Assembly (NCBI GenBank): GCA_050260015.1
Contig: JBLNBN010000046.1
Span: 4,699 to 68,698 of the forward strand
Length of the DNA stretch: 64,000 bases
Origin: Chloroflexota bacterium
Lineage (GTDB): Bacteria > Bacteroidota > Ignavibacteria > Kapaibacteriales > UBA2268
Direction: 5' to 3'
This document shows, piece after piece, positions 1-64,000 of the stretch. The notes under the pieces were generated by a model. The model made no database searches and had not been told where the DNA came from. It saw only the letters and a program-made list of their open reading frames with translations. Numbering within the stretch: the first letter of the stretch is position 1; every line of letters begins with the position of its first letter. The position numbers and the translations under genes are program-made.

Positions 1-150
1 TAACGCCGCATGCCGTATGGAGTGGCCGCGTTCGTTCTTTCGCTTTTTACGTTCGTATCGTTCACCTTGCTCTCCTTGGACTTACAAGAGAAAGCGGAAA
101 AGATGAGGACCATAAATATTAAGAAGTAGTTCATTCCCGCATTCCGTATA

Positions 151-615
151 TTATATGCCAGACATTTTATTTATAATCGACGTGCTTGAACGCCCTGCGA
201 GGAAAGGGATTACAACTACCCTGCCCCCGCGGCTTTTAACGAAATCAGCGCCCACGATATCCTCCTCGCGGTAGTCGCCCCCTTTCACCAAAACGTCCGG
301 AGCGATTAATTCGATAAGGTCCTTTGGGGTGTCTTCCGTAAACTGGACGACGAGATCGACCGGCTTCAAGGCGTCGAGGACGGTCGCGCGGTCCTCCTCG
401 CTATTTATAGGTCTTGATTCGCCTTTTAGCCTTTTTACCGAAGCGTCCGAATTTAGGCCGACGATTAAGATATCCGCCAATTTTTTAGCTTCCCCCAGGT
501 AAGCTATATGCCCTGCGTGCAGCACGTCGAAGCAGCCGTTAGTAAAAGCGACCGTTAATCCGCGCTCGCGGGCCTGCTTTGCTACCTGCCCGGCAGCGTT
601 CCAGTCAAGAACCAA
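151..615 (-). CDS. rfaE2: D-glycero-beta-D-manno-heptose 1-phosphate adenylyltransferase (RfaE/HldE domain II, cytidylyltransferase fold)
   Basis: 154 aa. [13 protein letters not shown] nucleotidyltransferase motif. Start codon lies 1 nt after the stop of the upstream kinase ORF, as in a split HldE. Confidence 0.85.
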
Positions 616-616
616 T

Positions 617-1612
617 TTAGCGGCTCCCGTTTAGGTTTATAGAGTTTATTAGGTCTTCGGGTTCGATAGCTACTATGCCCGGTTTCTCGCATACTATGCC
701 CGAGGCGAAGTTGGCCATTGCTGCGGCTTCTTTTATTTTAGCGCCGCCGGCGATCGCTGCGGCGAGCGTGGCAATAGCCGTATCCCCGGCTCCCGATACG
801 TCGGCAACCTGGCGCGCGCGCGTGCGTACGCCGGAGACGTCGCCGCCGCGCTCGAAGAGAGTCATGCCTTCGGCGCCGAGAGTGATCAATACGTTCTCGC
901 AGTTAAGCAGGTTCAAGAGCTTCGCCCCCGCGGCCCGTATCGATTCTTTATCTGTCAGCTTGAAACCCAACGCCTTTTCGGCCTCTTTTCTATTGGGCTT
1001 AAAGAGGAAGCAATCTTTATAGGAAAAGAAGTTATCGAATTTCGGATCGACGAAGACCGGGATGCCCCGCTTCCTGCAGAAAGCGGAAACGCGTTCTATT
1101 AGTCTTCTCTCTATCGCGCCCTTATCGTAGTCTTCGAATATTACCCCGCTAAGGTTCTCGGCGGCTTCGAGCTTATCAATTATAAACTGCTCGCCAGCTT
1201 CGGAGAGAGGATTAGTAATTTCCCTGTCCAGGCGCGCTATATGTTGGTTGTTCCCTATTATTCTCGTTTTAACTGTCGTAGGCCGAACGTCGTCCGGGTA
1301 AAGCCCGTCAGTGTCTATGCCGGAGCCTCGGGCGATCTCGGTAAACGTCCTGCCGTAATAATCCGCGCCAATAACGCCGCATAGGAACGGGCGAGCGCCG
1401 AGCGTTTTCAAATTTTTGGCGACGTTAGCCGCGCCTCCAAGATGAAACGTTTCGCGTTCAATATCTATAACCGGTACGGGAGCTTCCGGGGATATGCGGC
1501 TAACGCTTCCCCAGAAATATCTATCCAGCATTACGTCGCCAATTACCGCTATGGACTTTCCCGATATGTTTGACAGGATGTCCTCAGCGCGTTTGCCGTT
1601 AAGTTTTACCAT
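617..1612 (-). CDS. rfaE1: D-glycero-beta-D-manno-heptose-7-phosphate kinase (RfaE/HldE domain I, PfkB sugar kinase)
   Basis: 331 aa PfkB-family kinase (GAGDT motif near the C-terminus). Immediately precedes the adenylyltransferase ORF. Confidence 0.85.
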
Positions 1613-1688
1613 TATGTGCTCTTCAGTTCAAATCGAAAAAATGCTTCTTACAAAATTAATATAACAATTTTAATAAAATAGGATTTTA

Positions 1689-2594
1689 TTACATCGATTC
1701 AGCAGATATTAGTTTATTTTGAAGTAAAGCCGCGTCGAGCGGGGTAAACTTTATATTAAGATCCGTTTCTGCCTTTAGGTTGATCAGTCCTCCCCTCTCA
1801 GGCCTTTTAGCGGATTGCTTCAACTCTTCCGGCGCTATCTTTATTATTAATTCCTGCGGAAGCCTTAAGGCGTTGGCAATGGCGACAGCTATTTCATAAC
1901 GCGAGAGATAGTCGGGGCCGGCGAAATTGAAAATGCCGATCCTGTTCTTTTCTATTAGCTTGAGCAAACCTCTCGCTATATCGACGTTAAGAGTTGGGTT
2001 GCAATACTGGCCGTCGACGACGCGGATCTCCGAGCCGTTTTTTAGCGAATTGATCACCCAATCAATAAAGTCGGTCTTTGCGAACGTCGCCTTTCCATAA
2101 ACTACATTTGTTCGGACGACGCAGGACTTATCGTGGTTATTAAGCGCATAGTTTTCCGCTGCGAGTTTCGTCTTCCCGTAATAATTCAGCGGCGACGGTT
2201 TAGCGGTCTCGCTGTAGGGGCCGGAGACCCCGTCGAATATGTAATCGGTGGATATCGTTATAAACTGCGCCTCGGTTACCTTGCTGATGTTCGTAAGGGT
2301 TTCAACCAGAGTAGTGTTCAGCTTGCGGCATTCCGTCTTTTCCGATTCGCAGAGATCTACGTTCGTCATTGCCGCGCAATTTATTATAGCAGTAGGTCGG
2401 AAATCGTATATCGCCCTCTTCAGGCTTTTCTTTTCCAGTATGTCTATTTGGTGATATTTCCCTTTATATAATAAGAAATTTGCTTCCCTTCTGCCGAGAG
2501 CCAGTATTTCGCAGTCGGCTTCCGTGGACGCAATATTGAAAAAGGCTTCGCCTACCCTGCCGGTCGCCCCGACAATGACTATTCTATGTTTCAT
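1689..2594 (-). CDS. rmlD: dTDP-4-dehydrorhamnose reductase family (RmlD-like SDR)
   Basis: 301 aa. N-terminal GATGRVG Rossmann motif, NCAAMTNVDLCE, STDYIFDG and YGKTKL motifs typical of RmlD. Confidence 0.75.
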   Translation of the reverse strand: MKHRIVIVGATGRVGEAFFNIASTEADCEILALGRREANFLLYKGKYHQIDILEKKSLKRAIYDFRPTAIINCAAMTNVDLCESEKTECRKLNTTLVETLTNISKVTEAQFITISTDYIFDGVSGPYSETAKPSPLNYYGKTKLAAENYALNNHDKSCVVRTNVVYGKATFAKTDFIDWVINSLKNGSEIRVVDGQYCNPTLNVDIARGLLKLIEKNRIGIFNFAGPDYLSRYEIAVAIANALRLPQELIIKIAPEELKQSAKRPERGGLINLKAETDLNIKFTPLDAALLQNKLISAESM

Positions 2595-2602
2595 ATTCTA
2601 AT

Positions 2603-2616
2603 GTTTCACGTGGAAC
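2603..2616. promoter_or_regulatory. Palindrome GTTTCACGTGGAAC 8 nt upstream of the rmlD start codon (copy 1 of 2)
   Basis: Near-perfect inverted repeat around a CACGTG core. Same motif and spacing as the copy upstream of mnmG. Confidence 0.5.
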
Positions 2617-2636
2617 AATTCGTTAAGCTTGAAAAT

Positions 2637-4493
2637 TTACCTTAAGAACACTGAAAGAGTCGCGACGTCCGCAGAGGAGACTCCGGAGATTCTCGACGCC
2701 TGGCCGAGAGAACGCGGCCTTACTTTCTTTAACTTTTCACGCGCCTCGTTCGAAAGCGAAGTTAATGCGTCGTAGTCTATGTGGTCCGGTATCCTTTTCT
2801 CTTCGTTTTCTTTAAAGTATTCTATCTCCCTTCTCTGACGTTCTATATAGCCTTCGTACTTTACTTCCCATTCCATTTTAAAAGTTTCTTCGTCAGTAAG
2901 GGCTAAATGCGTAAAGATATCCAGTGGAATGCGTTTTAGGAGGTCGCTCATATGAAAACCGCTTCGTTTCAAAAGCGTATATATGTCCGTAGTTTCAGCG
3001 ATAGGACTTTCGCCTATCTCGATTAAATATGGATTGACCTGGTTTGCCTTTAGCTTTACAGTTTTTAAGTACCCCAAGCCCTGGCCTACTTTATTGACGC
3101 TCTCGCAGACGGAAACGTAATCGCTCTCGGGCACGGTTCCGAGCTTAAAAGCGTATTTCATCAATCTTTCCCGGGCGTTGTCCTGTCTCAGCAACAATCT
3201 GTACTCGGCTAGAGAAGTAAAGATACGGTAGGGCTCCTCCGAACTCTTATTTACTAAGTCGTCGATTAGAACGCCGATGTAAGATTCGGAGCGGGAAAGA
3301 ACGAAGGGATCCATTCCCTTTGCCTTCAAAGCGGCGTTTATTCCCGCAATTAATCCCTGGGAGGCCGCTTCCTCGTACCCGCTCGTGCCGTTTATCTGGC
3401 CCGCAAAGAATAGCCCCGAGATATTTTTTGTTTCCAGCGTAAACTTTAATTGATACGGGAAAAAGAAATCATATTCAATCGCGTAACCTGGTCTAAGCAT
3501 AACGCAATTCTCAAGCCCCGGTATTTTCTTCAAGCCGCGCAACTGGACGTCGGCCGGCAAGCTCGTGGAATAACCGTTTACGTATGTAAAATTGGAATCC
3601 AACGCCTCGGGTTCAAGTAATATTTTATGCGATGTCCTATCGGCGAACCTGTTTATTTTATCCTCGATCGACGGGCAGTAGCGCGGTCCCGTTCCTTTTA
3701 TACGCCCGGTAAACATTGGCGATCTTTCAAAGCCCTCGCGGAGTACGTCGTGAACAGCTTCATTTGTTTCCGTCATAAAGCAATTTATTAAATTCTGAAC
3801 GGCTGGCGTTCCGTAGTGGAACGGCTGGGGTCTAAAATCGCCGGGCGCAATCGTTACCTTTTTATAGTCTATGCTCGCGGCGTGTACTCGCGGAGGGGTT
3901 CCCGTCTTTAAGCGGGATTTCTCCAGTCCGTGGCCGTTTAGCTTAGAAGATATCTTATCGGAGCTAGGTTCGTTAACCCTGCCGCCGCGGCTGGTCTCCT
4001 CCCCCGTATGCATTACCCCGTTTAGGAATGTGCCTGCGCAAAGTATGACCGTCGCGCCATATATTGAAGTCCCCTCAGACGTGACGACGCCTTTGACGGT
4101 ATAATTATCAACGATAACGTCGTCCGCCGCAGCCGTTATTATATCGAGATTCTCGGTCGCATTAAGCAGTTCGTTTGCAAAAACAGGATAAAGCTTTTTA
4201 TCGATTTGCGCGCGAGGCGACCAGATGGCGGGACCTTTTGATTTGTTCAGCATCTTGAATTGGAGCCCCGCGCGATCCGCCAGTATGCCCTGGGCTCCGC
4301 CGAGAGCGTCTATTTCCTTAACCAAGTGCCCCTTTGCCGCGCCGCCAATAGAAGGATTGCAGGAGGGCTTCCCTATCGTTGCGGGATTCATTGTGACCAG
4401 GGCAGTCCTGCAACCCAATAGGGCCGCTATTCTACCGGCTTCTATACCGGCGTGTCCCCCGCCGACGACTATTACATCATATTTTATCTTCAT
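2637..4493 (-). CDS. mnmG: tRNA uridine-5-carboxymethylaminomethyl(34) synthesis enzyme MnmG (GidA)
   Basis: 618 aa. N-terminal [19 protein letters not shown]-binding motif and overall GidA architecture. Confidence 0.95.
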
Positions 4494-4502
4494 ATATAAA
4501 TT

Positions 4503-4516
4503 GTTCCACGTGGAAC
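4503..4516. promoter_or_regulatory. Perfect 14-nt palindrome GTTCCACGTGGAAC, 9 nt upstream of the mnmG start codon, in the 24-nt mnmE-mnmG gap (copy 2 of 2)
   Basis: Seen directly in sequence. Candidate operator or RNA hairpin. Confidence 0.5.
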
Positions 4517-4517
4517 G

Positions 4518-5870
4518 TTACTTCCCAATGCAGTATTTCGAAAAAATGCTTTCTAAAACGTCACTATTGACGTTGTCGCCAGTTATTTCGTCCAATTTAG
4601 AAATTGCAGCCCGCACGTCGATAGCAATCACTTCGTTTTCGCGCGAATTTAAAAGGGCGAAGCGAGCCGAGACAAGGTTTTGTTTCGCTTCGTTCAGCAG
4701 GCCGAACTGGCGGGCGTTTAGAAGATACTCTTTTGCGCTGGCCCCGCTCTTAGCGGAGAGGGTGAAGAGCATTTCCTTGATTTCACTTACTCCGAAGCCT
4801 TTCCTCGCGGAAACTAAATTTTCTACGCCTTCGGGCGATCCGTCTTTAAGGCGATCAGCCTTATTTTGAACTAAGATTATCTCGGCTTCGGGGTATAGCT
4901 TTCCAATCTTTTCCCTTAGCGAATCGGAACGGCCAAAGCCGAGCGACGCGTCGTTTACTAGCACGATAGCGTTCGCTTGCGCCAGCATCGAGCGCACCAT
5001 TCTTATGCCTTCTATCTCGATTACGTCCGTCGCCTTGCGAAGGCCCGCCGTATCGAATATCTTGAACGGCAGAGAGCGTATGTAGGTGAATTCCTCCAGG
5101 TAGTCGCGCGTTGTTCCTGGGATCTTGCTTACAATGGCGCGCTTGCTCCCAATTATCGCGTTAAATAGGGTTGATTTCCCGGAGTTGGGATAGCCCGCAA
5201 TGCAGACCCTATACCCATTGCGGTATATCTCCGCGGCTTTATACGCGTCGGAGATGTTGTCGGAAAACGAAATAGCGTCTTCTATGAGCGCGATTAACTG
5301 GGCGCGGTCCACGAACTCGACGTCCTCGTCGGAAAAGTCGAGTTCGAGCTCCAATAGCGCGGCAATGCGCACTAAGTCGGAACGATAGTTCTTTATCTTA
5401 TTAGTAAAAGCCCCGAGCGATTGACGCGTGGAAGCCTGCGCGGAGGGTTCCGATATGGAATGAATAAGATCCGCTATAGCCTCCGCTTTAACAAGATCCA
5501 ACTTGCCGTTAAGAAATGCGCGGCGCGTAAATTCGCCGGGTTCGGCCGGGAAGGCGCCCTGCTTGAGCGTTTCGGCGATAATTTCCGAGCTGACGACGTA
5601 ACCGCCGTGGCAAGTTATCTCGACGACGTTCTCGCCGGTGTAGGAGCGGGGGGCGCGGAAGATGGAAACCGTCGCTTCGTCGATAACGTCGCCAGTTCCG
5701 GGGCTGATTATTTTACCGAACCAAATAGTGTTCGCCGGCGCCTCTGTCAATTTTACAGCGCCTTTAAATATCTTACCTGTTATCTCGAACGCTTCCGGTC
5801 CCGAGAGCCGTACGACGGCTAGTCCGGACACTCCGGCGGGGGTGGATAGCGCAACGATGGTTTTGATCAT
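4518..5870 (-). CDS. mnmE: tRNA modification GTPase MnmE (TrmE)
   Basis: G-domain motifs (GYPNSGKST, DTAG, NKAD) and C-terminal CIGK. The ORF track extends to 5912; the start is more likely the internal Met (MIKTIVALSTPAG) at 5870. Confidence 0.9.
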   Translation of the reverse strand: MIKTIVALSTPAGVSGLAVVRLSGPEAFEITGKIFKGAVKLTEAPANTIWFGKIISPGTGDVIDEATVSIFRAPRSYTGENVVEITCHGGYVVSSEIIAETLKQGAFPAEPGEFTRRAFLNGKLDLVKAEAIADLIHSISEPSAQASTRQSLGAFTNKIKNYRSDLVRIAALLELELDFSDEDVEFVDRAQLIALIEDAISFSDNISDAYKAAEIYRNGYRVCIAGYPNSGKSTLFNAIIGSKRAIVSKIPGTTRDYLEEFTYIRSLPFKIFDTAGLRKATDVIEIEGIRMVRSMLAQANAIVLVNDASLGFGRSDSLREKIGKLYPEAEIILVQNKADRLKDGSPEGVENLVSARKGFGVSEIKEMLFTLSAKSGASAKEYLLNARQFGLLNEAKQNLVSARFALLNSRENEVIAIDVRAAISKLDEITGDNVNSDVLESIFSKYCIGK

Positions 5871-6008
5871 GTTTATCTGTATATTAAAAATAAGGCTTAC
5901 TACGAACTTCAAAAATAATCAAAAAGGAGTTAATAATAAATTCCAAAAGACGGCGTAATTTTATGAAAAATAAAAACGTTTGCAAAGAAAATTTGTTAAA
6001 TTTGCGTT

Positions 6009-7124
6009 ATGGATTATGACGTTGCAATTATTGGGGCGGGAGCGGTCGGGCTGGCCGTCGCCCGGGCGCTGAGCGGAGGCGGGCTGAGGGCCGTCGTCTT
6101 CGAGCGGCACGCCTCGTTTGGTTGGGAAACGAGCTCGCGCAATAGCGAGGTCGTTCACGCCGGGATTTATTACAAGCCGGGCTCGCTAAAGGCGAAGCTC
6201 TGCGTCGAGGGAAATGCGAAGCTTTACGAATGGTGCGAAAGCAGGCGCGTCCCCTACCGGAAAATTGGGAAGTACTTAATAGCTATAAAAGAAAACGAAG
6301 TGGAAACGCTTGAAGGCGTCTGCCGGAACGCGCAGGAAAATGGCGCGCGGGGCGTAGAAATGGTCTCAAACGATCGGCTGCGGCGCGAGGAGCCTTACGT
6401 CAAGGCTGCGGCGGGCGCGTTCTCCCCTTCCACGGGGATAATCGATTCGCATAAATATATGGAAAGCCTCGTAGAGGCGGCCAAGGATGCGGGGTGCGAC
6501 TTCGCTTTCGCGCACGAAGTAGTCGCTATCGGGAAAATTAGCGGCGGGTACCGCTTGCTCGCGCGGCATGAAAGCGGCGAGGAGTTCGGCGTGGACGCGA
6601 CTCGCATAGTCAACTCGGCCGGGCTCGACTCCGATCGAGTCGCCGCTATGGCAGGGCTAGACGCCCGCGAGACGGGCTACGAGCTTGCATACTGCCAGGG
6701 GCGTTATTTTAGGCTCAGCCCGGGCAAGAATTATTTAGCCCGGCATTTGATCTATCCCGTGCCGCAAAAGAATTACGCTGGCCTGGGCGTGCATGTAACG
6801 TTGGACCTTGCCGGGGGCGTTAAGTTCGGTCCCGACGCAGAGTATATCCCGCGGGAATTACGCTACGCAGTCGACGAGAAGCTGCGCGATAAGTTTTACG
6901 AGGCGGCTTCGTCCTACTTAATAGGCCTGGAGCGCGGGGATCTATCCCCCGACCAGGCGGGAATCAGGCCGAAATTGCAGCGGGCCGGCGAGCCGGAAAG
7001 AGATTTCGTTATCGCCGAAGAGTCGTCCCGCGGGCTGCCCGGATTTATAAATTTAATAGGCATCGAATCGCCGGGCCTGACAAGCTCGCTCGCTATTGGG
7101 GACCTGGCGATGAAGTTTATCTGA
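6009..7124 (+). CDS. lhgO: FAD-dependent oxidoreductase, L-2-hydroxyglutarate oxidase-like (DAO family)
   Basis: 371 aa. DVAIIGAGAVGLAVA dinucleotide-binding motif. LhgO-like family assignment is from memory of the family. Confidence 0.6.
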   Translation: MDYDVAIIGAGAVGLAVARALSGGGLRAVVFERHASFGWETSSRNSEVVHAGIYYKPGSLKAKLCVEGNAKLYEWCESRRVPYRKIGKYLIAIKENEVETLEGVCRNAQENGARGVEMVSNDRLRREEPYVKAAAGAFSPSTGIIDSHKYMESLVEAAKDAGCDFAFAHEVVAIGKISGGYRLLARHESGEEFGVDATRIVNSAGLDSDRVAAMAGLDARETGYELAYCQGRYFRLSPGKNYLARHLIYPVPQKNYAGLGVHVTLDLAGGVKFGPDAEYIPRELRYAVDEKLRDKFYEAASSYLIGLERGDLSPDQAGIRPKLQRAGEPERDFVIAEESSRGLPGFINLIGIESPGLTSSLAIGDLAMKFI

Positions 7125-7245
7125 AAGAACGAATAGAAATATTTAAATAAAACTTATAAATAATTGTCCTGTAGCGCCTTAAAGGCCTCCTTGGCATGTT
7201 ATTTGCTTCATTTACCGAAGCTAAAACCATAATTACGAGTCCAAA

Positions 7246-9324
7246 ATGATAGACAGAAGCAAATTCGCTGATTTTATCCGCGGCGAAGGATACGAAATGG
7301 TTACTTTTAACGAGGAGCCAATCTCGGACAAGCTCTCTCGCCTTGAATTGATTTATAAGAAGTTCGAAGAGGACGAAGACGCTCCGCAAAACGATTTCGA
7401 TTCTGATCTCTTTGCGGAGGTTATGAATATGAGCAGCTTCGACGACGCGGAGCTATTCCCCCCGGAGGAGGCGTCGGCGCTCTCGCAATCGGCCCCGTCT
7501 TTCGACTTCTCGGACTTCGAGGCGATTTCTGATCAGTCGCCCGAGGCTAAGGTACCCCCCGCAATCAATCTTATCTGGGAGGGCTCGCAATTCGTATGGC
7601 ATTCGCTTGCTCTGATCAATCGCGAACATTGCCTGAATATAATCAAATCAGGCGGCGCCGAGCTTACTATTATCCCTTACGAGCAGGACCAGTTCACGCC
7701 CGAAGGGAGGCTGACCCCGCTAAAGGATTACGATATCAGGTACAAAGCCGATGCTCCCGAGGACGTTTCGCGCCTGCCGTACGTGTGGATTCGTCACCAA
7801 TGGCCGCCAAAGGCCGATCCGCCCAGCGGCGCTAAGTGGATTATAATGCAGCCCTGGGAGTTTACCGAGCATAGAAAAGACTTCCTTGAAATATTCAATA
7901 ACGCCGTCGAGATATGGACGCCGTCCAATTACTCGCGCAATTCTTTTATTAACTCGGGCGTCAATCCGGATAAAGTTCAGATAGTGCCTAATGGGGTAAA
8001 TCCAGAAACGTTTAAGCCTTACGGTGAAAAATTTGAATTGGACACCGAAAAGAAGCTTAAATTCCTGTTCGTCGGCGGCACGATCTACAGAAAGGGCATA
8101 GATATATTATTGGAGGCATATTCCGAAGCGTTTACGGCGGAGGACGACGTAGCGCTTATTATTAAGGATATGGGCGGGGACTCCTTCTACATGGGGCAAA
8201 CCGCTAAGGAAGCTATTAAAAAATTACAGGCCAAGCCGGGCACGCCGGAGATAATTTACGTCGACGAATACCTCGCCGAGGAAGAAATGGCCGCTCTCTA
8301 CCGCACATGCGACGTGTTCGTCTCGCCGTACCGCGGCGAGGGCTTCTCGTTGCCGGCTTTAGAAGCTATGGCGTGCGGCTTGCCGCTCGTTGTGACTGAA
8401 GGCGGTTCGACCGAGGACTTCGTACCGGACGCGTTCGCGCAAAAGATAAGCGCAAAGAAAATATCGATAGGGACAAAGCTCGGCGAAAGCGAGCTCGCGG
8501 GCGAGGCTTTTATGCTCGAACCGGACCGCGACGAGCTGCGCCAAACTCTTATTGATTTATACAAGAACCCGCAGGAAATTAAGCAAACAGGCCTAATGGC
8601 GTCGGAGTACGCTCGCTCCATGTGGACGTGGCGTCGCGCTACAATTAAAGCCCTGTCGAGAATTGATTACCACTGCGGCACACAGCTTGCGATACAGGCG
8701 GAAAATGAATTACCTATGTTCGAGGACGACGCTATAACGCTCAGCCGGGCTGAAAGGCTTTATCAAAAGGACGATTACGAAGGCGCGGAGCCGCTGTTCT
8801 ACGACGTTTCTTCCTCGGCGACGCTCTATCCCGAGCAGATCGCCTTCGCGTTTAATAGGTTGGGCGTTATCGCCCTCTCCCGCGGGGAAAATCTCCAGGC
8901 CGAAGAGCTCTTCGGCAAGGCGGAGCTACTGGCCCCCGATTCCATCGACTGCAAGTACTACCGATCAATCTGGCTGAACTCGAACGGCCAAACGATCGAA
9001 GCGTTGGAAGAAATCTCGGCTGCGCTCGACGCGTGGCACGACAAGAAATTTTTCAGCTACGCCGCGCTTAAGCTTGAAGACCTTTTGCTGTTGACCGGCG
9101 ACCTGCTCTATATTTCCGAGGATCCGCAGGCGGCGCTGCAGGTTTATACGGCCGCGCTGAAGATAAACAACGAAAGCGCGTTCGCTTGCTATGGCGCCGC
9201 GCTTTGCCTCGAGGCGCTGGATTCCCCGGAGAAAGCTCGCGAGATGCTCGAGTGGGCGGTGAAGATTAATCCCGGCTTCGAGCAGGCAAAAAAGAAGCTG
9301 GAGGAAATGAACGCGGCAGATTAA
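7246..9324 (+). CDS. Glycosyltransferase family 1 (GT-B) with acidic N-terminal region and C-terminal TPR repeats
   Basis: 692 aa. Central GT1 motif (FVGGTIYRKGIDIL...EGFSLPALEAMACGLPLVVTEGG). C-terminal approximately 200 aa is TPR-like. No signal peptide. Confidence 0.7.
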   Translation: MIDRSKFADFIRGEGYEMVTFNEEPISDKLSRLELIYKKFEEDEDAPQNDFDSDLFAEVMNMSSFDDAELFPPEEASALSQSAPSFDFSDFEAISDQSPEAKVPPAINLIWEGSQFVWHSLALINREHCLNIIKSGGAELTIIPYEQDQFTPEGRLTPLKDYDIRYKADAPEDVSRLPYVWIRHQWPPKADPPSGAKWIIMQPWEFTEHRKDFLEIFNNAVEIWTPSNYSRNSFINSGVNPDKVQIVPNGVNPETFKPYGEKFELDTEKKLKFLFVGGTIYRKGIDILLEAYSEAFTAEDDVALIIKDMGGDSFYMGQTAKEAIKKLQAKPGTPEIIYVDEYLAEEEMAALYRTCDVFVSPYRGEGFSLPALEAMACGLPLVVTEGGSTEDFVPDAFAQKISAKKISIGTKLGESELAGEAFMLEPDRDELRQTLIDLYKNPQEIKQTGLMASEYARSMWTWRRATIKALSRIDYHCGTQLAIQAENELPMFEDDAITLSRAERLYQKDDYEGAEPLFYDVSSSATLYPEQIAFAFNRLGVIALSRGENLQAEELFGKAELLAPDSIDCKYYRSIWLNSNGQTIEALEEISAALDAWHDKKFFSYAALKLEDLLLLTGDLLYISEDPQAALQVYTAALKINNESAFACYGAALCLEALDSPEKAREMLEWAVKINPGFEQAKKKLEEMNAAD

Positions 9325-9399
9325 ATATTGTTTATTTATTAACCCTGCGTGAAAGAGATTTTTCTTCCATAAATCAGTTTTACGGGCATTTTACAGGAG

Positions 9400-9425
9400 A
9401 AGCCGAACATTGGTTCGGCTTTTCT
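9400..9425 (+). terminator. Rho-independent terminator hairpin (AAGCCGAAC-ATTG-GTTCGGCTT) plus T-rich tail
   Basis: Perfect 9-bp stem directly after the GT1-TPR gene. Confidence 0.6.
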
Positions 9426-9646
9426 CGTTATACGCCAAATAAGCGATAAATCCGCTATGCGGGGCGCTTTAATATTCGTTTAATGGTGGAGCGGTCCGGT
9501 TACGAAAAGTTTAAGTGTAACTAAATTGCTTTTAATGTGTTATTTAATTTTGAGAATACAAAGAAATCGTTTAAATATTTCATAAAATTTTGATAAATTA
9601 TAATTCGGGAAAAGTGAATTTTCAAACTTTCTATAAAGGTATCAAT

Positions 9647-11791
9647 ATGAAGAGTATTACCCGTTTGGCAAAACTATTTGCCTTAGTTTCATTAACCGCG
9701 GTATCGGCATTCGCGGTTCCGCGGAACGTAGTTCTCGAGGAGTTCACTAACTCCTCCTGCGGCCCTTGCGCGGCTCAGAACCCCACATACCAGAAGTTCA
9801 TCTTCGATCGCTATTCGAACGTAATTCCTATTATGTATCATTCAAGCTTCCCGGGCGTGAACGACGTAATGTACCAGTTCGATAAACCAATGAACCAGAC
9901 CCGTACGAATTACTATGCAGTAGACGGCGTTCCTTCCGTTCGCGTCAACGGCGAAATGCAACCGAGCACGAATCCTCAACAAGTCTACGCCGGCTCCCCT
10001 ATGGATACGGTCGCAATCTGGAAGAAAGTTGCAACCGAGATAGTAGCGGAAACGCCTATCACTATCGGCGTTAACGCGACTATCGACGAAAACTACAAAA
10101 TGACTATCACCGGTAACGTTTCCTCGACCGAAGCTCTGTCCGGCAAGTATCTCCGCGTAGTTCTCGTAGAGGGTTATCATTACTATAAGCTCTCCGGCGG
10201 CACTAACGGCGAAGAAGATTTCTTCTTCGTAGCCCGCAAGATGTTCCCCGACGCGTCGGGCACGTCCGTTACTGTAGCGGCTAACGGCTCGCAAGAGTTC
10301 AATTTCACCTATGATATTCCTGAAGAACTCTACCACAAGACTCTTTATGTAGTCGCATTCGTCCAGGACGACGCTTCGAAGCAGATCCTCCAGGCCGCTC
10401 GCTCCAGCGCTCCCCTCGTTCAGAATGCAGCTTCGGCTCCCAAAATTTTCGCTTCCGTCGCTTCAACCGACACCTACCGTTCGATTGAAAAGGGCGAGCA
10501 GGAAAGCTATGAATATCAGATAAAGAACGAAACCTCGGAAAATATAACGGTCGCTTTGAAGGCCATTACAACGACTATCCCGCAGGGCTGGACGTTCAAC
10601 CTTGAACCCGATACATTAGTTATTCCCGCAGGCGCAACGCGCGGCGTTTCCGTTGCAGTTACTCCTCCGAACAAGACCGCTTCGGCTGAATTCTCCTTCA
10701 CGATCGAGCCTGTTGGCAGAACCGACGGATACAAAGCCTCGACGATGGGAACCAGCTTCTACATGACCGCCGGCACAAAGTATCTTAGCATATTAGGCGC
10801 ATCGAGACTTAGCGTATTGGGCGCGAACACTATGCTTAATTTGAACAACTACGGTTCCGAAACTTCCTGGATGCCCGCAGAATTCGGCGCAATGCAAGCG
10901 TTCCCGGCACAAAACTTTGACGTTATCGTTCTCCCGATGGACCTCAATTCGTTCCTCGCGCCCGTTTATACTACTCCCGAAGCGGCTACATATTTCCTTA
11001 ATTGGCTTAAGGCCGGTATGGACGCAGGCACGCACGTTTGGCTCTCCGGCGACTTAGCCGTAAACCTTCCGTATTTAGATCAATTTAAGAATACCGAAGT
11101 TCAAAATTTCTTCAAGGATTACTTCGGCGTTTCACAGGGCGCGTTCTATAACTTAGTACAAAGCGGCCAGCTCTATACACTGGACGTAAAGGGCAACCCC
11201 AACGACGAAACGACTAAAGGCATGACAATAAAGGTCAACGGCGATTACAATCAATCAAGCTGGCCTTACTACGAGCAATATGCGGAGTATGTAAATATTA
11301 CCAACGCGAATATCGCTACCCCGATCTTCTACGGCCCCGGCCAGAGCGGCGACGTAGTAATGGGCGTTAAGGTAGAGCGCACGCTTTCCGACAATTCGAA
11401 AGGCCGCGCAGTTTACACAGGTTTCAATCCTGAAATACTTGGCAACGCTACCCGCACGACTCTCTATACTGCGATTATGAACTGGCTCGTAAACGGCCCG
11501 GCCTCCGTTATAGAAGTTAACGGCGGCTCGCTGAACCTGACAGTCGGCCCGAACCCCGCGGTAGAAAACGCTAACGTTAGACTCGAGCTCAACGGTACGG
11601 CTTCCGCCCGCGCTGAAGTTTACGTTATCGACATGGCTGGCAAGCGCGTAGCTGAATTGCACAACGGCGCGATCTCCGAAGGCGTAAACGAATTCAATTT
11701 GAATTCCGCCCGCCTCGCTAACGGCAGCTACTTCGCTATCGTTAACGTCGACGGCAAGACGCTCGCAACCCCGTTCAACGTAGTAAAATAG
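9647..11791 (+). CDS. T9SS cargo protein: Omp28-like/thioredoxin-like N-terminal domain (CGPC motif), central beta-sandwich domains, C-terminal Por secretion tail
   Basis: Signal peptide MKSITRLAKLFALVSLTAVSAFA (track ORF starts at 9590; true start more likely 9647). EEFTNSSCGPCAA motif. C-terminus VYVIDMAGKRVAEL...FNVVK is a type-A T9SS CTD. Confidence 0.75.
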   Translation: MKSITRLAKLFALVSLTAVSAFAVPRNVVLEEFTNSSCGPCAAQNPTYQKFIFDRYSNVIPIMYHSSFPGVNDVMYQFDKPMNQTRTNYYAVDGVPSVRVNGEMQPSTNPQQVYAGSPMDTVAIWKKVATEIVAETPITIGVNATIDENYKMTITGNVSSTEALSGKYLRVVLVEGYHYYKLSGGTNGEEDFFFVARKMFPDASGTSVTVAANGSQEFNFTYDIPEELYHKTLYVVAFVQDDASKQILQAARSSAPLVQNAASAPKIFASVASTDTYRSIEKGEQESYEYQIKNETSENITVALKAITTTIPQGWTFNLEPDTLVIPAGATRGVSVAVTPPNKTASAEFSFTIEPVGRTDGYKASTMGTSFYMTAGTKYLSILGASRLSVLGANTMLNLNNYGSETSWMPAEFGAMQAFPAQNFDVIVLPMDLNSFLAPVYTTPEAATYFLNWLKAGMDAGTHVWLSGDLAVNLPYLDQFKNTEVQNFFKDYFGVSQGAFYNLVQSGQLYTLDVKGNPNDETTKGMTIKVNGDYNQSSWPYYEQYAEYVNITNANIATPIFYGPGQSGDVVMGVKVERTLSDNSKGRAVYTGFNPEILGNATRTTLYTAIMNWLVNGPASVIEVNGGSLNLTVGPNPAVENANVRLELNGTASARAEVYVIDMAGKRVAELHNGAISEGVNEFNLNSARLANGSYFAIVNVDGKTLATPFNVVK

Positions 11792-11813
11792 TTCTTTTAT
11801 AGAGCTTTTAATG

Positions 11814-11850
11814 CAACTCGTCTCCGCGCTTCGCGGGGACGAGTTGTTTT
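11814..11850 (+). terminator. Rho-independent terminator (CAACTCGTCTCCGCG-CTT-CGCGGGGACGAGTTG + TTTT)
   Basis: Long GC-rich hairpin followed by a T run after the cargo gene. Confidence 0.7.
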
Positions 11851-11946
11851 CATAAGCTTTACACGTCATCGATAACAACTTATCGAAATTTATATTATAT
11901 TTGCAAAAATACTAACTTTAATATATGGCTCAAAGGGAGAAATAAA

Positions 11947-14214
11947 ATGAAAAAGCTACTCTACGCTTTCTTTGCGTTTACTTTTCTTTCGAGCTTTTCG
12001 GCTTTTGCCCAGAACGAGGTTATCGTACCGCCTTCGACGGCAAAATTGCCCAAGCTCGATAAAACACAAGCAGAGGGAAAGTACTACCTCATCTTCGACA
12101 ATCTGGACGTCGTTAAAGACGGCAGCGGCACGACAATAAGCAACGCTTTTGACTTGCTCTACTGGGACGGTCTCAAAAATTATCCGTCGTCCATGGACGA
12201 TTACCAAAAGTACTTCGTACGCGCGCCGTTCTCCGACGCAACGCTTAACGCTTACAACATACCCCAGGAATTCGACGTATTGGTGATCCCGGTTGGCGAT
12301 TACCCATTAAACATCGCAACTTCCACGAACGGCAAAAAGCTGATAACCCTAATTAAAGAAATGCTTTCCGCGGGAAAGAGCGTCTTTATTTCCGGTCGAC
12401 ACATACTTAAGTGGGCTTTTGCAAGCGATGCCCAGTTCGCGCAAGGTAAGGACCCGGAAGTTCAAACCTGGCTTACTTCCGACGTTGGGATCGACAAAAT
12501 TGCATTTCCTCCGGTCGTCCAGCAAAACGGCAACCAGCTCGAAACCGTAGGGTACAAACTTTTAACCAAGCAGGGCGACCCCGTAGGCAAGGGCTATGAG
12601 AAGTACATGAACATGATATTTACTACGCAGGATAATCAAGAACATCATCCGATGACCTATTACACTGTCATAGACGTCGTCACCGCGTTTAAAGATGGTT
12701 CGAAAGCAATTCCCGTAGATCACATTAACAGCTTAACGACGCCGATGGGATACATGAGCCTTCGCGGCGAAATCGGCGGCGGCAAGCTAGCGTTATACTT
12801 CTACGGCTACGAGAATTCCGCAGGCCACCCGTCCGGCGCGGTTCCTCCCGTTCTGCAGCTTCCGATGGACTGGTTCGTATCCGGTCTGCCGAAGAACGAG
12901 CCTTACCTTAAAGCCGAAAGCTACTCGGTCGAGTTTGGCGCGGTTAAATTAAATGAAACCAAGCAAGGCGAGTTCAGATTCCAGAACTTCAGCAGGAAGC
13001 CTCTCATTATCAGCAAGGTAGAGCTGGCCGGCCAAGAGCCCGCAGGCTCGTTTACGCTCGTCCACGGCGCGCTTCCGCTCACTATTCAACCGGGCGCATA
13101 CGATAAAATCATCATTAAATTTAAGCCTACGGTCGAACGCGATTATTCTGAAATTCTAAGCGTAACTTCTAACGCTTCCAACGAAGTAGTAGACATCGAC
13201 CTCACCGGCAACGGCGGCGAGATCCCGACGGACGGCCCGAGAATCTCCAGCATCCCCGAATTGAACTTCGAAAACGTTGAGTTCGGTTCGAAAAAGGATA
13301 TGGAGCTTACCATTACCAACACCGGTAAAGCTATACTCGACGTGCAGGAAGTCGAGCTCAGGGACAACAACAAGAACGCTTTTACGATCATCGCTCCCTC
13401 GCCGCTGCAGACTCCGTTTGGTTTGGGTCCCAACGAATCCAAAACTATCACTATTCGATTCGTGCCCGGCGAGAAGAACGCCACCTATACGGCGCGCGTT
13501 TACTACAAGAACAACGATCCTACGAAGAACGATTACTTTGTAAATATTACCGGTGCGAGCTCGGAATCCGGCTCGAGCGCTATATTAGAGTTCGACATGG
13601 ATACCGTTCAATTCGGAAAAGTTAAGCCGAACTTCTCGCAATCCAAGTCCGTCGTTATTCGCAATACCGGCACCGCCGTACTTAATATCAATATGATTGC
13701 GTTCGAGGCCAATGACTTGGGCATATTTGAATTAGTAGATCCTAAGATCGCTCCCGGCACGAAAGTCGCTATCGGCGATTCCGTAACCTTCAAGGTTAGA
13801 TTTAAACCGGACGAGGAAACGACCTACAACGAACGCATTATGGTTCAGACCAACGCTAAGAACGCAACGGATGGCGTTATTTACTTGAACCTGCAAGGCA
13901 CAGGTAGCTTCGCAGGCGTAAACGAACCTATTGCCAGCTCGCAAGACGGCTCGATCGTTCTAAAAGCGATCCCCCACCCGATTAGCGGCAACGGCTCAAT
14001 CGTTTGCGAGATCAAACGCGAGATGGCCGGCAACCTGGAAGTATTCGTAATCGACATGGCCGGGCGCCGCGTCGCGGACCTCTACAACGGTCTCGCCGCT
14101 CAAGGCTCGCTCACGCTGCCGATCAGCTCCGGCGCTAACGCCTCAGGCCAGTACTTCGTCATCGCTAACGCAGGCGGCTCATCCGTACGTCTGCCTATCA
14201 TATTCGTTAAATAA
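11947..14214 (+). CDS. T9SS cargo protein with three choice-of-anchor-D/ASH-like beta-sandwich repeats and C-terminal Por secretion tail; N-terminal region paralogous to the upstream cargo gene
   Basis: Signal peptide MKKLLYAFFAFTFLSSFSAFAQ. Repeated ...TNTGKAILDV/...RNTGTAVLNI/...QNFSRKPLII modules. C-terminus LEVFVIDMAGRRVADL...IIFVK. Confidence 0.75.
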   Translation: MKKLLYAFFAFTFLSSFSAFAQNEVIVPPSTAKLPKLDKTQAEGKYYLIFDNLDVVKDGSGTTISNAFDLLYWDGLKNYPSSMDDYQKYFVRAPFSDATLNAYNIPQEFDVLVIPVGDYPLNIATSTNGKKLITLIKEMLSAGKSVFISGRHILKWAFASDAQFAQGKDPEVQTWLTSDVGIDKIAFPPVVQQNGNQLETVGYKLLTKQGDPVGKGYEKYMNMIFTTQDNQEHHPMTYYTVIDVVTAFKDGSKAIPVDHINSLTTPMGYMSLRGEIGGGKLALYFYGYENSAGHPSGAVPPVLQLPMDWFVSGLPKNEPYLKAESYSVEFGAVKLNETKQGEFRFQNFSRKPLIISKVELAGQEPAGSFTLVHGALPLTIQPGAYDKIIIKFKPTVERDYSEILSVTSNASNEVVDIDLTGNGGEIPTDGPRISSIPELNFENVEFGSKKDMELTITNTGKAILDVQEVELRDNNKNAFTIIAPSPLQTPFGLGPNESKTITIRFVPGEKNATYTARVYYKNNDPTKNDYFVNITGASSESGSSAILEFDMDTVQFGKVKPNFSQSKSVVIRNTGTAVLNINMIAFEANDLGIFELVDPKIAPGTKVAIGDSVTFKVRFKPDEETTYNERIMVQTNAKNATDGVIYLNLQGTGSFAGVNEPIASSQDGSIVLKAIPHPISGNGSIVCEIKREMAGNLEVFVIDMAGRRVADLYNGLAAQGSLTLPISSGANASGQYFVIANAGGSSVRLPIIFVK

Positions 14215-14232
14215 ACGAAGCGAATTAAAAGC

Positions 14233-14269
14233 AAAAAAGCTCCGCTTAATAATAAGCGGAGCTTTTTTT
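14233..14269. terminator. Bidirectional terminator (AAAAAGCTCCGCTT-AATAAT-AAGCGGAGCTTTTTTT) between cargo gene and tRNA-Ser
   Basis: Perfect inverted repeat flanked by an A run and a T run. Confidence 0.7.
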
Positions 14270-14272
14270 ATG

Positions 14273-14363
<91 letters not shown>

Positions 14364-14443
14364 AAAGCTTCAATTTTTTCGTTTACAAAAATAAGGAAAG
14401 AGCGCTAAATAAAAAAGCTTTTTTTCACAATTTTAATTACCTT

Positions 14444-15589
14444 TTACCATTCGATGGCTTCGGCAGCCGCTCTCGCCCGCGCGTAGACTTCGTCCGGGTT
14501 TGCTCCGATAGCCGTCAAGTGCCCCATCTTCCTGCCTTTCCTGCACTGCTTTTTGTTGTAAAGATGCAGGGCCACGTCGTATTTTAACAGTTCGACAACG
14601 TTGGCAGGGCATCCCGGCCCTTCTCTCTCTCCCAACAGGTTGATCATTACCGCAGAGTTTACGGTCATTTCCGGCGATCCGAGAGGCAATCCCAGTATCG
14701 CGCGCAAGCCGTTTTCGTACTGGGAGGTGTGGCAGGCCTCGATCGTATAGTGGCCGGAGTTATGCGGACGCGGCGCTATTTCGTTGACGAGTATATGCCC
14801 GTCGGACAAATAGAACAGCTCGACGCCGAAGACGCCGACCCCTTCGATGGATTCCACGCATTTTCGCGCTATATCGCGCGCGCGTTGCTTCGCCTCGATA
14901 GGAGCGCGAGCCGGGGCTATTACTTCGTGGCAAATATGATCCTTCTGAATCGTTTCCACGCAGGGATAAACGGCCGTTTCGCCCGATTTCCCGCGCGCTA
15001 CGATCACCGCAAGCTCGCGTTCGAAATTAATAAACTTCTCGGCGAATAGAGGGCGTCCGTCGAACCTGGACAGGGCCTCGTCGAGATCGCTCTCGTCGCG
15101 TACGAGCGCGTTGCCGTAGCCGTCGTAGCCTAAGGTGCGCGTCTTTAAGACGATTGGAAATCCGTGCTCCCGGGCAAAATCCATCGCGCTTTCTTTTGAA
15201 TTAATCGCGCCGAACGCGGGAACGTCTATGCCCGCGGATCTAAAGGTCGTTTTTTGTATAAGCTTATCCTGCACGCACCGCATCGTGACGGGGGTTGGGT
15301 ATACAGGTCTTTTCTTCTCAATATGCTCTAAAATAGACGGCGATATAAATTCGTTTTCTAAAGTAACGACGTCGGAGGCGTCGATGAAGGCTTCGAGGGA
15401 TTCCTTGCTATTCCAGCCCCCGGGGAAGTCGAGCTTAGTCATGTCCCCTGCGGGCGAGGAGGAAGAATTTTCAATAACGGCGACGGAGAGTCCCATGCGG
15501 TAGGCAGCCATTGCCAACATCTTTGCCAATTGGCCGCCGCCGAGCAGCCCGACGGTTAAAGCCGACGGTTGGTATTGCGAACTTAACAT
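14444..15589 (-). CDS. purK: N5-carboxyaminoimidazole ribonucleotide synthase PurK (ATP-grasp)
   Basis: 381 aa. LTVGLLGGGQLAKMLAMAA N-terminus and ATP-grasp core. Confidence 0.85.
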   Translation of the reverse strand: MLSSQYQPSALTVGLLGGGQLAKMLAMAAYRMGLSVAVIENSSSSPAGDMTKLDFPGGWNSKESLEAFIDASDVVTLENEFISPSILEHIEKKRPVYPTPVTMRCVQDKLIQKTTFRSAGIDVPAFGAINSKESAMDFAREHGFPIVLKTRTLGYDGYGNALVRDESDLDEALSRFDGRPLFAEKFINFERELAVIVARGKSGETAVYPCVETIQKDHICHEVIAPARAPIEAKQRARDIARKCVESIEGVGVFGVELFYLSDGHILVNEIAPRPHNSGHYTIEACHTSQYENGLRAILGLPLGSPEMTVNSAVMINLLGEREGPGCPANVVELLKYDVALHLYNKKQCRKGRKMGHLTAIGANPDEVYARARAAAEAIEW

Positions 15590-15732
15590 TAATTGATTGC
15601 GTATTTATATAGTGAGTAAAACGTTAGCATAAGAATAAGGAGCCGATTTTTTTAGTATATTATAGACGAAAATAATTCCTTTATCGCTTTGGAATTTCTC
15701 AATAGGAGGCAGTCTTCGAACAGCATTTTCAT

Positions 15733-16263
15733 ATGTCGAACGCCGAAGAGCGCCTAACGCTTAGCAGTAAAGCGCTCGTTCTGAATCAGAGCTACGAGCC
15801 AATAAGCGTCTGCTCGCCGCGTAAAGCTTTCATTTTGATTCTGCTAATGAAAGCGGAATTAGTCGCCGAAAGGCGGGGCCAATCCATTCGTTCCGTCAGC
15901 CAATCTTTCCCTCTTCCCTCGATTATTAGATTAACCGCGTTTTCTAAAGTTCCTAAAAGAAAAATAGAACTTTCCAGGAAGAACATAATCAAACGGGACG
16001 ACTTTCGTTGCCAGTACTGCGGCAAGAAATCGCCCCAGTTGACCGTGGACCATATCATCCCGAAATCGCGCGGCGGAATTGACTCCTGGGAGAATTTAGT
16101 TGCGGCATGCATAAAATGCAACAACAAGAAGGGCTCCCGAACGTTGGAAGAGGCTGGATTAAAGCTTCTCTCCAAGCCGAAAGCCCCGCACTACATAATG
16201 TTCCTTAAGCAATGCATAGGCAATGCCGAGGAGAGTTGGAAGCCGTTTCTCTTTATGGATTGA
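15733..16263 (+). CDS. HNH endonuclease family protein
   Basis: 176 aa. CQYCG...DHIIPKSRGG...WENL...C..CN..K HNH motif. Convergently overlaps the miaB 3' end by 11 nt. Confidence 0.75.
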   Translation: MSNAEERLTLSSKALVLNQSYEPISVCSPRKAFILILLMKAELVAERRGQSIRSVSQSFPLPSIIRLTAFSKVPKRKIELSRKNIIKRDDFRCQYCGKKSPQLTVDHIIPKSRGGIDSWENLVAACIKCNNKKGSRTLEEAGLKLLSKPKAPHYIMFLKQCIGNAEESWKPFLFMD

Positions 16264-17596
16264 CGGCGATCTTAATCGGCTCCCCGAATAAAGTTGCGGA
16301 CGTGGAGCGCGTAATGCGCACGTTTACTAAATCGCCGGGCTTATAGAATAAATCGGGATTAGGGAATATTATCACCTTATTCGTCGTTGAGCGCCCCATC
16401 CATTCCGAGGCGTTGCGACGGCTTTCGCCCTCGACCAATACTTCGTGCGCGACGCCGATCTCTTTTTCGTTGTTCTCGCGCGAGATCGAATTCTGCAGTT
16501 CGATGATTTTAGTTAGGCGCGCCGATTTAACTTCGTCGGGCACAGTGTCCCCCATTGCGTAAGCTTGAGCGCCTTCCCGCGGGGAATACTTAAACATAAA
16601 AGCGCCGTCGAACCGCACGCGCTCGAGCATATCGATCGTATCGCGATGATCCTCGTCCGTTTCGCCCGGGAAGCCGGCTATGATGTCGGCGCTGAGCGAG
16701 CAATCTGGGATCTTACTGCGGATCTGCTCGACAAGGCTTAGGTAGCGTTCCCTGTCGTACTTACGATTCATCATTTTTAAAATTCTATTCGAGCCGGACT
16801 GCAAGGGCAGGTGAATATGATTACAGATATTGGGGTATTCCGCCATTACCTCGATCAGGCGTTCGCTCATGTCCTTCGGGTGCGAAGTGGTGAACCTAAA
16901 TCGCAGGTAGGGCGCGGATACCGCCGCGCGCTCGAGCAGGTCCGCGAAGTCGGCGCCGTACTCCTCGTCGCGATAGGAATTAACGTTTTGCCCGAGGAAG
17001 GTGATCTCCTTAAATCCTTCGTCGGCGATAGCCGCCACCGAATCAATAACGGCGGGCAGCGAGAGCGAACGCTCGCGGCCGCGAACGAGCGGCACTACGC
17101 AATAGGTGCAAAAGTTATTGCAGCCGCGCATAATGGATATCCATGCGGAAATGCCGCGCTTGCGTAGCGGTTCGATGTCCTCGTAGGTTTCTACGCGCGA
17201 GAGCTTGACCGCGATGCCTACTTCCCCGTCAAGAGCCGCGTCAATTAGCCCTGGAGCCTTGCGGTATTCGTCGGGCCCGATAATAACGTTTACGAGGTCG
17301 CTCTTCTCGAAGATAGTTTCGCGCATGTGCTCGGCCATGCAGCCGAGTATGCCGACAACGAGGTCGGGATTGTCGCGCTTCAGCGAGCGAGCGTTCTCAA
17401 GCCGCTTAAGAACGGTCTTTTCCGCGTTCTCTCGTACCGAGCACGTATTGAGCAAATATACGTCCGAGCCTGCCGGATCATTGGTTATTTTATAGCTTCC
17501 CGAGGAAGCGAGGATTGCTGAAAGTATTTCGGTGTCGTTCTCGTTCATTTGACAGCCGAAAGTTTCTATATATACATTCTTGGGGGCTTCGTTCAT
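16253..17596 (-). CDS. miaB: tRNA-2-methylthio-N6-dimethylallyladenosine synthase MiaB (radical SAM methylthiotransferase)
   Basis: VYIETFGCQMNENDTE N-terminal MTTase domain, radical-SAM CxxxCxxC, C-terminal TRAM. Likely start is the Met at 17596 rather than the track start 17626. Confidence 0.85.
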   Translation of the reverse strand: MNEAPKNVYIETFGCQMNENDTEILSAILASSGSYKITNDPAGSDVYLLNTCSVRENAEKTVLKRLENARSLKRDNPDLVVGILGCMAEHMRETIFEKSDLVNVIIGPDEYRKAPGLIDAALDGEVGIAVKLSRVETYEDIEPLRKRGISAWISIMRGCNNFCTYCVVPLVRGRERSLSLPAVIDSVAAIADEGFKEITFLGQNVNSYRDEEYGADFADLLERAAVSAPYLRFRFTTSHPKDMSERLIEVMAEYPNICNHIHLPLQSGSNRILKMMNRKYDRERYLSLVEQIRSKIPDCSLSADIIAGFPGETDEDHRDTIDMLERVRFDGAFMFKYSPREGAQAYAMGDTVPDEVKSARLTKIIELQNSISRENNEKEIGVAHEVLVEGESRRNASEWMGRSTTNKVIIFPNPDLFYKPGDLVNVRITRSTSATLFGEPIKIAVNP

Positions 17597-17719
17597 TGTC
17601 TCTTGAATCAAAAATACAAAATGCAAAAATATAAAAATTTAGGTTAGATTAAAATTAATTATCGCGCCGTTAAATCATGGCTGATTTCCTTAAGAAAAGC
17701 CGGTTCCTATCCTATTGCC

Positions 17720-18928
17720 CTACTGCGCTTCCTTAAGATAATTGAAGCTCCAATCCTTGAAGTACATCATTAGGACGGCAGTCGTCGGAATCGCGACGAG
17801 AAGGCCAAGGAAACCGAATACGGAGCCGAACAGGAAGAGCGAGAGAATAAGTACGACCGGATGCAAGCCGACCTGCCTGCCGGCGATATTTGGCTCGAGA
17901 AAATACGCGTTAATAAAGTGCAGGCCGAGCACGTCCGCGACGATCACGATCGCGAATTGAAGCAGGTATTGCGGCGCCATAGCGGCTACGACTAACGTTC
18001 CTACGCCGATGGAAATCGCCAGGCTAAGATATGGGATCGGGTTGACCAAGCCGGCGAATGCTCCGAGGAGGACCGGGAGAGGAAGACCGAAGATAGAGAA
18101 CACGATCGATGAAACCGTTCCTACGATAAACGCCGCGAGGATCTGCCATGCGATCCAACGCCGCATGATCCCGCTGATGCGTTGAAGATCTTTTACTGCC
18201 TTAGGATTGTTCTTCTCTACAAGCGCGCGCACGAGCTTCTTCAGGTAATTAAAGTCCTTCAGGAAATAGAAGGTTAAAATTGGTATTATTATTAAGTTGA
18301 TTAAGTGGGTTACTACGCTTGAAAGCTGGTTAAACAGCCCGAGCAGCGATCCGAGGGTGAATGAAAAAACGCTTTCAAGCTTGGGAAGCAGCTGCGTTTG
18401 GACTATTTCTTCCATCTGCTTGCGGGGTATTCCGAGCGATTGGGCGAAGTCATAGAACTTTTTCTCGGTAAACACCTTTGGAAGCGTGGTAAGCAAGTTA
18501 GTCAGGCGTGCTATAGCGTCGTCGAGCTGCCCTGCCAAAGAGGGCATTATCAAATATCCCGCGAAATAGATTAGCAGAACTCCGGCCAGTATAAATACAA
18601 AAGAAATTACCCAGCGCGGAGCGTATTTTTCGAGCTTGCCGACGAGCGGATCCAGCAAATAGGCCAGGATGAAGGACGCAACGATAGGAACTGCGGCGCC
18701 TCCCAGCATCCAGAACAGCCACAGGATAAACACGACGATGAACACCGTGATTAATCTTTGAATCAGCGGCGAGGTCTTCCTGTAAGGCAAAAGCACGAAT
18801 AAAGCTATAAGAATCAGGAGTACGCTATTCTTAATAAGCCCCGTTACGTAAAGGAAGCCTATAAATGCGGCAGTAGCTAAGAAGATCGCCGCCAAAGGCG
18901 CCCGCGACCCGCTTTTCAAAGCGTCCAT
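17720..18928 (-). CDS. AI-2E family transporter (UPF0118/PerM-like membrane protein)
   Basis: 402 aa polytopic membrane protein with typical AI-2E topology and composition. Confidence 0.65.
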   Translation of the reverse strand: MDALKSGSRAPLAAIFLATAAFIGFLYVTGLIKNSVLLILIALFVLLPYRKTSPLIQRLITVFIVVFILWLFWMLGGAAVPIVASFILAYLLDPLVGKLEKYAPRWVISFVFILAGVLLIYFAGYLIMPSLAGQLDDAIARLTNLLTTLPKVFTEKKFYDFAQSLGIPRKQMEEIVQTQLLPKLESVFSFTLGSLLGLFNQLSSVVTHLINLIIIPILTFYFLKDFNYLKKLVRALVEKNNPKAVKDLQRISGIMRRWIAWQILAAFIVGTVSSIVFSIFGLPLPVLLGAFAGLVNPIPYLSLAISIGVGTLVVAAMAPQYLLQFAIVIVADVLGLHFINAYFLEPNIAGRQVGLHPVVLILSLFLFGSVFGFLGLLVAIPTTAVLMMYFKDWSFNYLKEAQ

Positions 18929-18945
18929 TTAATCTCCGGATAAAA

Positions 18946-20484
18946 TTAATTCTTTGGTTCCGGATTAATAGGCAGACTAAAAGCAAAGGTGGCTCCTTTG
19001 CCTAATACGCTTTTTATCCAGACCCTGCCCCTATGGGCTTCAACGAGCTTTTTAACGATCCAGAGCCCGAGACCTGTCGAGCTTTCCCCGCCCGTCGGCT
19101 GCGCGCTTAATCTGTTGCCGCGCTGGAAGGCGGCTTCGATATCGCTTTCCGATAGGCCGGGACCGTTGTCCGCTACTTCGACGACTACGTTATCTCCCTC
19201 GCTGCGCGCTGAAATCTTAACGGAACCGCCTCGCTGAGTAAATTTAATAGCATTAGAGACGAGGTTATCCAATACTTCATCTATTTTGGAAATATCGATA
19301 TGTACATTAGGAAGGTTAGAGGAAATTTCTTCCATTACGCTGATTTCTTTGTTTTTCGAGCTTATGCCGTTGCGGGTTACAACGTCCGATATTAGCTGCG
19401 CAATATCAGTCTTTTCAAGATTTATTTTAAGGTGGGAGGATTCAAGAGCGAGTATCTTCGAAACTTCGTGCGACAGGGAAACTATCTTAATGGTCGTTTC
19501 GGCTATGTCGTCTATTATCTCCTGCTGCTCGTTTGCCGTCAGGTCGTATGAACGCAGTAGCTCGACAAGGCTTTTTATTAAGGAGATCGGGTTCTTTATG
19601 TCGTGAAGAATTATCGTGAAGAGCTCGTCCTTTTGCAATTGCAGCTCCTCGAGCTCATCCTTGCTCTTGGAAAGGCGCGCGACGTTCCCCTCGAGCTCGC
19701 GATTGCGCGCGCGGAGCTCGTCGCTTCTGTACTGGAGTGCGTCGATTTGCCCGCGCAACGCGGATATCTGCCCGATTAGCTCGCCGTTTTCGCGGCGCAA
19801 TTTATCGAGCTCGACAATCGATACGGCAATCGTGCCGGACTTCTTACCGTCGCCGTTCATACCTGCCGGGTCGCTCCTCCTGCTCTTTATAGCGAAGTAG
19901 CTTAATCCCGCCACGGCCGCCAACGCAAGCAAGCCGCCCAAGTAGTAATAAGCGTTTGTGCTTGAGTCTTGTCCTGCTTTTTCAAACGATGTATTTGAAG
20001 GATTTTTGTCTTTATCGGGCTTACTTTTAAGAGATTTTAATTCCTTGAGCTGGGAGGACAATTTCTCGTCGACGAAAAATTTTAAGCTCGCGTTCTTTGC
20101 GTTCCATTTTCCTTGTAAATCGAACGCGCCTACCGAGAAATAATAAGAGCCTTCGGAAAGCCCCTTATAAATTGCTTCGGAAGCCCCGGTCACCTGCACG
20201 GAAGAATCCTTCCCGTCGGAAAGCGAGATGCGATAGAAGAATCTCTCGTCGGGACCAGCGCGACGATTCACGAGGTAGTTGATAGCTAGAGAATCGCGTT
20301 TCGATATGGCAATTGCGCCGCCTTCTTTATTAATTTCATTGCCGTTTATCCTAACGGAACCGATAACAACTTCGGATTTTTGCGCTTCAGCTTTGCCGTA
20401 AGCTCCGGGAAAAATCGGTAAAATCGCCATTGCGACGGTTAGTATTTGCAATCGCATCAGAAGCGTCTTATTTTTCATTGCCAT
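18946..20484 (-). CDS. Sensor histidine kinase: signal peptide, periplasmic Y_Y_Y-type domain, TM, coiled coil, HisKA + HATPase_c
   Basis: 512 aa. H-box (ILHDIKNPIS) and N/G boxes (LVSNAIKFT, GTGLGL). No response regulator in the window. Confidence 0.8.
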   Translation of the reverse strand: MAMKNKTLLMRLQILTVAMAILPIFPGAYGKAEAQKSEVVIGSVRINGNEINKEGGAIAISKRDSLAINYLVNRRAGPDERFFYRISLSDGKDSSVQVTGASEAIYKGLSEGSYYFSVGAFDLQGKWNAKNASLKFFVDEKLSSQLKELKSLKSKPDKDKNPSNTSFEKAGQDSSTNAYYYLGGLLALAAVAGLSYFAIKSRRSDPAGMNGDGKKSGTIAVSIVELDKLRRENGELIGQISALRGQIDALQYRSDELRARNRELEGNVARLSKSKDELEELQLQKDELFTIILHDIKNPISLIKSLVELLRSYDLTANEQQEIIDDIAETTIKIVSLSHEVSKILALESSHLKINLEKTDIAQLISDVVTRNGISSKNKEISVMEEISSNLPNVHIDISKIDEVLDNLVSNAIKFTQRGGSVKISARSEGDNVVVEVADNGPGLSESDIEAAFQRGNRLSAQPTGGESSTGLGLWIVKKLVEAHRGRVWIKSVLGKGATFAFSLPINPEPKN

Positions 20485-20541
20485 AAGCCGATTATTAGTG
20501 GGGTTAACTCACAGAATTGACAATCAAATTGCAAGCCAAAA

Positions 20542-20856
20542 TTAATTATCGGATTGTTTCGCTGAATATTTAGTTAACAATTCATATAAAAATGATAATT
20601 CGTCCTCGCCGGTGGAATTTTCAGGCAGGTATAGCCGCGCTGTTTTGTTGGACAGCGAGCCTTGGAGGGTAAATTTTCCACGAGCCAAAATCCGGAAGAA
20701 GGGCTTTGCAAGCTCGCGGCGAATTATGAGCTTGCCGCCGGAAAATTCGGCGAGCGCGCGCACGAGCTCTTCAGTGATAGCTCCGTCGAAGAGCAAATCT
20801 TTTGCGTTAGTGGATTCCAGGCAGCCTTCGGCTTCTTTAACCTTTACTATTTTCAT
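20542..20856 (-). CDS. Hypothetical protein (104 aa), translationally coupled to hrcA
   Basis: Start overlaps the hrcA 3' end by 20 nt. No recognisable motif. Confidence 0.4.
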   Translation of the reverse strand: MKIVKVKEAEGCLESTNAKDLLFDGAITEELVRALAEFSGGKLIIRRELAKPFFRILARGKFTLQGSLSNKTARLYLPENSTGEDELSFLYELLTKYSAKQSDN

Positions 20857-21910
20857 TCTTGCTTAAGAAATCGGCTACAAGTTTGACTACGGAGATCATT
20901 TTTGGGTAATTCATGCGTTTGGGCCCTATAACGCCGATCGAGCCGGCGGCTCCGCCAATTTTATAGGAAGTCGTTATCAGGCTGTAATCGTCGAGAAGCG
21001 AATTCTCCATCTCGCGCCCGATAAAAATTTGGACGCCCTGGGCTTCCCTTTCCTCGATTTGATCGAGCATGTGAACTATGACGTCCTCGTTTTCGACGAG
21101 CTCGATAACGCCGCGGATGCGATTTATGTCCTCGAACTCCGGGTTGGAGACTAAGTCCTGCGCGCCGGCCAGTATAACCCGCTCCGGGGAGTAAGTAAAC
21201 TCGAACAGCTTCCCGAGCGAATCCGCAAATAGCCGCACGAGGGGCGCTTCGCGGTGAGAATAGCCGGTCATGATATCCGGGAAATTAGCTTTGAGGAATT
21301 TCAACGGCCTTCCCGATATTTTTTCGTTGACGTAGGATTTTAATTGCTCGATATCGCCTTCGCGCGTGTCGAACCCCGTTTCAAGAGTTACGGAGCGGAT
21401 AATATCCGAATCGAGCGCAAGTATGATTAATAGCTTATCGCTGGAGAGGGGCACTATCTCAATTTTCCTGATGATCGCTTCGTTAAGCTGCGGCGCGCGC
21501 ACGACGCCCAGGCAGCGCGACACCGCTCCAAGCAGGCGCGACGCGTCTTTCAGCAGGGCCTCGCGCTCGGCTGCGCGAAGGGCTTTCTTTATTTTAGTTA
21601 ACTCGCCCGGTCCAAGCTGCTCGGGCGAGGATATAGAATTAACGTAAAAGCGGTAGCCTTTGTCCGTAGGGATTCTCCCCGCGGAGGTATGCGGATGGCT
21701 TATGTAATCGAGCTCTTCGAGGTCGCTCATGACGTTGCGCAGCGTAGCCGCGCTGAGGTTCATTTCCTCCTGGATTACTTTCGAGAGAAAGCGCGAACCG
21801 ATGGGCGACGCCTTGAGGATATAGAGCTGCACGATCTTATTTAATATCGCGCGCTCGCGCTCGCTTAACTCTCGTTTGCCCGAGTCGTGTATGATGCTGC
21901 CTGCTTTCAT
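20837..21910 (-). CDS. hrcA: Heat-inducible transcription repressor HrcA
   Basis: 357 aa. N-terminal wHTH (LSERERAILNKIVQLYI...GSRFL) and HrcA C-terminal domain. Confidence 0.85.
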   Translation of the reverse strand: MKAGSIIHDSGKRELSERERAILNKIVQLYILKASPIGSRFLSKVIQEEMNLSAATLRNVMSDLEELDYISHPHTSAGRIPTDKGYRFYVNSISSPEQLGPGELTKIKKALRAAEREALLKDASRLLGAVSRCLGVVRAPQLNEAIIRKIEIVPLSSDKLLIILALDSDIIRSVTLETGFDTREGDIEQLKSYVNEKISGRPLKFLKANFPDIMTGYSHREAPLVRLFADSLGKLFEFTYSPERVILAGAQDLVSNPEFEDINRIRGVIELVENEDVIVHMLDQIEEREAQGVQIFIGREMENSLLDDYSLITTSYKIGGAAGSIGVIGPKRMNYPKMISVVKLVADFLSKNENSKG

Positions 21911-21946
21911 CGTTTTTCTTTCGATTATTAAATTGGCCGTTGAGAA

Positions 21947-22441
21947 TCAACTTTTGAACTTGTCGCCTAAAATCTGAGCGACGGGCTCGGGCACAAATTC
22001 GCTTACGTCCTGCCCGTAGCGGGCGAGCTCGCGAACGATGCTCGAATTCAAATAAGTGTATTTCTCGTGCGGCATTAAGAATATTGTATGCGCCGTGGGC
22101 TCGAGCTTTCGGTTCATCAGCGCTATCTGGAATTCATATTCAAAATCGGTAACGGCTCGTATCCCGCGTACGATAACTCTTGCCCCGTACCTGCGAGCAA
22201 GGTCCACAACGAGCGAACGATGGGCGACCGCTTCCACGTTGGATAGATGCCCGAGCGACGATTTCACCATATTTAAGCGTTCTTCCTCGGTGAATAGCGT
22301 CTGCTTCTTTGAGTTTATTGCGACGACTACCACGACCTTATCGAACATCTCGGCGGCGCGCTCGATTACGTCGACGTGCCCTTTGGTTATTGGGTCGAAC
22401 GTGCCGGGGTAGAGCGCGACGACTTGATCAAATTTGCTCAA
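21947..22441 (-). CDS. coaD: Phosphopantetheine adenylyltransferase CoaD
   Basis: 164 aa. ALYPGTFDPITKGHVD nucleotidyltransferase motif. Confidence 0.9.
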   Translation of the reverse strand: MSKFDQVVALYPGTFDPITKGHVDVIERAAEMFDKVVVVVAINSKKQTLFTEEERLNMVKSSLGHLSNVEAVAHRSLVVDLARRYGARVIVRGIRAVTDFEYEFQIALMNRKLEPTAHTIFLMPHEKYTYLNSSIVRELARYGQDVSEFVPEPVAQILGDKFKS

Positions 22442-22468
22442 AAGTAAAATTCCTTTCTATCGGTTTTA

Positions 22469-24448
22469 TTATTTTATAATTACAAGCTTAGCGACGGCGA
22501 CGATATTCGCGCCGGACAGCCGCGCGAAGTAAACGCCTTCGGGAAGCGCCTCGCAATTTATTTCAAAGCTGCCTTCGACCGTCCGTTCCAGGCAAATCCT
22601 ACCTTGTAAATCGGTTAAAATTAGTTCGCCCGCGCCGGCGAACGGCGCGCGACCCCTGACGATGCCCGAGCCCGGATTCGGCGAAAGCGTCAGCCGCGCT
22701 CTTGCGGGGCCTTCAGCGACGGAAGAGAGCAGGGTCTCGCTAAACGAATAATAACCTTCCGGGGCGGTAAACGGTCTCGGCTCGCGCTTCCCTTTTGCCC
22801 ATGCTTCGACGAAATATTCGACTGAATCGCTTTTAAAATCTTTATCGCCGAGATTGACGGAGTATCCGCCCTTGGCCCCGGCCGGTGAAAGCGCGGCCGT
22901 CGTCCATTCATTGGCTCCCTTCGCGCGGTACTTTATCAGGACGGAATCAATTCCCCGGGCGTTTTGGGCATTTACTTTAAATAAGACGCTTTCCGCTTTT
23001 TTGATCTCGCCGACTATTGGCTGATGCGATACCCGGATTGGGTTGTCGGCCGGTATTTGCATCGTGACGCAATGGATAGCCCCGCCCATCGGCGTCAGTA
23101 TACGGCTGTCGATCGGGACTAATCTATACCCGGGCAGGAATTTTTTTAATTCCTCGTTCGCAACGGAATCATTGAGGGCATTGCCGCTGTTTTGATTGTG
23201 ATACGTCGGGTAAATAAACGTCTTGTTAATTAAAAGGCCGTTTACGTAGCCCCGCGCGTCAAAGGTATAGGAATCGCAAGAGGTATTGTAGCCGCCGGCG
23301 TCGTTGGTCGGAAGTATTATCCTATTGAACCGGATCGGCTTGCCGTATGCTTTAGAAGTCATCCCGAGCTTTTCGACGTTGCCCTTAGCGATGTTGTAAT
23401 CCTGGAAATTGCCGTTATTATATTGATCGGGATAAATGCTTGTGAGGGTCGTATATTCGTCGGTCATTTTCAGGTAGATGTCTATGTGACCGGTGCCGCC
23501 GTCGCAGTATAGATGCTGCAGTATGTTTAGGTTTTGCGCCCCGAAGACTCTCCGGATTTCCTCCCTCACTTCATTCTGCGTCATAGGAGTAACGCGGGAG
23601 CCCGCAAAGCCAATGTCGTCGGAATTGCCTTCGTAAACGACGTTGCTCATAACTACATTTCCAAAACCGTCGGTCATGAAGTTGCCGCCCTCGGTCTCGA
23701 GCGTAGTATGAAAGACCTTTACGCCCAATACCTCGCCTAAATAATCCGAGAACAAATCGTCGTTTGGACGCCCGGGGTAGTAACCGGCGTCCAGTAGGGC
23801 TAACGAATCGTTTACCCCATAGTAAAGGCCGTAGGGCGCAAAGTCGCGCATCCAGAAGCCGTTCTCGCCCCTTGGGTCGCAGATGAATTTATAGTTGTAA
23901 AGCGGGGCGCCAAGCGAATCCATATAATGGATAAGCGCGGCGGTGTCCTGCGGGGCGGAAATTCGGATTAAGGCAGTGCATTCGCGCTGGATGGCGTCGG
24001 CGAGCTTCGCCCAGATCTCCGGGTAGGGACTGTCCTGGTAAAGGTCCAGCACGTAGCCCTCTACGGTCGCCAGATACGTATGCCCGGAGCTTTCGTCGAA
24101 CCCCCAGCCCATGCCGTCCATGAACGGCTCGAGATACCGGCCGAGCGAATCGTAAGCGTAGGAGGGCCAGGAGATCAATGCCGCCTGCGATTCGTTAAAT
24201 TCGGCTGGCAACCAAAACGAACCGGGCATGTCGTCCCGCCCGGCTAAAAGCCTGTCGGTAGTAACCTGCTTTACGGCAGGTGTCCGGGCCGGCGCGCGCG
24301 GAACGGCCATTTTAATAAAATCGGATGAAGTTTTATTTATATTCGCGCGGTAAAATTTCTCCCTTGGCGAATTATGCTCAGCGTAAGTCGTTGCGTTTAA
24401 TAAAATCGTAAAAACGATTGATAATACGGTAAACAGAATTCGCTTCAT
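22469..24448 (-). CDS. Porphyromonas-type peptidylarginine deiminase / agmatine deiminase family enzyme with T9SS C-terminal sorting domain
   Basis: 659 aa. Signal peptide. W.RD (FWMRDFAPY), ETEGGNFMTDGFGN, and catalytic-Cys motif MGGAIHCVTMQ of the agmatine deiminase/PAD_porph family. C-terminal Por tail (LSPNPGSG...VAVAKLVIIK). Confidence 0.7.
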   Translation of the reverse strand: MKRILFTVLSIVFTILLNATTYAEHNSPREKFYRANINKTSSDFIKMAVPRAPARTPAVKQVTTDRLLAGRDDMPGSFWLPAEFNESQAALISWPSYAYDSLGRYLEPFMDGMGWGFDESSGHTYLATVEGYVLDLYQDSPYPEIWAKLADAIQRECTALIRISAPQDTAALIHYMDSLGAPLYNYKFICDPRGENGFWMRDFAPYGLYYGVNDSLALLDAGYYPGRPNDDLFSDYLGEVLGVKVFHTTLETEGGNFMTDGFGNVVMSNVVYEGNSDDIGFAGSRVTPMTQNEVREEIRRVFGAQNLNILQHLYCDGGTGHIDIYLKMTDEYTTLTSIYPDQYNNGNFQDYNIAKGNVEKLGMTSKAYGKPIRFNRIILPTNDAGGYNTSCDSYTFDARGYVNGLLINKTFIYPTYHNQNSGNALNDSVANEELKKFLPGYRLVPIDSRILTPMGGAIHCVTMQIPADNPIRVSHQPIVGEIKKAESVLFKVNAQNARGIDSVLIKYRAKGANEWTTAALSPAGAKGGYSVNLGDKDFKSDSVEYFVEAWAKGKREPRPFTAPEGYYSFSETLLSSVAEGPARARLTLSPNPGSGIVRGRAPFAGAGELILTDLQGRICLERTVEGSFEINCEALPEGVYFARLSGANIVAVAKLVIIK

Positions 24449-24619
24449 AATTTTGCTTAATATTTTATAATATTTTAAAAATGTTTTTTCTTGTTATTCG
24501 ATAATAAACAAGCGAAACCATGTTGTTGATTTAAATACACGTTTCAAATTAAATAGTTTCAAAACATTTGACTTAAATTTATAACAAAAATAATATAAAA
24601 GCAAATAGGGCGGGCTTAT

Positions 24620-26119
24620 ATGTTTAAAAAGATACTAATAGCAAACCGCGGGGAAATCGCGATAAGAATCATCCGCGCCGCTCGCGAGATGGGGATCGAG
24701 ACGGTTTCCGTCTACTGCGACGTCGATACGGGTTCCCCCTACGTTCAATATTCCGACTATTGTATAAAATTGAGCGGCGAAACTCCCCGCTCGTCTTATT
24801 TGGATATAGGGCAAATCATCGACGCCGCCCGGAGGACGAACGCGGAGGCCATCCATCCCGGCTACGGCTTTCTCTCGGAGAATGCGGAGTTTGCCGCGGC
24901 TTGCCGCGACGCAGGGATAGCGTTCATCGGTCCGCCGCCGGAATCTATCGAAGCGATGGGGGTTAAGACTAAAGCGCGCGAGATCGTTACGGCCAGCGGC
25001 GTGCCCGTAGTTCCCGGCACGACCTCGGCGATCGAGGACCCCGCGGAGGCGGAACGCATTGCGGGGGAAATAGGCTACCCGGTCCTGATAAAGGCCGCCT
25101 CGGGCGGGGGCGGTAAGGGAATGCGCCGGGTCGATTCCCCGGCCGACTTCGCCGACTCGTTCGAGGGCGCGCGACGCGAGGCGCTTAAATCGTTTGGAGA
25201 CGGATCAGTTTATCTAGAGAAATTTATAGAAAATCCAAAGCATATTGAAATACAATTCATTGCGGATTCGCACGGCCACTACGTCCACTTAGGCGAACGC
25301 GACTGCTCCATTCAGCGCCGCCATCAAAAAGTAATCGAGGAGGCCCCCTCGACTGTTCTCGACGAAGTACTTCGGGCTAAGATGGGCGAAGTCGCGCTCC
25401 AGGCGGCGCGCGCGGTAAACTACGTAAACGCTGGCACGGTGGAGTTCCTCTTCGATAGGAATAAGAACTTCTATTTCCTCGAGATGAACACCAGGCTGCA
25501 GGTGGAGCACCCCGTGACGGAGCTTGCGACGGGAATCGATATCGTAAAGGAGCAGATCTGCGTCGCGTGGGGGGACGAGCTCAGCTTTAAGCAGGAGGAC
25601 GTTCGCTTTAGCGGGCACGCCCTGGAGTGCCGCATTTACGCCGAGGATCCGTTTAATAATTTTATGCCCTCCACGGGAGTTCTTAGTTACGTGCGCCAGC
25701 CCGTCGGCTACGGCGTCCGCGTCGACAGCGGAATCGAAACGGGCAGCGAGGTAACCTTCCATTTCGACCCGATGCTGGCGAAACTGATTACTTTCGGTAA
25801 AGACAGGATAGAAGCCATCGCGAGGATGGAGACGGCCCTAAGGAATTACTATATAAAAGGCGTCGCAACGACTATCCCCTTCCAGCTTGCCGTTATGCAG
25901 CATCCCGAGTTTCGCTATGGCTACTTCGACACGGGCTTCATCGAGCGCTCCTTCGACTTCGAGGCGCTGCATAAAATGAAGCGCGAGAACGAGGAGACGA
26001 TCGCAGCTCTCGCCGCATTCGGCTATAGAATGCTCGCCCAACAGAAGGCCCCCATGAAGGCTAAGCCGTCGATAAGCAAATGGAAAGAAAAAAACTTACT
26101 TTTACGCAGACTCATCTGA
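24620..26119 (+). CDS. accC: Biotin carboxylase subunit of an acyl-CoA carboxylase (AccC family)
   Basis: 499 aa ATP-grasp biotin carboxylase (MFKKILIANRGEIAIRIIRA..., EMNTRLQVEHPVTE). Confidence 0.9.
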   Translation: MFKKILIANRGEIAIRIIRAAREMGIETVSVYCDVDTGSPYVQYSDYCIKLSGETPRSSYLDIGQIIDAARRTNAEAIHPGYGFLSENAEFAAACRDAGIAFIGPPPESIEAMGVKTKAREIVTASGVPVVPGTTSAIEDPAEAERIAGEIGYPVLIKAASGGGGKGMRRVDSPADFADSFEGARREALKSFGDGSVYLEKFIENPKHIEIQFIADSHGHYVHLGERDCSIQRRHQKVIEEAPSTVLDEVLRAKMGEVALQAARAVNYVNAGTVEFLFDRNKNFYFLEMNTRLQVEHPVTELATGIDIVKEQICVAWGDELSFKQEDVRFSGHALECRIYAEDPFNNFMPSTGVLSYVRQPVGYGVRVDSGIETGSEVTFHFDPMLAKLITFGKDRIEAIARMETALRNYYIKGVATTIPFQLAVMQHPEFRYGYFDTGFIERSFDFEALHKMKRENEETIAALAAFGYRMLAQQKAPMKAKPSISKWKEKNLLLRRLI

Positions 26120-26128
26120 GAGGCAATA

Positions 26129-26659
26129 ATGCAAGAAATAGCCCTTACTATCAGCGGGACGGAATTCGTAGCGAAATTTTCCAAAACGAATTACTCCAAC
26201 GTTGCGATAAACGACAAATTTTATCATATAGAGCTACTAAAAAAATTCGGGGAGAATATCTTCTCCTTTTCAGTGAACCAAAAGCTCGCTCAAATCGAGA
26301 TGGACTTTAGCGGCGGCGATACGTTGAACATTTCTATGGACGGAATGCTTTACGAGGTGAAGGTGGCTACCTCTACGAAAAAGCTTCTTGAAAAATACCT
26401 CAAGGAGAGCGGCCGGGAGAACTCGGGCGGGATAATTAACATAGTCGCCAATATGCCCGGGATGGTGCTGAAAGTCTTTCCAAACGAAGGCGGGCTGACG
26501 CTGGAGGGCGATCGGCTTATGATAATCGAGGCGATGAAGATGGAAAACATAATGAAAGCTCCCAGGACGGGACGCGTTAAGAAAATCTATGCGAGAGAAG
26601 GTACCCCGGTTAACAAGGGGGAATTATTAATGGAAATCGATACGACAAAGGAGGCGTAA
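26129..26659 (+). CDS. Biotin carboxyl carrier protein (biotinyl-domain protein)
   Basis: 176 aa. C-terminal biotinylation motif IIEAMKMEN. Confidence 0.8.
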   Translation: MQEIALTISGTEFVAKFSKTNYSNVAINDKFYHIELLKKFGENIFSFSVNQKLAQIEMDFSGGDTLNISMDGMLYEVKVATSTKKLLEKYLKESGRENSGGIINIVANMPGMVLKVFPNEGGLTLEGDRLMIIEAMKMENIMKAPRTGRVKKIYAREGTPVNKGELLMEIDTTKEA

Positions 26660-26662
26660 TAT

Positions 26663-28270
26663 ATGGATGAATTCGCTGAAATAACAAAGAACGAACGCGT
26701 TCATGCCGACGATCATATAAAGCGGATAGACGATAAGCTGGAGCAACTGCGCGCCAGGAAAGATACTGCCCAGCAGGGCGGCGGCAGGGTAAAAACTGAC
26801 GCCCAGCATGCGAAAGGTAAGCTGACGGCTCGCGAAAGAGTCGACCTTTTAATGGATTCGGGCACGTTCCGCGAGCTCGACGCTTTGGCGCACCATCACT
26901 CTACGGAGTTCGGTCTCGGCGAGTCGGTTTTCTACGGCGACGGGGTCGTGGCGGGCTACGGCGAGATCGGCGGGGAAAAAGCGTTTATTTTCTCGCAGGA
27001 CTTCAGCGTACTCGGCGGCAGCCTCGCGGAGATGCACGGCAAGAAGATATGCAAGATAATGGACCTGGCCTTAAAGACTGGCGCGCCAGTAATAGGGCTG
27101 AACGATTCCGGCGGAGCCCGCGTGCAGGAGGGCATCCAATCGCTCGGCGCTTACGCCGAAATATTCCTACGCAATACGCTCGCCTCGGGCGTCGTCCCGC
27201 AAATATCAGTTATAATGGGCCCCTGCGCCGGCGGAGCAGTATACTCCCCCGCCATAACGGACTTTGTTATCATGGTCCGAAATTCCTCCTATATGTTCGT
27301 GACGGGCCCGAAGGTCGTAAAGGCGACAACCCACGAAACGTTGACGAGCGAGCAGCTAGGGGGGCCGGAAGTTCACGCCGAGCGCAGCGGGGTCGCGCAC
27401 TTCGTCGCGCAGAACGACATGGAAGCTCTCTCGATAGTTAAGAAATTGCTCTCTTATATCCCCGCCAATAACGCCGAGGAGCCCCCGTTCGTGCCGAACA
27501 ACGATCCGACCGACCGCGTAAGCGAGGAGCTGAACTACATCGTTCCGGCCAATCCCAACCAGGCTTACGACATGAAGGAGATAATTACGAAATTGGCCGA
27601 CATGGGCGAATTCCTGGAAGCGCACAAGGATTGGGCCCAGAACATAATCGTCGGCTTTATTCGTCTCGGGGGACGGTCCGTGGGCGTAGTGGCGAATCAG
27701 CCGCAGCATTTGGCCGGCGCGCTCGATATCAATTCCTCGCGGAAGGCGGCGCGTTTCGTTCGCTTCTGCGACGCGTTCAATATTCCTATATTAACGTTAG
27801 TCGACGTGCCGGGGTTCCTGCCGGGCAGCGACCAGGAGTGGAACGCGATAATAACCAACGGCGCAAAGCTGCTTTATGCTTACTGCGAGGCCACGACGCC
27901 GAAGGTTACCGTAATCACGCGGAAAGCTTACGGCGGAGCCTACGACGTGATGTCGAGCAAGCACATCCGCGGCGATATAAACTTCTGCTGGCCGACGGCT
28001 GAGATAGCCGTTATGGGGGCGAAGGGCGCGATCGAAATAATATTTAAAAAAGAGATCGATTCCTCCGGTAAGCCTGCGGAAAAGGCGGCCGAGCTCGAGG
28101 AATTTTACAAGGAGAAGTTCGCCAATCCTTATATAGCGGCATCCTACGGGTACGTGGACGACGTAATCGAGCCGCGCTACACGCGCGCCGCGTTAATAGA
28201 CGCGTTCCAGCTGCTGCAGAACAAGGTGGATAAGAATCCGCCGAAAAAACACGGCAACATTCCACTATAA
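26663..28270 (+). CDS. Acyl-CoA carboxyltransferase subunit (propionyl-CoA carboxylase beta / methylmalonyl-CoA decarboxylase alpha, 12S family)
   Basis: 535 aa. Paralogous to the 514-aa ORF at 37773..39317. Confidence 0.85.
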   Translation: MDEFAEITKNERVHADDHIKRIDDKLEQLRARKDTAQQGGGRVKTDAQHAKGKLTARERVDLLMDSGTFRELDALAHHHSTEFGLGESVFYGDGVVAGYGEIGGEKAFIFSQDFSVLGGSLAEMHGKKICKIMDLALKTGAPVIGLNDSGGARVQEGIQSLGAYAEIFLRNTLASGVVPQISVIMGPCAGGAVYSPAITDFVIMVRNSSYMFVTGPKVVKATTHETLTSEQLGGPEVHAERSGVAHFVAQNDMEALSIVKKLLSYIPANNAEEPPFVPNNDPTDRVSEELNYIVPANPNQAYDMKEIITKLADMGEFLEAHKDWAQNIIVGFIRLGGRSVGVVANQPQHLAGALDINSSRKAARFVRFCDAFNIPILTLVDVPGFLPGSDQEWNAIITNGAKLLYAYCEATTPKVTVITRKAYGGAYDVMSSKHIRGDINFCWPTAEIAVMGAKGAIEIIFKKEIDSSGKPAEKAAELEEFYKEKFANPYIAASYGYVDDVIEPRYTRAALIDAFQLLQNKVDKNPPKKHGNIPL

Positions 28271-28522
28271 GAACGAAATTTAGATTGTGTAAAAATATCT
28301 TGCAATTGATTTGGCAAAGAATTATATTAAGTATCAGTTTAGGAACAAATCGGAAAAAGTTATAGTAACACTGCTACCTTCTAAGGAAAATATTGAAGAA
28401 AGCCGAAGTTTTAACCAAACTTTCTAGATATTTTATTAGATTAGCGTTTTTGCCAAAACGCAATACTGCGCCACGGCAAAAACTCAAACATTAACTATTG
28501 AGAAATAAACCATTATAGCAGT

Positions 28523-31500
28523 GTGAAAAAGAGAATTTTAACCGCATTTTTATACGCAGCATGCGCCTCTTTACCGATCGGCATGGCGCTGCAGGCTGCA
28601 TTAACGGCGGCGACAGATATAATTCCGGAGAGCGTTGTCTTCCGTAGCGCGGCTATGGGCGTTTTGGGAGCGTTTGGTCCTAATTTATTCCTCCTTCTTG
28701 GAGCCCAGGTCCCGACGACCCAAACTCCAGCGGACAGCGCCGCTCCTCCGCGCTCCGTGCGCTACCGGCAGCTTACTACTCCATCGCGACCCACGGAGGA
28801 CGAAATCCGATTCGGGCGCGACGCGGCAAATCTTCCCCGCGGGTACAGATCAAATTACGACGTCGATTCTGTCGGGGGCTCGGTCTATTCGCAGAGATCG
28901 ATCGACTCCTTCCGCCTGGGCTACGGCTATTCCATCGACCTGGACACATACCTCGGTAAAAGGCGCGCTCAAATCCAAAATGGTATTTGGGATTCGTTGC
29001 TCACGAGCTACGACATGAAGAAAGCTCTTTCCCGCGGCGATTTGTCCCGTATGGTCGCTCAAGCGACGGGATTTTCCATCCCGATACCGCCCAACCCCAT
29101 AAGCAGCATCTTCGGCAAGCCCGAAATAAGCATTAACGTAAACGGCGAAGTTAACCTTCGCGTGGGCTGGCGCTGGGATTCGCAGAACCTCGGAACGGTG
29201 TCCGCATACGGCCAGACGCAGAGCTCGCCGATATTCAACCAGGACATCAAGCTCGACATAAGCGCCAAGATAGGCGACAAATTAAAGCTCGGCACGAATT
29301 GGAACACGCGACAGGCATTCGACTACGACAATCAATTTAAGCTTGGCTACGAGGGCTACGACGACGATATTATCAAGCGCGTCGAGTTCGGCAACGTTAA
29401 CTTCCCGATCCCGTCGACCTTGATCGGCGGCGGTCAGGCCCTCTTCGGCGTGCGGAGCGACTACCAGTTCGGCCCGCTGTACCTTAAGACGGTATTCTCG
29501 CAACGTCGGGGCCAGCGAAAATTCGTGGACGTGCGCGGCGGCTCGAACAGGCAGCCTTTCCAGGTCCGCGCCTACGACTACTCGCGCAACCACTTCTTCC
29601 TCGACACTGGCTACAAGCAAATTTACGACGATTACTTTAAGAACGGAACTCCAATAATCCCGAACACGCCCCGCGCGCGGGAAATGGCCATCAAGCAGAT
29701 AGAGGTCTGGGAGGCTACGACCGACGTCGCCGAGCAGGCTATTCGCTCAGCTCGTTCGGTCGCGATTGCGGACCTTCCCGGCAAGCGCCGTAGGCTCGGC
29801 GAAAACTGGACGTTCGCGGAAAAGGCGCAACCTACGCAATCCGGCTTAGTCGAGCGCGGAAACTTTATTCGCCTGGACACGAACAGCTACCGCGTAGATA
29901 TGAACTTGGGCACGCTAACGCTTTATTCTATGCGGCAGGACAGGTACTACGCCGTCTCCTACCGCACCGAGGGCGCCACCCCGGACTCTGCGGACGACGT
30001 CTACTACGGCACGTTCGCCAACCAGGTTGGGGAACTCGATACTCTGCTCCTGAAGCTCGTTTACAGACCTAATATACAGCCGGCCTGGAAAAGCATATGG
30101 AGCCGGCAGATGAAGAATATATACTCAATAAACGCGACGAACGTTTCCACTACCGACACGCGCATTTCGCTCTGGTACATTCGCCAGAGCAACGACTCCG
30201 CCGACGTGCTGGAAGGCGCGCCCGACAAGCTCGTCACTATATTCGGGGTGGACCGTATGAACGTTTCCGCGGGAACCGCCACGCCCGACGGCGTGTTCGA
30301 CCTTCGCCCGCCGTTCTTCGACGCGCAGCGGGGCGAGATCACATTCCCAAGCGCCGAGCCGTTCGGCGACGGCTTGAGGCGTTACTTCTCGCGGCTGGGC
30401 AACCCGGAGCTTGCCGAGCTCTATACGTTCGACCAGGTATACGACACGACTTACGACATAGCGGCGCGAAACACCGCGCGCGATAGATTCGTAATTTCGG
30501 GCGAAGTGACGGGACGCGCTACGAACAACATTTCGCTCGGGGCGTTTAACCTCGCGCCCAACAGCGTTCGCGTATCGCTCGACGGGGTCACGCTCCGCGA
30601 GAACGACGACTACCGCGTCAACTATTATTCGGGAACGCTTACTATATTGAACCCCCGCGCCTCGCTTCCGAACGCGAATCTTAGGGTCGAGTACGAGCAG
30701 CAGGATATGTTCAACGTATCGACGAAAACGCTTGCAGGATTGCGCGCGGACTATACCTTGATCAAGGCGCGAACGGCGAACATGGGCCTGGGCTTTACCT
30801 TTATGCATTACGACCAGTCGGCGACGATAGACCGCGTGCGCCTCGGCGACGAGCCCGTCTCGAACACGATGTTCGGATTCGATACAAAGCTGAATTGGGA
30901 AACGCCATGGATGACGCGCGCGTTGGACCTTTTGCCGTTTTACGAGACGAAGGCCCCGTCCTCGATGTCGCTCGGCGGCGAATGGGCGATGATGCTGCCG
31001 CTGCCGAACAAGCGCCGCTCGGAAATCGCTTCCGACAATAGCGAGCCCGTCGTTTTCATAGACGACTTCGAGGGGGCGCAACGCTACGTTCCGCTTGGCA
31101 TAAACACCAGCCTTTGGACGCATTCCGCCCCGCCTGTCGCTCCCGATATTGATTCCACCGGAAGCGGGGTGAACAACTATCGCGGACGGCTCTACTGGTG
31201 GCAATTCTTCAACCCGAGAGTTCCCATTAAAGAGGTTTATCCGAAAAACGAGTCCTTCCAGCAGGGCAGGATGAATCTCGGGCCGCTTTACGTTAATTTC
31301 GATCCGGACTATCGGGGTATATACAATCGCAACCCGGAGTACACCGATCCGCTCAGCAAGCAGTATTATGATTCGTTGAATCCCTACGCATCCAGGCCCG
31401 AAATCAGGAAAAAGACCTGGGCTGGATTCCAGAGGCTGCTCTCCTCGTTTTATACGAACTTCGATGCGGACAACATCGAGTATATCGAAATAACGATGAG

Positions 31501-34500
31501 CGTGGGCAATCGCGAAGGCTCTACAAAAATGTTTATCGATTTAGGGCAGATCAGCGAGGACATTATTCCAAACGGATCGCTCAACACCGAGGACGGCATT
31601 ACCGACAAAGTTCGCATTCCCAACGGTATAATCGACGTTGGCGAGGACGTAGGTATCGATTCTCTCTCCGACGCCAACGAAAAAATAATGTATCCCTTCC
31701 CTCTCAACCAGGAAGACGACCCCTCGAGGGATAATTACTATTTTGACTTTAATAAGGACGACCGCGAACGCGGTCCTTCGGATTTCTTGCGGTACAACAA
31801 CTACGAAGGAAATTCGACCCAATCCGAGCTCGGGCAGTTCCCCGACACGGAAATCATGAATTCGACTAACGGGCAATCTCTTTCGCTGGACAACAGCTAC
31901 TTTACGTACGAAGTGAACCTTGAGCCGAACCCGGACCTGAACTCGCAGATCGTGGGCGGCAATCCTGAGGCCGGGTGGCTGGTTTACCGGATACCCGTGC
32001 GCAAACCAACTAGCTTCGTCGGAGCCCCGCTGTTCTCAAATATTCAATACGCTCGCGTGCGATTCCAGGGCGGAAGGTTCGAAGCCCGCATCGTGGACTG
32101 GAAGCTTGTCGGCTCGCAGTGGCAACGTATCAGCAATTTGCAGAACGTGCCGGCGAACGATTCAACGCTTCAGCTCTCCTTCGTCAATCTCTGGGAGAAT
32201 TCCGGCGAGCCCGAGTTCTACTCGATGCCCCCCGGCGTTCGCGCGCCGAGAGAGCTGAACAATCCCGACCCGACGCAGGACATTCGCAAGAACGAGCAGT
32301 CGCTCGCCGTTTCCGTCCGCAATCTAAAGTTCGGCGAGGAACGGATGACGACGCGCATATTCCACCCGCTGGATATTTTCTTCTATAAAAAATTGAAATT
32401 TTTTATCCACGGCGACGGCGCTATGCCGGACAATTCTCTTCCCGGGGCAACGCCCAAAGCGTACGCCTATATGAGATTCGGGACCGATTCGCTTAACTAC
32501 TACGAGTACCGCAGGCCTCTCGTCCGCGGTTGGCAGGATATTGAAATAAACCTGACCGAACTGACGGAGGTAAAGCAGAGACGCGATTCGACGATGCAGT
32601 ACGACCGCCAGACTTTCCCGCTGAGAAACGATCCGCTGGCGACGTTCTCTATCCGCGGCAATCCCGTGCTGACGAGAGTGCAATTCTTCGGCGTTGGTAT
32701 CTCCAATCCTGCGGAGCGCTTCCCCAATGAATTGACTACGACTATGTGGGTGGACGAACTGCGCCTGATAAGCCCGGAGGACGCCTCCGATTGGGCCGCC
32801 GTCGGCAACTTCGACATGAAGCTGGCCGACCTCGGCTCTATCTCCGCCTCGATACAGAATTCGATGCCGAACTTCCATAAGCTCGAGGAGCGATTCGGGC
32901 GGCGCATCGGCTCGGTTAATTGGGCCGTCAGCATGCAGGGCAATTTGGAGAAATTCGCCCCGAAGAGCTTTAACGGAATGCGCATACCAATTTCATATTC
33001 GCACTCGGAGCTGGCAGAAGAGCCGGAATTCGTCGCCAATAACGATGTTAATCTCGACCGCGCGGTAGCGGTCGCTAAGCAAAACGCATACGCCCAGGCA
33101 AAGAGCGGCGGACTTTCGGAATCGGAAGCCCAGGCTCTGGCAAGCTCGGCTGAACGCGCCACTCGCTCGCGTTCGCAATCCCTGCGGGTCCAGGACAGCT
33201 GGGCTCTTACGGGAGTTAAATTAGGGCTCCCCACGAACGAATGGTATATCCGTGAGACGGTTAATAGGTTAACCGTAGGGTACTCCTATTCGCAGGAGAT
33301 GGAGCGATCCCCGGTTTATACGCAACGGTTCAACTGGCAGTGGAGGCTCGGCGCGCAATACAACGTGCAGGTGCCCCCGATCGCCGCCTTCGCTCCTCTG
33401 AAATGGGCGGACAGCCTGCCCGGGCTCGGGTACTTCAGCAAGTGGAAGATCAACCTGCTGCCGACGAGCTTCTCGACGGGAGTGGATCTCGCCCGCCGCC
33501 GCCAGACGGAGCAATCGCGCTTCCTCGACTTCCCAAGCCCGGTCGTTCGCGACTTTTCGGCCAATCGCACCGCGCAAATGGCCTGGAAGCTGACCGAAGG
33601 CGGCTTATTGAATCCCCTGGTGGACTATAGCGTTACGACTATCAGCACGCTTGTGCCCTTCGAACTAGAGCCAAATGGCAGGCAGCGCACCGGTTCAGAA
33701 TTGGCCAGCCAGATACTGTTCAAGGACGGCGCTATATTCGACTTCGGCAAGAACAGCCAGCATACGCAAAACGTTACGATTAACTTTAAGCCGCGACTGC
33801 CTATCGGCGTCGCCGCGGAGTATCTCGATATGACCGGCTCGTTCAACACTGTTTACTCCTGGAGCGATCCTTTGCAACCCGATCCGGCTATCCGCGACAT
33901 CGCGAAGAACGCGTCGTACAATAATCAAATTCGATACAATACCGTATTCAAGATAAAGCAATTGGGCGACAAGCTCTACGGCGCGCGTAAAACCGCGCTC
34001 GGCCCGAAGGCCGACAGCGCGCGCGCCTCTATGAACTCCGACTTCGACAATATTATTCGCGGGTTGTTCTTCGACTGGGAGAACATGAACCTGACGTTTA
34101 GCCAGACCTCCAGTTCGAACAACCCCGGCGTCTACGGCGGGAACGGTATGAATAACTTCTGGGGACGCGGCCTGCTCTTCCAGAACAGCCGGGCGATCTA
34201 CGGACCGAGCTTCGCCTATCAATTGGGCCTGATTGACGATCCGCATGGCACGATCGGCGTAGTGCCGAGCTCGACCTTCCCCTATATCGGCTTTAGGACG
34301 AAAATGGGCAAGCGCCCGCCGAACGCCGTGCTGCAGGACAACTTCCGCCAGCAGACGGGGCTGGAGCTCCGCACCTCGCGACCGCTCTGGGAAGGCGCCA
34401 CGCTCGACGTCAACTGGAAGACCGATCTCGGTTTCAACCGGAACCAAACGATCAATACGGACGAATTCGGCAACGTACGCATCTCTAATAAAAACGCGAC

Positions 34501-35401
34501 TGAGAGCTTCTCGAGGACGTTCCTGACCTTCCCGACCATATTCGGGTTTAACCCGCTAAGCAATACGGTCGAGCACGTCGTCGAGCTCTACAATCAGCGT
34601 AAACAAGTTATACTTAACTCCAACGCGGACACTATAACGAAGAACCAACGGCTGCAGGAAGCGCTCTCGAAATCGTTCTACGAAGGACTCGAGGCGTTCA
34701 GCATTACTGGCGGGCGCGCGGGCAAATTCCTGCCGGCGATCAACTGGGCCATCCGCTGGGAAGGGCTGGAGAAATTTTCCTTCTGGAAGTCGATCGTTAA
34801 GCGCGCGTCGCTCGAGCACGCCTATATCTCCACGTACCAGGAGAGCGTGCTGATAACCGACAACGGCCGCGGCATCCAAAGCCAGATCGTTCAGTACGGA
34901 TTTTCGCCCCTTATAGGCGTTACTGCGGGCTTCGACGAAAAGAAGCTCGACGGTACGCTCACGGCGAGCTTCCGCTGGAATTCGACGAAGAGTTACCAGG
35001 TGAACTCCGTTATGCGGTCGGCGATCTCCTCGCAGTCCACTAACGAGATCACAGGTACGGCCAGCTACGTTATGCGCGGTTTCGAATTTCCATTCTTCGG
35101 TATAAATCTAAAGAACGATTTTGAAATGAGCTTTTTGGCGACGTACAAGGACAACGCGCAGGCGTCCTACAACATACTCGACCCGACGAGCTACGAAGGA
35201 ACACAAAACGCAGGAATGCCCCTGACGGGCAATACGCAGATAATTCTCGAGCCCCGCGCGCGTTACTCCATCAGCGATAAGGTTACGGCTTCGGCCTACT
35301 TCCGCTACGAAGGGACGTTCTCCGAGGGCGCGGCGAACAGCGGCTACCACACGACGCAAGTGGGATTGGACCTGCGAATTAACGTCAGCGGCGGAAGGTA
35401 A
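28523..35401 (+). CDS. sprA: Type IX secretion system translocon SprA/Sov-like outer-membrane protein
   Basis: 2292 aa. N-terminal signal peptide, beta-rich composition, C-terminal barrel-like end. Size and T9SS genomic context match SprA. Assignment is by size, context and composition, not by a motif I can name. Start taken from the ORF track. Confidence 0.7.
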   Translation: MKKRILTAFLYAACASLPIGMALQAALTAATDIIPESVVFRSAAMGVLGAFGPNLFLLLGAQVPTTQTPADSAAPPRSVRYRQLTTPSRPTEDEIRFGRDAANLPRGYRSNYDVDSVGGSVYSQRSIDSFRLGYGYSIDLDTYLGKRRAQIQNGIWDSLLTSYDMKKALSRGDLSRMVAQATGFSIPIPPNPISSIFGKPEISINVNGEVNLRVGWRWDSQNLGTVSAYGQTQSSPIFNQDIKLDISAKIGDKLKLGTNWNTRQAFDYDNQFKLGYEGYDDDIIKRVEFGNVNFPIPSTLIGGGQALFGVRSDYQFGPLYLKTVFSQRRGQRKFVDVRGGSNRQPFQVRAYDYSRNHFFLDTGYKQIYDDYFKNGTPIIPNTPRAREMAIKQIEVWEATTDVAEQAIRSARSVAIADLPGKRRRLGENWTFAEKAQPTQSGLVERGNFIRLDTNSYRVDMNLGTLTLYSMRQDRYYAVSYRTEGATPDSADDVYYGTFANQVGELDTLLLKLVYRPNIQPAWKSIWSRQMKNIYSINATNVSTTDTRISLWYIRQSNDSADVLEGAPDKLVTIFGVDRMNVSAGTATPDGVFDLRPPFFDAQRGEITFPSAEPFGDGLRRYFSRLGNPELAELYTFDQVYDTTYDIAARNTARDRFVISGEVTGRATNNISLGAFNLAPNSVRVSLDGVTLRENDDYRVNYYSGTLTILNPRASLPNANLRVEYEQQDMFNVSTKTLAGLRADYTLIKARTANMGLGFTFMHYDQSATIDRVRLGDEPVSNTMFGFDTKLNWETPWMTRALDLLPFYETKAPSSMSLGGEWAMMLPLPNKRRSEIASDNSEPVVFIDDFEGAQRYVPLGINTSLWTHSAPPVAPDIDSTGSGVNNYRGRLYWWQFFNPRVPIKEVYPKNESFQQGRMNLGPLYVNFDPDYRGIYNRNPEYTDPLSKQYYDSLNPYASRPEIRKKTWAGFQRLLSSFYTNFDADNIEYIEITMSVGNREGSTKMFIDLGQISEDIIPNGSLNTEDGITDKVRIPNGIIDVGEDVGIDSLSDANEKIMYPFPLNQEDDPSRDNYYFDFNKDDRERGPSDFLRYNNYEGNSTQSELGQFPDTEIMNSTNGQSLSLDNSYFTYEVNLEPNPDLNSQIVGGNPEAGWLVYRIPVRKPTSFVGAPLFSNIQYARVRFQGGRFEARIVDWKLVGSQWQRISNLQNVPANDSTLQLSFVNLWENSGEPEFYSMPPGVRAPRELNNPDPTQDIRKNEQSLAVSVRNLKFGEERMTTRIFHPLDIFFYKKLKFFIHGDGAMPDNSLPGATPKAYAYMRFGTDSLNYYEYRRPLVRGWQDIEINLTELTEVKQRRDSTMQYDRQTFPLRNDPLATFSIRGNPVLTRVQFFGVGISNPAERFPNELTTTMWVDELRLISPEDASDWAAVGNFDMKLADLGSISASIQNSMPNFHKLEERFGRRIGSVNWAVSMQGNLEKFAPKSFNGMRIPISYSHSELAEEPEFVANNDVNLDRAVAVAKQNAYAQAKSGGLSESEAQALASSAERATRSRSQSLRVQDSWALTGVKLGLPTNEWYIRETVNRLTVGYSYSQEMERSPVYTQRFNWQWRLGAQYNVQVPPIAAFAPLKWADSLPGLGYFSKWKINLLPTSFSTGVDLARRRQTEQSRFLDFPSPVVRDFSANRTAQMAWKLTEGGLLNPLVDYSVTTISTLVPFELEPNGRQRTGSELASQILFKDGAIFDFGKNSQHTQNVTINFKPRLPIGVAAEYLDMTGSFNTVYSWSDPLQPDPAIRDIAKNASYNNQIRYNTVFKIKQLGDKLYGARKTALGPKADSARASMNSDFDNIIRGLFFDWENMNLTFSQTSSSNNPGVYGGNGMNNFWGRGLLFQNSRAIYGPSFAYQLGLIDDPHGTIGVVPSSTFPYIGFRTKMGKRPPNAVLQDNFRQQTGLELRTSRPLWEGATLDVNWKTDLGFNRNQTINTDEFGNVRISNKNATESFSRTFLTFPTIFGFNPLSNTVEHVVELYNQRKQVILNSNADTITKNQRLQEALSKSFYEGLEAFSITGGRAGKFLPAINWAIRWEGLEKFSFWKSIVKRASLEHAYISTYQESVLITDNGRGIQSQIVQYGFSPLIGVTAGFDEKKLDGTLTASFRWNSTKSYQVNSVMRSAISSQSTNEITGTASYVMRGFEFPFFGINLKNDFEMSFLATYKDNAQASYNILDPTSYEGTQNAGMPLTGNTQIILEPRARYSISDKVTASAYFRYEGTFSEGAANSGYHTTQVGLDLRINVSGGR

Positions 35402-35415
35402 TAAAAGGCGCTCAA

Positions 35416-36507
35416 ATGAATATAATGTTTATCAATTCCTCGAAAAAGTGGGGCGGCAACGAACGTTGGACCGCCTCCGCAGCCGAAGGTCTAGCCGGGC
35501 GCGGCCATAGCGTCAGCCTGATAGCTCGCTCTAAGATATTCAACGGCAGGCTCCCCGAGGCCGTCCGCATCCATAAGATGCCGATACGGCACGATTTGGA
35601 CGTGGAGACGTTCCTGCCGCTCGTCAAGCTGATCCGCGAGCTCGGGATCGACGTGCTCATGCCGACGAAGCGCAAGGAATACTTTATCGCCGGGGCCCTT
35701 GGGAAATTACTGAAGATACCGGTGGTGTTCCGCCTGGGCATTGTCCGTACGATACCCCAGTGGGACCTTCCGCAACGCTACGTTTACTCCGCGCTTCCCA
35801 CCGCGCTCGTCGTCAACGCGAAGAAAATAAAGGAAGTTCTCGTAGCGAACAAAATCGCGGACGAGGAGAAAATAAACGTCATCTATAACGGCTACGAATT
35901 CGAGCCAGTACGCGAGCCCGCGCGCAAGACGAATAAGTTTATCTTCGCCGCTGCCGGCCGGCTCGCCCCGCAGAAGGGGTACGATTTGCTTCTGCAGTCC
36001 GCGAGGATACTAAAGGAGAGTACCGGCGAATTTATACTGATCATTGCCGGGGACGGCCCAGCTCGGGAAGAATACGAAAAGTTTATAGCGGAGAGCGCGC
36101 TCGGCGAGAACGTGATACTTGCGGGCGAAATAGACAATGCGCGCGAGCTATTCGCCGCGGCGGACTGCGTCGCTATCCCTTCGCGCAACGAAGGCGTCCC
36201 GAATACTCTCTTCGAGGCGTGGAGCGTCGGGCGCGCCGCCGTTTGCTCGGACGCGGCGGGCATCCCGGAGGTAGTCGAGAGCGGCGTCGACGGGATTATA
36301 GCCCCGCTCGAGCCGAGGGAGTTCGCCGGCGCGATGCTTGCCGCAATGGCCGATAGGAACGCGCTCGCCGCGATGGGCGCCCGCGGCAAGGAAAAGCTCG
36401 AAACGCATTTCACTATGGATAGAATGCTTACTTCGCTCGAAAACGTTTTCGAGAAAGTAATCGATGAGGTTAAAAATCAAAAAAAACGGCCTAAGAAGCG
36501 GGTGTAG
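35416..36507 (+). CDS. Glycosyltransferase family 4 (GT-B, group 1)
   Basis: 363 aa. EX7E-type C-terminal domain (PSRNEGVPNTLFEAWSVGRAAV). Confidence 0.8.
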   Translation: MNIMFINSSKKWGGNERWTASAAEGLAGRGHSVSLIARSKIFNGRLPEAVRIHKMPIRHDLDVETFLPLVKLIRELGIDVLMPTKRKEYFIAGALGKLLKIPVVFRLGIVRTIPQWDLPQRYVYSALPTALVVNAKKIKEVLVANKIADEEKINVIYNGYEFEPVREPARKTNKFIFAAAGRLAPQKGYDLLLQSARILKESTGEFILIIAGDGPAREEYEKFIAESALGENVILAGEIDNARELFAAADCVAIPSRNEGVPNTLFEAWSVGRAAVCSDAAGIPEVVESGVDGIIAPLEPREFAGAMLAAMADRNALAAMGARGKEKLETHFTMDRMLTSLENVFEKVIDEVKNQKKRPKKRV

Positions 36508-36576
36508 CAAAAAAAATTTTGTAGAAATTGAAAAAGTTCGTAATTTTGTAAGCGTTAAGTTTAACGCTATCGAAAT

Positions 36577-36650
36577 TCCTGAGTAGCTCAGCTGGTTAGA
36601 GCATCTGACTGTTAATCAGAGGGTCCGCGGTTCAAGTCCGTGCTCAGGAG
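36577..36650 (+). tRNA. tRNA-Asn (anticodon GTT)
   Basis: TCCTGAG acceptor stem, D-arm GCTC-AGCTGGTTA-GAGC, anticodon loop CTGTTAA, T-arm, discriminator G followed by encoded CA. Confidence 0.85.
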
Positions 36651-36654
36651 CAAG

Positions 36655-36685
36655 AAAGCCCGATTCAAAAGAGTCGGGCTTTTTC
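36655..36685 (+). terminator. Terminator hairpin (AGCCCGA-TTCAAAAGAG-TCGGGCT + TTTTT) after tRNA-Asn
   Basis: Stem followed by a T run. Confidence 0.65.
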
Positions 36686-36693
36686 ATTTAACA

Positions 36694-36726
36694 AAAGGGC
36701 CGCCTCTCGCGAAGCGGCCCTTCTTT
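36694..36726. terminator. Second hairpin (GGGCCGC-CTCTCGCGAA-GCGGCCC) acting as terminator for the minus-strand gpx gene; T-rich on both sides
   Basis: On the minus strand the hairpin is followed by TTTTGT immediately downstream of the gpx stop. Confidence 0.6.
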
Positions 36727-36751
36727 ATTCGCGTCATACCCAAGAGCGCGG

Positions 36752-37321
36752 TTATAATTGCTTTTCTATTATGGGGTCGAGTTCCTCGGGGGTAGTAGCG
36801 GAGGCGTAGCGTTCGAGAACCTTCCCGTTTTTATCAACGAGGAATTTCGTAAAGTTCCACTTTATGGCTTTCGTGCCCGCCGCGCCGGGGGCCTGGTCTT
36901 TAAGATATACGTAAAGGGGGTGCGTCGAGTCGCCGTTCACGTTTATCTTTTCGAACATAGGGAACTTCACGCCGAAGTTCAGCGAGCAGAATTCCTTGAT
37001 CTCCTCGTGCGTGCCCGGTTCCTGCCCGCCGAATTGATTGCACGGGAAGGCGAGTATCTCGAATCCCCTGTCCTTATACTTTTCATAAAGCTTTTCCAGC
37101 CCGGCGTACTGCTTCGTATAGCCGCACTTGGAGGCTACGTTGACGATCAAAAGAGTTTTGCCCTTGTAATCGGCGAGCGACTTCTCGGCGCCGTCGATAG
37201 TAACTACCTTAAAATCATAAACGGATTTTTCCATTGGTTTTGCCCCGGTTAGTATTGCCAGATTTATTATCATCAGAATCGCAAGCGCGGCGAGGCTTAG
37301 CGATATATTTAGCTTGCGCAT
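36752..37321 (-). CDS. gpx: Glutathione peroxidase (secreted/periplasmic, signal peptide)
   Basis: 189 aa. VASKCGYT active-site region and FPCNQFGGQEPG motif. Confidence 0.85.
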   Translation of the reverse strand: MRKLNISLSLAALAILMIINLAILTGAKPMEKSVYDFKVVTIDGAEKSLADYKGKTLLIVNVASKCGYTKQYAGLEKLYEKYKDRGFEILAFPCNQFGGQEPGTHEEIKEFCSLNFGVKFPMFEKINVNGDSTHPLYVYLKDQAPGAAGTKAIKWNFTKFLVDKNGKVLERYASATTPEELDPIIEKQL

Positions 37322-37437
37322 ATTTAGCCGTTCCTAATTTATAATATTTTTAGCATGAACGAACCGCGCCGCTTTATGTTTTTAGAAATAAAAAAGGCCG
37401 CTTTTAGAGCGGCCTTCCGAATAATGATCGTACGGAT

Positions 37438-37755
37438 CTATAATTTCTGCAAGTCGATGATAAGCGCGCCCTTTGGAACTCTCGCGCCCGTCTGGACGTG
37501 CACCTGTTTGATCGTCGCGTTGAAAGGCGCGGCGATGGTATTCTTCATCTTCATCGCTTCCAGAATCAGTAGCGGTTCCCCCGCGCGAACGCTCTGGCCG
37601 CGTTTAACGTAAATTTCGCGGATAGTGCCCGGTATGAACGCCGTGATCTTATTTAGATCTATCGGCGCATAGGGCTTGCGTTTGCGGAACTTATCCGTTA
37701 TCTTGGTTTCGTAAACGGTGTCGTCGATTACGAATTTCTGAATTTCGTCGTTCAT
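37438..37755 (-). CDS. Biotin-requiring small subunit (biotinyl domain, MmdC/BCCP-like)
   Basis: 105 aa. EAMKMKN biotin attachment motif. Confidence 0.75.
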   Translation of the reverse strand: MNDEIQKFVIDDTVYETKITDKFRKRKPYAPIDLNKITAFIPGTIREIYVKRGQSVRAGEPLLILEAMKMKNTIAAPFNATIKQVHVQTGARVPKGALIIDLQKL

Positions 37756-37772
37756 TTGTTACCTCCCTTTTA

Positions 37773-39317
37773 TTAGAACGGGGCGATGCCGTGTTTCTTT
37801 TGCGGCAGCACGTCGTTTTTGTTTTGAGAGATATCGAGGGCGTGAATGATGTATTCGCGCGTCTCCTGGGGGCTAATAACGGCGTCGATGAATCCGTTTG
37901 CGGCCGCGACGTAGGGGTTGGCGAATTTCTCAGTGTATTCGGCTACCTTCTGACGGCGCATATCCTCTGGATTCTTAGCGTCGGATATTTCCTTTTTAAA
38001 TATGATATTGGCGGCGCCTTCGGGGCCCATTACGGCGATCTCGGCGGTCGGCCAGGCGAAGACGAAGTCCGCGCCAAGGTGGCGCGAGCACATAGCGATA
38101 TAGCCGCCTCCGTAAGCCTTGCGGAGCGTGAGCGTGATCTTGGGAACGCTGGCTTCGCTGTAGGCGTAGAGTATTTTCGCGCCGTGGCGGATAACGCCTG
38201 CATGCTCCTGGTCGACGCCCGGCAAGTAGCCCGGGAGATCGACGAGCGTGAGCAGCGGAACGCTGAACGCGTTGCAGAAACGGATAAAGCGGGCCGCCTT
38301 ATCGGAAGAGTCGACGTCTAAAACGCCCGCGAGCACGAGGGGCTGATTGGCGACGATGCCGATCGTGTAGCCGTTCATACGCGCGAAGCCTATAACGATG
38401 TTCTGCGCCCAGAGTTCCTGCACCTCGAGGAAGTCGGAGTCGTCGCATATCGCGCGGATAATGTCGCGCACGTCGTAGGGTTGCGAAGCGTCGCGCGGGA
38501 TGATCGATTCGATCGCCTTGAGCGGTTTCGGTGGCTTCGGCGGGAATCGGTCGGCCTTTTTGCGGTTGTTCCACGGGATGAAGGACATTAATCTCTTGAT
38601 TTGATCGAAGCACTCGGCCTCGCTCTCGGCGTAGAAGTGCGCGTTGCCGGTGATCTCGGCTTGAACGCGGGCTCCGCCGAGCTCTTCCATGGAGATTTCC
38701 TCGCCCAATACTGTTTTAATAACTTCCGGTCCCGTGATGAACATCTTCGATATCTTATCGACCACGAAGACGAAGTCCGTCAAAGCGGGCGAATATACCG
38801 CGCCGCCGGCGCAGGGGCCGAGTATGACAGAAAGCTGTGGAATGACGCCCGAAGCGCGGGTGTTGCGATAGAAAATCTCGCCATAGCCCGCTAGCGAATT
38901 CACGCCCTCCTGGATGCGCGCGCCGCCGCTATCGTTGATGCCGATAAGCGGAATGCCGAGCTGAAGGGAGTGATCCATTATCTTAGTGATTTTTCTCGCG
39001 TGAGCGAGTCCTAAGGAACCTCCTGCGACAGTGAAGTCCTGCGCGTAGATCCCGATGGGGTGCTCGTTTATCGAGCCCGTGCCCGTAATAACGCCGTCCC
39101 CCGGCAAGTACTTTTTATCCATTCCAAAGTCGATGCCTTGATGCTCGACGAAGAGATCATATTCATGAAAACTGGCTTCGTCCAAGAGAGCCTCGATGCG
39201 TTGGCGAGCTGTAAGCTTGCCCATCTTGGACTGTTTTTGGATCGCCAGCTCTCCGCCGGCCTCGGTAACTTTGGATTTTCTGGAAAAAAAGTCTAAAATT
39301 TTAGAAGCAAGTGACAT
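37773..39317 (-). CDS. Acyl-CoA carboxyltransferase (methylmalonyl-CoA decarboxylase alpha / PccB family), second copy
   Basis: 514 aa. Clear paralog of 26663..28270 (shared LTAR..., INDSGGARIQEG, GPCAGGAVYSPALTDFV). Confidence 0.85.
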   Translation of the reverse strand: MSLASKILDFFSRKSKVTEAGGELAIQKQSKMGKLTARQRIEALLDEASFHEYDLFVEHQGIDFGMDKKYLPGDGVITGTGSINEHPIGIYAQDFTVAGGSLGLAHARKITKIMDHSLQLGIPLIGINDSGGARIQEGVNSLAGYGEIFYRNTRASGVIPQLSVILGPCAGGAVYSPALTDFVFVVDKISKMFITGPEVIKTVLGEEISMEELGGARVQAEITGNAHFYAESEAECFDQIKRLMSFIPWNNRKKADRFPPKPPKPLKAIESIIPRDASQPYDVRDIIRAICDDSDFLEVQELWAQNIVIGFARMNGYTIGIVANQPLVLAGVLDVDSSDKAARFIRFCNAFSVPLLTLVDLPGYLPGVDQEHAGVIRHGAKILYAYSEASVPKITLTLRKAYGGGYIAMCSRHLGADFVFAWPTAEIAVMGPEGAANIIFKKEISDAKNPEDMRRQKVAEYTEKFANPYVAAANGFIDAVISPQETREYIIHALDISQNKNDVLPQKKHGIAPF

Positions 39318-39389
39318 TGCTCATACCCATTTAAAATTTAAACTAGACTACAAAAATACAAAAGGCAGACGAATAATTAACTATTTTAA

Positions 39390-42263
39390 TCAATATCTTC
39401 CAAAATTCTTATCTTCAAGGTTGATTTCAGAAGGGCGGTGCGAGCGTTCGCGGGCGCTTTGGGCGTTTTGCGGAAGCGCTTTATTTGCACGGGTATAGGC
39501 TTGCTGCCGGGATTCGCGCTCGTCTTGAGCCAGCCTGAATTGCCCGAGCATTATCTTAAGCTGCTCGGCCTGGCTGGAGAGCTCTTCGGCGGCGGAGGCG
39601 CTTTCCTCGGCGGAAGCCGTGTTCGTCTGCGTGACGCGGTCGATCTGCATCAAGCCCTCGTTTATTTGCGAAATGGCCTGCGCCTGCTCGGAGGAGTGAT
39701 GCGCGATGTCCTTAACGATATTGGCGGAGAGCGCGGCTCCCTCGCGAATCTTTTCAAGGGATTCGCCCGTGGAGTCGACGAACGTCGAGCCGCGTTGGAT
39801 AGTCGAAATGCTATGCTCGATCATAGCGGCAGTTTCCTTGGCGGCGGAGGCGCTACGGGCTGCGAGATTCCGAACCTCCTCGGCGACCACGGCGAAGCCC
39901 TTGCCGTGGCGACCGGCCCTGGCGGCTTCTACGGCGGCGTTTAGCGCGAGCAGGTTCGTCTGGAACGCAATGTCGTCAATTACTTTTATAATTTTAGATA
40001 TGTTCTTGCTGGATTCGGTAATCTCGTTCATCGCCGCGGTCAGCTGCCCCATTTCGTAGTTGCCGCGTTCGGCGGAATCCTTAGCCTCGCCTGTTAAATC
40101 GCTGGCTTTTACGGCGTTCTCGGCGTTGTTCCGGGTTTGGGAGCCAATTTCGGACATAGAGCTAGTTATCTCCTCGAGCGAAGCCGCCTGCTCCGTGGCG
40201 CCCTGCGAGAGCGAGAGCGCGGCGGTGGAGACCTGCTGGCTGCCGCGCGAAACTTCGTCGACGGTAAGCGCGACCTGCGAGAGCAATTCGTTCAGGGAAC
40301 GGATGGTGGAGTTGAGAGCTTCCTTGAGCGCCGCGTGGTCGCCGCGGAAGTCGCTCGTTATCTCTCGCGTAAGGTCGCCTTCGGCCATGCGCATAAGGAC
40401 TTGTACGGATTCCTCGATGGGGGCGAGCATCGCGTCGAGCGTTTTATTCATACCGTCCACGATTTTATTGAATTCGCCTTTATGCGCGTCGGCGTCGGCG
40501 CGGTATTTCATATTGCCCTCGATGGAAGCCTGGGCAAGTTTGTTTACGTCCCCTACGACGGAGCGGACGCTGTCGCGAAGCTGAATTAACCATTTATGTA
40601 TTTGGTCGCGTTCGGAAGCCTTTTCAATGGTTGCGCTCATGTCGCCGTCGGCTATTTTCGTGACGTATTCGATTAGCCCGACGAGCCAACCGTGGACTCC
40701 GTTAACGGCTTCCTGCATCGCTTTGTGGTCGCCCTGCAGGTCGAGCTCGAATCGTTCTGAGAGGTCGCCGCCGCGTATCTTACGCAGCACGCGGTTGCCC
40801 TCGTTAATAGGCTTAAGGATTGAATCGAGCATTTGGTTCATGCCGCCCATAATGATAAGCCAGCCGCCATTGTATTTCGATTCGTCGACGCGAGCGGAGA
40901 GATTGCCCGTTATCGCATGATTTTTCAGCGTTTCAATTTCGCCGATAATTCCATAGAGGATGCCGATAGTTGTGTTGATATTGTTCTTTATGACTGCGTA
41001 TTCGCCCGGGTAATCCTCGGTTATTTGGTTAAGGTCCTCGCCTCGGCTTACCATGCCAATAAAGTTAGCCGCCACGTCGATCGGCTTGACGAGGTTGTCG
41101 AACGTAGAGTTGTAGCCCTCGATTATCCGGCGGAAATCCCCCTTGTGCGCGGAGGCGTCCGCGCGGTATTTTAAGTTGCCCTCCGCGGCCGCTTTCGACA
41201 TATTAAGCCCGTCCTGGACAAGCGCGTTGACCGTAAGGATCATTTGATTCAAATTGTTCTTTATCTCGTTAAATTCGCCGTTGTAGTTCTCGACTATAAC
41301 GTTGGGAATTTCGCCGTGCGATATCTTATCGAGATTATTAGCGGTCATCTTAAGCGGCGTCACGAGCGAATCGAGCGTATTGTTTAACCCGGCTACGAGC
41401 TTTGCGTAGTCTCCCTCGAATTTATGGACGTCGGCGCGTTTATCGAGCTTGCCGGCCGTCGTGGCGTCCGATAGCTCTTTTACCTCGTCGATCAGGCTGC
41501 AGATATTGTCGGACATTTTTCCGAGCGAATTCAAAAGCTGCCCGGTCTCGTCGTTAGCCTTGGCGTTCAATTTGCGCGTAGTGTTGCCCTCCGCGATTTC
41601 GTTTGCGGCGATTATGCAAAGCTCGATTGGCTTTTTGATTGAACGCCCGATAAAGAAAGCTATGAAAAAGGAGATCAAGACGCCGAGCGCCATGGCCCCA
41701 AACATTATATATTCGCTCCTGGCTGCGAGCTCCTGGGACTCCTTGCCGGAAGCCTCCATTAATAGCGCCTGGAAATTTAGCAGGTCGTCGAGAGCGGCTA
41801 TGTATTGGTCCTGTAGCGGCGAAATTTCGTTGTTGATTCTAACGATTGCTTCGGCCGTTTGCCCGTCCACCAGCAACTGAGTAACTTCCTTCCTAACGGT
41901 AACGTATTTGGCGCGAACCTCGTTAAGCCGGGCGAGCAGCTCTTTTCCTCTCTCCGTGTAAATAGTTTTCTCTAAAGCGTCCACGTGCTGCCTTATCGTG
42001 TCGGCGTTTAATTCAACCTGTTTTTTAAGCTCGACTTTCCTGGCGGGATCCTCGACGATGATCATATCGCGCATTTGCAGCATAGCCAACAGCATGTGCT
42101 GGGTTATCTGGTTGACGTGTTGCGTTTTAGGGTACTTGTCGTTGACAGTGTCATCTACTTTCCCATTTAATTTATTGGACATATAGACGGCGATGGAACA
42201 CGCCGCAATGAGGAGAATAGCTACAAGGCTGAACCCGAGATTAAGGCGGGTGGAAATTTTCAT
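39390..42263 (-). CDS. Methyl-accepting chemotaxis protein with N-terminal four-helix-bundle sensor and an array of about five canonical HAMP domains alternating with divergent HAMP-like linkers (poly-HAMP)
   Basis: 957 aa. Repeated P-[IL]...G[DE]...G[ED][FY]..IK/L..N motifs. MCP signalling domain with FQTNLLALNAAVEAARAG. Internal nucleotide-level repeats are also visible. Confidence 0.8.
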   Translation of the reverse strand: MKISTRLNLGFSLVAILLIAACSIAVYMSNKLNGKVDDTVNDKYPKTQHVNQITQHMLLAMLQMRDMIIVEDPARKVELKKQVELNADTIRQHVDALEKTIYTERGKELLARLNEVRAKYVTVRKEVTQLLVDGQTAEAIVRINNEISPLQDQYIAALDDLLNFQALLMEASGKESQELAARSEYIMFGAMALGVLISFFIAFFIGRSIKKPIELCIIAANEIAEGNTTRKLNAKANDETGQLLNSLGKMSDNICSLIDEVKELSDATTAGKLDKRADVHKFEGDYAKLVAGLNNTLDSLVTPLKMTANNLDKISHGEIPNVIVENYNGEFNEIKNNLNQMILTVNALVQDGLNMSKAAAEGNLKYRADASAHKGDFRRIIEGYNSTFDNLVKPIDVAANFIGMVSRGEDLNQITEDYPGEYAVIKNNINTTIGILYGIIGEIETLKNHAITGNLSARVDESKYNGGWLIIMGGMNQMLDSILKPINEGNRVLRKIRGGDLSERFELDLQGDHKAMQEAVNGVHGWLVGLIEYVTKIADGDMSATIEKASERDQIHKWLIQLRDSVRSVVGDVNKLAQASIEGNMKYRADADAHKGEFNKIVDGMNKTLDAMLAPIEESVQVLMRMAEGDLTREITSDFRGDHAALKEALNSTIRSLNELLSQVALTVDEVSRGSQQVSTAALSLSQGATEQAASLEEITSSMSEIGSQTRNNAENAVKASDLTGEAKDSAERGNYEMGQLTAAMNEITESSKNISKIIKVIDDIAFQTNLLALNAAVEAARAGRHGKGFAVVAEEVRNLAARSASAAKETAAMIEHSISTIQRGSTFVDSTGESLEKIREGAALSANIVKDIAHHSSEQAQAISQINEGLMQIDRVTQTNTASAEESASAAEELSSQAEQLKIMLGQFRLAQDERESRQQAYTRANKALPQNAQSARERSHRPSEINLEDKNFGRY

Positions 42264-42428
42264 ACTAAACGTCCTTTTAGTAAAAGGTAAATAAATATTT
42301 CGACAACACTAATAATCATATTTTGCAATAACGACAATATCGGCAATAAATTGATTAAATTTATTATGTAAATCGAATTAATATTGCATAATATGGTAAG
42401 CTTGCCAGTATTAATAAACGGTAAGATA

Positions 42429-43679
42429 CTATAAATACAAACCGGCTATAACGGCCGTCATCAGGTTAGCTAAAGCTCCTATTGTCATGGCCTTTAAGCC
42501 GAGCTGGGCTATTTCCGTCTTTTTATCGGGGACCATCGCGCCAAGCCCGCCAATTTGTATGGCGATCGAGGAAAAATTAGCGAAACCGCAGAGCGCGAAG
42601 GTTGCTATACGGGCGGTTCGTTCGCTTATCGCTCCGGATTGGATCATTTTTGCCAGGTCGGCGTAAGCGACGAATTCGTTAAGGGCTATTTTTTGACCGA
42701 CGAGCGCCCCGAACGTCCTTGCTTCGTTGGCCGGGATGTTCGCTATATAGGCGAAGGGCTGGAAGATATAGCCCAAAAGCTCGGCGAGGCTCGAGGGCAG
42801 CCATGGGAAGCCGATGGGGGTTAGCCAGGCGTCGAGCGAACGGAAACCGGCGTCGAGCAGGGCTATCAATGAAATAAAGGCTATGAGCATCGCGATAATA
42901 TTAAGAACGAGCTTAAGGCCGTCCGCGGCGCCGTCTGTAATGGCTACCAGCACGTTGTCCGCGCGGGGTAGGTCGATATGCTTTATCTCTTCCGTCGTCG
43001 TGTCGGTCGCAGTCGGCGGCACGGCTATCTTCGAGAGCATCAGCCCCGTCGGAGCCGCAATTACGCTCGCCGCTATCAACGTTTCCGCGGAAATGCCCAT
43101 GGAGATATATGCGGCCATCACGCCGCCTGCGATAGTGCAGAACCCGCCGACCATTACGGCGCAAACCTCCGAGCGCGAGGCGTACGGAAGGTACTTGCGT
43201 ATGAGAAGCGGGGCCTCCGTCTGCCCTAAAAATACGTTCGCCGAAGCGTTGAGCGACTCCACGCCGCTCGTGCCCATAGTCTTTTCCATTACCCATGCCA
43301 TCGCGTAGACTATGCGCTGCATTATGCCGTAATGATAAAGTATAGAAATGAACGAGGAGAAGAAGACGATAGTGACGAGCACGATGGCTGCGAACTGAAA
43401 GCCGAAGGTCCCGGAAAAGCCCGGGTTGAGAAGGTTGCCGAACAGGAAGTCGGCGCTTTTATATCCATAATTCAGAAAGGTCGTTACTTTATCGCCTATC
43501 CACTGGAATATGCCCACGCCTGCGGGCACGTAAAGTATAAATGTGGCGGCGGCAAATTGAAGGGCAAGCCCGAAGATGACGATGCGGAATGGGAATGCCC
43601 TGCGATTTTCCGAGATCAGCCAGCAGACGAATAAAATTAAAATGACGCCGAGCGCGCCGAGGAGCTTTGATGCGAACAT
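42429..43679 (-). CDS. nupC: Concentrative nucleoside transporter (NupC/CNT family)
   Basis: 416 aa polytopic membrane protein. Family call is by resemblance to NupC/CNT transporters, not by a named motif. Confidence 0.7.
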   Translation of the reverse strand: MFASKLLGALGVILILFVCWLISENRRAFPFRIVIFGLALQFAAATFILYVPAGVGIFQWIGDKVTTFLNYGYKSADFLFGNLLNPGFSGTFGFQFAAIVLVTIVFFSSFISILYHYGIMQRIVYAMAWVMEKTMGTSGVESLNASANVFLGQTEAPLLIRKYLPYASRSEVCAVMVGGFCTIAGGVMAAYISMGISAETLIAASVIAAPTGLMLSKIAVPPTATDTTTEEIKHIDLPRADNVLVAITDGAADGLKLVLNIIAMLIAFISLIALLDAGFRSLDAWLTPIGFPWLPSSLAELLGYIFQPFAYIANIPANEARTFGALVGQKIALNEFVAYADLAKMIQSGAISERTARIATFALCGFANFSSIAIQIGGLGAMVPDKKTEIAQLGLKAMTIGALANLMTAVIAGLYL

Positions 43680-43887
43680 ATATATTTTACTCTTTCATTG
43701 TTATTGCAGACGCGGTAATTTAACCAAAACGGAATTAATAAAAAAGGGAAGTTTTTTCATTGGCTTAGGGCGCTCGAAGCGCCGTTTGCCGGCGTTAATA
43801 AAATTATTAGCGGAAATTTATAAAAAAATTATATTTTGCGTAATAGCGGGAATTGAACTATCTAATATTAATATATGGGGAGATATT

Positions 43888-46800
43888 ATGCGGAAAGGTT
43901 TATACTTATTAGCGGCGTTATTTCTCATTCCTTCGATAGCTTTTTCCCAGGGCGTGACGACGGCGGCGATGAACGGCCTGGTAGCCGACGACGTCGGGAA
44001 GCCCCTGGCCGGCGCGACTGTGCAGGCGACTCATATCCCGACCGGGACGCGCTCGGGCGCGGTTACTAATTCCGCCGGAAGGTACAACATACGCGGGCTG
44101 CGGCCCGGGGGACCGTACTCGGTGGTCGTTACTATGGTTGGGTTTGCACGGCAGCAAAAGGATAATATAATGCTCTCGCTCGACGAAAACTTAAAGCTCG
44201 ACTTTACGCTAACGGAGAGCGGGGTGCAGCTGCAGGCCGTAACGGTGACCGCTACCCGCAGCGACGTGATCAACACCAACCGCACAGGTTCGGCGCAGCT
44301 TATCGCTCAATCGGAAATTGAGAGCCTGCCAACGATAGCGCGCTCCCTTCACGATTACTCCCGGCTTTCCCCGCAGATCATTTCATCGACTTCCGAGGGG
44401 TCGAACGTCTCCGGCAGGAACAGCAAATACAACAACATACAGGTGGACGGCGCCGTAATGAGCGACGCGTTCGGGCTGAACACCAGCGGAACTCCCGGCG
44501 GAGCGGCTAACGCCGAGCCTATTTCGCTCGACGCCATCCAGGAATTCCAGGTGGCGATCGCCCCGTTCGACGTGCGGCAGGGCGGCTTTACCGGGGGGCT
44601 CATAAACGCTATAACGCGCGGAGGCACGAATTTCTACCACGGCTCGGCCTACGTCTTCCGCCGCGACGAGAGCTTAATCGCTAAAAGCCCGGTGGAAAGC
44701 TGGGACGTACGCGACCGGAACGGCAACGGGATTATTGAAAAATCGGATTCTATAAAAAAGCGGGCGCCCTACCCCGACTTTGACGAAACTACCGTAGGCG
44801 GCTCGGTCGGAGGAAAAATTATAGCCGACAAGCTGTTCTTCTTCGCCAACGGCGAATACCGCGGACGCAGCGATCCGCAGGTCCTGGGAATTCAGGACCC
44901 GGCGGCCGCCAATAACTTCGACGTGCCGTTGGACTCAATACGGGCGATACAGGCGATAGCGCGAAATACGTATAATTACGACCCGGGCAGCATTGACCCC
45001 TATACGCGTACGAGCGGCGACGTAAAGCTTTTTATGAGATTGGACTATAATTTATCGAATCGTCATCGACTTACTCTTCGGCACAACTACGTCGACGCAC
45101 GGCAGGACAACTCCGTGACGCGCTCGCGGTTCTTCTTCTCCTTCGAAGGGCAGGAATACGTCTATCGCAGCAGGCAGAACCAGAGCGTGCTGCAGCTAAA
45201 CAGCGTCTTCGGCCATGAATTTGCAAATGAGTTCAGGGCGGCGGCGACCTTCATTCGCGATAAGCGCGACTATCAATCCAACCCCTTCCCCGCGGTAACT
45301 ATCCAAAACCTTGGCGACGACGCGCGCTATAGCATAGGGCTAGGCGTGGATAGATTCTCGCAGGCAAACGCGATCGACCAGGATATAATTGAAATTACCG
45401 ACAATTTTACCTGGTTCGCCGGCAATTTCCACGGGGACCACGTAGTAACGCTCGGCACGACTAACCAATTCGTAACGTTCGATAACTTGTTCGCCCAGGA
45501 TATATTCGGCAGCTACACGTTCGCAAGCGTCGAGGACTTCGCCGCCGGCAAGCCCTCCTCCTACTCCCTAAGCTACCTGCGCGATGGCGGCAAGCCGCGC
45601 GCCAAGTACGGCTACGCCCAGCTGGCCTTCTACGCGCAGGACGAGTGGGGCATCCTCGACAACTTTAGATTGACGTTTGGCGTCAGGGGCGACATTTTTA
45701 CCTTTAACGATACCCCGACGGAAAACCCGACGTTCGCTCAATTCTTCCCCGGTCTGCATACGAGCGAAATGCCCTCCCCGGCCTCGGTCTCGCCTCGAAT
45801 GGGCTTTAACTGGGACGTTCGCGGCGACAAAACGCTGCAGGCCCGCGGCGGAGTCGGCTACTTTGCCGGACGTACTCCCGGCGTTTGGATAGGCAATCAA
45901 TTCTCCAATACGGGCATGGATTACTATAGAATCAACCTTGGCTCGCGGGACAAATTGCCTCAGTTCAATCCTGACCCATACCGCCAGCCCACCCAGGAAA
46001 CCGATTCGACGCTGAAGCTCGTAAAGACGACGGAAGTCAACATAACCGACCCGGATTTCCAAATGCCCCAGTTGCTTCGCGCGGACGTTGCGGCGGACTA
46101 TCAATTGTCGCCTGGATTCTATGCTACGGTCGAATTCATTTACGGCAAGACGATCTACGACGTTTTAATAAAGAACGTCAACCTGCTGCCAATGACCGCT
46201 CCGGGCGGCGGGCGGCTCGTCAGCATCGACGGCAGGCCGATGTACAACGGTAAGAATACCGTCAGCTCGAACGACTTCACCGGCGTTTACGAGCTGACCA
46301 ATTCCCGGAAGGGCTACCAAAGCTCCGTCTCGATCCAGCTTCAAAAGCCTTTCAGGCAGGGTTTTCTTCCCGAGATGAGCCTGAACTTCGCTTACGTTTA
46401 CAGCCAGGCGAAGGACGTCAACAGCGCGACTTCGAGCCGCGCTGTGTCGAATTGGCAGTTCAACCACGTCGTTGACCCCAACGATCCCGAACTCTCGACT
46501 TCCCTCTTCGAAATACCTCATCGCATCATGGGCTCCATCGCTTATCAGTTTAAATACGGGGAAAATTGGTTCGGCGGGGACGCCTGGGCGACGACCCTGG
46601 GGCTTTACTACGAGGGCCGAAGCGGCTCGCCGTACTCCTTCCTCTATTACACGCGCTCCAATTACAAGTTCGCGAGCGCGCCCGTCCAGGACGCCAACGT
46701 GCGCGACGCGAACAACGACGACATCTGGGGCAACGACCTGGTTTACATACCAACCGGGCCGCAGGACGATAAAGTAATACTCGTGGCCCCGGACGAAGCC

Positions 46801-47217
46801 AATCCCGGCGCATGGACGTCCCAAGCGGGCTGGGCCGAGCTTGAAAGCTTCCTGAACAGCGTCGACGGGCTCGAGCGCGGCAGGATAATGAAGAGATTCT
46901 CGCTGCGGCAGCCCTGGCGCGACCAACTGGACTTCCGGCTCACCCAGGACATACCGACAGTAAAGGGGCAGAAATTCCAGGTAACGCTCGACGTGATGAA
47001 CGTTTTGAACTTGCTCGACAAGGACTGGGGCAAGCAGAAGTACGTTAGCAACTCCGCGTACTCGCTATTCGAGTTCCGCGGTTACGATCGCGACACGGGC
47101 CGGATGCGCATCGCCTACGTTCCAAACTCGCGCGGCAATACCGAGGACGATATATTCGAAACGAGCGACTTCTGGTCCCGCTGGCAGATGCAGCTCGGGC
47201 TGCGCTACACGTTTTAA
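43888..47217 (+). CDS. TonB-dependent outer-membrane receptor with N-terminal carboxypeptidase-regulatory-like domain
   Basis: Signal peptide MRKGLYLLAALFLIPSIAFSQ. True start at 43888 preceded by GGGGAG. The track ORF from 43576 is an artefactual extension over nupC. Plug plus about 1000-aa barrel, C-terminal RYTF. Confidence 0.8.
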   Translation: MRKGLYLLAALFLIPSIAFSQGVTTAAMNGLVADDVGKPLAGATVQATHIPTGTRSGAVTNSAGRYNIRGLRPGGPYSVVVTMVGFARQQKDNIMLSLDENLKLDFTLTESGVQLQAVTVTATRSDVINTNRTGSAQLIAQSEIESLPTIARSLHDYSRLSPQIISSTSEGSNVSGRNSKYNNIQVDGAVMSDAFGLNTSGTPGGAANAEPISLDAIQEFQVAIAPFDVRQGGFTGGLINAITRGGTNFYHGSAYVFRRDESLIAKSPVESWDVRDRNGNGIIEKSDSIKKRAPYPDFDETTVGGSVGGKIIADKLFFFANGEYRGRSDPQVLGIQDPAAANNFDVPLDSIRAIQAIARNTYNYDPGSIDPYTRTSGDVKLFMRLDYNLSNRHRLTLRHNYVDARQDNSVTRSRFFFSFEGQEYVYRSRQNQSVLQLNSVFGHEFANEFRAAATFIRDKRDYQSNPFPAVTIQNLGDDARYSIGLGVDRFSQANAIDQDIIEITDNFTWFAGNFHGDHVVTLGTTNQFVTFDNLFAQDIFGSYTFASVEDFAAGKPSSYSLSYLRDGGKPRAKYGYAQLAFYAQDEWGILDNFRLTFGVRGDIFTFNDTPTENPTFAQFFPGLHTSEMPSPASVSPRMGFNWDVRGDKTLQARGGVGYFAGRTPGVWIGNQFSNTGMDYYRINLGSRDKLPQFNPDPYRQPTQETDSTLKLVKTTEVNITDPDFQMPQLLRADVAADYQLSPGFYATVEFIYGKTIYDVLIKNVNLLPMTAPGGGRLVSIDGRPMYNGKNTVSSNDFTGVYELTNSRKGYQSSVSIQLQKPFRQGFLPEMSLNFAYVYSQAKDVNSATSSRAVSNWQFNHVVDPNDPELSTSLFEIPHRIMGSIAYQFKYGENWFGGDAWATTLGLYYEGRSGSPYSFLYYTRSNYKFASAPVQDANVRDANNDDIWGNDLVYIPTGPQDDKVILVAPDEANPGAWTSQAGWAELESFLNSVDGLERGRIMKRFSLRQPWRDQLDFRLTQDIPTVKGQKFQVTLDVMNVLNLLDKDWGKQKYVSNSAYSLFEFRGYDRDTGRMRIAYVPNSRGNTEDDIFETSDFWSRWQMQLGLRYTF

Positions 47218-47236
47218 CCGATAGCGTTTTTAAAAT

Positions 47237-47271
47237 TATCCGGCGGAGAGGGCAGTCTTTGCCGGATTTTT
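47237..47271 (+). terminator. Terminator hairpin (ATCCGGC...GCCGGAT + TTTTATTTG) after the TonB-dependent receptor gene
   Basis: Inverted repeat followed by a T run. Confidence 0.55.
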
Positions 47272-47357
47272 ATTTGCTTGCCGCGCTGTAATTTTTTTTC
47301 TTTCAGTTTGATTATTATTTTACCGATATAATCAATTACCAAACGAGAAGAGAAAAA

Positions 47358-47852
47358 ATGACCGAAAAGAAACCGATAGTTGGAATAATAATGGGCAGCG
47401 ACAGCGATCTGCCTACGATGCGGCAGGCGGCGGACGTAATGGAAGAATTTGGGATCGCTTACGAAATTAAGGTGGTTTCCGCGCATCGCACGCCGGACGA
47501 CATGGCCGACTACGGCCGCACGGCCCACGAGCGCGGGCTAAAAGTAGTTATAGCGGGAGCGGGCGGGGCGGCGCATTTGCCGGGCATGACCGCCGCGCAT
47601 ACCCCGCTGCCGGTTATCGGGGTGCCCGTGCAATCGCGAGCCCTCTCCGGGGTCGATTCCCTCTACTCGATCGCGCAAATGCCCCCCGGAGTACCTGTGG
47701 CGACGGTAGCTATCGGCGCCGGGAAAAACGCCGGGTTGCTTGCTGTGCAGATCCTCGCGGCATCCGACGCAGTCCTGCTTGCGAGGATGATAGATTACAA
47801 AAAGCGCATTGCGGAGGAATCGCGCGCAAAGAATCCGCTAATCTTAGAATAG
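47358..47852 (+). CDS. purE: N5-carboxyaminoimidazole ribonucleotide mutase PurE
   Basis: 164 aa. [15 protein letters not shown] and [14 protein letters not shown] motifs. Confidence 0.9.
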
Positions 47853-48046
47853 CGCAATTTTAAAATTGCAAATTTCATTTAGATTAATTTTTGCTTAAAG
47901 TTCGTCTAAGATAGATATTAAGGCATTTTCCGTTGCATAAATAATTAACCGCCAACCTAATGAACGGCTATTTTAGCTAATTTTGTCTTTTTTTTCGGGA
48001 CAACGGGCGGAAAATGGGCGAGAATACAAACAAGAGGAGCGATTAT

Positions 48047-48724
48047 ATGAAGATCATCTTTTTGGGACCTCCGGGCGCGGGCAAGGGGACGCAATCCGAG
48101 GCGATATGCAAGGAATACGGGGTCACCCAACTTTCGACCGGAAATCTCTTGAGGGACAACATTCGCCAGGGCACCCCGCTTGGTAAGGAAGCCTCGAAGT
48201 ATATCGGGGGCGGCAACCTTGTGCCGGACGAAATTATAATTAATATTATCCGCGAGGAGCTTCGCAAGCCCTACCTTTCTAAGGGATATATACTTGACGG
48301 CTACCCGCGCACTGTGCGCCAGGCCGAGGAGCTTGACGACATCTTAAAAGAGTACGACCAGACGCTCGACGTAGCGCTCGTGCTCGAAGTGGACGTTCCC
48401 GATCTAGTGAGTCGGTTGGCCGGCAGAAGAACCTGCCGCAACTGCGGGCGCAGTTTCCACATCGTCTTCAATCCGCCTATCGATCCCGACGATTGCGAGA
48501 TCGGCGGATGCGACATCTACCAGCGGCCCGACGACAGCGAAGAAGCCGTAAAGAATCGCCTTCGTATTTATGAAGAAATGACTAAACCGCTAATTGAATA
48601 CTACGAGCAGAAAAAGCTGTTGCGGCGCATCGACGGAGCCGGCGAAATGGCGGAAGTTTACAAGAGGATTAAGGACGTTCTCGATCCGATTTACTATAAT
48701 TCTTTGAATTACCACCCAATATAA
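48047..48724 (+). CDS. adk: Adenylate kinase (long form with Cys-rich lid)
   Basis: MKIIFLGPPGAGKGTQ P-loop. AGGAG RBS 8 nt upstream of 48047; the track start at 48014 is a spurious extension. Confidence 0.9.
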   Translation: MKIIFLGPPGAGKGTQSEAICKEYGVTQLSTGNLLRDNIRQGTPLGKEASKYIGGGNLVPDEIIINIIREELRKPYLSKGYILDGYPRTVRQAEELDDILKEYDQTLDVALVLEVDVPDLVSRLAGRRTCRNCGRSFHIVFNPPIDPDDCEIGGCDIYQRPDDSEEAVKNRLRIYEEMTKPLIEYYEQKKLLRRIDGAGEMAEVYKRIKDVLDPIYYNSLNYHPI

Positions 48725-48731
48725 AATAAAC

Positions 48732-49307
48732 ATGAAAATAGCGGTATTCGCCTCGCATGGCGGATCGAATATGCAAGCGATAATAGACGCTATAAAGGAA
48801 GGCAGGCTTCAGGCTGAGGTCTGCCTTGTCATATCCAACAACTCCTCCTCTATGGCCCTCGAGCGCGCCCGCAACGAAGGCATCCCCTGCGCGCACATGA
48901 GTTCGAAAACTCATGGCGAACTGCTCGACGAAGCTATACTTGACGCTCTTCGTGCCGCCGCCGCTGATTTAATCGTATTGGCCGGCTACATGAAAAAGCT
49001 TTCCCCCGCCATTGTTCGCGAATACGCCGGCAGGATACTTAACATTCACCCGGCGCTGCTGCCCAAGTTCGGCGGCGAGGGAATGTACGGCATGCGCGTG
49101 CACGAAGCCGTTATCGCCGCCGGCGAGACTAAGAGCGGCGCGACCGTCCACTTCGTCGACGAGGAATTCGATCGCGGCGAGATCCTCCTCCAGCGCGAAG
49201 TCCCCGTCTACCCTACCGACACGCCCGAAACGCTGGCCGCCCGCGTCCTCGAGGTAGAGCACCAAATATACCCCGAAGCCATAGGGCGGTTGATTAGTAA
49301 TGGTTAA
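48732..49307 (+). CDS. purN: Phosphoribosylglycinamide formyltransferase PurN
   Basis: 191 aa. SNMQAII and NIHPALLP formyltransferase motifs. Confidence 0.85.
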   Translation: MKIAVFASHGGSNMQAIIDAIKEGRLQAEVCLVISNNSSSMALERARNEGIPCAHMSSKTHGELLDEAILDALRAAAADLIVLAGYMKKLSPAIVREYAGRILNIHPALLPKFGGEGMYGMRVHEAVIAAGETKSGATVHFVDEEFDRGEILLQREVPVYPTDTPETLAARVLEVEHQIYPEAIGRLISNG

Positions 49308-49371
49308 TGGTTAATGGTAAATGGTTAATTAACGGTATAATTATTGATTGATCAGAGAGATATCAAATACC

Positions 49372-49835
49372 ATCACGACATCAAAATGTGATACCGCGTT
49401 AGCGGTTGAACATCTGTAATGAAACGCCCAAACGCGAGATGTACCCCGTAGGGGTTCAACAGAGGGTAACTTTTAGAGCATTAACGGCATGCAAATTGAT
49501 AAAACTAAATGATATAGAAAAATTGTGTTCCAAGAATATTCTGCATGTTCCTTATAAACAAATTTATATTTTTTACCGCGTAGCGGTTGAACATCTGTAA
49601 CATAACGCCCAAGATCGAAATGTACCCCGTAGGGGTTCAACGGAGGGTAACGATTGGACTTCTAACGGCATGCATATTGATAAAACCAAATGGTATAATC
49701 AAAATTATATTGTAGAATTATTCCGTACTTATCTTACACAAAAGTTTAAACGTTTTTTACCGCGTAGCGGTTGAACATCTGTAACATAACGCCCAAGATC
49801 GAAATGTACCCCGTAGGGGTTCAATAAAAGAGCTA
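49372..49835 (+). repeat. Array of about 2.5 tandem ~182-bp units, each carrying a doublet of REP-like hairpins (TA-CCGCGTAGCGG-TTGAAC ... GTA-CCCCGTAGGGG-TTCAAC)
   Basis: Units start at 49393, 49574 and 49758. The hairpins are short GC palindromes with a conserved TT(G/C)AAC tail. Confidence 0.8.
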
Positions 49836-49876
49836 TAAACAGAATCCACTAATATTTATAAAATTAGGATGGCTTT

Positions 49877-50335
49877 ATGGCAAACACATATTCGCAAATA
49901 TTCATACATGTGATTATTTGCGTTCAGGATCGCGATAGAAGGATAACCCCTGAGTTAAATCCGTAGATTTGTAAGTATATTACTGGAATAGTCAGCCACA
50001 GAGGGAGCAAAGTTATATCAATATATGCAATGCCCGATCATCTCCACATTTTAATAAGTTTAAATCCGGATGAAGCTCTCTCAGAGCTGGTAAAAGAGAT
50101 TAAACGAAGTTTTACGCTCTATATAAACGATAACAACCAACTTCCGAGAAGATTTCAATGGCAAGCCGGCTATGCCGCTTTTTCCTATTCCAGATCGATG
50201 ATAAAAATTGTTAGCAAATATATCGAAAACCAAGAAAAACACCATAAAGTAAAGACTTTTAGGGAAGAGTATATCGAATTCTTAGAGAAGTTTGGAGTTG
50301 AATACGACTTAAAATATATATTTACAGAAAGTTAA
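49877..50335 (+). pseudogene. REP-associated tyrosine transposase (RAYT, IS200/IS605 TnpA-like) interrupted by an in-frame TAG at codon 30
   Basis: MANTYSQIFIHV...(TAG)...ICKYITGIV...MPDHLHILIS (HuH) ... QWQAGYAAFSYS (catalytic Tyr region). One frame, 152 codons. Low GC relative to the surroundings. Confidence 0.75.
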
Positions 50336-50735
50336 GATGTTCAACGCCTACGGCGTAGCATATCTCCGCTTGGTTCGATGTTACAGATGTATAACGCCTA
50401 CGGCGTAGTCAACAGTGGATATTTACCATCATCACGACATCAAAATCTAAAGTATTTAATATCGCTTCGCGGTTGAATAGCTGTGATATTGCGAAATAAA
50501 TATGAATTATATTCTGAAGGAATTCCGTGAAGATGTCCAACGCCTACGGCGTAGCATCTCACTGATTATTTCGTTGTTACAGATGTATAACGCCTACGGC
50601 GTAAAGATTGGAGCGACTCGAATGCAGTTCCGCCGAGCAAGCTTTTGAAACACCTAACGTACCGCGTTAGCGGTTCTACATCTGTAACAGTGGGCAGAAA
50701 CGGGCAAAGTACCCCGTAGGGGTTCAACTGATACG
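50336..50735. repeat. Cluster of REP-like hairpins mostly in inverted orientation (GTTCAA-CGCCTACGGCG-TA variants), then forward copies, downstream of the RAYT gene
   Basis: These are reverse complements of the left-hand REPs. Together they give a classic RAYT-flanking inverted REP arrangement. Confidence 0.75.
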
Positions 50736-50883
50736 GCATACTGCAAAACGACTCGGAAAAGTTCCACATGCTTTTACCGATTTCCAAAGTCCTTTGCCAC
50801 AGATTAATCCTTAACAATTAACCTTCCCTTTCTCCCCGTTTTTTCTTAATTTCGTTAATTACAAAAGAATTCAGGAACAAATT

Positions 50884-52119
50884 ATGAAACGTATTTACTC
50901 TTTCCTATTTGCCGCGATATTGCTTGCGCTTGCGGCCTGCAACGACGATAACGGCCCGGCTAACCCGGATTCCAACTCCGCCAAAATTACCTGGACCGAA
51001 AAAACTACGGAATTTATGGCCGACGAAGTAGATTCCTTTACCGAAGACTATAAGATGATCACGTTCAAGGAGACTTCCTCGAAAGCCAAAACGCTCAAGG
51101 CGGGAGATATAGTCTTCCTCTATGGAAAAGCTCTTAAAAAGGTAAAATCCGTTAGCCAGAACGGCGGGAGAACTGTCGTTACGACCGAATACTGCCGGCT
51201 GAACGAAGCGATCCGCGACGGCGAGATAAGCTGGAACCAGCCGCTGCGCTTTTCGAAAGAAATGGCCGGGGACGTTCAGATGATCCCCGCGCTGCCCGGC
51301 TCGAAAATCCTCGACGGCAACGAAGTGGAATTCACCTTCCCCGTCGGCAACGGCATGGAGGGCAAGATCAAGGTGGGACTGAACGGCGATAGGCTCGACG
51401 CTGACTGCGAAGTCACGAAAAAATCAGGCGCGTTCAACGTTAAGTACGCCTTCGAAGGCTACGCGCAGAACATGAAGACGCAGGGCAAGATAAAGTACGA
51501 GGGCGGGGAGCTGAAGGAATTCGGCTATACTAACAAGAACATCGAGGGCGAAGTAACCGTTTCGCTCACGGCGACGGGCTCCACCAAGGATTTGCTAAAC
51601 GGGATCGAATTGCCGTTCGCGTTGGTTAAGGTTCCCGTGGTTATTGGCGGCGTGCCCTGCACATTCAACTTAAAAGTACTTTTCGTGATCAACACGGAAA
51701 TGGCGTCGCTCGACGCGTCCGCTCACATCAAGACGAAATTCAAGTTTAACTCCGAAACCGGCGTCAAGTACGACGGCACGGACGTGGGCGTCGTCGGCGC
51801 GGCGGGCCCGTACAACATGGATTTCCTGAAGGACTCCTGCTGGGTGGGCAGCTCGACGGCCGCAGGAATTAACTTCGGCATTACCTTCCCCCGCTTCGAA
51901 TTAGCCCTGTTCGGCGAGGTGGTCGTCCCCTACGTACAGACGGCGTTCCTGATAGGCGGCGCGTTTACGGCCGGCACGAAGCCCTGCCTGAAGATCGACG
52001 CCTCGTATATCGGCGCCATCGGCTACGATTTCGACTTCCTGGGACTACTAAAATTCAGCGGCAAGAAGAACCTCTGGCAGTACGACAAAAATATAAAGAA
52101 GATCGGCGACTGCGACTAA
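50884..52119 (+). CDS. Hypothetical lipoprotein (411 aa), REP-flanked
   Basis: Lipobox LLALAAC. No recognisable catalytic motif. No T9SS tail. Confidence 0.55.
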   Translation: MKRIYSFLFAAILLALAACNDDNGPANPDSNSAKITWTEKTTEFMADEVDSFTEDYKMITFKETSSKAKTLKAGDIVFLYGKALKKVKSVSQNGGRTVVTTEYCRLNEAIRDGEISWNQPLRFSKEMAGDVQMIPALPGSKILDGNEVEFTFPVGNGMEGKIKVGLNGDRLDADCEVTKKSGAFNVKYAFEGYAQNMKTQGKIKYEGGELKEFGYTNKNIEGEVTVSLTATGSTKDLLNGIELPFALVKVPVVIGGVPCTFNLKVLFVINTEMASLDASAHIKTKFKFNSETGVKYDGTDVGVVGAAGPYNMDFLKDSCWVGSSTAAGINFGITFPRFELALFGEVVVPYVQTAFLIGGAFTAGTKPCLKIDASYIGAIGYDFDFLGLLKFSGKKNLWQYDKNIKKIGDCD

Positions 52120-52160
52120 GTAATGGTAAGGGATATGCCCCGCAGTGGGCGAAATAACAA

Positions 52161-52531
52161 ATGTCCAACGCCTATGGCGTAGAAAGCGGAGAGATATCAA
52201 CCGCATCGCTACATAAACTCGAATGAAGTTTTACCGCGAGGCGGTTGAACATCTGTAACAAGACGCTAAAACGCGGAAAGTACTCCGTAGGAGTTCAACA
52301 AAAATGAAGCCCAACGCTTACGGCATAGAAAGCGGAGAGATATCAACCACATCGCTACATAAACTCGAATGAATTTTTACCGCGTAGCGGTTGAACATCT
52401 GTAACAAGACGCTAAAACGCGGAAAGTACTCCGTAGGAGTTCAACAAAAATGAAGCCCAACGCCTACGGCGTAGTAAGCGGAGAGATATCAACCGCATCG
52501 CGACATAAACTCGAATGAAGTTTTACCGCTA
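52161..52531. repeat. Tandem array (about 2.5 copies, period 146 bp) of composite BIME-like units with three REP hairpins per unit
   Basis: Unit starts at about 52165, 52311 and 52457. Copies are nearly identical. Confidence 0.8.
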
Positions 52532-52565
52532 CATACGGCTATGCTCAATTTAATCAGTTTCAGCT

Positions 52566-53987
52566 TTATTGTTTGATAAAACGCTCGTAATGCTTGAACG
52601 CTCCGTCGCTAAACTCTAAATAATACGCTCCTGCGGCATAGGCGCTAACGTCCAATTTTATTTCGCCATCCTTATTCGTTTTTACGTTGTCAATCAATTT
52701 TCCGTCGTTTGACAATATTCGTATGTTAAATATTCTTTCTAACTCTGAATCGAATAAAATGTTTACCGTTTCTTCAACGGGGTTGGGGTATATTTTTACG
52801 CTGAAGCGGTTCGCTTCGGAACTAATATCGAAAACGCCTATATCGCTCTGCGTTATGGTCCACTCAACGTAGAAAATGTGTTCCACCGGGTGTGAATCGG
52901 AGCGTACCCAAGACGTGGTATCGTTAAGCTTAGCGATTAATTGATTTTGGCCTTTCTTTAAGGATCCGGCGGAAACGCTAACTGAATCAGAATGGGTTGT
53001 TAGAATATTGTCGTTTAAAGACCATTCCATTTTCAGCGTATTTGGTTGCGGCTTTAATAAGTCAATGGAAAAGCTGAGTGAATCTTTTAATTCCAATTCC
53101 GGTTCTAAAGGATAGTAATTCATGATTGGATTGACCAGGGAATGTATCCTTTCAACGATAGTTTCGCGGCAAACTGCGCAGAATTCGCGATTAAGGTTTT
53201 CCATTTCGCATACTCCCTCGGTAGGCTTGTACCAGTCATATCCAGGAAACTTATAAATACCAATGCCGGAGCCGAAGGGCAGCCAGTTTTTCCATTTGAT
53301 CGTAAGCGGGTTGTTGTTTTGAGTCATATTCGGCTTTTCATAGGCGTACTGCAATCCTGCCCAGTATTCGTCGGCAAGGTAGGCAAAAGTGTGCCCAATT
53401 TCATGCACGGCTATTTCGTTGCTTGCCAAGCTTAACGTTGCTGTCGCAACCCCGCCGCCGGAGCCGCCGTAGTGTTTGGAGTTGGCTAATAGGAAGACTA
53501 AATCGTAATTTGGAAAATTATCCGCTAACACGCCGGAAAGGGCCGAATAGTTGGTAGGACAAACAAGTCTATGTATGCCGGCGCAATCAAAAGTCGATCC
53601 ATAAAAATTTTCAGGATTTGAAAAAGGGTGCGTGGTATCTTGGGGATTGCAATCCTCGGCAGTTAAAGGATGCTTTACTCCGCTCTCAATTGAAGGCGTA
53701 TATATGCAGTAAACGTTAAAATAATTTTTATAGGATGAGAAGGGCGCCTTTTTGAAAAAGTAGTCTACGAAACTTTCCGCGTGGCTTTTGAAATCAATTA
53801 GTTCGGCTTCAGTATAACCATCGCCAAGAATAACTATGTTGATGAATTTTCCAGGATCTCCGTGGAAAACTAAAGTGTCCACATCAAATACTTCAGGTTT
53901 GGCGGGAATTGGCGAAAAGAACGTCATCGCAATTACCGCGATAGCAAAATAGATTATAATTGCCTTCATATGTATTCCCTTGTTCAT
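52566..53987 (-). CDS. M64-family (IgA-peptidase-like) zinc metalloprotease with T9SS C-terminal sorting domain; low-GC gene
   Basis: HEIGHTFAYLADEY zinc motif typical of the M64 family. C-terminal Por tail (KIYPNPVEETVNILF...). GC content is clearly below that of neighbouring core genes. Alternative start at 53969 (MKAIIIYF...). Confidence 0.7.
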   Translation of the reverse strand: MNKGIHMKAIIIYFAIAVIAMTFFSPIPAKPEVFDVDTLVFHGDPGKFINIVILGDGYTEAELIDFKSHAESFVDYFFKKAPFSSYKNYFNVYCIYTPSIESGVKHPLTAEDCNPQDTTHPFSNPENFYGSTFDCAGIHRLVCPTNYSALSGVLADNFPNYDLVFLLANSKHYGGSGGGVATATLSLASNEIAVHEIGHTFAYLADEYWAGLQYAYEKPNMTQNNNPLTIKWKNWLPFGSGIGIYKFPGYDWYKPTEGVCEMENLNREFCAVCRETIVERIHSLVNPIMNYYPLEPELELKDSLSFSIDLLKPQPNTLKMEWSLNDNILTTHSDSVSVSAGSLKKGQNQLIAKLNDTTSWVRSDSHPVEHIFYVEWTITQSDIGVFDISSEANRFSVKIYPNPVEETVNILFDSELERIFNIRILSNDGKLIDNVKTNKDGEIKLDVSAYAAGAYYLEFSDGAFKHYERFIKQ

Positions 53988-53991
53988 AGTT

Positions 53992-54531
53992 TTATCTAAG
54001 CTCTATCTTACTTAGTAATATGGCATTTCCTTTTGCGGCGGTTTCTTTAATAACCATACTTTTGGAATTTTTCATTTCTATGCGGATAAAGAACTCCGCA
54101 TCTTTAAGTATTACGGCTTTTGTAGTTAATTGAGAATTTTCATCGACGTATTCGAACGACTTGTAGAGGGGATGCTCAATGGAGAAAGAATCTATAAGCG
54201 CCGAATCGGAATCATAAATCATGAAAGTAAGATAGCTGCTATAATTTATAGGTTCCTCCGCCCCCGTTTTGATCTTTCCTGGCTTTTTATTTATAGAGAG
54301 AATATGCAATCGGCTTGCGGAGGCGAGCGAATCGCTTTCTATCTTCATTGTGATAAAGGCGACGCTATCGGGCAGAACCTGTTTAATCCCGTGAGCTTCC
54401 TCGCGAGTAATATTCGTTTTCCCGCAGGCCGACGCGCTTAGCGCAATAGCCAAGTAGAGTAAAAAAAGTTTTGGAAATACGTCTATAGCCCAGCGCATCT
54501 TCTTAAATCTAACAGTTGTTAAATGGTTCAA
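53992..54531 (-). CDS. Hypothetical lipoprotein (about 170 aa), low GC, co-oriented with the M64 peptidase gene
   Basis: Lipobox LSASAC. Likely start is the internal Met at 54498. Confidence 0.45.
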   Translation of the reverse strand: MNHLTTVRFKKMRWAIDVFPKLFLLYLAIALSASACGKTNITREEAHGIKQVLPDSVAFITMKIESDSLASASRLHILSINKKPGKIKTGAEEPINYSSYLTFMIYDSDSALIDSFSIEHPLYKSFEYVDENSQLTTKAVILKDAEFFIRIEMKNSKSMVIKETAAKGNAILLSKIELR

Positions 54532-54689
54532 GCAGCAAATATATGAAATAATGTATAATTTTGGTCATACGGTCACCCCTGCAAGGTCGATATTATTCTA
54601 TTGAGGTAAATATAATGTCGCCCCTCCGGGGCTTTAGTCGTTCTATAAGTTTCTTGACGTAAGCTTACGCTTACGGTTACGAATGATTC

Positions 54690-54850
54690 AACCCCTGCGG
54701 GGCAGAAATTTTAATTCTTAGAGACTTTCCACAGATTGCGTCGGCAATTTGCCTGAATCTTCAACCGCTTTAGCGGTTATATGCCAATAGCCATAAAAAT
54801 ATCTGAAGCGAACTCGAACGCCGTAGGTGTTAAATATTACCTGGAACTCG
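54690..54850. repeat. Degenerate REP-like hairpin copies in both orientations (TTCAACCCCTGCGGGG, TTCAACCGCTTTAGCGG, CGCCGTAGGTG) marking the right edge of the accessory island
   Basis: Sequence similarity to the REP variants at 49.4-50.7 kb. Confidence 0.55.
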
Positions 54851-54934
54851 CATTTTTCCTTCCCCCCTATCTCCTACTTTTTTCATACTATTACGCCGTT
54901 GCAAAAAAATAAGTAAAAAAAATATTTGTAAATC

Positions 54935-54976
54935 AGACAAGATTGTCTTAATTTTGAATCAGAACAAAATGTCTGA
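54935..54976. promoter_or_regulatory. Two adjacent palindromes sharing AGACA/TGTCT half-sites (AGACAAgaTTGTCT; TCAGAacaaaatgTCTGA), about 50-90 nt upstream of hcp
   Basis: Inverted repeats in the AT-rich hcp leader. Candidate operator for an HcpR/NsrR-type regulator. Confidence 0.35.
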
Positions 54977-55026
54977 ATAAAAATATGTTTTTCGTTTAAC
55001 TTAATTCAATTCAAAAAGGAAAGAAA

Positions 55027-56673
55027 ATGTTTTGTTATCAATGCGAACAGACTTCGCGCGGCACGGGTTGCAATAATTCGGTCGGCGTTTGCGGTAAGGA
55101 CGACTTAACGGCGTCAATGCAAGATTTGCTAGTTTACGCAGCCAAGGGACTTTCTATTTACGCCACGAGACTTCGCCGCGCCGGCATCGCGCGACGCGAA
55201 TTCGACGCCTTTGCGCTCGAAGCTCTTTTCACTACGGTTACCAACGTCAACTTCGACGCCGGGAAAGTTAAGGAAATGGTTCGCCGCGGCGCGGAACTGA
55301 TCGCCCAGGCGCGCAAGCTCTACGAGGATAATCTCCGCGAGAACGGGCTCGAGCCCGAGCGGCTCCCCGCCCCCGCTTATTTTGAGTTCATTGATAACGA
55401 CGCGCTGCTCGAAACCTTCGGGGCCAAGGCTTCGATCGAGACCCGCAAGCTCGAGGTAGGCGCGGACCAAGCCGGCGCCGAGGAGTTGGTTATTTATGGG
55501 TTAAAGGGCCTAGCGGCATACGCGGAGCACGCATACGTGTTGGGTTACGTCGACGAAGAAATTTTCGCAAGGATCCACTCCACGCTCGACTTCCTCTGCC
55601 ACCCGGCTAATACCCTGGAAGCTATCTTAGGAAAAGCCCTGGAAACCGGCGAATTGAACCTCGTAGTCATGGAACTGCTCGACCGCGCGAATACGACTTC
55701 CTACGGCCACCCGACGCCCACGAAAGTGCGAGTCACGCCGCTCGCGGGCAAGGCGATACTCGTCAGCGGGCACGACCTGCTCGATCTCGAGCATCTCCTA
55801 AAGCAGACGGAAGGCAAGGGAGTTAACATTTACACGCACGGCGAGATGCTCCCCGCGCACGGCTACCCGGAATTAAAGAAATACGCGCATCTCGTAGGCA
55901 ACTACGGCGGCGCATGGCAGGATCAGCAGATGGAATTCGAGCAGTTCCCGGGCGCGATCCTAATGACGACAAATTGCATCCAGAAGCCCCGCGAAAGCTA
56001 TAACGACCGTATCTTCACGAGCGGCTTAGTTGAATTCCCCGGCGTAGAGCATTGCGAAGCCCGCGACTTCTCGAAAGTAATCGAATGCGCTCTCGGCTGC
56101 GAAGGATTTACGGCGGACGAGGAAGAAAAGACTATCTTGACCGGCTTCGGCCGCAACGCCGTTCTCTCGGTTGCGGATAAGGTAGTCGACGCGGTAAAGA
56201 CCGGCGCTATCAAGCATTTTTACCTAATCGGCGGTTGCGACGGCGCGAAGAGCGGCAGAAACTACTATACCGACTTCGCACTTTCTGCCCCGAAGGACAG
56301 CGTAATCCTAACGTTAGCCTGCGGCAAGTTCCGTTTCAACAAATTTGAATTCGGCGAGATCGGCGGGCTGCCGCGCCTGATGGATATAGGGCAGTGCAAC
56401 GACGCATACTCGGCGATAGTAATCGCTTCGAAGCTCGCCGAGGCGTTCGGCACGGACGTCAACGGCTTGCCGCTTTCGCTAGTTCTCTCGTGGTACGAGC
56501 AAAAGGCCGTCGCCATACTATTGACGCTGCTGCATCTTGGCATAAAGAACATCAAGATCGGCCCGGCGCTTCCCGCGTTCCTCGAGCCGGGCATCGTGCA
56601 GATATTAGTGGACAATTACGGTTTGGCGCCCATCGGCACGGTAGAAAATGATTTAGTTTCAGAGCGCGCATAA
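55027..56673 (+). CDS. hcp: Hydroxylamine reductase / hybrid-cluster protein Hcp
   Basis: 548 aa. N-terminal MFCYQCEQTSRGTGC Cys cluster typical of Hcp. Confidence 0.9.
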   Translation: MFCYQCEQTSRGTGCNNSVGVCGKDDLTASMQDLLVYAAKGLSIYATRLRRAGIARREFDAFALEALFTTVTNVNFDAGKVKEMVRRGAELIAQARKLYEDNLRENGLEPERLPAPAYFEFIDNDALLETFGAKASIETRKLEVGADQAGAEELVIYGLKGLAAYAEHAYVLGYVDEEIFARIHSTLDFLCHPANTLEAILGKALETGELNLVVMELLDRANTTSYGHPTPTKVRVTPLAGKAILVSGHDLLDLEHLLKQTEGKGVNIYTHGEMLPAHGYPELKKYAHLVGNYGGAWQDQQMEFEQFPGAILMTTNCIQKPRESYNDRIFTSGLVEFPGVEHCEARDFSKVIECALGCEGFTADEEEKTILTGFGRNAVLSVADKVVDAVKTGAIKHFYLIGGCDGAKSGRNYYTDFALSAPKDSVILTLACGKFRFNKFEFGEIGGLPRLMDIGQCNDAYSAIVIASKLAEAFGTDVNGLPLSLVLSWYEQKAVAILLTLLHLGIKNIKIGPALPAFLEPGIVQILVDNYGLAPIGTVENDLVSERA

Positions 56674-56698
56674 AGCCCTCCGAGTAATAATCTAACCG

Positions 56699-56742
56699 CC
56701 GGCGCCGCCCTCTTCGCAGAGGCGGCGCCGGTTTCTTTTTTG
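56699..56742 (+). terminator. Rho-independent terminator (CCGGCGCCGCC(C)TC-TTCGCA-GAGGCGGCGCCGG + TTTCTTTTTT)
   Basis: 13-bp GC stem with one bulge, followed by a T run, after hcp. Confidence 0.7.
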
Positions 56743-56807
56743 CAATATTCCAACGGGTTATGAGTTTATTCTAATGGTTCTGTTCAATTATTTAAGAACG
56801 CATCGAT

Positions 56808-57449
56808 ATGGCTACAGAAATCTTAAATCTCCACCCAGAAACTCCCGAATTAAGGAAAATAAGCAAAGTCGCAGACTTTTTACGCGACGGCGGAGTTATT
56901 CTTTACCCGGCCGATACGGGATTTTGCCTTGGGTGCAATTTATCCAATAAAGAAGCGATCGCACGCATTCGCAGCATTAGAAGGCTGCCGGAGAACAAGG
57001 AAATGACTTTCCTGTGCGATACGCTTTCCAACATTGCAGAATTTGCAAAGGTGTCCAATTCCGCATATAAAACAATAAAAAGGCTCATACCGGGCCCATT
57101 TACTTTTATATTGCCGGCTTCGAAGCAAGTGCCTAAGTTCGCCCAAAATCCAAGGCGGAACACAGCCGGGATACGCGTGCCGGAAAACGTGCTGGCGCAG
57201 CTCCTGCTGAAGGAACTGGAAACCCCGATGATCTCCATCTCGGCCGTTCCGAGGGAAGAAATGATGGGCTCCGATCCTGATGAAATTATCCGCAGGCTGG
57301 CGCCCCAAGTAGATATTGCCGTAAGCTCGAGCATATACGACTTTGCGGGTCCCTCGACGGTCATCGATATGACCGACGAAGAATTCAAGGTAATCCGCGC
57401 GGGCGCCGAAGCGGAGTTCGCTCAATCCATGCTTCCCGAAGCCGTATAA
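56808..57449 (+). CDS. tsaC: L-threonylcarbamoyladenylate synthase (YrdC/TsaC domain protein)
   Basis: 213 aa. YrdC-family fold signature (YPADTGFCLGCN, IRSIRRLPENK). Confidence 0.75.
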   Translation: MATEILNLHPETPELRKISKVADFLRDGGVILYPADTGFCLGCNLSNKEAIARIRSIRRLPENKEMTFLCDTLSNIAEFAKVSNSAYKTIKRLIPGPFTFILPASKQVPKFAQNPRRNTAGIRVPENVLAQLLLKELETPMISISAVPREEMMGSDPDEIIRRLAPQVDIAVSSSIYDFAGPSTVIDMTDEEFKVIRAGAEAEFAQSMLPEAV

Positions 57450-57670
57450 TTAATCTTCAATTCGCCGAAAGGCGGCGCGCAGGCCTGCCCAGTCCCCGCG
57501 GCGGCCTGCGCCGCTTCCTTCGGCCGACTCCGTACTAAGCTATAGAATTTACGAGCGCCAATAATATCATGCCTTAACCGCTTTTTTCTTAATTTTGTAC
57601 TTGCCGCAGGTTAGCTTTTACAATGCGGCAGGGGAGCTATTTTATAAATCAGATAAATCAGGTGATATAA

Positions 57671-59134
57671 ATGTCAACGACGGAAGTAAACGGCAAATAC
57701 GAAGCGGTAATCGGCTTGGAAGTGCACGCGCAATTGCTTACAAAATCGAAAGCTTTTTGCGGCTGCTCGGCCGAGTACGGGAATAATCCAAATACGAACA
57801 CGTGCCCCGTCTGCCTCGGGCATCCCGGCGCGCTTCCCGTCCTGAACCGTTCGCTCGTCGAGAGCATCGTAAAGATGGGTTTGGCGACGAATTGCCATAT
57901 TCGCCCCCGCTCCACCTTCGCCCGCAAGAATTACTTCTATCCCGACCTTCCGAAGGGCTACCAGATCTCGCAGTTCGAGGATCCAATCTGCTACGGCGGC
58001 GCGCTTGAAGTCGAAACCGAGGCTGGCCCGAAGACGATCGGCATTACGCGCATCCACATGGAGGAAGACGCGGGGAAATCCATACACGACCTGGACATCG
58101 ACACCCTGATAGACCTGAACCGCTGCGGCGTTCCGCTTATCGAGATCGTCAGCGAGCCGGACATGCGCACGGCCGCCGAAGCTTATAAGTATTTAATGCA
58201 AATAAAGCAAATAGTGATGTACCTGCGCATCTGCACGGGCAATATGGAGGAGGGCGCGCTGCGCTGCGACGCGAACGTCTCCGTAAGATTGCGCGGCGCG
58301 GAAAAATTCGGCACAAAGGCGGAAGTAAAGAATTTAAATAGTTTCCGCAACGTAGAGAAAGCGATCGAGTACGAAATCGCGCGACAGATTGAATTAATAG
58401 AGAGCGGCGAGAAGGTAAGCCACGAAACGCGCATGTGGGACGGCCAGAAGCAGATCACCCGCCCTATGCGCTCGAAGGAAATGGCGCACGACTACCGCTA
58501 CTTCCCCGAGCCCGATCTCGTGGCGGTCGACGTCCGCGCCGATTGGCTGGACGACTTGCGACTCGGGCTGCCGGAACTGCCGCAGGCGCGCAAGAAGAGA
58601 TTTATAAAGGACTACTCCCTACCGGCGTACGACGCGGGCGTGCTCGTCGAGAGCCGCGAGCTTGCCGACTACTTCGAGCGTTGCGCCGCAGCTCTCGAGG
58701 TTAAGGACGAGAAGAGATACAAGCTGACGAGCAATTGGGTCATGACTGAAGTTCTGCGACTGCTCTCCGAACGCAATATCTGCGCCGACGAATTGGACCT
58801 TAAGCCAGCGCACGTAGCCGAGCTCGTCGAGCTTTTCGCCGAGGAAGCTATCTCGAGCCGCATAGCTAAGGATATATTCCCCGAAGTCCTCGAGAAGGGA
58901 ACGTCGCCGCGCGAGATAGTCGAAAGCCGCGGGCTGCGCCAGGTCTCCGATACCGGAGCTATCGAGGCGGCCGTAATCAAGATAATAGAAGCCAACCAGG
59001 ACAGCGTCGAGAAGTATCGCTCGGGGCGCACGAACGTGCTCGGGTTCTTCGTCGGCCAGGTCATGAAGGCGACCGGCGGCAAGGCGAACCCGAAAATAGT
59101 TACGGATTTGGTTAAATCTAAGCTCGAGGCGTAG
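57671..59134 (+). CDS. gatB: Asp-tRNA(Asn)/Glu-tRNA(Gln) amidotransferase subunit B
   Basis: 487 aa. YEAVIGLEVHAQL...CGC...CPVCLGHPGALPVLN N-terminus. Confidence 0.9.
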   Translation: MSTTEVNGKYEAVIGLEVHAQLLTKSKAFCGCSAEYGNNPNTNTCPVCLGHPGALPVLNRSLVESIVKMGLATNCHIRPRSTFARKNYFYPDLPKGYQISQFEDPICYGGALEVETEAGPKTIGITRIHMEEDAGKSIHDLDIDTLIDLNRCGVPLIEIVSEPDMRTAAEAYKYLMQIKQIVMYLRICTGNMEEGALRCDANVSVRLRGAEKFGTKAEVKNLNSFRNVEKAIEYEIARQIELIESGEKVSHETRMWDGQKQITRPMRSKEMAHDYRYFPEPDLVAVDVRADWLDDLRLGLPELPQARKKRFIKDYSLPAYDAGVLVESRELADYFERCAAALEVKDEKRYKLTSNWVMTEVLRLLSERNICADELDLKPAHVAELVELFAEEAISSRIAKDIFPEVLEKGTSPREIVESRGLRQVSDTGAIEAAVIKIIEANQDSVEKYRSGRTNVLGFFVGQVMKATGGKANPKIVTDLVKSKLEA

Positions 59135-59792
59135 CGATTATTCTATAGGTTTCAATGTCGTGAAGAATGCAGAATCTCTCCTTATTCGTAACGGGGAGAT
59201 TCCAGTCTTCCGGCTGCGAGACGACCTGCCAATCGAATAGCTGCGAACTCTCGAGCACGGCCAAGTGATGCTCGTGCACGTAATCGACGTCCGTGGCAAG
59301 GTAGAGCCTGCCGCCTGGCACGAGAACGCGGGAGAGGTCCTTCAGGAAGGGTTCCTGGAAAGCTCTACGGCGTAAGTGCCTCGTTTTGGGCCACGGATCG
59401 GGGAAGAGGTAATAAGCGGCCCGAATACTTCTTTCACCGATAAAATCAAGTCCGTTGACGACAGTATACCACAGCGCGCCGCAATTATCGATGGACTCGC
59501 CGCGCGCGACGCCGTTTATCCAATCGACGAGGGCGTGGCGTATCTCGATGCCGAGTATATTAATTCCGGGCCTCTTCAAAGCTAATTCAATTAAGAAGCT
59601 TCCTTTTCCGCATCCTATGTCTAATTCGTCGGGCCGGCGGCCGTTGCCGAAAACGTCCGCCCAGTTAATGTCCTTTATGATCGGCGGGTAATGCTCGGGT
59701 ATTGTCCGCAATTCGCTTGCGGGCATATAGAGGTTCGAAGAAGTGTGGTGTCGCACCTTCTTCGGCAGTGGGTATTTTGCGTAATCAATCAT
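59118..59792 (-). CDS. trmB: tRNA (guanine-N7)-methyltransferase TrmB
   Basis: 224 aa. LDIGCGKG SAM motif and FPDPWPK motif. 3' end overlaps gatB convergently. Confidence 0.85.
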   Translation of the reverse strand: MIDYAKYPLPKKVRHHTSSNLYMPASELRTIPEHYPPIIKDINWADVFGNGRRPDELDIGCGKGSFLIELALKRPGINILGIEIRHALVDWINGVARGESIDNCGALWYTVVNGLDFIGERSIRAAYYLFPDPWPKTRHLRRRAFQEPFLKDLSRVLVPGGRLYLATDVDYVHEHHLAVLESSQLFDWQVVSQPEDWNLPVTNKERFCILHDIETYRIIATPRA

Positions 59793-59809
59793 TACGCAAA
59801 TTACGAAAA

Positions 59810-60544
59810 TTATCTTTTCCCCTGGGTTATTTCTCCTGAACCATGAACCGTCGTTTTAATCGAGCGCGGCGCGCCGTAGTATAGAATATCGCCCGCGCCG
59901 TGGATAGCCGCGCGAAGCGAGCTGTCCGCCCAAACGGCCATATCGCCCGAGCCGGCGATGGTCGCGTCGCAATAGCTTGAGCGTAACTTATCCGCGTGAA
60001 TGTCGCCGGAGCCGTCTATTTCGAATTCCGAGTTATACGCTACGCCGCCAAAGAATAGATCGCCGCTGCCGGCTACCCTGGCTTTTAGCGTTTGCGTCGT
60101 CAAATCCTCGAAGCGGACGTCGCCGCTGCCGTTAATGGAGATGTCGAAATATTTGAAATCTATTTTGCCTATCCCGTTTACGTCCGCGCTTCCGTTCACC
60201 GTTATGCCCGTTAAGTTAGGCGAAGAAATGTAAAGATTTATCTTGGTGGGGCAGATCGCGCCTTTAGTTTTGATCCTTATGCTTTCGCCCATGCTTTCAA
60301 GCTTTATGTGCTCGACGATATTATCGTCGGTCTCAAGGATAATGCCCCGAACGGAGTCCTGCCGGATAAAGACCCCGTACGCTCCGTCGAGGGTGATATT
60401 CTGAAAATTCGAAACTTCAAGTTTGACTTTTTTGATCGTTCCGGAACCCTCTTTGCAGGGAATTCCATGGAAGCCGTTCATACAACCGCCCACGGCGGCG
60501 GTTAAAGAAAAAATGCAAGCGAGTAAAACTAACTTCATTTTCAT
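59810..60544 (-). CDS. DUF2807 / head-GIN-domain lipoprotein (putative autotransporter-adhesin-like beta-helix)
   Basis: 244 aa. Lipobox. Repeated GSGD[IVLM] beta-helix-like motifs. Confidence 0.6.
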   Translation of the reverse strand: MKMKLVLLACIFSLTAAVGGCMNGFHGIPCKEGSGTIKKVKLEVSNFQNITLDGAYGVFIRQDSVRGIILETDDNIVEHIKLESMGESIRIKTKGAICPTKINLYISSPNLTGITVNGSADVNGIGKIDFKYFDISINGSGDVRFEDLTTQTLKARVAGSGDLFFGGVAYNSEFEIDGSGDIHADKLRSSYCDATIAGSGDMAVWADSSLRAAIHGAGDILYYGAPRSIKTTVHGSGEITQGKR

Positions 60545-60610
60545 AATCGTCTCCTTTTATTAATACATAAATTTACGTAATTATTCGACAAATTGTTACA
60601 AGGATAAAAT

Positions 60611-61372
60611 ATGAATAATCGTTTCAGCTTACAGGGCAAACGCGCGCTTATTACGGGCGGCACGAAGGGAATCGGCAGGGCGATAGCCGAGGAATTCATT
60701 TCGCTGGGGGCGGAAGTTTTTATCGCATCTCGTTCGCAAAAGGACGTAGCGCAGGTCTTGCTTGAATGGCATAATCCGCACGTTGGCGGCGCCGGGTGCG
60801 ACGTCACGAAGCCGAACGATCGCGCCGCGCTGCTCGAGAATATTAGGGCCAATTGGGGGGCGCTCGATATTTTAGTCAATAATGCTGGGACGAATATACG
60901 ACGCACCACGCCTGACTATACGCAGGAAGAGATCGACTACCTGGTGAACGCTAATATGCTCGCGGCATTTAATTTAACTCGCGAAGCTCTCGATCTTCTG
61001 AAAGCCGGGCGGGAGCCTTCGGTAATTAATATAGGCTCTATCTCCGGGGCGCAGGTCGTGCGCAGCGGCGCGCCCTACGCTATGGCCAAGGCCGGCTTAA
61101 GGCAGATGACGCGCTACCTCGCCGTCGAATGGGCTTCGCTTGGCATCCGCGTAAATTCAGTCGAGCCCTGGTACATAGAAACGCCTCTAACGGAAGCCGT
61201 CCTGCAGGACGAAGCGCGCTATTCGAAGATAATCGAGCGCACGCCGATGGGCCGGGTCGGGCAGCCGAAGGAAATCGCCGGCGTAGTCGCCTTCCTCGCT
61301 ATGCCCGCCGCCAGCTTCGTCACGGGCGAGAGCGTCACCGCCGACGGCGGCGCGGCGAAACTTCTGCTTTAA
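60611..61372 (+). CDS. SDR-family NAD(P)-dependent oxidoreductase
   Basis: 253 aa. [10 protein letters not shown] cofactor motif, NNAG, and YAMAKAG active site. Confidence 0.85.
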
Positions 61373-61391
61373 AGCGATGAGATAGAAATAT

Positions 61392-61425
61392 AAAAAGGCA
61401 AGCCGCGCGGCTTGCCTTTGTTTTT
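61392..61425. terminator. Bidirectional terminator (AAAAA-GGCAAGCC-GCGC-GGCTTGCC-TTTGTTTTT)
   Basis: Perfect palindrome between the convergent SDR and lipoprotein genes. Confidence 0.7.
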
Positions 61426-61463
61426 GGGAATTCATGAATTTTCTTACGTCATAGTCCCCGCGA

Positions 61464-62096
61464 CTACTCCGTAAAGAGCTTCGTGCCGTTCTTCTGAACC
61501 GAATAGCGGAACGAATATGTTTTATCCTTCCATGTTTCAGGTTCGCCGGTAAGGTTCGGCCAACCCTTATAGTATCCTAATATCTCCATTTTTGCCCATA
61601 GTCCGTTGGCGGTTTTGAGCACGATAACTACGCCGGGATTGGGCGCGATCGTATGGTTCTCCGGATTGTAGACGTACCAGCCGTTGCCGCTGCCCGTCGG
61701 GATCGCAAGGTTCGTCGCCGAGCTGTCCGCGCGGTAATTTAGATCGTCGGGAGCCTTCTTTATTTGAAGGTAGTCGGAGTTCTTCAGTAAGGCGGCGACT
61801 CCCGCGCCGGGGCCGCTAGCGCCGCCGTTTATCAAGATTTTCGTGCGGGTAAAAGCTACGTCCCAGTTCGTCGTGTTCCATTGCTCGGCCGGTATTACTT
61901 TGTTCTCGCGCAAGCTGTAGTACTTTATGGTATCGGCCGTGCCCGCGACGAAGGTTTCGAGTTCCTTCACGGAATCTATCTTAATGTGATTGCCCGTCGG
62001 ATTCGGATTGGGTTCGGTCACTTTATCTTCGGAGCAACCAGCCCAAAAGAGCGATGTGAGAACGGCCGCGAATGCCAGAAATTTCTTGTAATTCAT
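61464..62096 (-). CDS. Lipoprotein, possibly HmuY-like haem-binding family, downstream of a TonB-dependent receptor
   Basis: 210 aa. Lipobox FWAGCS. Size and pairing with a TonB-dependent receptor resemble hmuY/hmuR. Family assignment is weak. Confidence 0.35.
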   Translation of the reverse strand: MNYKKFLAFAAVLTSLFWAGCSEDKVTEPNPNPTGNHIKIDSVKELETFVAGTADTIKYYSLRENKVIPAEQWNTTNWDVAFTRTKILINGGASGPGAGVAALLKNSDYLQIKKAPDDLNYRADSSATNLAIPTGSGNGWYVYNPENHTIAPNPGVVIVLKTANGLWAKMEILGYYKGWPNLTGEPETWKDKTYSFRYSVQKNGTKLFTE

Positions 62097-62162
62097 TCTG
62101 TTTTCCTTTTGGATAATGATTGGTGATGTTTATAATTTATAATGGGTTACAGATTTATTCGC

Positions 62163-64000
62163 CTACTCGGCATAGTCAAATATATACGATAATTTTGCGA
62201 AGTATGTTCTGCCGGAGCTGTAAGTCATTGCGCGCCTGTTCACATAGTCGGTTAGGTTGTCGACGCCAATTTGCACGTTAAACCTGTTTGCAAAATCCTT
62301 AGCAGCGGACAAATTCCACATAGCGTAACCGGGAGCGTACTCGGATTCGTCGTCGAGTATTTCGTTCCCGTTCTTGTCGTAAATGCCGTACCGCGTTCTG
62401 AAAGTTCCGCGCAGCGAGGCCGTAAATCCGCTCTCCTTGTCGCTAACGGATATCTTCAGAGAGCCGCTGTGATTCGAGCGATTGAACAAACCGCCGTACT
62501 CGACCATTTGTACCGGGCGCGCGCCGTATTTCCCTTTCTTGTATATTTCTTTGTTCTCAATTCTCTTCTCTGCGTTGAAATCGCCTGTTTGAAGGAATTG
62601 ATAATTCGTCGAGACAGAGAGCCAGGCATAAGGCTTGTATGAAGCCGATAGCTCGAAGCCCTGCGTATAAATTTTTGAGAGATTGACGTAGGAATTCACG
62701 TAGCTGCCGTTTTTGTTCCTGGCAACGCGCATGAATTCGATCATGTCTTTTATCTGGTTGTAAAAGGCCGAAGCGTTCACGTCCAGGACGCCGAATAATT
62801 CCGCAGAAAACCCCGCGCTATAGGAAATGCTATGTTCTGGAAGAAGGGCTTTAAGCCTATCCGGCGCGACTATTATTTCGCTGATTACGCTGTCGCGGAT
62901 AAGCGCTTCAAGTCCTTCAGTAAAGTTGCTCGACCCGAAAACGGAGTATCCGGCTATAGGATTGTTCCAGTTCAGGTAGAGTTCTTCGAAGGTAGGAGCC
63001 TTAAAGCCGGTCCCAACGGAGCTTCTTAAGGTGAAATCGTCGAATAGCTTGTAGGAAGCCGCGAGCTTAGGGCTGAACTTCGACGCGTAGTCGCTATGCG
63101 AATCGTATCGCGCGCTTGCGATCGTGTTTAGCTTTTTCGTTGGGAACCAATCTGCCTGGAAAAATCCGTAAAAAAGATCCGCGAATCTCTTGCCGCCGGC
63201 GATTATCTCGGTTTTGGCTCCCTCGCGGTTCCAACCGGCTCCGCCGGTTAGAAGCAAGCTGCGACTAACCATGTAATTGGACTGCGCTTCCACTTTCTGT
63301 AAGTTTTCGTAGTATTCATAATTGTAGTAAGCCGTGTCGGCGTCGGCATAGGAATAATATGTTGATATGTCGTTTATCCCGCCATAAACCCGGAGTTCCG
63401 CGTTGACGTCCTCGTTTAGCTGGCTTTTTAGGGTCAATCCGCCTCCGCCAACCAGCATAGCGCTGTTATCCTGCGAAGCGGGCTTTGCGGAGTCAAGCGA
63501 GGGATAGGAATTAAACTGTCCCTGCGAGTTTATTCTGCCATGTAGCTTGAGCGTAGTTTCTTCGGCGAATTTATACGTTGCGGAGAGGTTGGAAGTAAAG
63601 TTGTCGAACTTAGGCACGGCGTTGCCTACGCTATTAGGGTCGATTTTATACCCGTCGCTGGAAAGCCTGTTAAAGTCGAGAGAAAGCCCGAAGTCGTTTA
63701 ATGCGTTGTAGTGCGAGGCGGCTCCGGCAAGCTCTAGCGTATTGTGGCTGCCGTAGCGGGCGGAGAGATTTAGCTTAAAGGGCGATTCAGGTTCGTCGGT
63801 GATTAAATTGATAACGCCCGCCAATGCATTGCTGCCATAGAGCGAGGAGGCGGGCCCCTTTACGATTTCAATCCTTTTTAAGTTGGAAATTCCAATCCTA
63901 TCCAGATCGCCGGAGCCGGTAGCGCTTCCGCCAATAGGTTCCCCGTTGATTAAAATTACCGCGTATTGCGGGTCCAGCCCTTGTATCTGCACGCCCTTAC
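62163..64000 (-). CDS. TonB-dependent outer-membrane receptor (partial; N-terminus lies beyond the window end)
   Basis: Plug-domain motifs (IEIVKGPASSLYGSNALAGVINLIT) and a long beta-barrel. The ORF runs off the window edge. Confidence 0.8.
   Translation of the reverse strand, partial: KGVQIQGLDPQYAVILINGEPIGGSATGSGDLDRIGISNLKRIEIVKGPASSLYGSNALAGVINLITDEPESPFKLNLSARYGSHNTLELAGAASHYNALNDFGLSLDFNRLSSDGYKIDPNSVGNAVPKFDNFTSNLSATYKFAEETTLKLHGRINSQGQFNSYPSLDSAKPASQDNSAMLVGGGGLTLKSQLNEDVNAELRVYGGINDISTYYSYADADTAYYNYEYYENLQKVEAQSNYMVSRSLLLTGGAGWNREGAKTEIIAGGKRFADLFYGFFQADWFPTKKLNTIASARYDSHSDYASKFSPKLAASYKLFDDFTLRSSVGTGFKAPTFEELYLNWNNPIAGYSVFGSSNFTEGLEALIRDSVISEIIVAPDRLKALLPEHSISYSAGFSAELFGVLDVNASAFYNQIKDMIEFMRVARNKNGSYVNSYVNLSKIYTQGFELSASYKPYAWLSVSTNYQFLQTGDFNAEKRIENKEIYKKGKYGARPVQMVEYGGLFNRSNHSGSLKISVSDKESGFTASLRGTFRTRYGIYDKNGNEILDDESEYAPGYAMWNLSAAKDFANRFNVQIGVDNLTDYVNRRAMTYSSGRTYFAKLSYIFDYAE

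Follow-up and report, generated by a model that had tools for sequence, protein, structure and literature searches.

What are two nearly identical palindromes doing just ahead of two start codons within a single string of genes on the minus strand? The question is posed by a 64-kb stretch of DNA from an uncultured Kapabacteria/Ignavibacteria-like bacterium (the window, by which we mean the whole of the stretch analysed), in which the palindromes lie on either side of mnmG. A preliminary description of this DNA suggested that they were either a translational operator or processing site, controlling the genes of an operon differentially by way of an mRNA hairpin at each copy, or the target of a dimeric DNA-binding protein; the canonical parS sequence went unrecognised there. 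The features that enter the argument are these, with parS assignments that are predictions justified below:

4518-5912, minus strand: mnmE (trmE), with Pfam TrmE_N, MnmE_helical and MMR_HSR1 domains; the upstream neighbour, given for context only.
4502-4517, no strand assigned: predicted parS site TGTTCCACGTGGAACG, in the 24-nt mnmE-mnmG gap; its 14-bp core is a perfect palindrome.
2637-4493, minus strand: mnmG (gidA), Pfam GIDA, E = 5.9e-149; bracketed by the two predicted parS sites, an anchor for synteny that lies outside the element proper.
2602-2617, no strand assigned: predicted parS site TGTTTCACGTGGAACA, in the 42-nt mnmG-rmlD gap; half-sites GTTTCAC and GTTCCAC.
1689-2594, minus strand: gene for an RmlD-family reductase, Pfam RmlD_sub_bind, E = 4.9e-60; the downstream neighbour, given for context only.
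617-1612, minus strand: gene for a PfkB-family kinase (ORF listing and Pfam).
151-615, minus strand: gene for a cytidylyltransferase (ORF listing and Pfam).

The geometry of the preliminary description is borne out by the sequence, the ORF listing and Pfam: the coordinates of the motif, the order of the genes, the gaps of 24 nt (4494-4517) and 42 nt (2595-2636), and the distances from motif to ATG, which are 9 nt before mnmG (4494-4502) and 8 nt before the rmlD-like gene (2595-2602). The two 14-mers, GTTTCACGTGGAAC at 2603-2616 and GTTCCACGTGGAAC at 4503-4516, had also been called identical. In the window sequence they differ at position 4, which is T in the first and C in the second, and the GTTCCACGTGGAAC copy is the only perfect palindrome, as had been said of 4503-4516. 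The two sites are 1.9 kb apart.

Read as 16-mers, both sites are within one mismatch of the consensus for chromosomal parS, TGTTNCACGTGAAACA, or of a published variant of it. The one at 4502-4517, TGTTCCACGTGGAACG, is letter for letter the M. xanthus parS consensus (PMC7022226) and has a single mismatch to TGTTNCACGTGNAACA; the one at 2602-2617 has none. For B. subtilis and C. glutamicum the consensus is TGTTNCACGTGAAACA, and for P. aeruginosa and P. putida it is TGTTCCACGTGGAACA (PMC7022226). The window sites thus present the same 16-bp inverted repeat as the Spo0J sites of B. subtilis (Lin and Grossman 1998; Livny et al. 2007, both as cited in PMC7022226), with zero or one mismatch. They also use GTTCCAC, the G-containing half-site typical of Pseudomonas (the TGTTCCACGTGGAACA variant); in P. 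aeruginosa both GTTCCAC and GTTTCAC are found as parS half-sites (PMC7022226). The parS sites of gut bacteria, including those of Bacteroides caecimuris, have been detected as TGTTTCACGTGAAACA with at most two mismatches, and ParABS homologs together with 1-10 clustered parS sites were reported in all 12 gut species examined, B. caecimuris again among them (PMC10197239).

Because the 16-mers are identical to known parS sites, are conserved as symmetric DNA at mnmG, are present in low copy number and lie near a cluster of DnaA boxes, we conclude that the two palindromes beside mnmG are very probably canonical chromosomal parS sites, for which we infer origin-proximal loading of ParB and a part in segregation. 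The pair is an element already known, and no new translational control signal. Of the two possibilities raised earlier, a dimeric DNA-binding protein was correct in kind, since parS is the binding site of a ParB dimer.

The low copy number is readily seen. At up to two mismatches, the window's 64 kb hold only these two sites, against a mean of 0.48 strand-matches in shuffled sequence, and in this respect the earlier judgement that the pair exceeds chance is upheld. No third 16-mer lies within three mismatches of TGTTNCACGTGNAACA anywhere in the window, and no additional parS site occurs in a further 10 kb past its left edge, which are covered by L083, a Logan contig from this organism. Avoidance of a restriction site at CACGTG was considered as a separate matter and rejected: the hexamer occurs 4 times in the window against 5.98 in dinucleotide shuffles, so that it is not under-represented and there is no anomaly to explain.

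Exact copies of the locus were found only in short Logan contigs (runs SRR240858xx-859xx), and the closest relatives by MnmG, which are 51-63% identical, come from MAGs labelled Kapaibacterium, Ignavibacteria or Chlorobiota. With MnmG as the anchor we fetched 82 loci, 1.45 Mb in total, 80 of them from relatives and two being contigs from the organism itself. TTYCACGTGRAA is present in 69 of these loci (67 of the 80 relatives and both of the organism's own contigs), with 141 copies in the 1.45 Mb against roughly 0.35 expected by chance from simple arithmetic; the motif is thus conserved in orthologous loci, a point on which the preliminary description had made its own reading depend. When sites with at most one mismatch to the 16-mer consensus are counted over about 20 kb per locus, 136 of 137 lie beside or inside mnmG. 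Few copies, clustered in one region, is therefore the pattern within the 64 kb, the adjoining 10 kb and the 1.45 Mb of relatives' loci. In some 11 relatives the neighbourhood of mnmG lacks any parS-like site, and placement at this gene is common, not universal.

Most relatives have a counterpart of the 4502-4517 site ahead of mnmG. Three arrangements are seen. In the first, shared by the window, one site precedes mnmG and one lies just past its stop codon; a site in the latter position is found in about 40 relatives, and an rmlD-like gene comes after mnmG in many. In the second, found in more distant relatives, both sites precede mnmG. The third is confined to two loci (L024 and L028), where mnmG is followed by some 530 bp of non-coding sequence with 5-6 exact sites, and these arrays resemble known parS clusters. 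With gene coordinates anchored by tblastn, the sites of the relatives lie anywhere from 1 to 1493 nt upstream of the mnmG start codon and from 0 to 725 nt downstream of the gene, and in two relatives a site falls inside the mnmG coding region. The matched distance to the two start codons had been offered as an argument against chance. It carries little weight, because a gap of 24 nt has room for a 16-bp site only at 0-8 nt from the ATG, and the spacing is not kept in orthologs. That both sites stand so close ahead of a start codon is a consequence of their retention in very short intergenic gaps; the spacing itself has no function.

In a logo of the 137 sites the information is high for exactly 16 bp, with two-fold symmetry; T occupies -2 in 111 sites, and A occupies +13 in 111. 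Of the asymmetric cores, 28 face one way and 20 the other relative to mnmG, and there is no strand preference. The commonest 16-mer among the 137 sites is TGTTTCACGTGAAACA (38 copies); others are TGTTCCACGTGGAACA (25 copies), TGTTCCACGTGAAACA (16 copies) and TGTTTCACGTGGAACA, the sequence found at 2602-2617 in the window (14 copies). Among the relatives the site is thus conserved as symmetric double-stranded DNA, regardless of strand, spacing or coding context. The same logo has a weak T-A-A preference just 5' of the site, which we take, by inference, to be the TAA stop codon of the upstream gene abutting it.

The genes mnmE and mnmG are classic members of the origin region, and a candidate origin lies close by. 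The 20.5 kb of L083 contain five DnaA boxes with no more than one mismatch, and all of them fall within 171 bp (13901-14071 of that contig; window coordinates equal 10616 minus L083 coordinates), in a 347-bp gap between rpiB and serS. An AT-rich stretch follows the boxes, and two of the five match TTWTNCACA exactly. A distance of 5.9 kb separates the cluster from the nearer parS site. The boxes lie just beyond the left edge of the window, within which there is no such cluster. Twelve relatives have at least four DnaA boxes per 600 bp within 10 kb of mnmG, and in 7 of these 12 the cluster is beside serS or rpiB. We regard the rpiB-serS cluster as a candidate oriC, a designation based solely on the boxes; GC skew over the short stretches read is uninformative for the position of the origin. 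The notion that the palindromes are themselves inverted pairs of DnaA boxes was rejected, given that the match to parS is exact and that true DnaA-box clusters are found elsewhere.

The genes for the partition proteins were sought near the sites. No ParA, ParB or DnaA gene was detected with Pfam in the 64-kb window, nor is there one in the 10 kb past its left edge on L083; about 74 kb of this genome were read in total, and no ParB gene is in them. Regular expressions for ParB signatures had no match in six-frame translations of the window and the 82 loci, and regular expressions and tblastn found no ParA, ParB or DnaA within 10 kb of mnmG in the 80 relatives; the tblastn searches, which used approximate Spo0J and Soj queries, returned nothing at E <= 1e-3 and only noise at E <= 10. 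We assume that the organism has a cognate ParB, a protein with a helix-turn-helix and a GERRxRA CTPase motif, because chromosomal par genes are near-universal in their distribution (PMC7022226).

If the sites function as parS does elsewhere, each would be a 16-bp centromere-like sequence to which a ParB (Spo0J) dimer binds through its helix-turn-helix domains. CTP-bound ParB would load there, close as a clamp and slide onto the flanking DNA; in this way a partition complex would form close to the origin of replication, and ParA would move that complex so that sister origins are segregated. The complex would also load the SMC condensin. Clamp loading by CTP-bound ParB, outward sliding, movement by ParA and SMC loading belong to the general ParABS mechanism (PMC7022226). 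Like the parS sites of chromosomal ParABS systems, those described here are few, lie in the trmE/gidA region of origin genes and have a DnaA-box cluster nearby. They also differ. In many model species parS is in or next to gidAB-parAB, whereas here parA and parB are not adjacent and were not found within the regions read; and M. xanthus has 22 clustered sites, compared with two in the window and arrays of 5-6 only in L024 and L028.

The placement of the sites leads one to consider a second, local role, in which ParB, bound to parS directly where mnmG and the rmlD-like gene begin, would damp or time their transcription in addition to acting in segregation. The sites are 8-9 nt from start codons, and across the deep Kapabacteria/Ignavibacteria clade, with MnmG only 51-63% identical, a parS pair bracketing or preceding mnmG has long been kept. 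There is also a precedent in P. aeruginosa, where parS3 and parS4 are likewise immediately upstream of genes (PA0011 and PA0013) and ParB bound at them represses those genes (PMC7022226). Unlike those repressor sites, the sites described here do not have a conserved spacing to their genes among relatives, in which the distance to the start codon runs from 1 to 1493 nt; in B. subtilis, moreover, loss of Spo0J leaves the expression of parS-adjacent genes unchanged (PMC7022226). We consider such a local role unlikely. A more specific version, in which the parS pair doubles as a cell-cycle-linked operator and the ParB clamp couples transcription of mnmG and the downstream envelope-sugar genes to segregation or to CTP state, is a speculation that we hold to be quite unlikely.

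An operator for a dedicated dimeric transcription factor other than ParB, controlling mnmG throughout the clade, would explain why the palindrome adjoins one particular gene in most relatives. Such a factor is very improbable, given that the 16-mer coincides with the universal parS consensus, the outer T and A included. Many copies of the site lie past the mnmG stop codon, five or six sites in 530 bp are more readily seen as a centromere cluster than as an operator, and the DnaA-box cluster nearby is conserved.

The idea of an mRNA hairpin 5' of the AUG that serves as a translational operator or is processed by an RNase fares worse still, and we give it hardly any credence. Both copies do lie in untranslated gaps of a single gene string, and the transcript of the perfect copy can form a stem of 5 bp closed by a 4-nt loop, a weak fold of -4.7 kcal/mol. 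For the copy that precedes rmlD, which reads GUUCCACGUGAAAC on the mRNA, the minimum free energy is 0 and there is no fold; the 66-67 nt leaders are no more structured than shuffled sequences (z = +0.18 and +0.33). A hairpin at each copy is thus not supported. Differential control of the operon's genes at the level of RNA is likewise disfavoured by the variable spacing, the exact two-fold symmetry of the conserved sequence, the lack of strand bias and the two relatives with a site within the mnmG coding region; the sequence, moreover, is identical to a well-characterised DNA site, parS (PMC7022226). Nor does the motif substitute for a ribosome-binding site: a Shine-Dalgarno-like sequence precedes only 16 of the 42 window genes, so that mnmG and rmlD are unexceptional for this organism in lacking one. 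Rfam finds two tRNAs and nothing else in the window, with no RNA family at either site. Pairing of the two copies over a distance, as an RNase III stalk around mnmG, was also entertained and dropped, since many relatives have both copies upstream or have arrays, and there is no strand bias.

That the palindromes are a chance match or a dispersed REP-like repeat, abundant and randomly placed, has only the shortness of the motif in its favour and can be given practically no probability in view of two copies in 64 kb, where about 0.5 strand-matches are expected at two mismatches, and of the near-exclusive placement at mnmG in relatives.

As parS, the two sites would show where the centromere region near the origin lies in an uncultured Kapabacteria-like genome, and their import for this genome goes little beyond annotation. 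Together with the DnaA-box cluster outside the window, they may offer a practical anchor for locating oriC in the MAGs of this clade, and the fact that parS stays linked to mnmG in the clade, with parAB apparently elsewhere, makes a small note in comparative genomics. We suggest that a striking palindrome found before start codons be compared first with the parS consensus. As to the organism, Pfam finds T9SS sorting domains, SprA and Omp28 among the proteins of the window, and these point to the FCB group.

A candidate replication origin lies outside the window, on L083, a Logan contig from the same organism that continues 10 kb past the window's left edge:

L083 13901-14135: DnaA-box cluster and AT-rich stretch, in the rpiB-serS intergenic gap, ~3.3-3.5 kb beyond the window's left edge

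Five DnaA-box-like 9-mers (TTTTCCACA twice, TTCTCCACA twice and ATATCCACA once) fall inside 171 bp of this gap, the AT-rich stretch comes after them, and comparable clusters adjoin serS or rpiB in seven relatives. This cluster may be oriC.

Most relatives carry just two parS sites per locus, whereas two loci, L024 and L028, possess arrays of 5-6 exact cores in a non-coding stretch of ~530 bp that lies downstream of mnmG:

L024 12069-12600: parS array
L028 12069-12595: parS array

The L024 array holds an extra copy with one mismatch, TGTTCCACGAGAAACA, at ~12401. In two other relatives, L052 and L081, a TTYCACGTGRAA site lies within the mnmG coding sequence, ~1367 nt into the gene and at an identical relative position in both, either added to the intergenic sites or replacing them.

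Beyond the rmlD-like gene, the window's minus strand continues with a pair of ORFs separated by a single base (615/617), which resemble bifunctional HldE split into two genes, one for its heptose kinase half and one for its adenylyltransferase half:

151-1612 (-): PfkB-family kinase ORF and cytidylyltransferase ORF

Shine-Dalgarno usage is low in the FCB group, and the window fits this habit: a Shine-Dalgarno-like motif no more than 20 nt from the start occurs in only 16 of its 42 likely genes.

Elsewhere in the window, genes for biotin-dependent acyl-CoA carboxylase occur as two distinct sets, and a very large ORF has a SprA_N domain, that of the T9SS translocon; Por_Secre_tail sorting domains occur on several further ORFs (9590-11791, 52566-53987).

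24620-28270 (+): biotin carboxylase, biotinyl carrier and carboxyltransferase
37438-39317 (-): second carboxyltransferase and biotinyl protein
28523-35401 (+): SprA_N-domain ORF, 2292 aa

A 101-aa ORF in gene-poor surroundings (49.3-50.9 kb) matches only positions 49-121 of the 121-position Y1 transposase profile, and probably represents the remnant of a truncated IS200/IS605 element. A stand-alone HNH endonuclease ORF overlaps the end of a convergent gene by 11 nt.

50030-50335 (+): IS200-like Y1 transposase match, C-terminal part only
15733-16263 (+): HNH endonuclease ORF, 176 aa
16253-17626 (-): radical-SAM methylthiotransferase-like gene, convergent with the HNH endonuclease ORF

What the first reader, a model, noticed from the sequence alone, without database searches (positions are those of the whole stretch)
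49372..50735. REP/RAYT locus: IS200-like REP-associated tyrosine transposase with an internal amber codon, flanked by inverted arrays of REP hairpins
A 152-codon RAYT-type TnpA reading frame (MANTYSQIFIHV ... MPDHLHILIS ... QWQAGYAAFSYS) sits between REP-like hairpins (TA-CCGCGTAGCGG-TTGAAC, GTA-CCCCGTAGGGG-TTCAAC, TA-CGCCGTAGGCG-TTGAAC). The REPs are in forward orientation on the left and mostly reverse orientation on the right, which is the classic REP/RAYT arrangement. A single in-frame TAG at codon 30 (...TPELNP*ICKYITGIV...) is the only disruption. The gene may be recently inactivated, a sequencing error, or dependent on readthrough. The gene is markedly AT-rich compared with the host. 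REP/RAYT systems are described mainly in Proteobacteria. A GC-rich T9SS-bearing (FCB-type) genome with multiple REP families is less expected and may be a new REP/RAYT group.
Basis: partly seen in the sequence, partly recalled or inferred. Interest (0 to 1): 0.7.

Follow-up and report, generated by a model that had tools for sequence, protein, structure and literature searches.

The report
Broken IS200-like gene with hairpin arrays
A transposase-like gene knocked out by one stop codon sits between mirror-image arrays of tiny DNA hairpins; this gene-plus-hairpin layout is shared by its whole, little-studied gene family across many bacterial phyla, but the hairpins stay next to the gene rather than spreading through the genome like classical REP repeats.

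Summary
Window 49877-50335 (+) is a 152-codon HUH/Y1 (Pfam Y1_Tnp, 1.9e-23) reading frame. It has one in-frame TAG at codon 30 (49964-49966), where relatives have a conserved Glu (GAG to TAG). About 20 five-bp GTA-triloop hairpins flank it: forward on the left, mostly reverse on the right, plus a second cluster at 52165-52529.

The protein is not a canonical RAYT. It fails NCBIfam REP_Tyr_transpos (37 vs 80 bits) and has Y---Q--HH rather than Y---NP. It fits the non-IS "subclass 1.2" of the IS200 superfamily (Quentin et al. 2018), which that paper reported as having no REPs.

In 75 relatives from many phyla I found one shared cassette: two hairpins plus a GTAG-like box on each side, in mirror orientation. 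Hairpin density falls from 4.6 per kb next to the gene to chance level by 5-10 kb. Eight Chryseobacterium species carry the gene at one syntenic site.

This is therefore a REPtron-like, probably domesticated unit with locally proliferating hairpin modules, here carrying an inactivated gene. Genome-wide dispersal was not shown: there are no copies in the other 61 kb, and three collection scans found nothing. Interest is moderate.

The parts
49877..50335 (+). HUH/Y1 transposase-like gene of 152 codons (TnpAY1 subclass 1.2 type). HUH is at codons 55-57 and Y115-x3-Q119-x2-HH follows. It is interrupted by one stop codon.
   Evidence: Translation. Pfam Y1_Tnp 1.9e-23. NCBIfam IS200 62.6 bits, above the cutoff of 55. 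Alignment A1 with 23 relatives.
49964..49966 (+). In-frame TAG at codon 30. It aligns with a Glu in most relatives, so the simplest change is GAG to TAG.
   Evidence: The 64%-identical relative in L001 has GAG at this position. TAG ends 7 of 32 long ORFs in the window, so there is no sign of TAG reassignment.
49392..49460 (+). Left module L1. The outer hairpin ACCGC-GTTA-GCGGT is followed by the tail TGAACATCTGTAA. The inner hairpin is ACCCC-GTA-GGGGT.
   Evidence: (family D1).
49574..49641 (+). Left module L2. The outer hairpin ACCGC-GTA-GCGGT is followed by the tail TTGAACATCTGTAAC. The inner hairpin is ACCCC-GTA-GGGGT.
49758..49825 (+). Left module L3, the gene-proximal one. It is the left end of the canonical cassette and is 100% identical to L2 over 72 nt.
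49392..49824 (+). Left tandem array with a period of 181 bp and 2.4 copies. Each unit is one two-hairpin module plus about 110 nt of AT-rich spacer.
   Evidence: TRF score 574, 84% matches. (family D2).
50339..50407 (-). Right module R1, the right end of the canonical cassette. The inner hairpin ACGCC-GTA-GGCGT lies 9 nt after the stop codon. The outer hairpin carries the tail TTATACATCTGTAAC. The module is a mirror image of L3.
   Evidence: (I3, I4, I7, I8).
50461..50489 (+). Degenerate forward outer-type hairpin ATCGC-TTC-GCGGT with the tail TGAATAGCTGTGATAT. It is preceded by a copy of the 29-nt segment that precedes L1.
   Evidence: families D3 and D5.
50535..50603 (-). Right module R2, a second reverse two-hairpin module. 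It is 88% identical to R1 and lies 196 bp from it.
   Evidence: family D4..
50660..50728 (+). Right module R3, a forward two-hairpin module of the left-flank type.
   Evidence: family D1, 67%..
50575..50690 (.). REPIN-like inverted doublet. The tail of R2's outer hairpin pairs with the tail of R3's outer hairpin (TGTTACAGATGTA / TACATCTGTAACA).
   Evidence: I6: 27 nt, 81% complementary. The ssDNA fold is -26.2 kcal/mol with z = -3.9. The same arrangement occurs in L001 at 1616-1686 (I5).
52165..52529 (.). Second hairpin cluster, in the convergent intergenic region after the 411-aa lipoprotein gene. It has a period of 146 bp and 2.5 copies. Each unit has one reverse hairpin (ACGCC type) plus a forward two-hairpin module (ACCGC and ACTCC).
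   Evidence: Its structure differs between strains.

Best explanation
**What it is.** This is a nonsense-mutated copy of a non-IS, RAYT-like member of the IS200 superfamily. The protein belongs to TnpAY1 subclass 1.2 of Quentin et al. [quoted passage not shown] 2017. It sits in the cassette typical of its family. On each side there is an outer 5-bp hairpin with a GTA triloop, a tail of about 9 nt ending in a GTAG/GTAA box, and about 50 nt further in an inner hairpin. The two sides are mirror images.

**What has happened here.** In this genome the roughly 70-nt two-hairpin modules have multiplied. Three lie in tandem on the left, three on the right, and about 2.5 units lie in the next intergenic region 1.8 kb downstream.

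**Proposed mechanism (inferred from how IS608/ISDra2 TnpA and E. coli TnpA-REP work).** The Y1 dimer binds these hairpins when the DNA is single-stranded. It recognises the loop and the stem shape, then cuts and rejoins near the box. This duplicates, deletes or relocates modules over short distances. Because the two ends of the gene present their recognisable hairpins on opposite strands, the gene itself is not excised and stays put.

**State of this copy.** The enzyme is truncated at codon 30, before the HUH motif. The arrays here are therefore relics, or are serviced in trans. The alternative is that the TAG is an assembly error.

**Shown versus inferred.**
- Shown: the protein's identity, the stop codon, the hairpin anatomy and covariation, the family-wide cassette, the local rather than dispersed distribution, the synteny, and the strain-level module polymorphism.
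- Inferred: binding and cleavage, and that the enzyme causes the amplification.
For: **Protein.**
- Pfam Y1_Tnp 83 bits.
- The NCBIfam IS200 model passes and the RAYT model fails in all 24 aligned members.
- The motifs PDHLH, WQ and YIENQEKHH and the conserved C-terminal 30 residues match the subclass 1.2 description.
- The best match among solved structures is ISDra2 TnpA at 3.9e-11.

**Stop codon.** Relatives have Glu at codon 30. All invariant family residues are retained, so the inactivation is recent. TAG is an ordinary stop in this window.

**Cassette conserved across the family.**
- The 64%-identical gene P0002 sits in another genomic context. It has the same module order with different hairpin sequences.
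- In 72 loci with both flanks, upstream hairpins are 62 GTA-oriented against 8 TAC-oriented. Downstream they are 56 TAC against 11 GTA. They peak at about -75 and -25, and at +7 and +60. Outer hairpins carry a ...TTTGTAGAA tail.
- 135 of 177 CGTAG pentamers within 200 nt of the gene have complementary 4-nt flanks, with 22 different stems. Beyond 200 nt the figure is 74 of 1058.

**Local, not dispersed.**
- Density is 4.56, 0.67, 0.10, 0.02 and 0.006 hairpins per kb at 0-0.2, 0.2-0.7, 0.7-2, 2-5 and 5-10 kb.
- The other 61 kb of the window holds no copy.
- A 600-kb Bernardetia replicon that carries a relative has only 2 places matching its hairpin-plus-box.

**Immobile gene.**
- Eight Chryseobacterium species are syntenic across the whole 20-kb locus.
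- Identical proteins P0002, P0033 and P0104 each occur in a single context in 8 to 24 contigs.
- Only 2 of 72,556 plasmid records and no phage records carry a relative.

**Modules are dynamic.**
- Logan contigs of the same organism, 99.7-99.9% identical, carry a different module after the hairpin at 52168.
- There is a 128-nt module indel upstream of P0033 between samples.
- 23 of 75 loci have extra hairpins 200-700 nt from the gene.
Against: - No biochemical evidence links this subclass to any DNA substrate.
- Quentin et al. list subclass 1.2 as 'REP: no'. However, their search required stems of 7-20 bp with GTAG at the 5' foot, so these 5-bp hairpins would have been missed.
- Individual hairpins are weak, at -2.7 to -4.5 kcal/mol.
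- Tandem arrays and indels bounded by direct repeats can arise by replication slippage or homologous recombination, without any enzyme.
- The gene here is broken, yet strains differ in module arrangement. That does not require an active local enzyme.
- Loop sequence is not universal: the Bernardetia hairpins have AGC and AGA loops.
- The gene is 17 GC points below its surroundings, against a family mean of 7. This suggests fairly recent horizontal arrival, so the gene is not strictly immobile on evolutionary time scales.
- The rest of the source genome could not be searched.
Confidence: 0.65

Rival explanations
1. This is a canonical REP/RAYT system: a class-2 REP-associated tyrosine transposase whose flanking REPs belong to a high-copy family dispersed through the whole genome.
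For: - The flanking hairpins are in mirror orientation.
- A second cluster lies in another intergenic region, between convergent genes.
- There is a REPIN-like inverted doublet at 50575-50690.
- A GTAG-like box is present.
- IMG names relatives 'REP element-mobilizing transposase RayT', but that is the generic COG name.
Against: - The RAYT HMM is far below its cutoff, at 37 against 80 bits.
- The Tyr motif is Y---Q--HH, not Y---NP.
- Stems are 5 bp. The box is about 9 nt 3' of the hairpin, not at its 5' foot (one search compared).
- There are no copies in the other 61 kb of the window.
- Across the family the hairpin density reaches chance by 5-10 kb.
- Three exact-pattern scans of public collections found nothing.
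Confidence: 0.08
2. This is an ordinary IS200/IS605-family insertion sequence that has been inactivated by a nonsense mutation. The hairpins would be its subterminal left-end and right-end structures.
For: - The NCBIfam IS200 equivalog passes its cutoff, and PGAP names relatives 'IS200/IS605 family transposase'.
- The closest solved structures are ISDra2 and IS608 TnpA.
- The gene is AT-rich relative to its host, which suggests horizontal arrival.
- It sits in a different genomic context from its 64% relative.
Against: - IS200/IS605 ends carry their hairpins on the same strand. Here and across the family the two ends are mirror images.
- The gene is syntenic across eight Chryseobacterium species.
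- Identical proteins each occur in a single context.
- Relatives are almost absent from plasmids and absent from phages.
- The literature reports low copy number and no IS features for this subclass.
- The window holds a single copy and no tnpB.
Confidence: 0.07
3. The hairpins are not substrates of the Y1 protein. They would be RNA-level or regulatory elements, such as 5'-UTR or 3'-UTR stem-loops that control or stabilise the transcript, or binding sites for another factor. The arrays would have arisen by slippage or recombination.
For: - The inner hairpins lie at about -25 and +7, where a 5'-UTR or 3'-end stem-loop would sit.
- In IS200, a 5'-UTR hairpin regulates tnpA translation (PMC4513863, abstract seen).
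- The P0033 indel is bounded by an 18-nt direct repeat, as slippage would give.
Against: - A mirror-symmetric pair of two-hairpin modules with the same tail box on opposite strands is hard to explain for a single transcript.
- The hairpins have no T-run, and the terminator scan found none at them.
- No Rfam family matches.
- Extra modules occur in both orientations and in a neighbouring intergenic region.
- All characterised Y1 HUH enzymes recognise DNA hairpins (PMC6006769, PMC3479197).
Confidence: 0.15
4. The TAG is a sequencing or assembly error in a metagenome-assembled genome, and the gene is intact and active in the organism. This question is separate from what the element is.
For: - It is a single-base difference from the consensus codon (GAG) in an otherwise perfect frame that keeps every invariant family residue.
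- The source is a metagenome assembly in a repeat-rich stretch, where independent short-read assemblies break.
- The module arrangement is polymorphic between strains, as if the system were active.
Against: - The deposited record also has the stop. NCBI calls a 118-aa product that starts after it.
- The 5.8 billion protein clusters searched contain no intact version more than 64% identical.
- Substitution errors are rare in consensus assemblies with good coverage.
Confidence: 0.2

Closest known systems
[quoted passage not shown] 2017 (PMC5581495)
   Same: - About 150 aa.
- The DH[ILV]H, WQ and Y---Q--HH motifs.
- A conserved C-terminal tail of about 30 aa.
- Low copy number, not IS-like, chromosomal.
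- Common in Bacteroidota.
- Bertels et al. noted abundant flanking 16-mers without gene duplication.
   Different: - Quentin et al. score this subclass as having no REP and generally no terminal secondary structures.
- Here, and in most of 75 relatives, the gene lies between mirror-image pairs of 5-bp triloop hairpins with a GTAG-like box.
- The taxonomic range is wider: Verrucomicrobiota, Ignavibacteria, Planctomycetota-labelled MAGs and others.
- That Bertels' Group 3 is the same group is my inference. I did not test it.
REPtron / RAYT (TnpA-REP of E. coli and class-2 relatives; Nunvar 2010, Bertels and Rainey 2011, Ton-Hoang 2012)
   Same: - A single-copy Y1 HUH gene flanked by hairpin repeats in inverted orientation.
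- Clusters and inverted doublets (REPIN-like) next to the gene.
- A GTAG-type tetranucleotide associated with the hairpin.
- Vertical inheritance.
   Different: - The protein belongs to class 1 (Y---Q), not class 2 (Y---NP), and fails the RAYT HMM.
- Stems are 5 bp, against 7-20 bp.
- The box lies about 9 nt 3' of the hairpin rather than at its 5' foot.
- The repeats are concentrated within a few kb of the gene rather than dispersed in hundreds of copies.
IS200/IS605 insertion sequences (IS608, ISDra2)
   Same: - The closest sequence relatives with solved structures.
- The HUH plus Y-x3-Q chemistry.
- Small hairpins, with a cleavage-site-like tetranucleotide about 10 nt from a hairpin foot, as at the IS608 right end.
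- Each two-hairpin module has both hairpins on one strand, like a miniature left end plus right end.
   Different: - The ends of the gene cassette are on opposite strands.
- There is no tnpB.
- There are no multiple identical copies.
- The gene is syntenic across species.
- Relatives are virtually absent from plasmids and phages.
TIRYT / TIRtrons (Di Nocera et al. 2013, PMC3733652; subclass 2.1 of Quentin et al.)
   Same: A tyrosine-transposase gene bracketed by terminal inverted repeats rather than by a dispersed REP family. Small TIR-derived repeat families occur in some genomes.
   Different: TIRYTs are longer class-2 proteins (about 238 aa) with a C-terminal HTH-like domain. Their TIRs are not built from paired GTA-triloop hairpins.

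Membership tests
HUH/Y1 transposase superfamily (Pfam PF01797) | Significant match to Y1_Tnp, with an HUH motif and a catalytic Tyr | tested here: met
   83.3 bits against a cutoff of 23. H55-L-H57, Y115 and Q119 are conserved in alignment A1.
TnpAY1 subclass 1.2 (Quentin et al. 2018) | Tyr motif Y---Q--HH, HuH motif DH[IV]H and W motif WQ | tested here: met
   YIENQEKHH and QWQ are present. The HuH motif is DHLH, and relatives have DH[LVI]H.
TnpAY1 subclass 1.2 (Quentin et al. 2018) | Length of about 148 aa with a subclass-specific conserved C-terminal domain of about 30 aa | tested here: met
   152 aa. Residues 122-149 are conserved across A1: H122, H123, F128, E131, L136 and F149 are invariant.
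TnpAY1 subclass 1.2 (Quentin et al. 2018) | Low copy number per genome with no IS-like identical copies | tested here: inconclusive
   The 64-kb window holds one copy. Relatives each occur in a single context. The rest of the source genome was not available.
RAYT / TnpA-REP (class 2) | Protein matches the RAYT model and has the Tyr motif Y---NP | tested here: not met
   NF047646 scores 37.1 bits against a cutoff of 80. All 24 aligned relatives score better on the IS200 model. The motif is Y---Q--HH.
REPtron (RAYT gene plus REPs) | Gene flanked by hairpin repeats in inverted orientation | tested here: met
   On the left, 6 hairpins are forward. The first 4 on the right are reverse. Across the family the counts are 62:8 upstream and 56:11 downstream.
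REP (repetitive extragenic palindrome) family | High copy number, dispersed in intergenic regions throughout the genome | tested here: inconclusive
   - The window has two clusters, both within 2.6 kb of the gene, and no copy in the other 61 kb.
- Scans of genome and metagenome collections found nothing.
- In relatives the density is at chance level by 5-10 kb.
- A 600-kb Bernardetia replicon has only 2 places.
- A high-copy family is unlikely. A low-copy dispersed one is not excluded.
REP (canonical, as defined for detection in PMC6006769) | GT[AG]G tetranucleotide 0-2 nt 5' of a fully paired stem of 7-20 bp | tested here: not met
   Stems are 5 bp with a mismatch beyond. The GTAA/GTAG box lies about 9 nt 3' of the outer hairpin. 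The only GTAG in a hairpin is loop plus closing base.
IS200/IS605 insertion sequence | TnpA matches the IS200 model | tested here: met
   NF033573 scores 62.6 bits against a cutoff of 55.
IS200/IS605 insertion sequence | Left-end and right-end subterminal hairpins on the same strand, which define an excisable unit | tested here: not met
   The ends are mirror images, with a GTA loop on the top strand at the left and on the bottom strand at the right.
IS200/IS605 insertion sequence | Multiple near-identical copies, and presence on plasmids or phages | tested here: not met
   This was tested for the family, not for this genome. Relatives are syntenic across 8 species. Only 2 of 72,556 plasmid records and no phage records carry one.

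The most novel reading that the evidence does not exclude
The subclass 1.2 Y1 proteins, so far an orphan group described as lacking cognate repeats, may define a distinct and ancient REPtron type found across many phyla.

Their substrates would be 5-bp GTA-triloop hairpins with a GTAG box. The roughly 70-nt two-hairpin module, with both hairpins on one strand like a left end fused to a right end, would be a minimal non-autonomous IS200-like element. The enzyme would move or copy it only over short distances.

That would explain the local arrays, the spill-over into neighbouring intergenic regions, and the module polymorphism between strains.
Probability: 0.3. Interest if true: 0.55.

Novelty: new variant of a known kind. 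Interest (0 to 1): 0.4.

Why it matters
The locus itself is a modest thing: a recently broken transposase-like gene with local repeats. The value lies in what it exposes about its family.

- A large group of IS200-related genes has no known function. There were at least 3,600 database hits, and 561 of the first 600 candidate stretches in species-representative genomes encode a relative.
- The only systematic survey reported this group as having no associated repeats.
- In fact the genes sit in a conserved cassette of mirror-image hairpin pairs whose stems covary.
- This names the probable DNA substrate, so a direct biochemical test of what these domesticated HUH enzymes do becomes possible.
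- It also offers an intermediate between mobile IS200 elements and the REP/RAYT systems of Proteobacteria.

For annotation, 'IS200/IS605 family transposase' and 'RayT' are both misleading names for this group.

Tried and rejected
1. **Exact-pattern scans for the window's hairpin-plus-tail.** TACNNCGTAGNNGTTNNACATCTGTAAC was run on genome contigs and metagenome contigs, and CGTAGNNGTTGAACATNTGTAAC on metagenome contigs. All three found 0 matches. The source species is therefore not in those collections, and its genome-wide copy number could not be measured.
2. **Look-ups for other assemblies of the gene, to check the TAG.**
   - P0001, the PurN protein and the 101-aa downstream ORF are not on record.
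   - Only the neighbouring 411-aa gene was found, on short contigs that break at the repeats.
3. **Rfam gathering scan of the whole window.** It found only two tRNAs and nothing on the arrays.
4. **Promoter and terminator scan of 49250-52620.** Counts were no higher than in shuffles, and no hit coincides with one of the GTA-triloop hairpins; one terminator-like stem overlaps only the 5' edge of module L1.
5. **TAG reassignment or programmed readthrough.** Rejected. TAG ends 7 of 32 long ORFs, and no relative has a stop at this position.
6. **The TAG lying in CCGTAG, the hairpin apex sequence, as a sign of conversion from a hairpin.** Rejected as unsupported. CCGTAG occurs 25 times on the + strand of the window.
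7. **A large fold for the 72-nt module.** Not better than shuffles, with z between -0.7 and -0.9. Only the small hairpins and the inverted doublets fold significantly.
8. **A second Y1 gene or gene relic in the window.** None was found.
Full report
**1. What is in the sequence**

The reading frame runs 49877-50335 on the + strand: 152 codons plus TAA. The finding's coordinates, 49372-50735, cover the gene plus its first repeat cluster. The single interruption is TAG at codon 30, at 49964-49966.

The hairpins are real and far beyond chance. TACCSCGTAGSGGTTSAAC with up to 2 mismatches gives 11 matches against 0.00 expected. TACGCCGTAGGCGTT gives 14 against 0.19.

Each hairpin is a 5-bp stem around a GTA triloop, of the form A-C-N-N-C GTA G-N-N-G-T. 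Four stem versions occur (CCGC, CCCC, CGCC, CTCC), and each is perfectly complementary. In an alignment of eight window modules and three modules from a related locus:
- 99.1% of cells are paired;
- 14 cells carry changes on both sides;
- none of 500 shuffles reaches the observed covariation;
- sliding the partner by 1-3 columns drops pairing to 26-46%.

As single-stranded DNA the individual hairpins are weak, at -2.7 to -4.5 kcal/mol.

**2. Anatomy of the locus**

The repeated unit is a module of about 68-72 nt with two hairpins on the same strand:
- an outer hairpin followed by the tail TT(G/A)(A/T)ACATCTGTAAC;
- about 20 nt of spacer;
- an inner hairpin followed by TTCAAC (family D1).

The canonical cassette is module L3 (49758-49825, forward), the gene, and module R1 (50339-50407, reverse, with its inner hairpin 9 nt after the stop). 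These two ends are mirror images (I3-I8).

Everything else is extra:

| Element | Coordinates | Note |
|---|---|---|
| L1 and L2 | part of 49392-49824 | 181-bp tandem array, 2.4 copies |
| R2 | 50535-50603 | second reverse module |
| Degenerate forward hairpin | 50461-50489 | |
| R3 | 50660-50728 | forward module |
| Second cluster | 52165-52529 | period 146 bp, 2.5 copies |

R2 and R3 form a REPIN-like inverted doublet through their tails, with fold z = -3.9. The second cluster lies in the convergent intergenic region after the next gene.

No other copy occurs in the 64-kb window. The one other GC-rich GTA hairpin, at 6467, lies inside a gene, has no tail similarity, and is what chance predicts.

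The whole region is AT-rich. The gene is 34.9% GC, 49340-50780 is 38.6%, and the window is 51.5%.

**3. The protein**

- Pfam Y1_Tnp: 1.9e-23.
- NCBIfam: the IS200/IS605 equivalog passes at 62.6 bits against a cutoff of 55. The REP-associated tyrosine transposase model fails at 37.1 against 80. The same ranking holds for all 24 aligned family members.
- Among solved structures, the best hits are ISDra2 TnpA (3.9e-11) and IS608 TnpA. No solved structure named as a REP-associated (RAYT) transposase appeared among the hits up to E = 1.
- A database search returned 3,614 relatives of about 154 aa. Against 23 of them, H55, H57, W95, Q96, Y115, Q119, H122, H123 and a C-terminal block are invariant.

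This motif set (DH[LIV]H, WQ, Y---Q--HH), the length of about 150 aa and the specific C-terminal domain define 'subclass 1.2' of the TnpAY1 classification of Quentin et al. 2018. That paper describes the subclass as follows:
- closely related to IS200 transposases but without IS properties;
- low copy number;
- mostly in Bacteroidetes and Cyanobacteria;
- 'REP: no';

Class-2 RAYTs have Y---NP instead.

Bertels et al. 2017 describe a 'RAYT-like IS200 Group 3' with no duplicates, none on plasmids, and abundant flanking 16-mers. This is probably the same group, but that is my inference.

**4. The stop codon**

Most relatives have Glu at codon 30, and the 64% relative has GAG there. The simplest event is therefore GAG to TAG.

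The stop lies before the HUH motif, so the product would be a 29-residue peptide. NCBI's record calls a 118-aa fragment from an ATT start after the stop.

TAG terminates 7 of 32 long ORFs in the window, so nothing suggests reassignment. Every invariant residue is retained and there are no frameshifts. Either the inactivation is recent or the base is an assembly error.

I could not check reads, and I found no other assembly of this gene.

**5. The cassette is a family property**

The nearest intact relative is P0002, 64% identical. It is found in eight samples, always in one context that differs from the window's. It has the same order: a forward two-hairpin module, the gene, two reverse hairpins, then a forward module. 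Its hairpin sequences differ (AACCGC-ATA-GCGGTT..CAACGTCAGTAG).

I then fetched 80 loci from species-representative genomes. They span Bacteroidota, Ignavibacteria, Verrucomicrobiota, Calditrichota and MAGs labelled as Planctomycetota and Acidobacteriota.

In most of them the sequence just after the stop codon carries two short hairpins about 50 nt apart. For the 72 loci with both flanks:
- Perfect 5-bp GTA/TAC hairpins within 200 nt are 62 GTA to 8 TAC upstream, and 56 TAC to 11 GTA downstream.
- They peak at about -75 and -25, and at +7 and +60.
- Outer hairpins are followed by a conserved tail ending in a GTAG/ATAG box, for example AGCTCC-GTA-GGAGCG-ACCTGTTTGTAGAA.

A test that does not presuppose pairing gives the same answer. 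Of all CGTAG pentamers within 200 nt of the gene, 135 of 177 have complementary 4-nt flanks, where chance is 1 in 256. They use 22 different stems. Further away the figure is 74 of 1058.

Quentin et al. searched only for stems of 7-20 bp with GT[AG]G at the 5' foot. That explains why they missed these hairpins.

**6. Dispersed REPs or local ends?**

Hairpin density in the 75 loci falls with distance from the gene:

| Distance from gene | Hairpins per kb |
|---|---|
| 0-200 nt | 4.56 |
| 200-700 nt | 0.67 |
| 0.7-2 kb | 0.10 |
| 2-5 kb | 0.02 |
| 5-10 kb | 0.006 |

My estimate of the chance level is about 0.008 per kb.

- About a third of loci (23 of 75) have extra copies at 200-700 nt.
- A handful have clusters at 0.7-7 kb of the locus's own stem type: L021, L042, L058, L079, L085, L087, L025, L061 and L093.
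- A 600-kb Bernardetia replicon carrying a 47% relative has only two places matching its hairpin-plus-box.

These are therefore not high-copy dispersed REPs. They are gene-flanking modules that proliferate locally and sometimes spill into nearby intergenic regions, which is exactly the pattern in the window.

For the source genome itself the bound is weak. No copy in 61 kb gives, by my rough calculation, fewer than about 200 copies per 4 Mb. Exact-pattern scans of the two large collections found nothing.

**7. Is the gene mobile?**

- Eight Chryseobacterium species, and three Flavobacterium species, are collinear over the whole 20 kb around the gene.
- Identical proteins P0002, P0033 and P0104 occur in one context each, across 8 to 24 or more contigs from many samples.
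- Only 2 of 72,556 plasmid records carry a relative. Both are non-mobilizable replicons of about 600 kb, and the Bernardetia one carries housekeeping genes such as radA and dapF. No phage record carries one.

This is the signature of a resident, vertically inherited gene, not an IS.

The gene is on average 7 GC points below its flanks in 67 of 68 loci. In the window it is 17 points below, and in P0002's locus 19. These two copies may therefore be comparatively recent horizontal arrivals.

**8. The modules are dynamic**

Independent assemblies of the same organism are 99.7-99.9% identical over 50576-52182. They agree with the window up to the hairpin at 52168. In four samples they then continue with a spacer of the R1 type, like 50339-50395, instead of the window's sequence. 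The breakpoint is exactly at the 5' edge of the hairpin unit.

In the P0033 locus, samples with an identical protein differ by a 128-nt module indel bounded by an 18-nt direct repeat.

**9. Mechanism**

Shown:
- an HUH/Y1 catalytic set;
- conserved, covarying hairpins with a nearly constant loop and a constant box;
- mirror symmetry;
- local amplification;
- strain-level rearrangement.

Inferred from IS608/ISDra2 TnpA and E. coli TnpA-REP (PMC6006769, PMC3479197):
- The dimeric enzyme binds the hairpins in single-stranded DNA. It reads the loop and the stem shape, and cuts and rejoins near the box.
- The recognisable form of the left end is on one strand and that of the right end on the other. 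The gene therefore cannot be excised in the IS200 manner.
- Each two-hairpin module has both hairpins on one strand, so it could behave as a miniature left-end plus right-end element.

In this copy the enzyme is truncated, so the arrays are relics unless the TAG is an error.

Alternatives are slippage or recombination without an enzyme, or an RNA-level role. Mirror symmetry, both orientations of extra modules, the absence of T-runs and the absence of Rfam matches argue against a purely RNA role. They do not exclude it.

**10. Verdict**

- It is a Y1 gene with an amber codon in a REPtron-like setting within an FCB-type genome (Por_Secre_tail neighbour).
- The protein is not a canonical RAYT.
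- The protein group is not new.
- The repeats are not shown to be a genome-wide REP family.
- What does appear to be undescribed is the conserved two-hairpin, mirror-image cassette of this whole subclass. In the papers I could search, the only survey that addresses this subclass reports no associated repeats.

I rate it a new variant of a known kind, of moderate interest.

Noticed in passing
window 52160-52240, compared with L010, L013, L015 and L016 (last ~60 nt): Strains of the same organism are 99.7% identical across the neighbouring gene but differ in what follows the hairpin at 52168. Four samples have a spacer like 50339-50395 instead of the window's sequence. The breakpoint lies at the 5' edge of the hairpin unit.
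   Followed up: partly
window 49956-49969: The TAG codon lies in CCGTAG, the same hexamer as the hairpin apex, inside a small palindrome AAATC-CGTA-GATTT. CCGTAG occurs 25 times on the + strand of the window, so this is probably coincidence.
   Followed up: partly
window 52566-53987 (-) and 43576-47217 (+): The NCBI protein identical to this gene's C-terminal part is labelled 'Chloroflexota bacterium'. The neighbours, however, are an M64 peptidase with a T9SS sorting tail (Por_Secre_tail) and a CarboxypepD_reg outer-membrane barrel. These point to an FCB-group host, so the taxonomic label looks doubtful.
   Followed up: partly
window 50884-52119 (+): A 411-aa predicted lipoprotein with no Pfam match (a faint DUF8402 hit on record) is bracketed on both sides by the hairpin clusters. 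Short-read assemblies from eight samples break at the repeats on each side of it.
   Followed up: no
L097 2811-3001, compared with L098 2683-3001: Upstream of an identical family protein (P0033), samples differ by a 128-nt insertion or deletion of a hairpin module, bounded by the 18-nt direct repeat TTTTACAAACAGTATGCT. The gene's neighbours there are GatD- and GatE-like genes, which are typical of archaea, so the family may extend beyond Bacteria.
   Followed up: partly
68 related loci (L001, L017-L096), gene compared with flanks: The family's gene is lower in GC than its surroundings in 67 of 68 loci, by 7 points on average. This holds even where it is syntenic across species. The window (-17) and L001 (-19) are the extremes.
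   Followed up: partly
L117 19780-20000 (Bernardetia sp. NZ_CP147018.1): In this relative the flanking hairpins have AGC and AGA loops (GTTGC-AGC-GCAAC) rather than GTA. They keep the same ATATTTGTAGAA tail box, so the box is more conserved than the loop.
   Followed up: partly
window 49298-49329: A 7-nt tandem repeat (TAATGGT, 4.6 copies) spans the stop codon of the formyltransferase (PurN-like) gene, just before the left hairpin array.
   Followed up: no
L091 9630-9880 and 10550-10700; L087; L062: Some relatives carry long arrays of single hairpin-plus-box units with a period of about 50 nt: 6 forward upstream and 4 reverse downstream in L091. The amplifying unit can therefore be one hairpin rather than the two-hairpin module.
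   Followed up: no

Follow-up and report, generated by a model that had tools for sequence, protein, structure and literature searches.

The founding member of the M64 peptidases is the IgA protease of Thomasclavelia (Clostridium) ramosa, a sortase-anchored Gram-positive multidomain protein of ~1200 aa. In the M64 motif HEXXHXXXGXXD, the two His residues and the Asp are zinc ligands and the Glu acts as the base (PMC12402451). Two Bacteroides members, BF3526 (PDB 4DF9/9QDI) and BACOVA_00663 (PDB 3P1V), carry a gating N-terminal beta-sandwich (residues 21–145) fused to the catalytic domain and have no T9SS tail. BF3526 cuts after Pro; its N-terminal domain limits substrate access, and its catalytic domain alone was not expressible (PMC12402451). 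Another arrangement is that of the potempin/KLIKK pairs of Tannerella forsythia, in which small lipoprotein ORFs precede T9SS peptidase genes by ≤5 bp, share a transcript with them and encode inhibitors of these peptidases (PMC9890683).

We analysed a stretch of 64 kb of DNA, referred to as the window, which contains an M64 peptidase gene preceded by a small lipoprotein gene. The two genes form a tightly coupled operon on the minus strand, with the lipoprotein first and the M64 peptidase second. Its components and the export machinery of the host are as follows.

53992–54498 (−): partner lipoprotein gene, 168 aa (315 family representatives; adjacency; AF2 model)
52566–53987 (−): M64 zinc metallopeptidase gene (Pfam, TIGR04183, PDB sequence matches, 812 homologues of the same architecture)
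53364–53405 (−): predicted zinc-binding/catalytic motif HEIGHTFAYLADEY (alignment to PDB 3p1v and 4df9; conserved in 45 homologues)
52569–52793 (−): T9SS type-A C-terminal sorting domain, residues 399–473 (PF18962, TIGR04183, PDB 8glj_D)
28523–35401 (+): SprA/Sov, T9SS outer-membrane translocon of the host (TIGR04189, 944 bits; Pfam SprA_N, E 3.9e-52)

The M64 peptidase and its export

The peptidase ORF encodes 473 aa from ATG 53987, which lies 4 nt past the stop codon of the upstream lipoprotein gene, or 467 aa from ATG 53969, the start favoured by gene callers and homologues. Exact database look-ups of the 473-aa protein and of the purN product returned no match; gene callers use other start codons. 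The protein consists, in order, of a putative Sec signal peptide (the N-terminus, MKAIIIYFAIAVIAMTFFSPIPA, reads as hydrophobic), a catalytic domain, a middle beta domain and a sorting domain. Peptidase_M64 (PF09471) covers residues 43–237 of the 473-aa ORF with an E-value of 1.4e-36 and a score of 126.6 bits, where the cut-off is 26, and the PDB sequence matches are 3p1v, 4df9/9qdi and IgA proteases. The motif HEIGHTFAYLADEY aligns with HEFGHSFGGLADEY of 3p1v and 4df9, and is predicted to provide the His, Glu (base), His and Asp residues as well as the Glu of a second zinc site. The HEXXHXXXGXXD pattern is represented by HEIGHTFAYLAD, with a Tyr at the Gly position, which is variable within the subfamily. 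Among 45 homologues, no variation was seen at nine residues (H189, E190, H193, D200, E201, Y202, C254, C264, and C267, numbered on the 467-aa protein). In the alignment, H189/E190/H193/D200 correspond to H311/E312/H315/D322 of BF3526, and E201/C254/C264/C267 correspond to its E323/C398/C409/C412 (PMC12402451). The latter four residues would form the second, structural zinc site (Glu and three Cys), and the Cys residues align with the C...C..C region of 3p1v.

The catalytic domain is homologous to those of BF3526 and BACOVA_00663 (E 8e-17 and 1e-15), and both the HExxH...DEY motif and a Cys-rich second zinc site are shared with them. In contrast to these two proteins, the window enzyme begins at the catalytic domain, ends with a T9SS tail and is accompanied by a separately encoded upstream lipoprotein. 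Residue 43 of the window enzyme pairs with residue 152 of 3p1v, indicating that the M64 N-terminal domain is missing. The T. ramosa protease has a common catalytic core with the window enzyme (36–39 bits over residues 188–334), but its specificity for IgA relies on additional domains (PMC12402451) that are absent here. Moreover, BF3526, a closer relative of the window enzyme than the clostridial protease is, does not cleave intact IgA (PMC12402451). IgA is not supported as a substrate of the window enzyme, and the terms "IgA protease" and "effector" that had been applied to this protein are labels rather than evidence.

At the C-terminus, Por_Secre_tail (PF18962) matches residues 399–469 (E 4.8e-12), TIGR04183 matches residues 399–473 of 473 (E 6.1e-10), and the sorting domain of PDB 8glj_D matches the same tail with an E-value of 0.002. 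The window encodes SprA itself and a second T9SS cargo protein with a sorting domain (9590–11791); the remaining parts of the T9SS machinery lie beyond it. From the established T9SS pathway, the protease would cross the inner membrane via Sec, fold in the periplasm and then be recognised through its C-terminal domain, with SprA as the export route.

A preliminary description of this DNA had reported two ORFs of 473 and 179 aa, an M64 zinc motif, a C-terminal Por/T9SS tail and an adjacent lipoprotein gene. The coordinates of both ORFs were exact, the HMM searches returned the motif and the tail (PF09471; PF18962 and TIGR04183), and the family alignments given below agree with the lipoprotein assignment. 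Its further suggestion that a T9SS-exported M64 peptidase is notable did not hold, since 812 already annotated matches combine M64 with Por_Secre_tail at 464–470 aa, for example in Sporocytophaga, Lacibacter and Flavobacteriaceae. The combination is an ordinary, common architecture of Bacteroidota, the phylum to which all named homologues belong. The environmental proteins, such as those of Sporocytophaga myxococcoides (P0006), Lacibacter (P0081) and Flavobacteriaceae (P0085), have the same length and domain order, keep all catalytic and zinc-site residues, and also have the small gene upstream. The window enzyme is, however, at most 53% identical to them, and 53% is also the identity of its nearest non-self homologue among 5.8 billion proteins.

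The upstream lipoprotein gene and its family

The lipoprotein ORF extends up to TTG 54531 (179 aa), while gene callers and homologues place the start at ATG 54498 (168 aa). A Bacteroidota-type TAnnTTTG box, TATATTTG, is located at 54543–54536 on the minus strand, 4 nt upstream of the TTG and ~37 nt upstream of the ATG. This single weak motif favours the 168-aa start, and the true length is probably 168 aa. A scan for sigma-70 promoters and terminators showed no enrichment.

The protein has a signal peptide, a lipobox Cys (Cys25) and a predicted all-beta domain of nine strands (residues 44–168). Cys25 is invariant in a 41-sequence family alignment, and a lipobox Cys is found in all 66 members examined. 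H109-P110-L111 is conserved (P110 is invariant; H109 and L111 occur in ≥90% of 66 sequences), and in the AF2 model, a confident all-beta prediction with pLDDT of 89–94, this tripeptide is placed at the tip of a hairpin. A word-index search with the small protein found only itself, and one with the family profile found four proteins; the family was recovered only by an exhaustive representative search, which yielded 315 cluster representatives. Neither Pfam nor NCBIfam matched the lipoprotein, and none of 41 family members scanned with Pfam gave a hit. These searches indicate that the family is sizeable and has no existing Pfam or NCBIfam model. The family profile found nothing relevant among PDB sequences at E-values up to 10; the top matches, Cas1 and PylS (E ≥0.19), were judged to be due to chance.

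Of 73 assessable metagenome loci, 66 have the small gene immediately upstream of the M64 gene. At all four loci checked by hand, a small-gene homologue likewise precedes the M64 gene on the same strand (37% identity, E 3e-30). Over 63 loci the stop and start codons are separated by a median of 2 nt, with 50 of the pairs within ±10 nt; at the window locus the separation is 4 nt. A detectable partner gene is missing in six of the 73 loci, and at one further locus (L135) the small-gene match is downstream only, so that the partner is not strictly required. M64 proteins at loci without the small gene show no N-terminal extension. No fusion protein joining the small domain to M64 was found; longer homologues carry only C-terminal extras. 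The two-gene operon is a standard accessory module of low-GC environmental Bacteroidota. The modestly new point is that the small lipoprotein is a conserved, uncharacterised partner of this M64 subfamily.

The preliminary description had not recognised the neighbouring lipoprotein as the dedicated and conserved partner of this protease subfamily within the operon.

Possible role of the lipoprotein

By analogy with the described systems, it is quite possible, although we propose it tentatively, that the lipoprotein is a cognate latency or gating partner of the M64 protease. Translated together with its cognate protease and anchored in the outer membrane, the lipoprotein may bind this enzyme and restrain or gate the active site until or after export. 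Two forms of such a partner can be envisaged. It may be a potempin-like inhibitor, or it may be the separately encoded counterpart of the active-site-gating N-terminal beta-sandwich of the BF3526 type. The His-Pro-Leu hairpin tip is a candidate contact with the protease.

The gene arrangement resembles that of the potempins (PMC9890683): a lipoprotein ORF with a lipobox Cys lies on the same strand, ends within ~5 bp of a T9SS peptidase gene and forms a bicistronic pair with it, and both kinds of protein are small and all-beta. The potempin folds are, however, 5-strand OB or 8-strand up-and-down barrels, whereas the window lipoprotein is predicted to have nine strands and shows no sequence or detectable fold similarity to them; no potempin appeared among the top 50 Foldseek matches of two lipoprotein models. 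Potempins are surface-exposed and act on peptidases of other families in one pathogenic species, whereas the present family is widespread and lacks an acidic export signal. Because of the missing sequence and fold relation to PotA–E, we do not class the lipoprotein as a potempin and regard only the arrangement as analogous.

As to the second form, PDB 3p1v and 9qdi occupied ranks 2, 4, 5 and 7 in the first fold search (probability 0.75–0.98, E 0.04–0.19). The best TM-score among the top 50 PDB fold matches was that of 3p1v, with a TMq of 0.42–0.47 (0.47 with a trimmed model) and an rmsd of ~8 Å. The model shows a weak match to the BF3526/BACOVA_00663 chains, with TMq up to 0.47; the matches were listed by chain, with no aligned target region. 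No fold match to a solved structure was significant (E ≥0.025, rmsd about 8 Å), and neither the family profile against the PDB nor Pfam gave a sequence link to the M64 N-terminal beta-sandwich.

The pair may also be co-transcribed without the lipoprotein being a regulator. It would then be an adaptor that captures substrates or anchors the enzyme at the surface, or a chaperone for folding or for hand-over to the T9SS. Conserved adjacency and tight coupling point to a functional linkage and do not give its direction, the modelled fold is a beta-sandwich of a generic kind, similar to C2, Ig and carbohydrate-binding modules, and the need of the BF3526 catalytic domain for its N-terminal domain in expression would fit a folding role equally well. 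On the other hand, an acidic export signal is absent after the lipobox Cys (no Asp/Glu at +2 to +5; Lys at +5 in 39 of 66 sequences), which argues against a Bacteroidota-type surface lipoprotein, and the His-Pro-Leu at the hairpin tip resembles a loop for protein contact or a pseudo-substrate rather than a glycan site. These two points do not settle the matter, but we consider a non-regulatory role rather unlikely.

If the lipoprotein is instead a regulator, its family may represent an unrecognised, widespread cognate regulator of T9SS M64 peptidases, acting either as a potempin-like latency factor or as a detachable BF3526-type gate; we regard this as possible. The protease would be kept closed in the cell envelope by the His-Pro-Leu hairpin, and a broad-specificity endopeptidase would be freed on export.

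Origin and significance of the module

The module is located in the interval between purN and hcp, together with repeats and a transposase gene.

48732–49307: purN, left boundary of the REP-rich interval
49386–50728 (+): second low-GC patch (0.36–0.44) with an IS200-like Y1 (HUH) transposase (translation, NCBIfam, repeats, GC)
50884–52119 (+): gene for a 411-aa lipoprotein, native in composition (GC3 0.743), between the two low-GC patches
52165–52529 (+): REP array on the downstream side of the M64 gene, with a 146-nt unit repeated 2.5 times in tandem
54687–54837 (strand unassigned): three REP-like hairpins upstream of the module, before the hcp promoter (repeat search)
55027–56673 (+): hcp (hydroxylamine reductase), native GC, right boundary of the island

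The GC contents of the M64 and lipoprotein genes are 0.421 and 0.402, and their GC3 values are 0.464 and 0.439, whereas the 38 other genes of the window have a GC of 0.531±0.035 and a GC3 of 0.651±0.053 (z-scores of −3.1/−3.7 for GC and −3.5/−4.0 for GC3). The visual estimate of about 40% against 58% given in the preliminary description was close, since the neighbouring genes have 54–58% GC; the composition check agreed with its view that the pair is AT-rich relative to its neighbours. The GC difference between module and flank is −0.116 here and has a median of −0.01 in 33 other homologous loci; among the 34 loci, the window locus is the sole one below −0.08. The loci of the closest relatives have a GC of 0.31–0.38. 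Compared with the modules of environmental Bacteroidota, the window module is compositionally foreign, lies between REP elements and has a host whose GC is ~12 points higher. Horizontal acquisition, as earlier proposed, is supported as the best reading of the composition, the distant homologues (53% identity at the nearest) and the interval with its IS200-like pseudogene and REP arrays. We are fairly confident that the module is foreign to a host of ~53% GC with its own T9SS and was inserted in the purN–hcp interval. The 411-aa lipoprotein gene, for which only a weak PG1828-family signal was detected, is outside the imported module.

Further copies of the module were found solely in the same population (99.7–100% identity), and a search for a plasmid or phage carrier yielded only distant M64 genes, with at most 31.5% identity. 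For hcp, the best match in the set of GTDB species representatives reaches 65% identity, and matches at or below 65% span many phyla. Rfam and tRNA scans found nothing in the interval. The low GC might also belong to a long-resident, vertically inherited pair subject to local mutational or expression effects. Such a history would fit the presence of the module in all sampled strains at 99–100% identity and the failure to find a donor, an integrase or att sites. We nevertheless consider it improbable, as GC3 is 3.5–4 sd below that of 38 co-resident genes, including both immediate neighbours, the module is at host GC in 33 other hosts, and its own GC of 0.41 is within the range of the usual hosts of the family.

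REP elements on both sides of the module had also been described. In the left array, each 146-nt unit contains three hairpin types (CCAACGCCTACGGCGTAG, ACCGCGTAGCGGTTGAAC, and ACTCCGTAGGAGTTCAAC), and a single unit has a better fold than shuffled sequences (z −2.6). The right side is weaker, with one good hairpin (54760–54777, −) and two degenerate ones (54687–54704, −; 54818–54837, +), and the stretch folds no better than shuffles (z −1.4). Hairpin matches numbered 7 and 10 against 0.03–0.04 expected by chance, and 13 of the 14 hairpins of the window lie within 5.4 kb (49.39–54.78 kb). These multiple short, palindromic, intergenic repeats resemble REP/RAYT (REPIN) and IS200/IS605 systems, which likewise have short GC-rich hairpins with a conserved GGTTGAA or GGTTCAA tail in clustered intergenic arrays and a Y1 HUH transposase gene between inverted copies. 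In contrast to REP/RAYT systems, the transposase here (49877–50335, with inverted REP hairpins on both flanks) scores as IS200 (NCBIfam, 62.6 bits; cut-off 55) and not as RAYT (REP_Tyr_transpos, 37 bits, under the cut-off of 80), and is interrupted by an in-frame TAG at codon 30.

The module might then be the cargo of a REP/Y1-transposase-mobilised unit, with the flanking hairpins as ends movable by an IS200/RAYT enzyme. The hairpins flank it in opposite orientations, and the IS200-like gene is 2.2 kb away. In two unrelated genomes (L087 and L090) the module is bracketed by repeat arrays of the genome itself, a RAYT adjoins it in L087 (NCBIfam, 100 bits), and repeats shared by the two flanks were seen at 4 of 34 loci, compared with 2 of 67 shifted controls. 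However, the repeat families differ between the genomes and the relationship between the two Y1 proteins is slight; ~30 of the 34 loci have no flanking repeats, and REPs build up in any long intergenic spacer. At the window locus, moreover, the transposase is a pseudogene and a gene of native GC stands between it and the module. We regard mobilisation of this kind as very improbable.

A mis-assembly or binning chimera of the metagenome-assembled genome, which the conflict between the Chloroflexota label of the record and the gene content and the passage of the contig through repeat arrays at which other assemblies break might suggest, was rejected as having a very low probability, because independent Logan contigs from at least four runs (L001, L002, L004) run unbroken from the M64 gene into hcp, sua5 and gatB with 99.7–100% identity. 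The independent assemblies break at the array 52165–52529, and their confirmation does not extend to the REP-side junction of the module.

Considering the locus as a whole, the best explanation is probably that of a conserved operon that was imported, whose protease would be exported by the T9SS and whose lipoprotein would serve as its restraint or gate in the envelope. The module is a clean example of a secreted enzyme and a partner gene moved together into a host owning the matching secretion system, and such a transfer shows what makes an enzyme–partner unit transferable. The upstream gene belongs to a sizeable family that is nearly always translationally coupled to this M64 subfamily. If the lipoprotein is a cognate inhibitor or gate, the pair would constitute a new protease-control module and provide a new inhibitor scaffold for M64 enzymes, which currently attract interest in connection with IgA biology. 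The principle of a protease with a cognate lipoprotein would then extend beyond a single oral pathogen to hundreds of lineages of environmental Bacteroidota and, since its two genes move as a pair, the unit would be self-protecting on transfer.

The M64 protease and its subfamily

The two open reading frames of the module lie on the minus strand, exactly at the coordinates assigned to them in the preliminary description:

52566-53987, minus strand: larger open reading frame, M64 protease
53992-54531, minus strand: smaller open reading frame, lipoprotein

The M64 assignment of the larger protein and its C-terminal T9SS sorting tail, both proposed there, were borne out by HMM searches. Pfam Peptidase_M64 matched residues 43-237 (E 1.4e-36), and the C-terminal end matched the T9SS type-A sorting profiles PF18962 (E 4.8e-12) and TIGR04183 (E 6.1e-10). 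Among solved structures, the protein aligned with the Bacteroides M64 peptidases 3p1v and 4df9/9qdi (E 8e-17 and 1e-15), and its alignment with the IgA protease of Thomasclavelia ramosa was weaker than those with the Bacteroides enzymes. The segment HEIGHTFAYLADEY of the window enzyme was aligned against HEFGHSFGGLADEY of the Bacteroides enzymes. Both zinc-binding His residues, the catalytic Glu, and the Asp ligand were invariant across 45 aligned homologues, as were the Glu and three Cys of the second zinc site, which has been described for BF3526, a Bacteroides M64 peptidase (PMC12402451). Because all of these residues are conserved, the window enzyme is predicted to be active.

Export of an M64 peptidase by the T9SS had been regarded as notable. 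The homology search returned 812 proteins. Of the 120 best matches, almost every one has the two-domain layout and a length of 464-470 aa, with Sporocytophaga, Prolixibacteraceae, Lacibacter, Flavobacteriaceae, and Adhaeribacter among the named sources. The architecture is thus not unusual, and the window protease is an ordinary member of a known and widely annotated subfamily.

Composition and repeats of the module

The low GC content claimed for the pair was reproduced by calculation. The M64 and lipoprotein genes have GC contents of 0.421 and 0.402 (GC3 0.464 and 0.439), against 0.531±0.035 (GC3 0.651±0.053) for the 38 other genes in the window, giving GC3 z-scores of -3.5 and -4.0, respectively. 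The adjoining hcp (0.565), purN (0.576), and 411-aa lipoprotein (0.540) genes are native in GC. The module lies 0.116 below its flanks, whereas 33 other loci whose flanks were adequate give a median difference of -0.01, and no other locus falls below -0.08. This deviation confined to the window, the GC of 0.31-0.38 in the loci of the closest relatives, and the 53% identity of the nearest non-self M64 protein support import of the module from an unsampled low-GC Bacteroidota-like donor. The observation of a low-GC, REP-associated gene pair is real, and its original reading as horizontal acquisition is reasonable. All sampled copies belong to one population (99.7-100% identity), and a search for a plasmid or phage carrier of the module found none. 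Independent contigs exclude an assembly chimera at the hcp end; the junction on the REP side is supported by the original assembly only.

The repeats and the transposase gene in this region are as follows:

49877-50335, plus strand: IS200-like Y1 transposase gene (GC 0.34; single in-frame TAG at codon 30)
52165-52529: REP array 3' of the M64 gene, 2.5 tandem 146-nt units
54687-54837: three hairpins 5' of the lipoprotein gene, of which one is good and two are degenerate

The stretch from 49.39 to 54.78 kb contains 13 hairpins of the form ACCGCGTAGCGGTTGAA or ACCCCGTAGGGGTTCAA, and the remainder of the 64 kb contains a single one, against a chance expectation of 0.03-0.04. Of the two REP arrays said to bracket the module, the left one was confirmed, but the right one, with its single good hairpin, is weaker than stated. 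A second low-GC patch (49.3-50.8 kb) contains REP arrays and the transposase gene, which has REP hairpins in inverted orientation on both sides and was placed by score with IS200 (62.6 bits) and not with RAYT (REP-associated Y1 transposase; 37 bits). Short-read assemblies made independently from this population end inside the REP arrays, which is consistent with a multi-copy repeat. Seven independent assemblies (L093-L099) track the window up to 52182 and then continue into a REP copy like 50339-50395, unlike the window from 52183 onward (site 52182-52233); the REP array that follows the 411-aa gene reflects either between-sample variation or assembler collapse.

Homologous modules in two unrelated metagenome genomes are also bracketed by REP-like arrays of the respective genome. 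One locus (L087, 4190-4442 and 6628-7500) has 128-nt direct repeats, and the module there adjoins a genuine RAYT that scores 100 bits with NCBIfam and carries 58-nt inverted repeats; at the other (L090), arrays of a CCCTCTCC...GGAGAGGG palindrome lie on both sides (4226-4388 and 6456-6707). Repeats common to both flanks were found at 4 of 34 loci and in 2 of 67 shifted control brackets, a borderline enrichment. We read the module as tending to occupy accessory, repeat-rich spacers. Mobilisation of the module by the REP elements themselves is given low weight, since neither the repeat families nor the transposases are related between genomes. A further locus (L100) carries a 35-nt direct repeat (89% identity), one copy lying upstream of the small gene (3723-3756) and the other comprising the final 20 nt of the M64 gene and 14 nt beyond (5713-5746); this repeat may be left over from a neighbouring paralogue or may be the scar of a recombination event.

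Host of the module

Other genes in the window bear on the identity of the host:

9590-11791, plus strand: Omp28-like secreted protein with a T9SS sorting domain, native GC; second T9SS cargo
11947-14214, plus strand: 755-aa secreted protein of ASH/DUF1573-type Ig-like repeats, native GC
55027-56673, plus strand: hcp

The window encodes the T9SS translocon SprA (28523-35401; TIGR04189, 944 bits), TonB-dependent receptors with CarboxypepD_reg domains, HmuY, a Porphyromonas-type deiminase, and a methyl-accepting chemotaxis protein with four HAMP_2 domains. Because of SprA, the sorting-domain cargo, the receptors, HmuY, and the deiminase, the host is a two-membrane (diderm), T9SS-bearing organism, and the NCBI label "Chloroflexota bacterium" of this metagenome-assembled genome is doubtful; either the taxonomic assignment or the binning seems to be in error. 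Examples of gene content at odds with the label are found at 28523-35401, 43576-47217, 62163-63992, and 39390-42263. The host more closely resembles organisms of the FCB group (Fibrobacterota-Chlorobiota-Bacteroidota) and, whatever its name, is able to export T9SS cargo. No close relative was found among 185,579 GTDB species representatives, in which the best hcp match shares 65% identity and the best matches come from Zixibacteria, Planctomycetota, Fermentibacteria, and other groups; this collection covers the host lineage poorly. Upstream of hcp, a perfect palindrome (AGACAA-GA-TTGTCT, 54935-54948) and an imperfect one (TCAGAAC-AAAAT-GTCTGA, 54955-54979) could be operators for an hcp regulator.

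The partner lipoprotein

In four other contigs with M64 homologues (40-53% identity), the M64 gene is directly preceded, on the same strand, by a gene of 146-158 codons that lacks annotation and is homologous to the window lipoprotein gene (37% identity, E 3e-30). The family has 315 representatives at E <= 1e-3 in an exhaustive search, and neither Pfam nor NCBIfam holds a model for it. We retrieved 80 metagenome loci with an M64 profile and searched each for the two genes by HMM. In 66 of the 73 loci with enough upstream sequence, the M64 gene is immediately preceded by the small one. The median distance from stop to start is 2 nt, and the distance is within ±10 nt in 50 of 63 pairs, many with 4-nt overlaps; in the window, 4 nt separate the lipoprotein stop from the M64 ATG at 53987. 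On this evidence, the small gene is not incidental. At one locus (L135, from 2305 onward), the best small-family match is downstream of the M64 gene and may mark where another module begins in tandem.

Homologues and gene callers place the lipoprotein start at ATG 54498, giving 168 aa. A lipobox Cys was present in all 66 family members examined. Surface export of lipoproteins in Bacteroidota follows an acidic lipoprotein-export-signal rule. None of the 66 has an acidic residue at +2 to +5, and Lys is common at +5; the lack of acidic residues argues against surface exposure of the partner. AlphaFold2 confidently predicted a nine-strand all-beta domain (pLDDT 89.2 for the full protein; pLDDT 94.3 and pTM 0.84 for residues 44-168). 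In the model, His109-Pro110-Leu111 forms a conserved beta-hairpin tip, with Pro110 invariant and His109 and Leu111 each conserved in at least 90% of the 66 sequences.

In the Bacteroides M64 enzymes, an N-terminal beta-sandwich (residues 21-145) limits access to the active site; the catalytic domain could not be expressed by itself, and proteolytic loss of the sandwich yields a non-specific protease (PMC12402451). In contrast, the window protease lacks this sandwich, its residue 43 aligning to residue 152 of 3p1v. The lipoprotein model had no significant match among solved structures (best E 0.025), and the top-ranked chains include the Bacteroides M64 structures 3p1v and 9qdi (ranks 2, 4, 5, and 7; probability 0.75-0.98). 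The trimmed model gave its top TM-score, 0.47, to 3p1v. The rmsd is ~8 Å, and the aligned part of the target is not reported. No sequence signal tying the lipoprotein to the M64 N-terminal domain was found. The idea that the lipoprotein is a separately encoded counterpart of the N-terminal gate is attractive but, for these three reasons, weakly supported.

Tannerella forsythia has the same gene arrangement in its potempin/KLIKK system, where small lipoprotein ORFs end <=5 bp from genes of T9SS-secreted peptidases, are co-transcribed with them, and inhibit them specifically (PMC9890683). The window lipoprotein differs from potempins in sequence and fold, and was rejected as a potempin because none appeared among its fold matches. 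By analogy, we propose that it may work in a potempin-like way. The sole new element of the module is this conserved, uncharacterised partner together with the hypothesis that it controls the protease; the interest would be greater if the lipoprotein were the cognate inhibitor or gate of the M64 enzyme.
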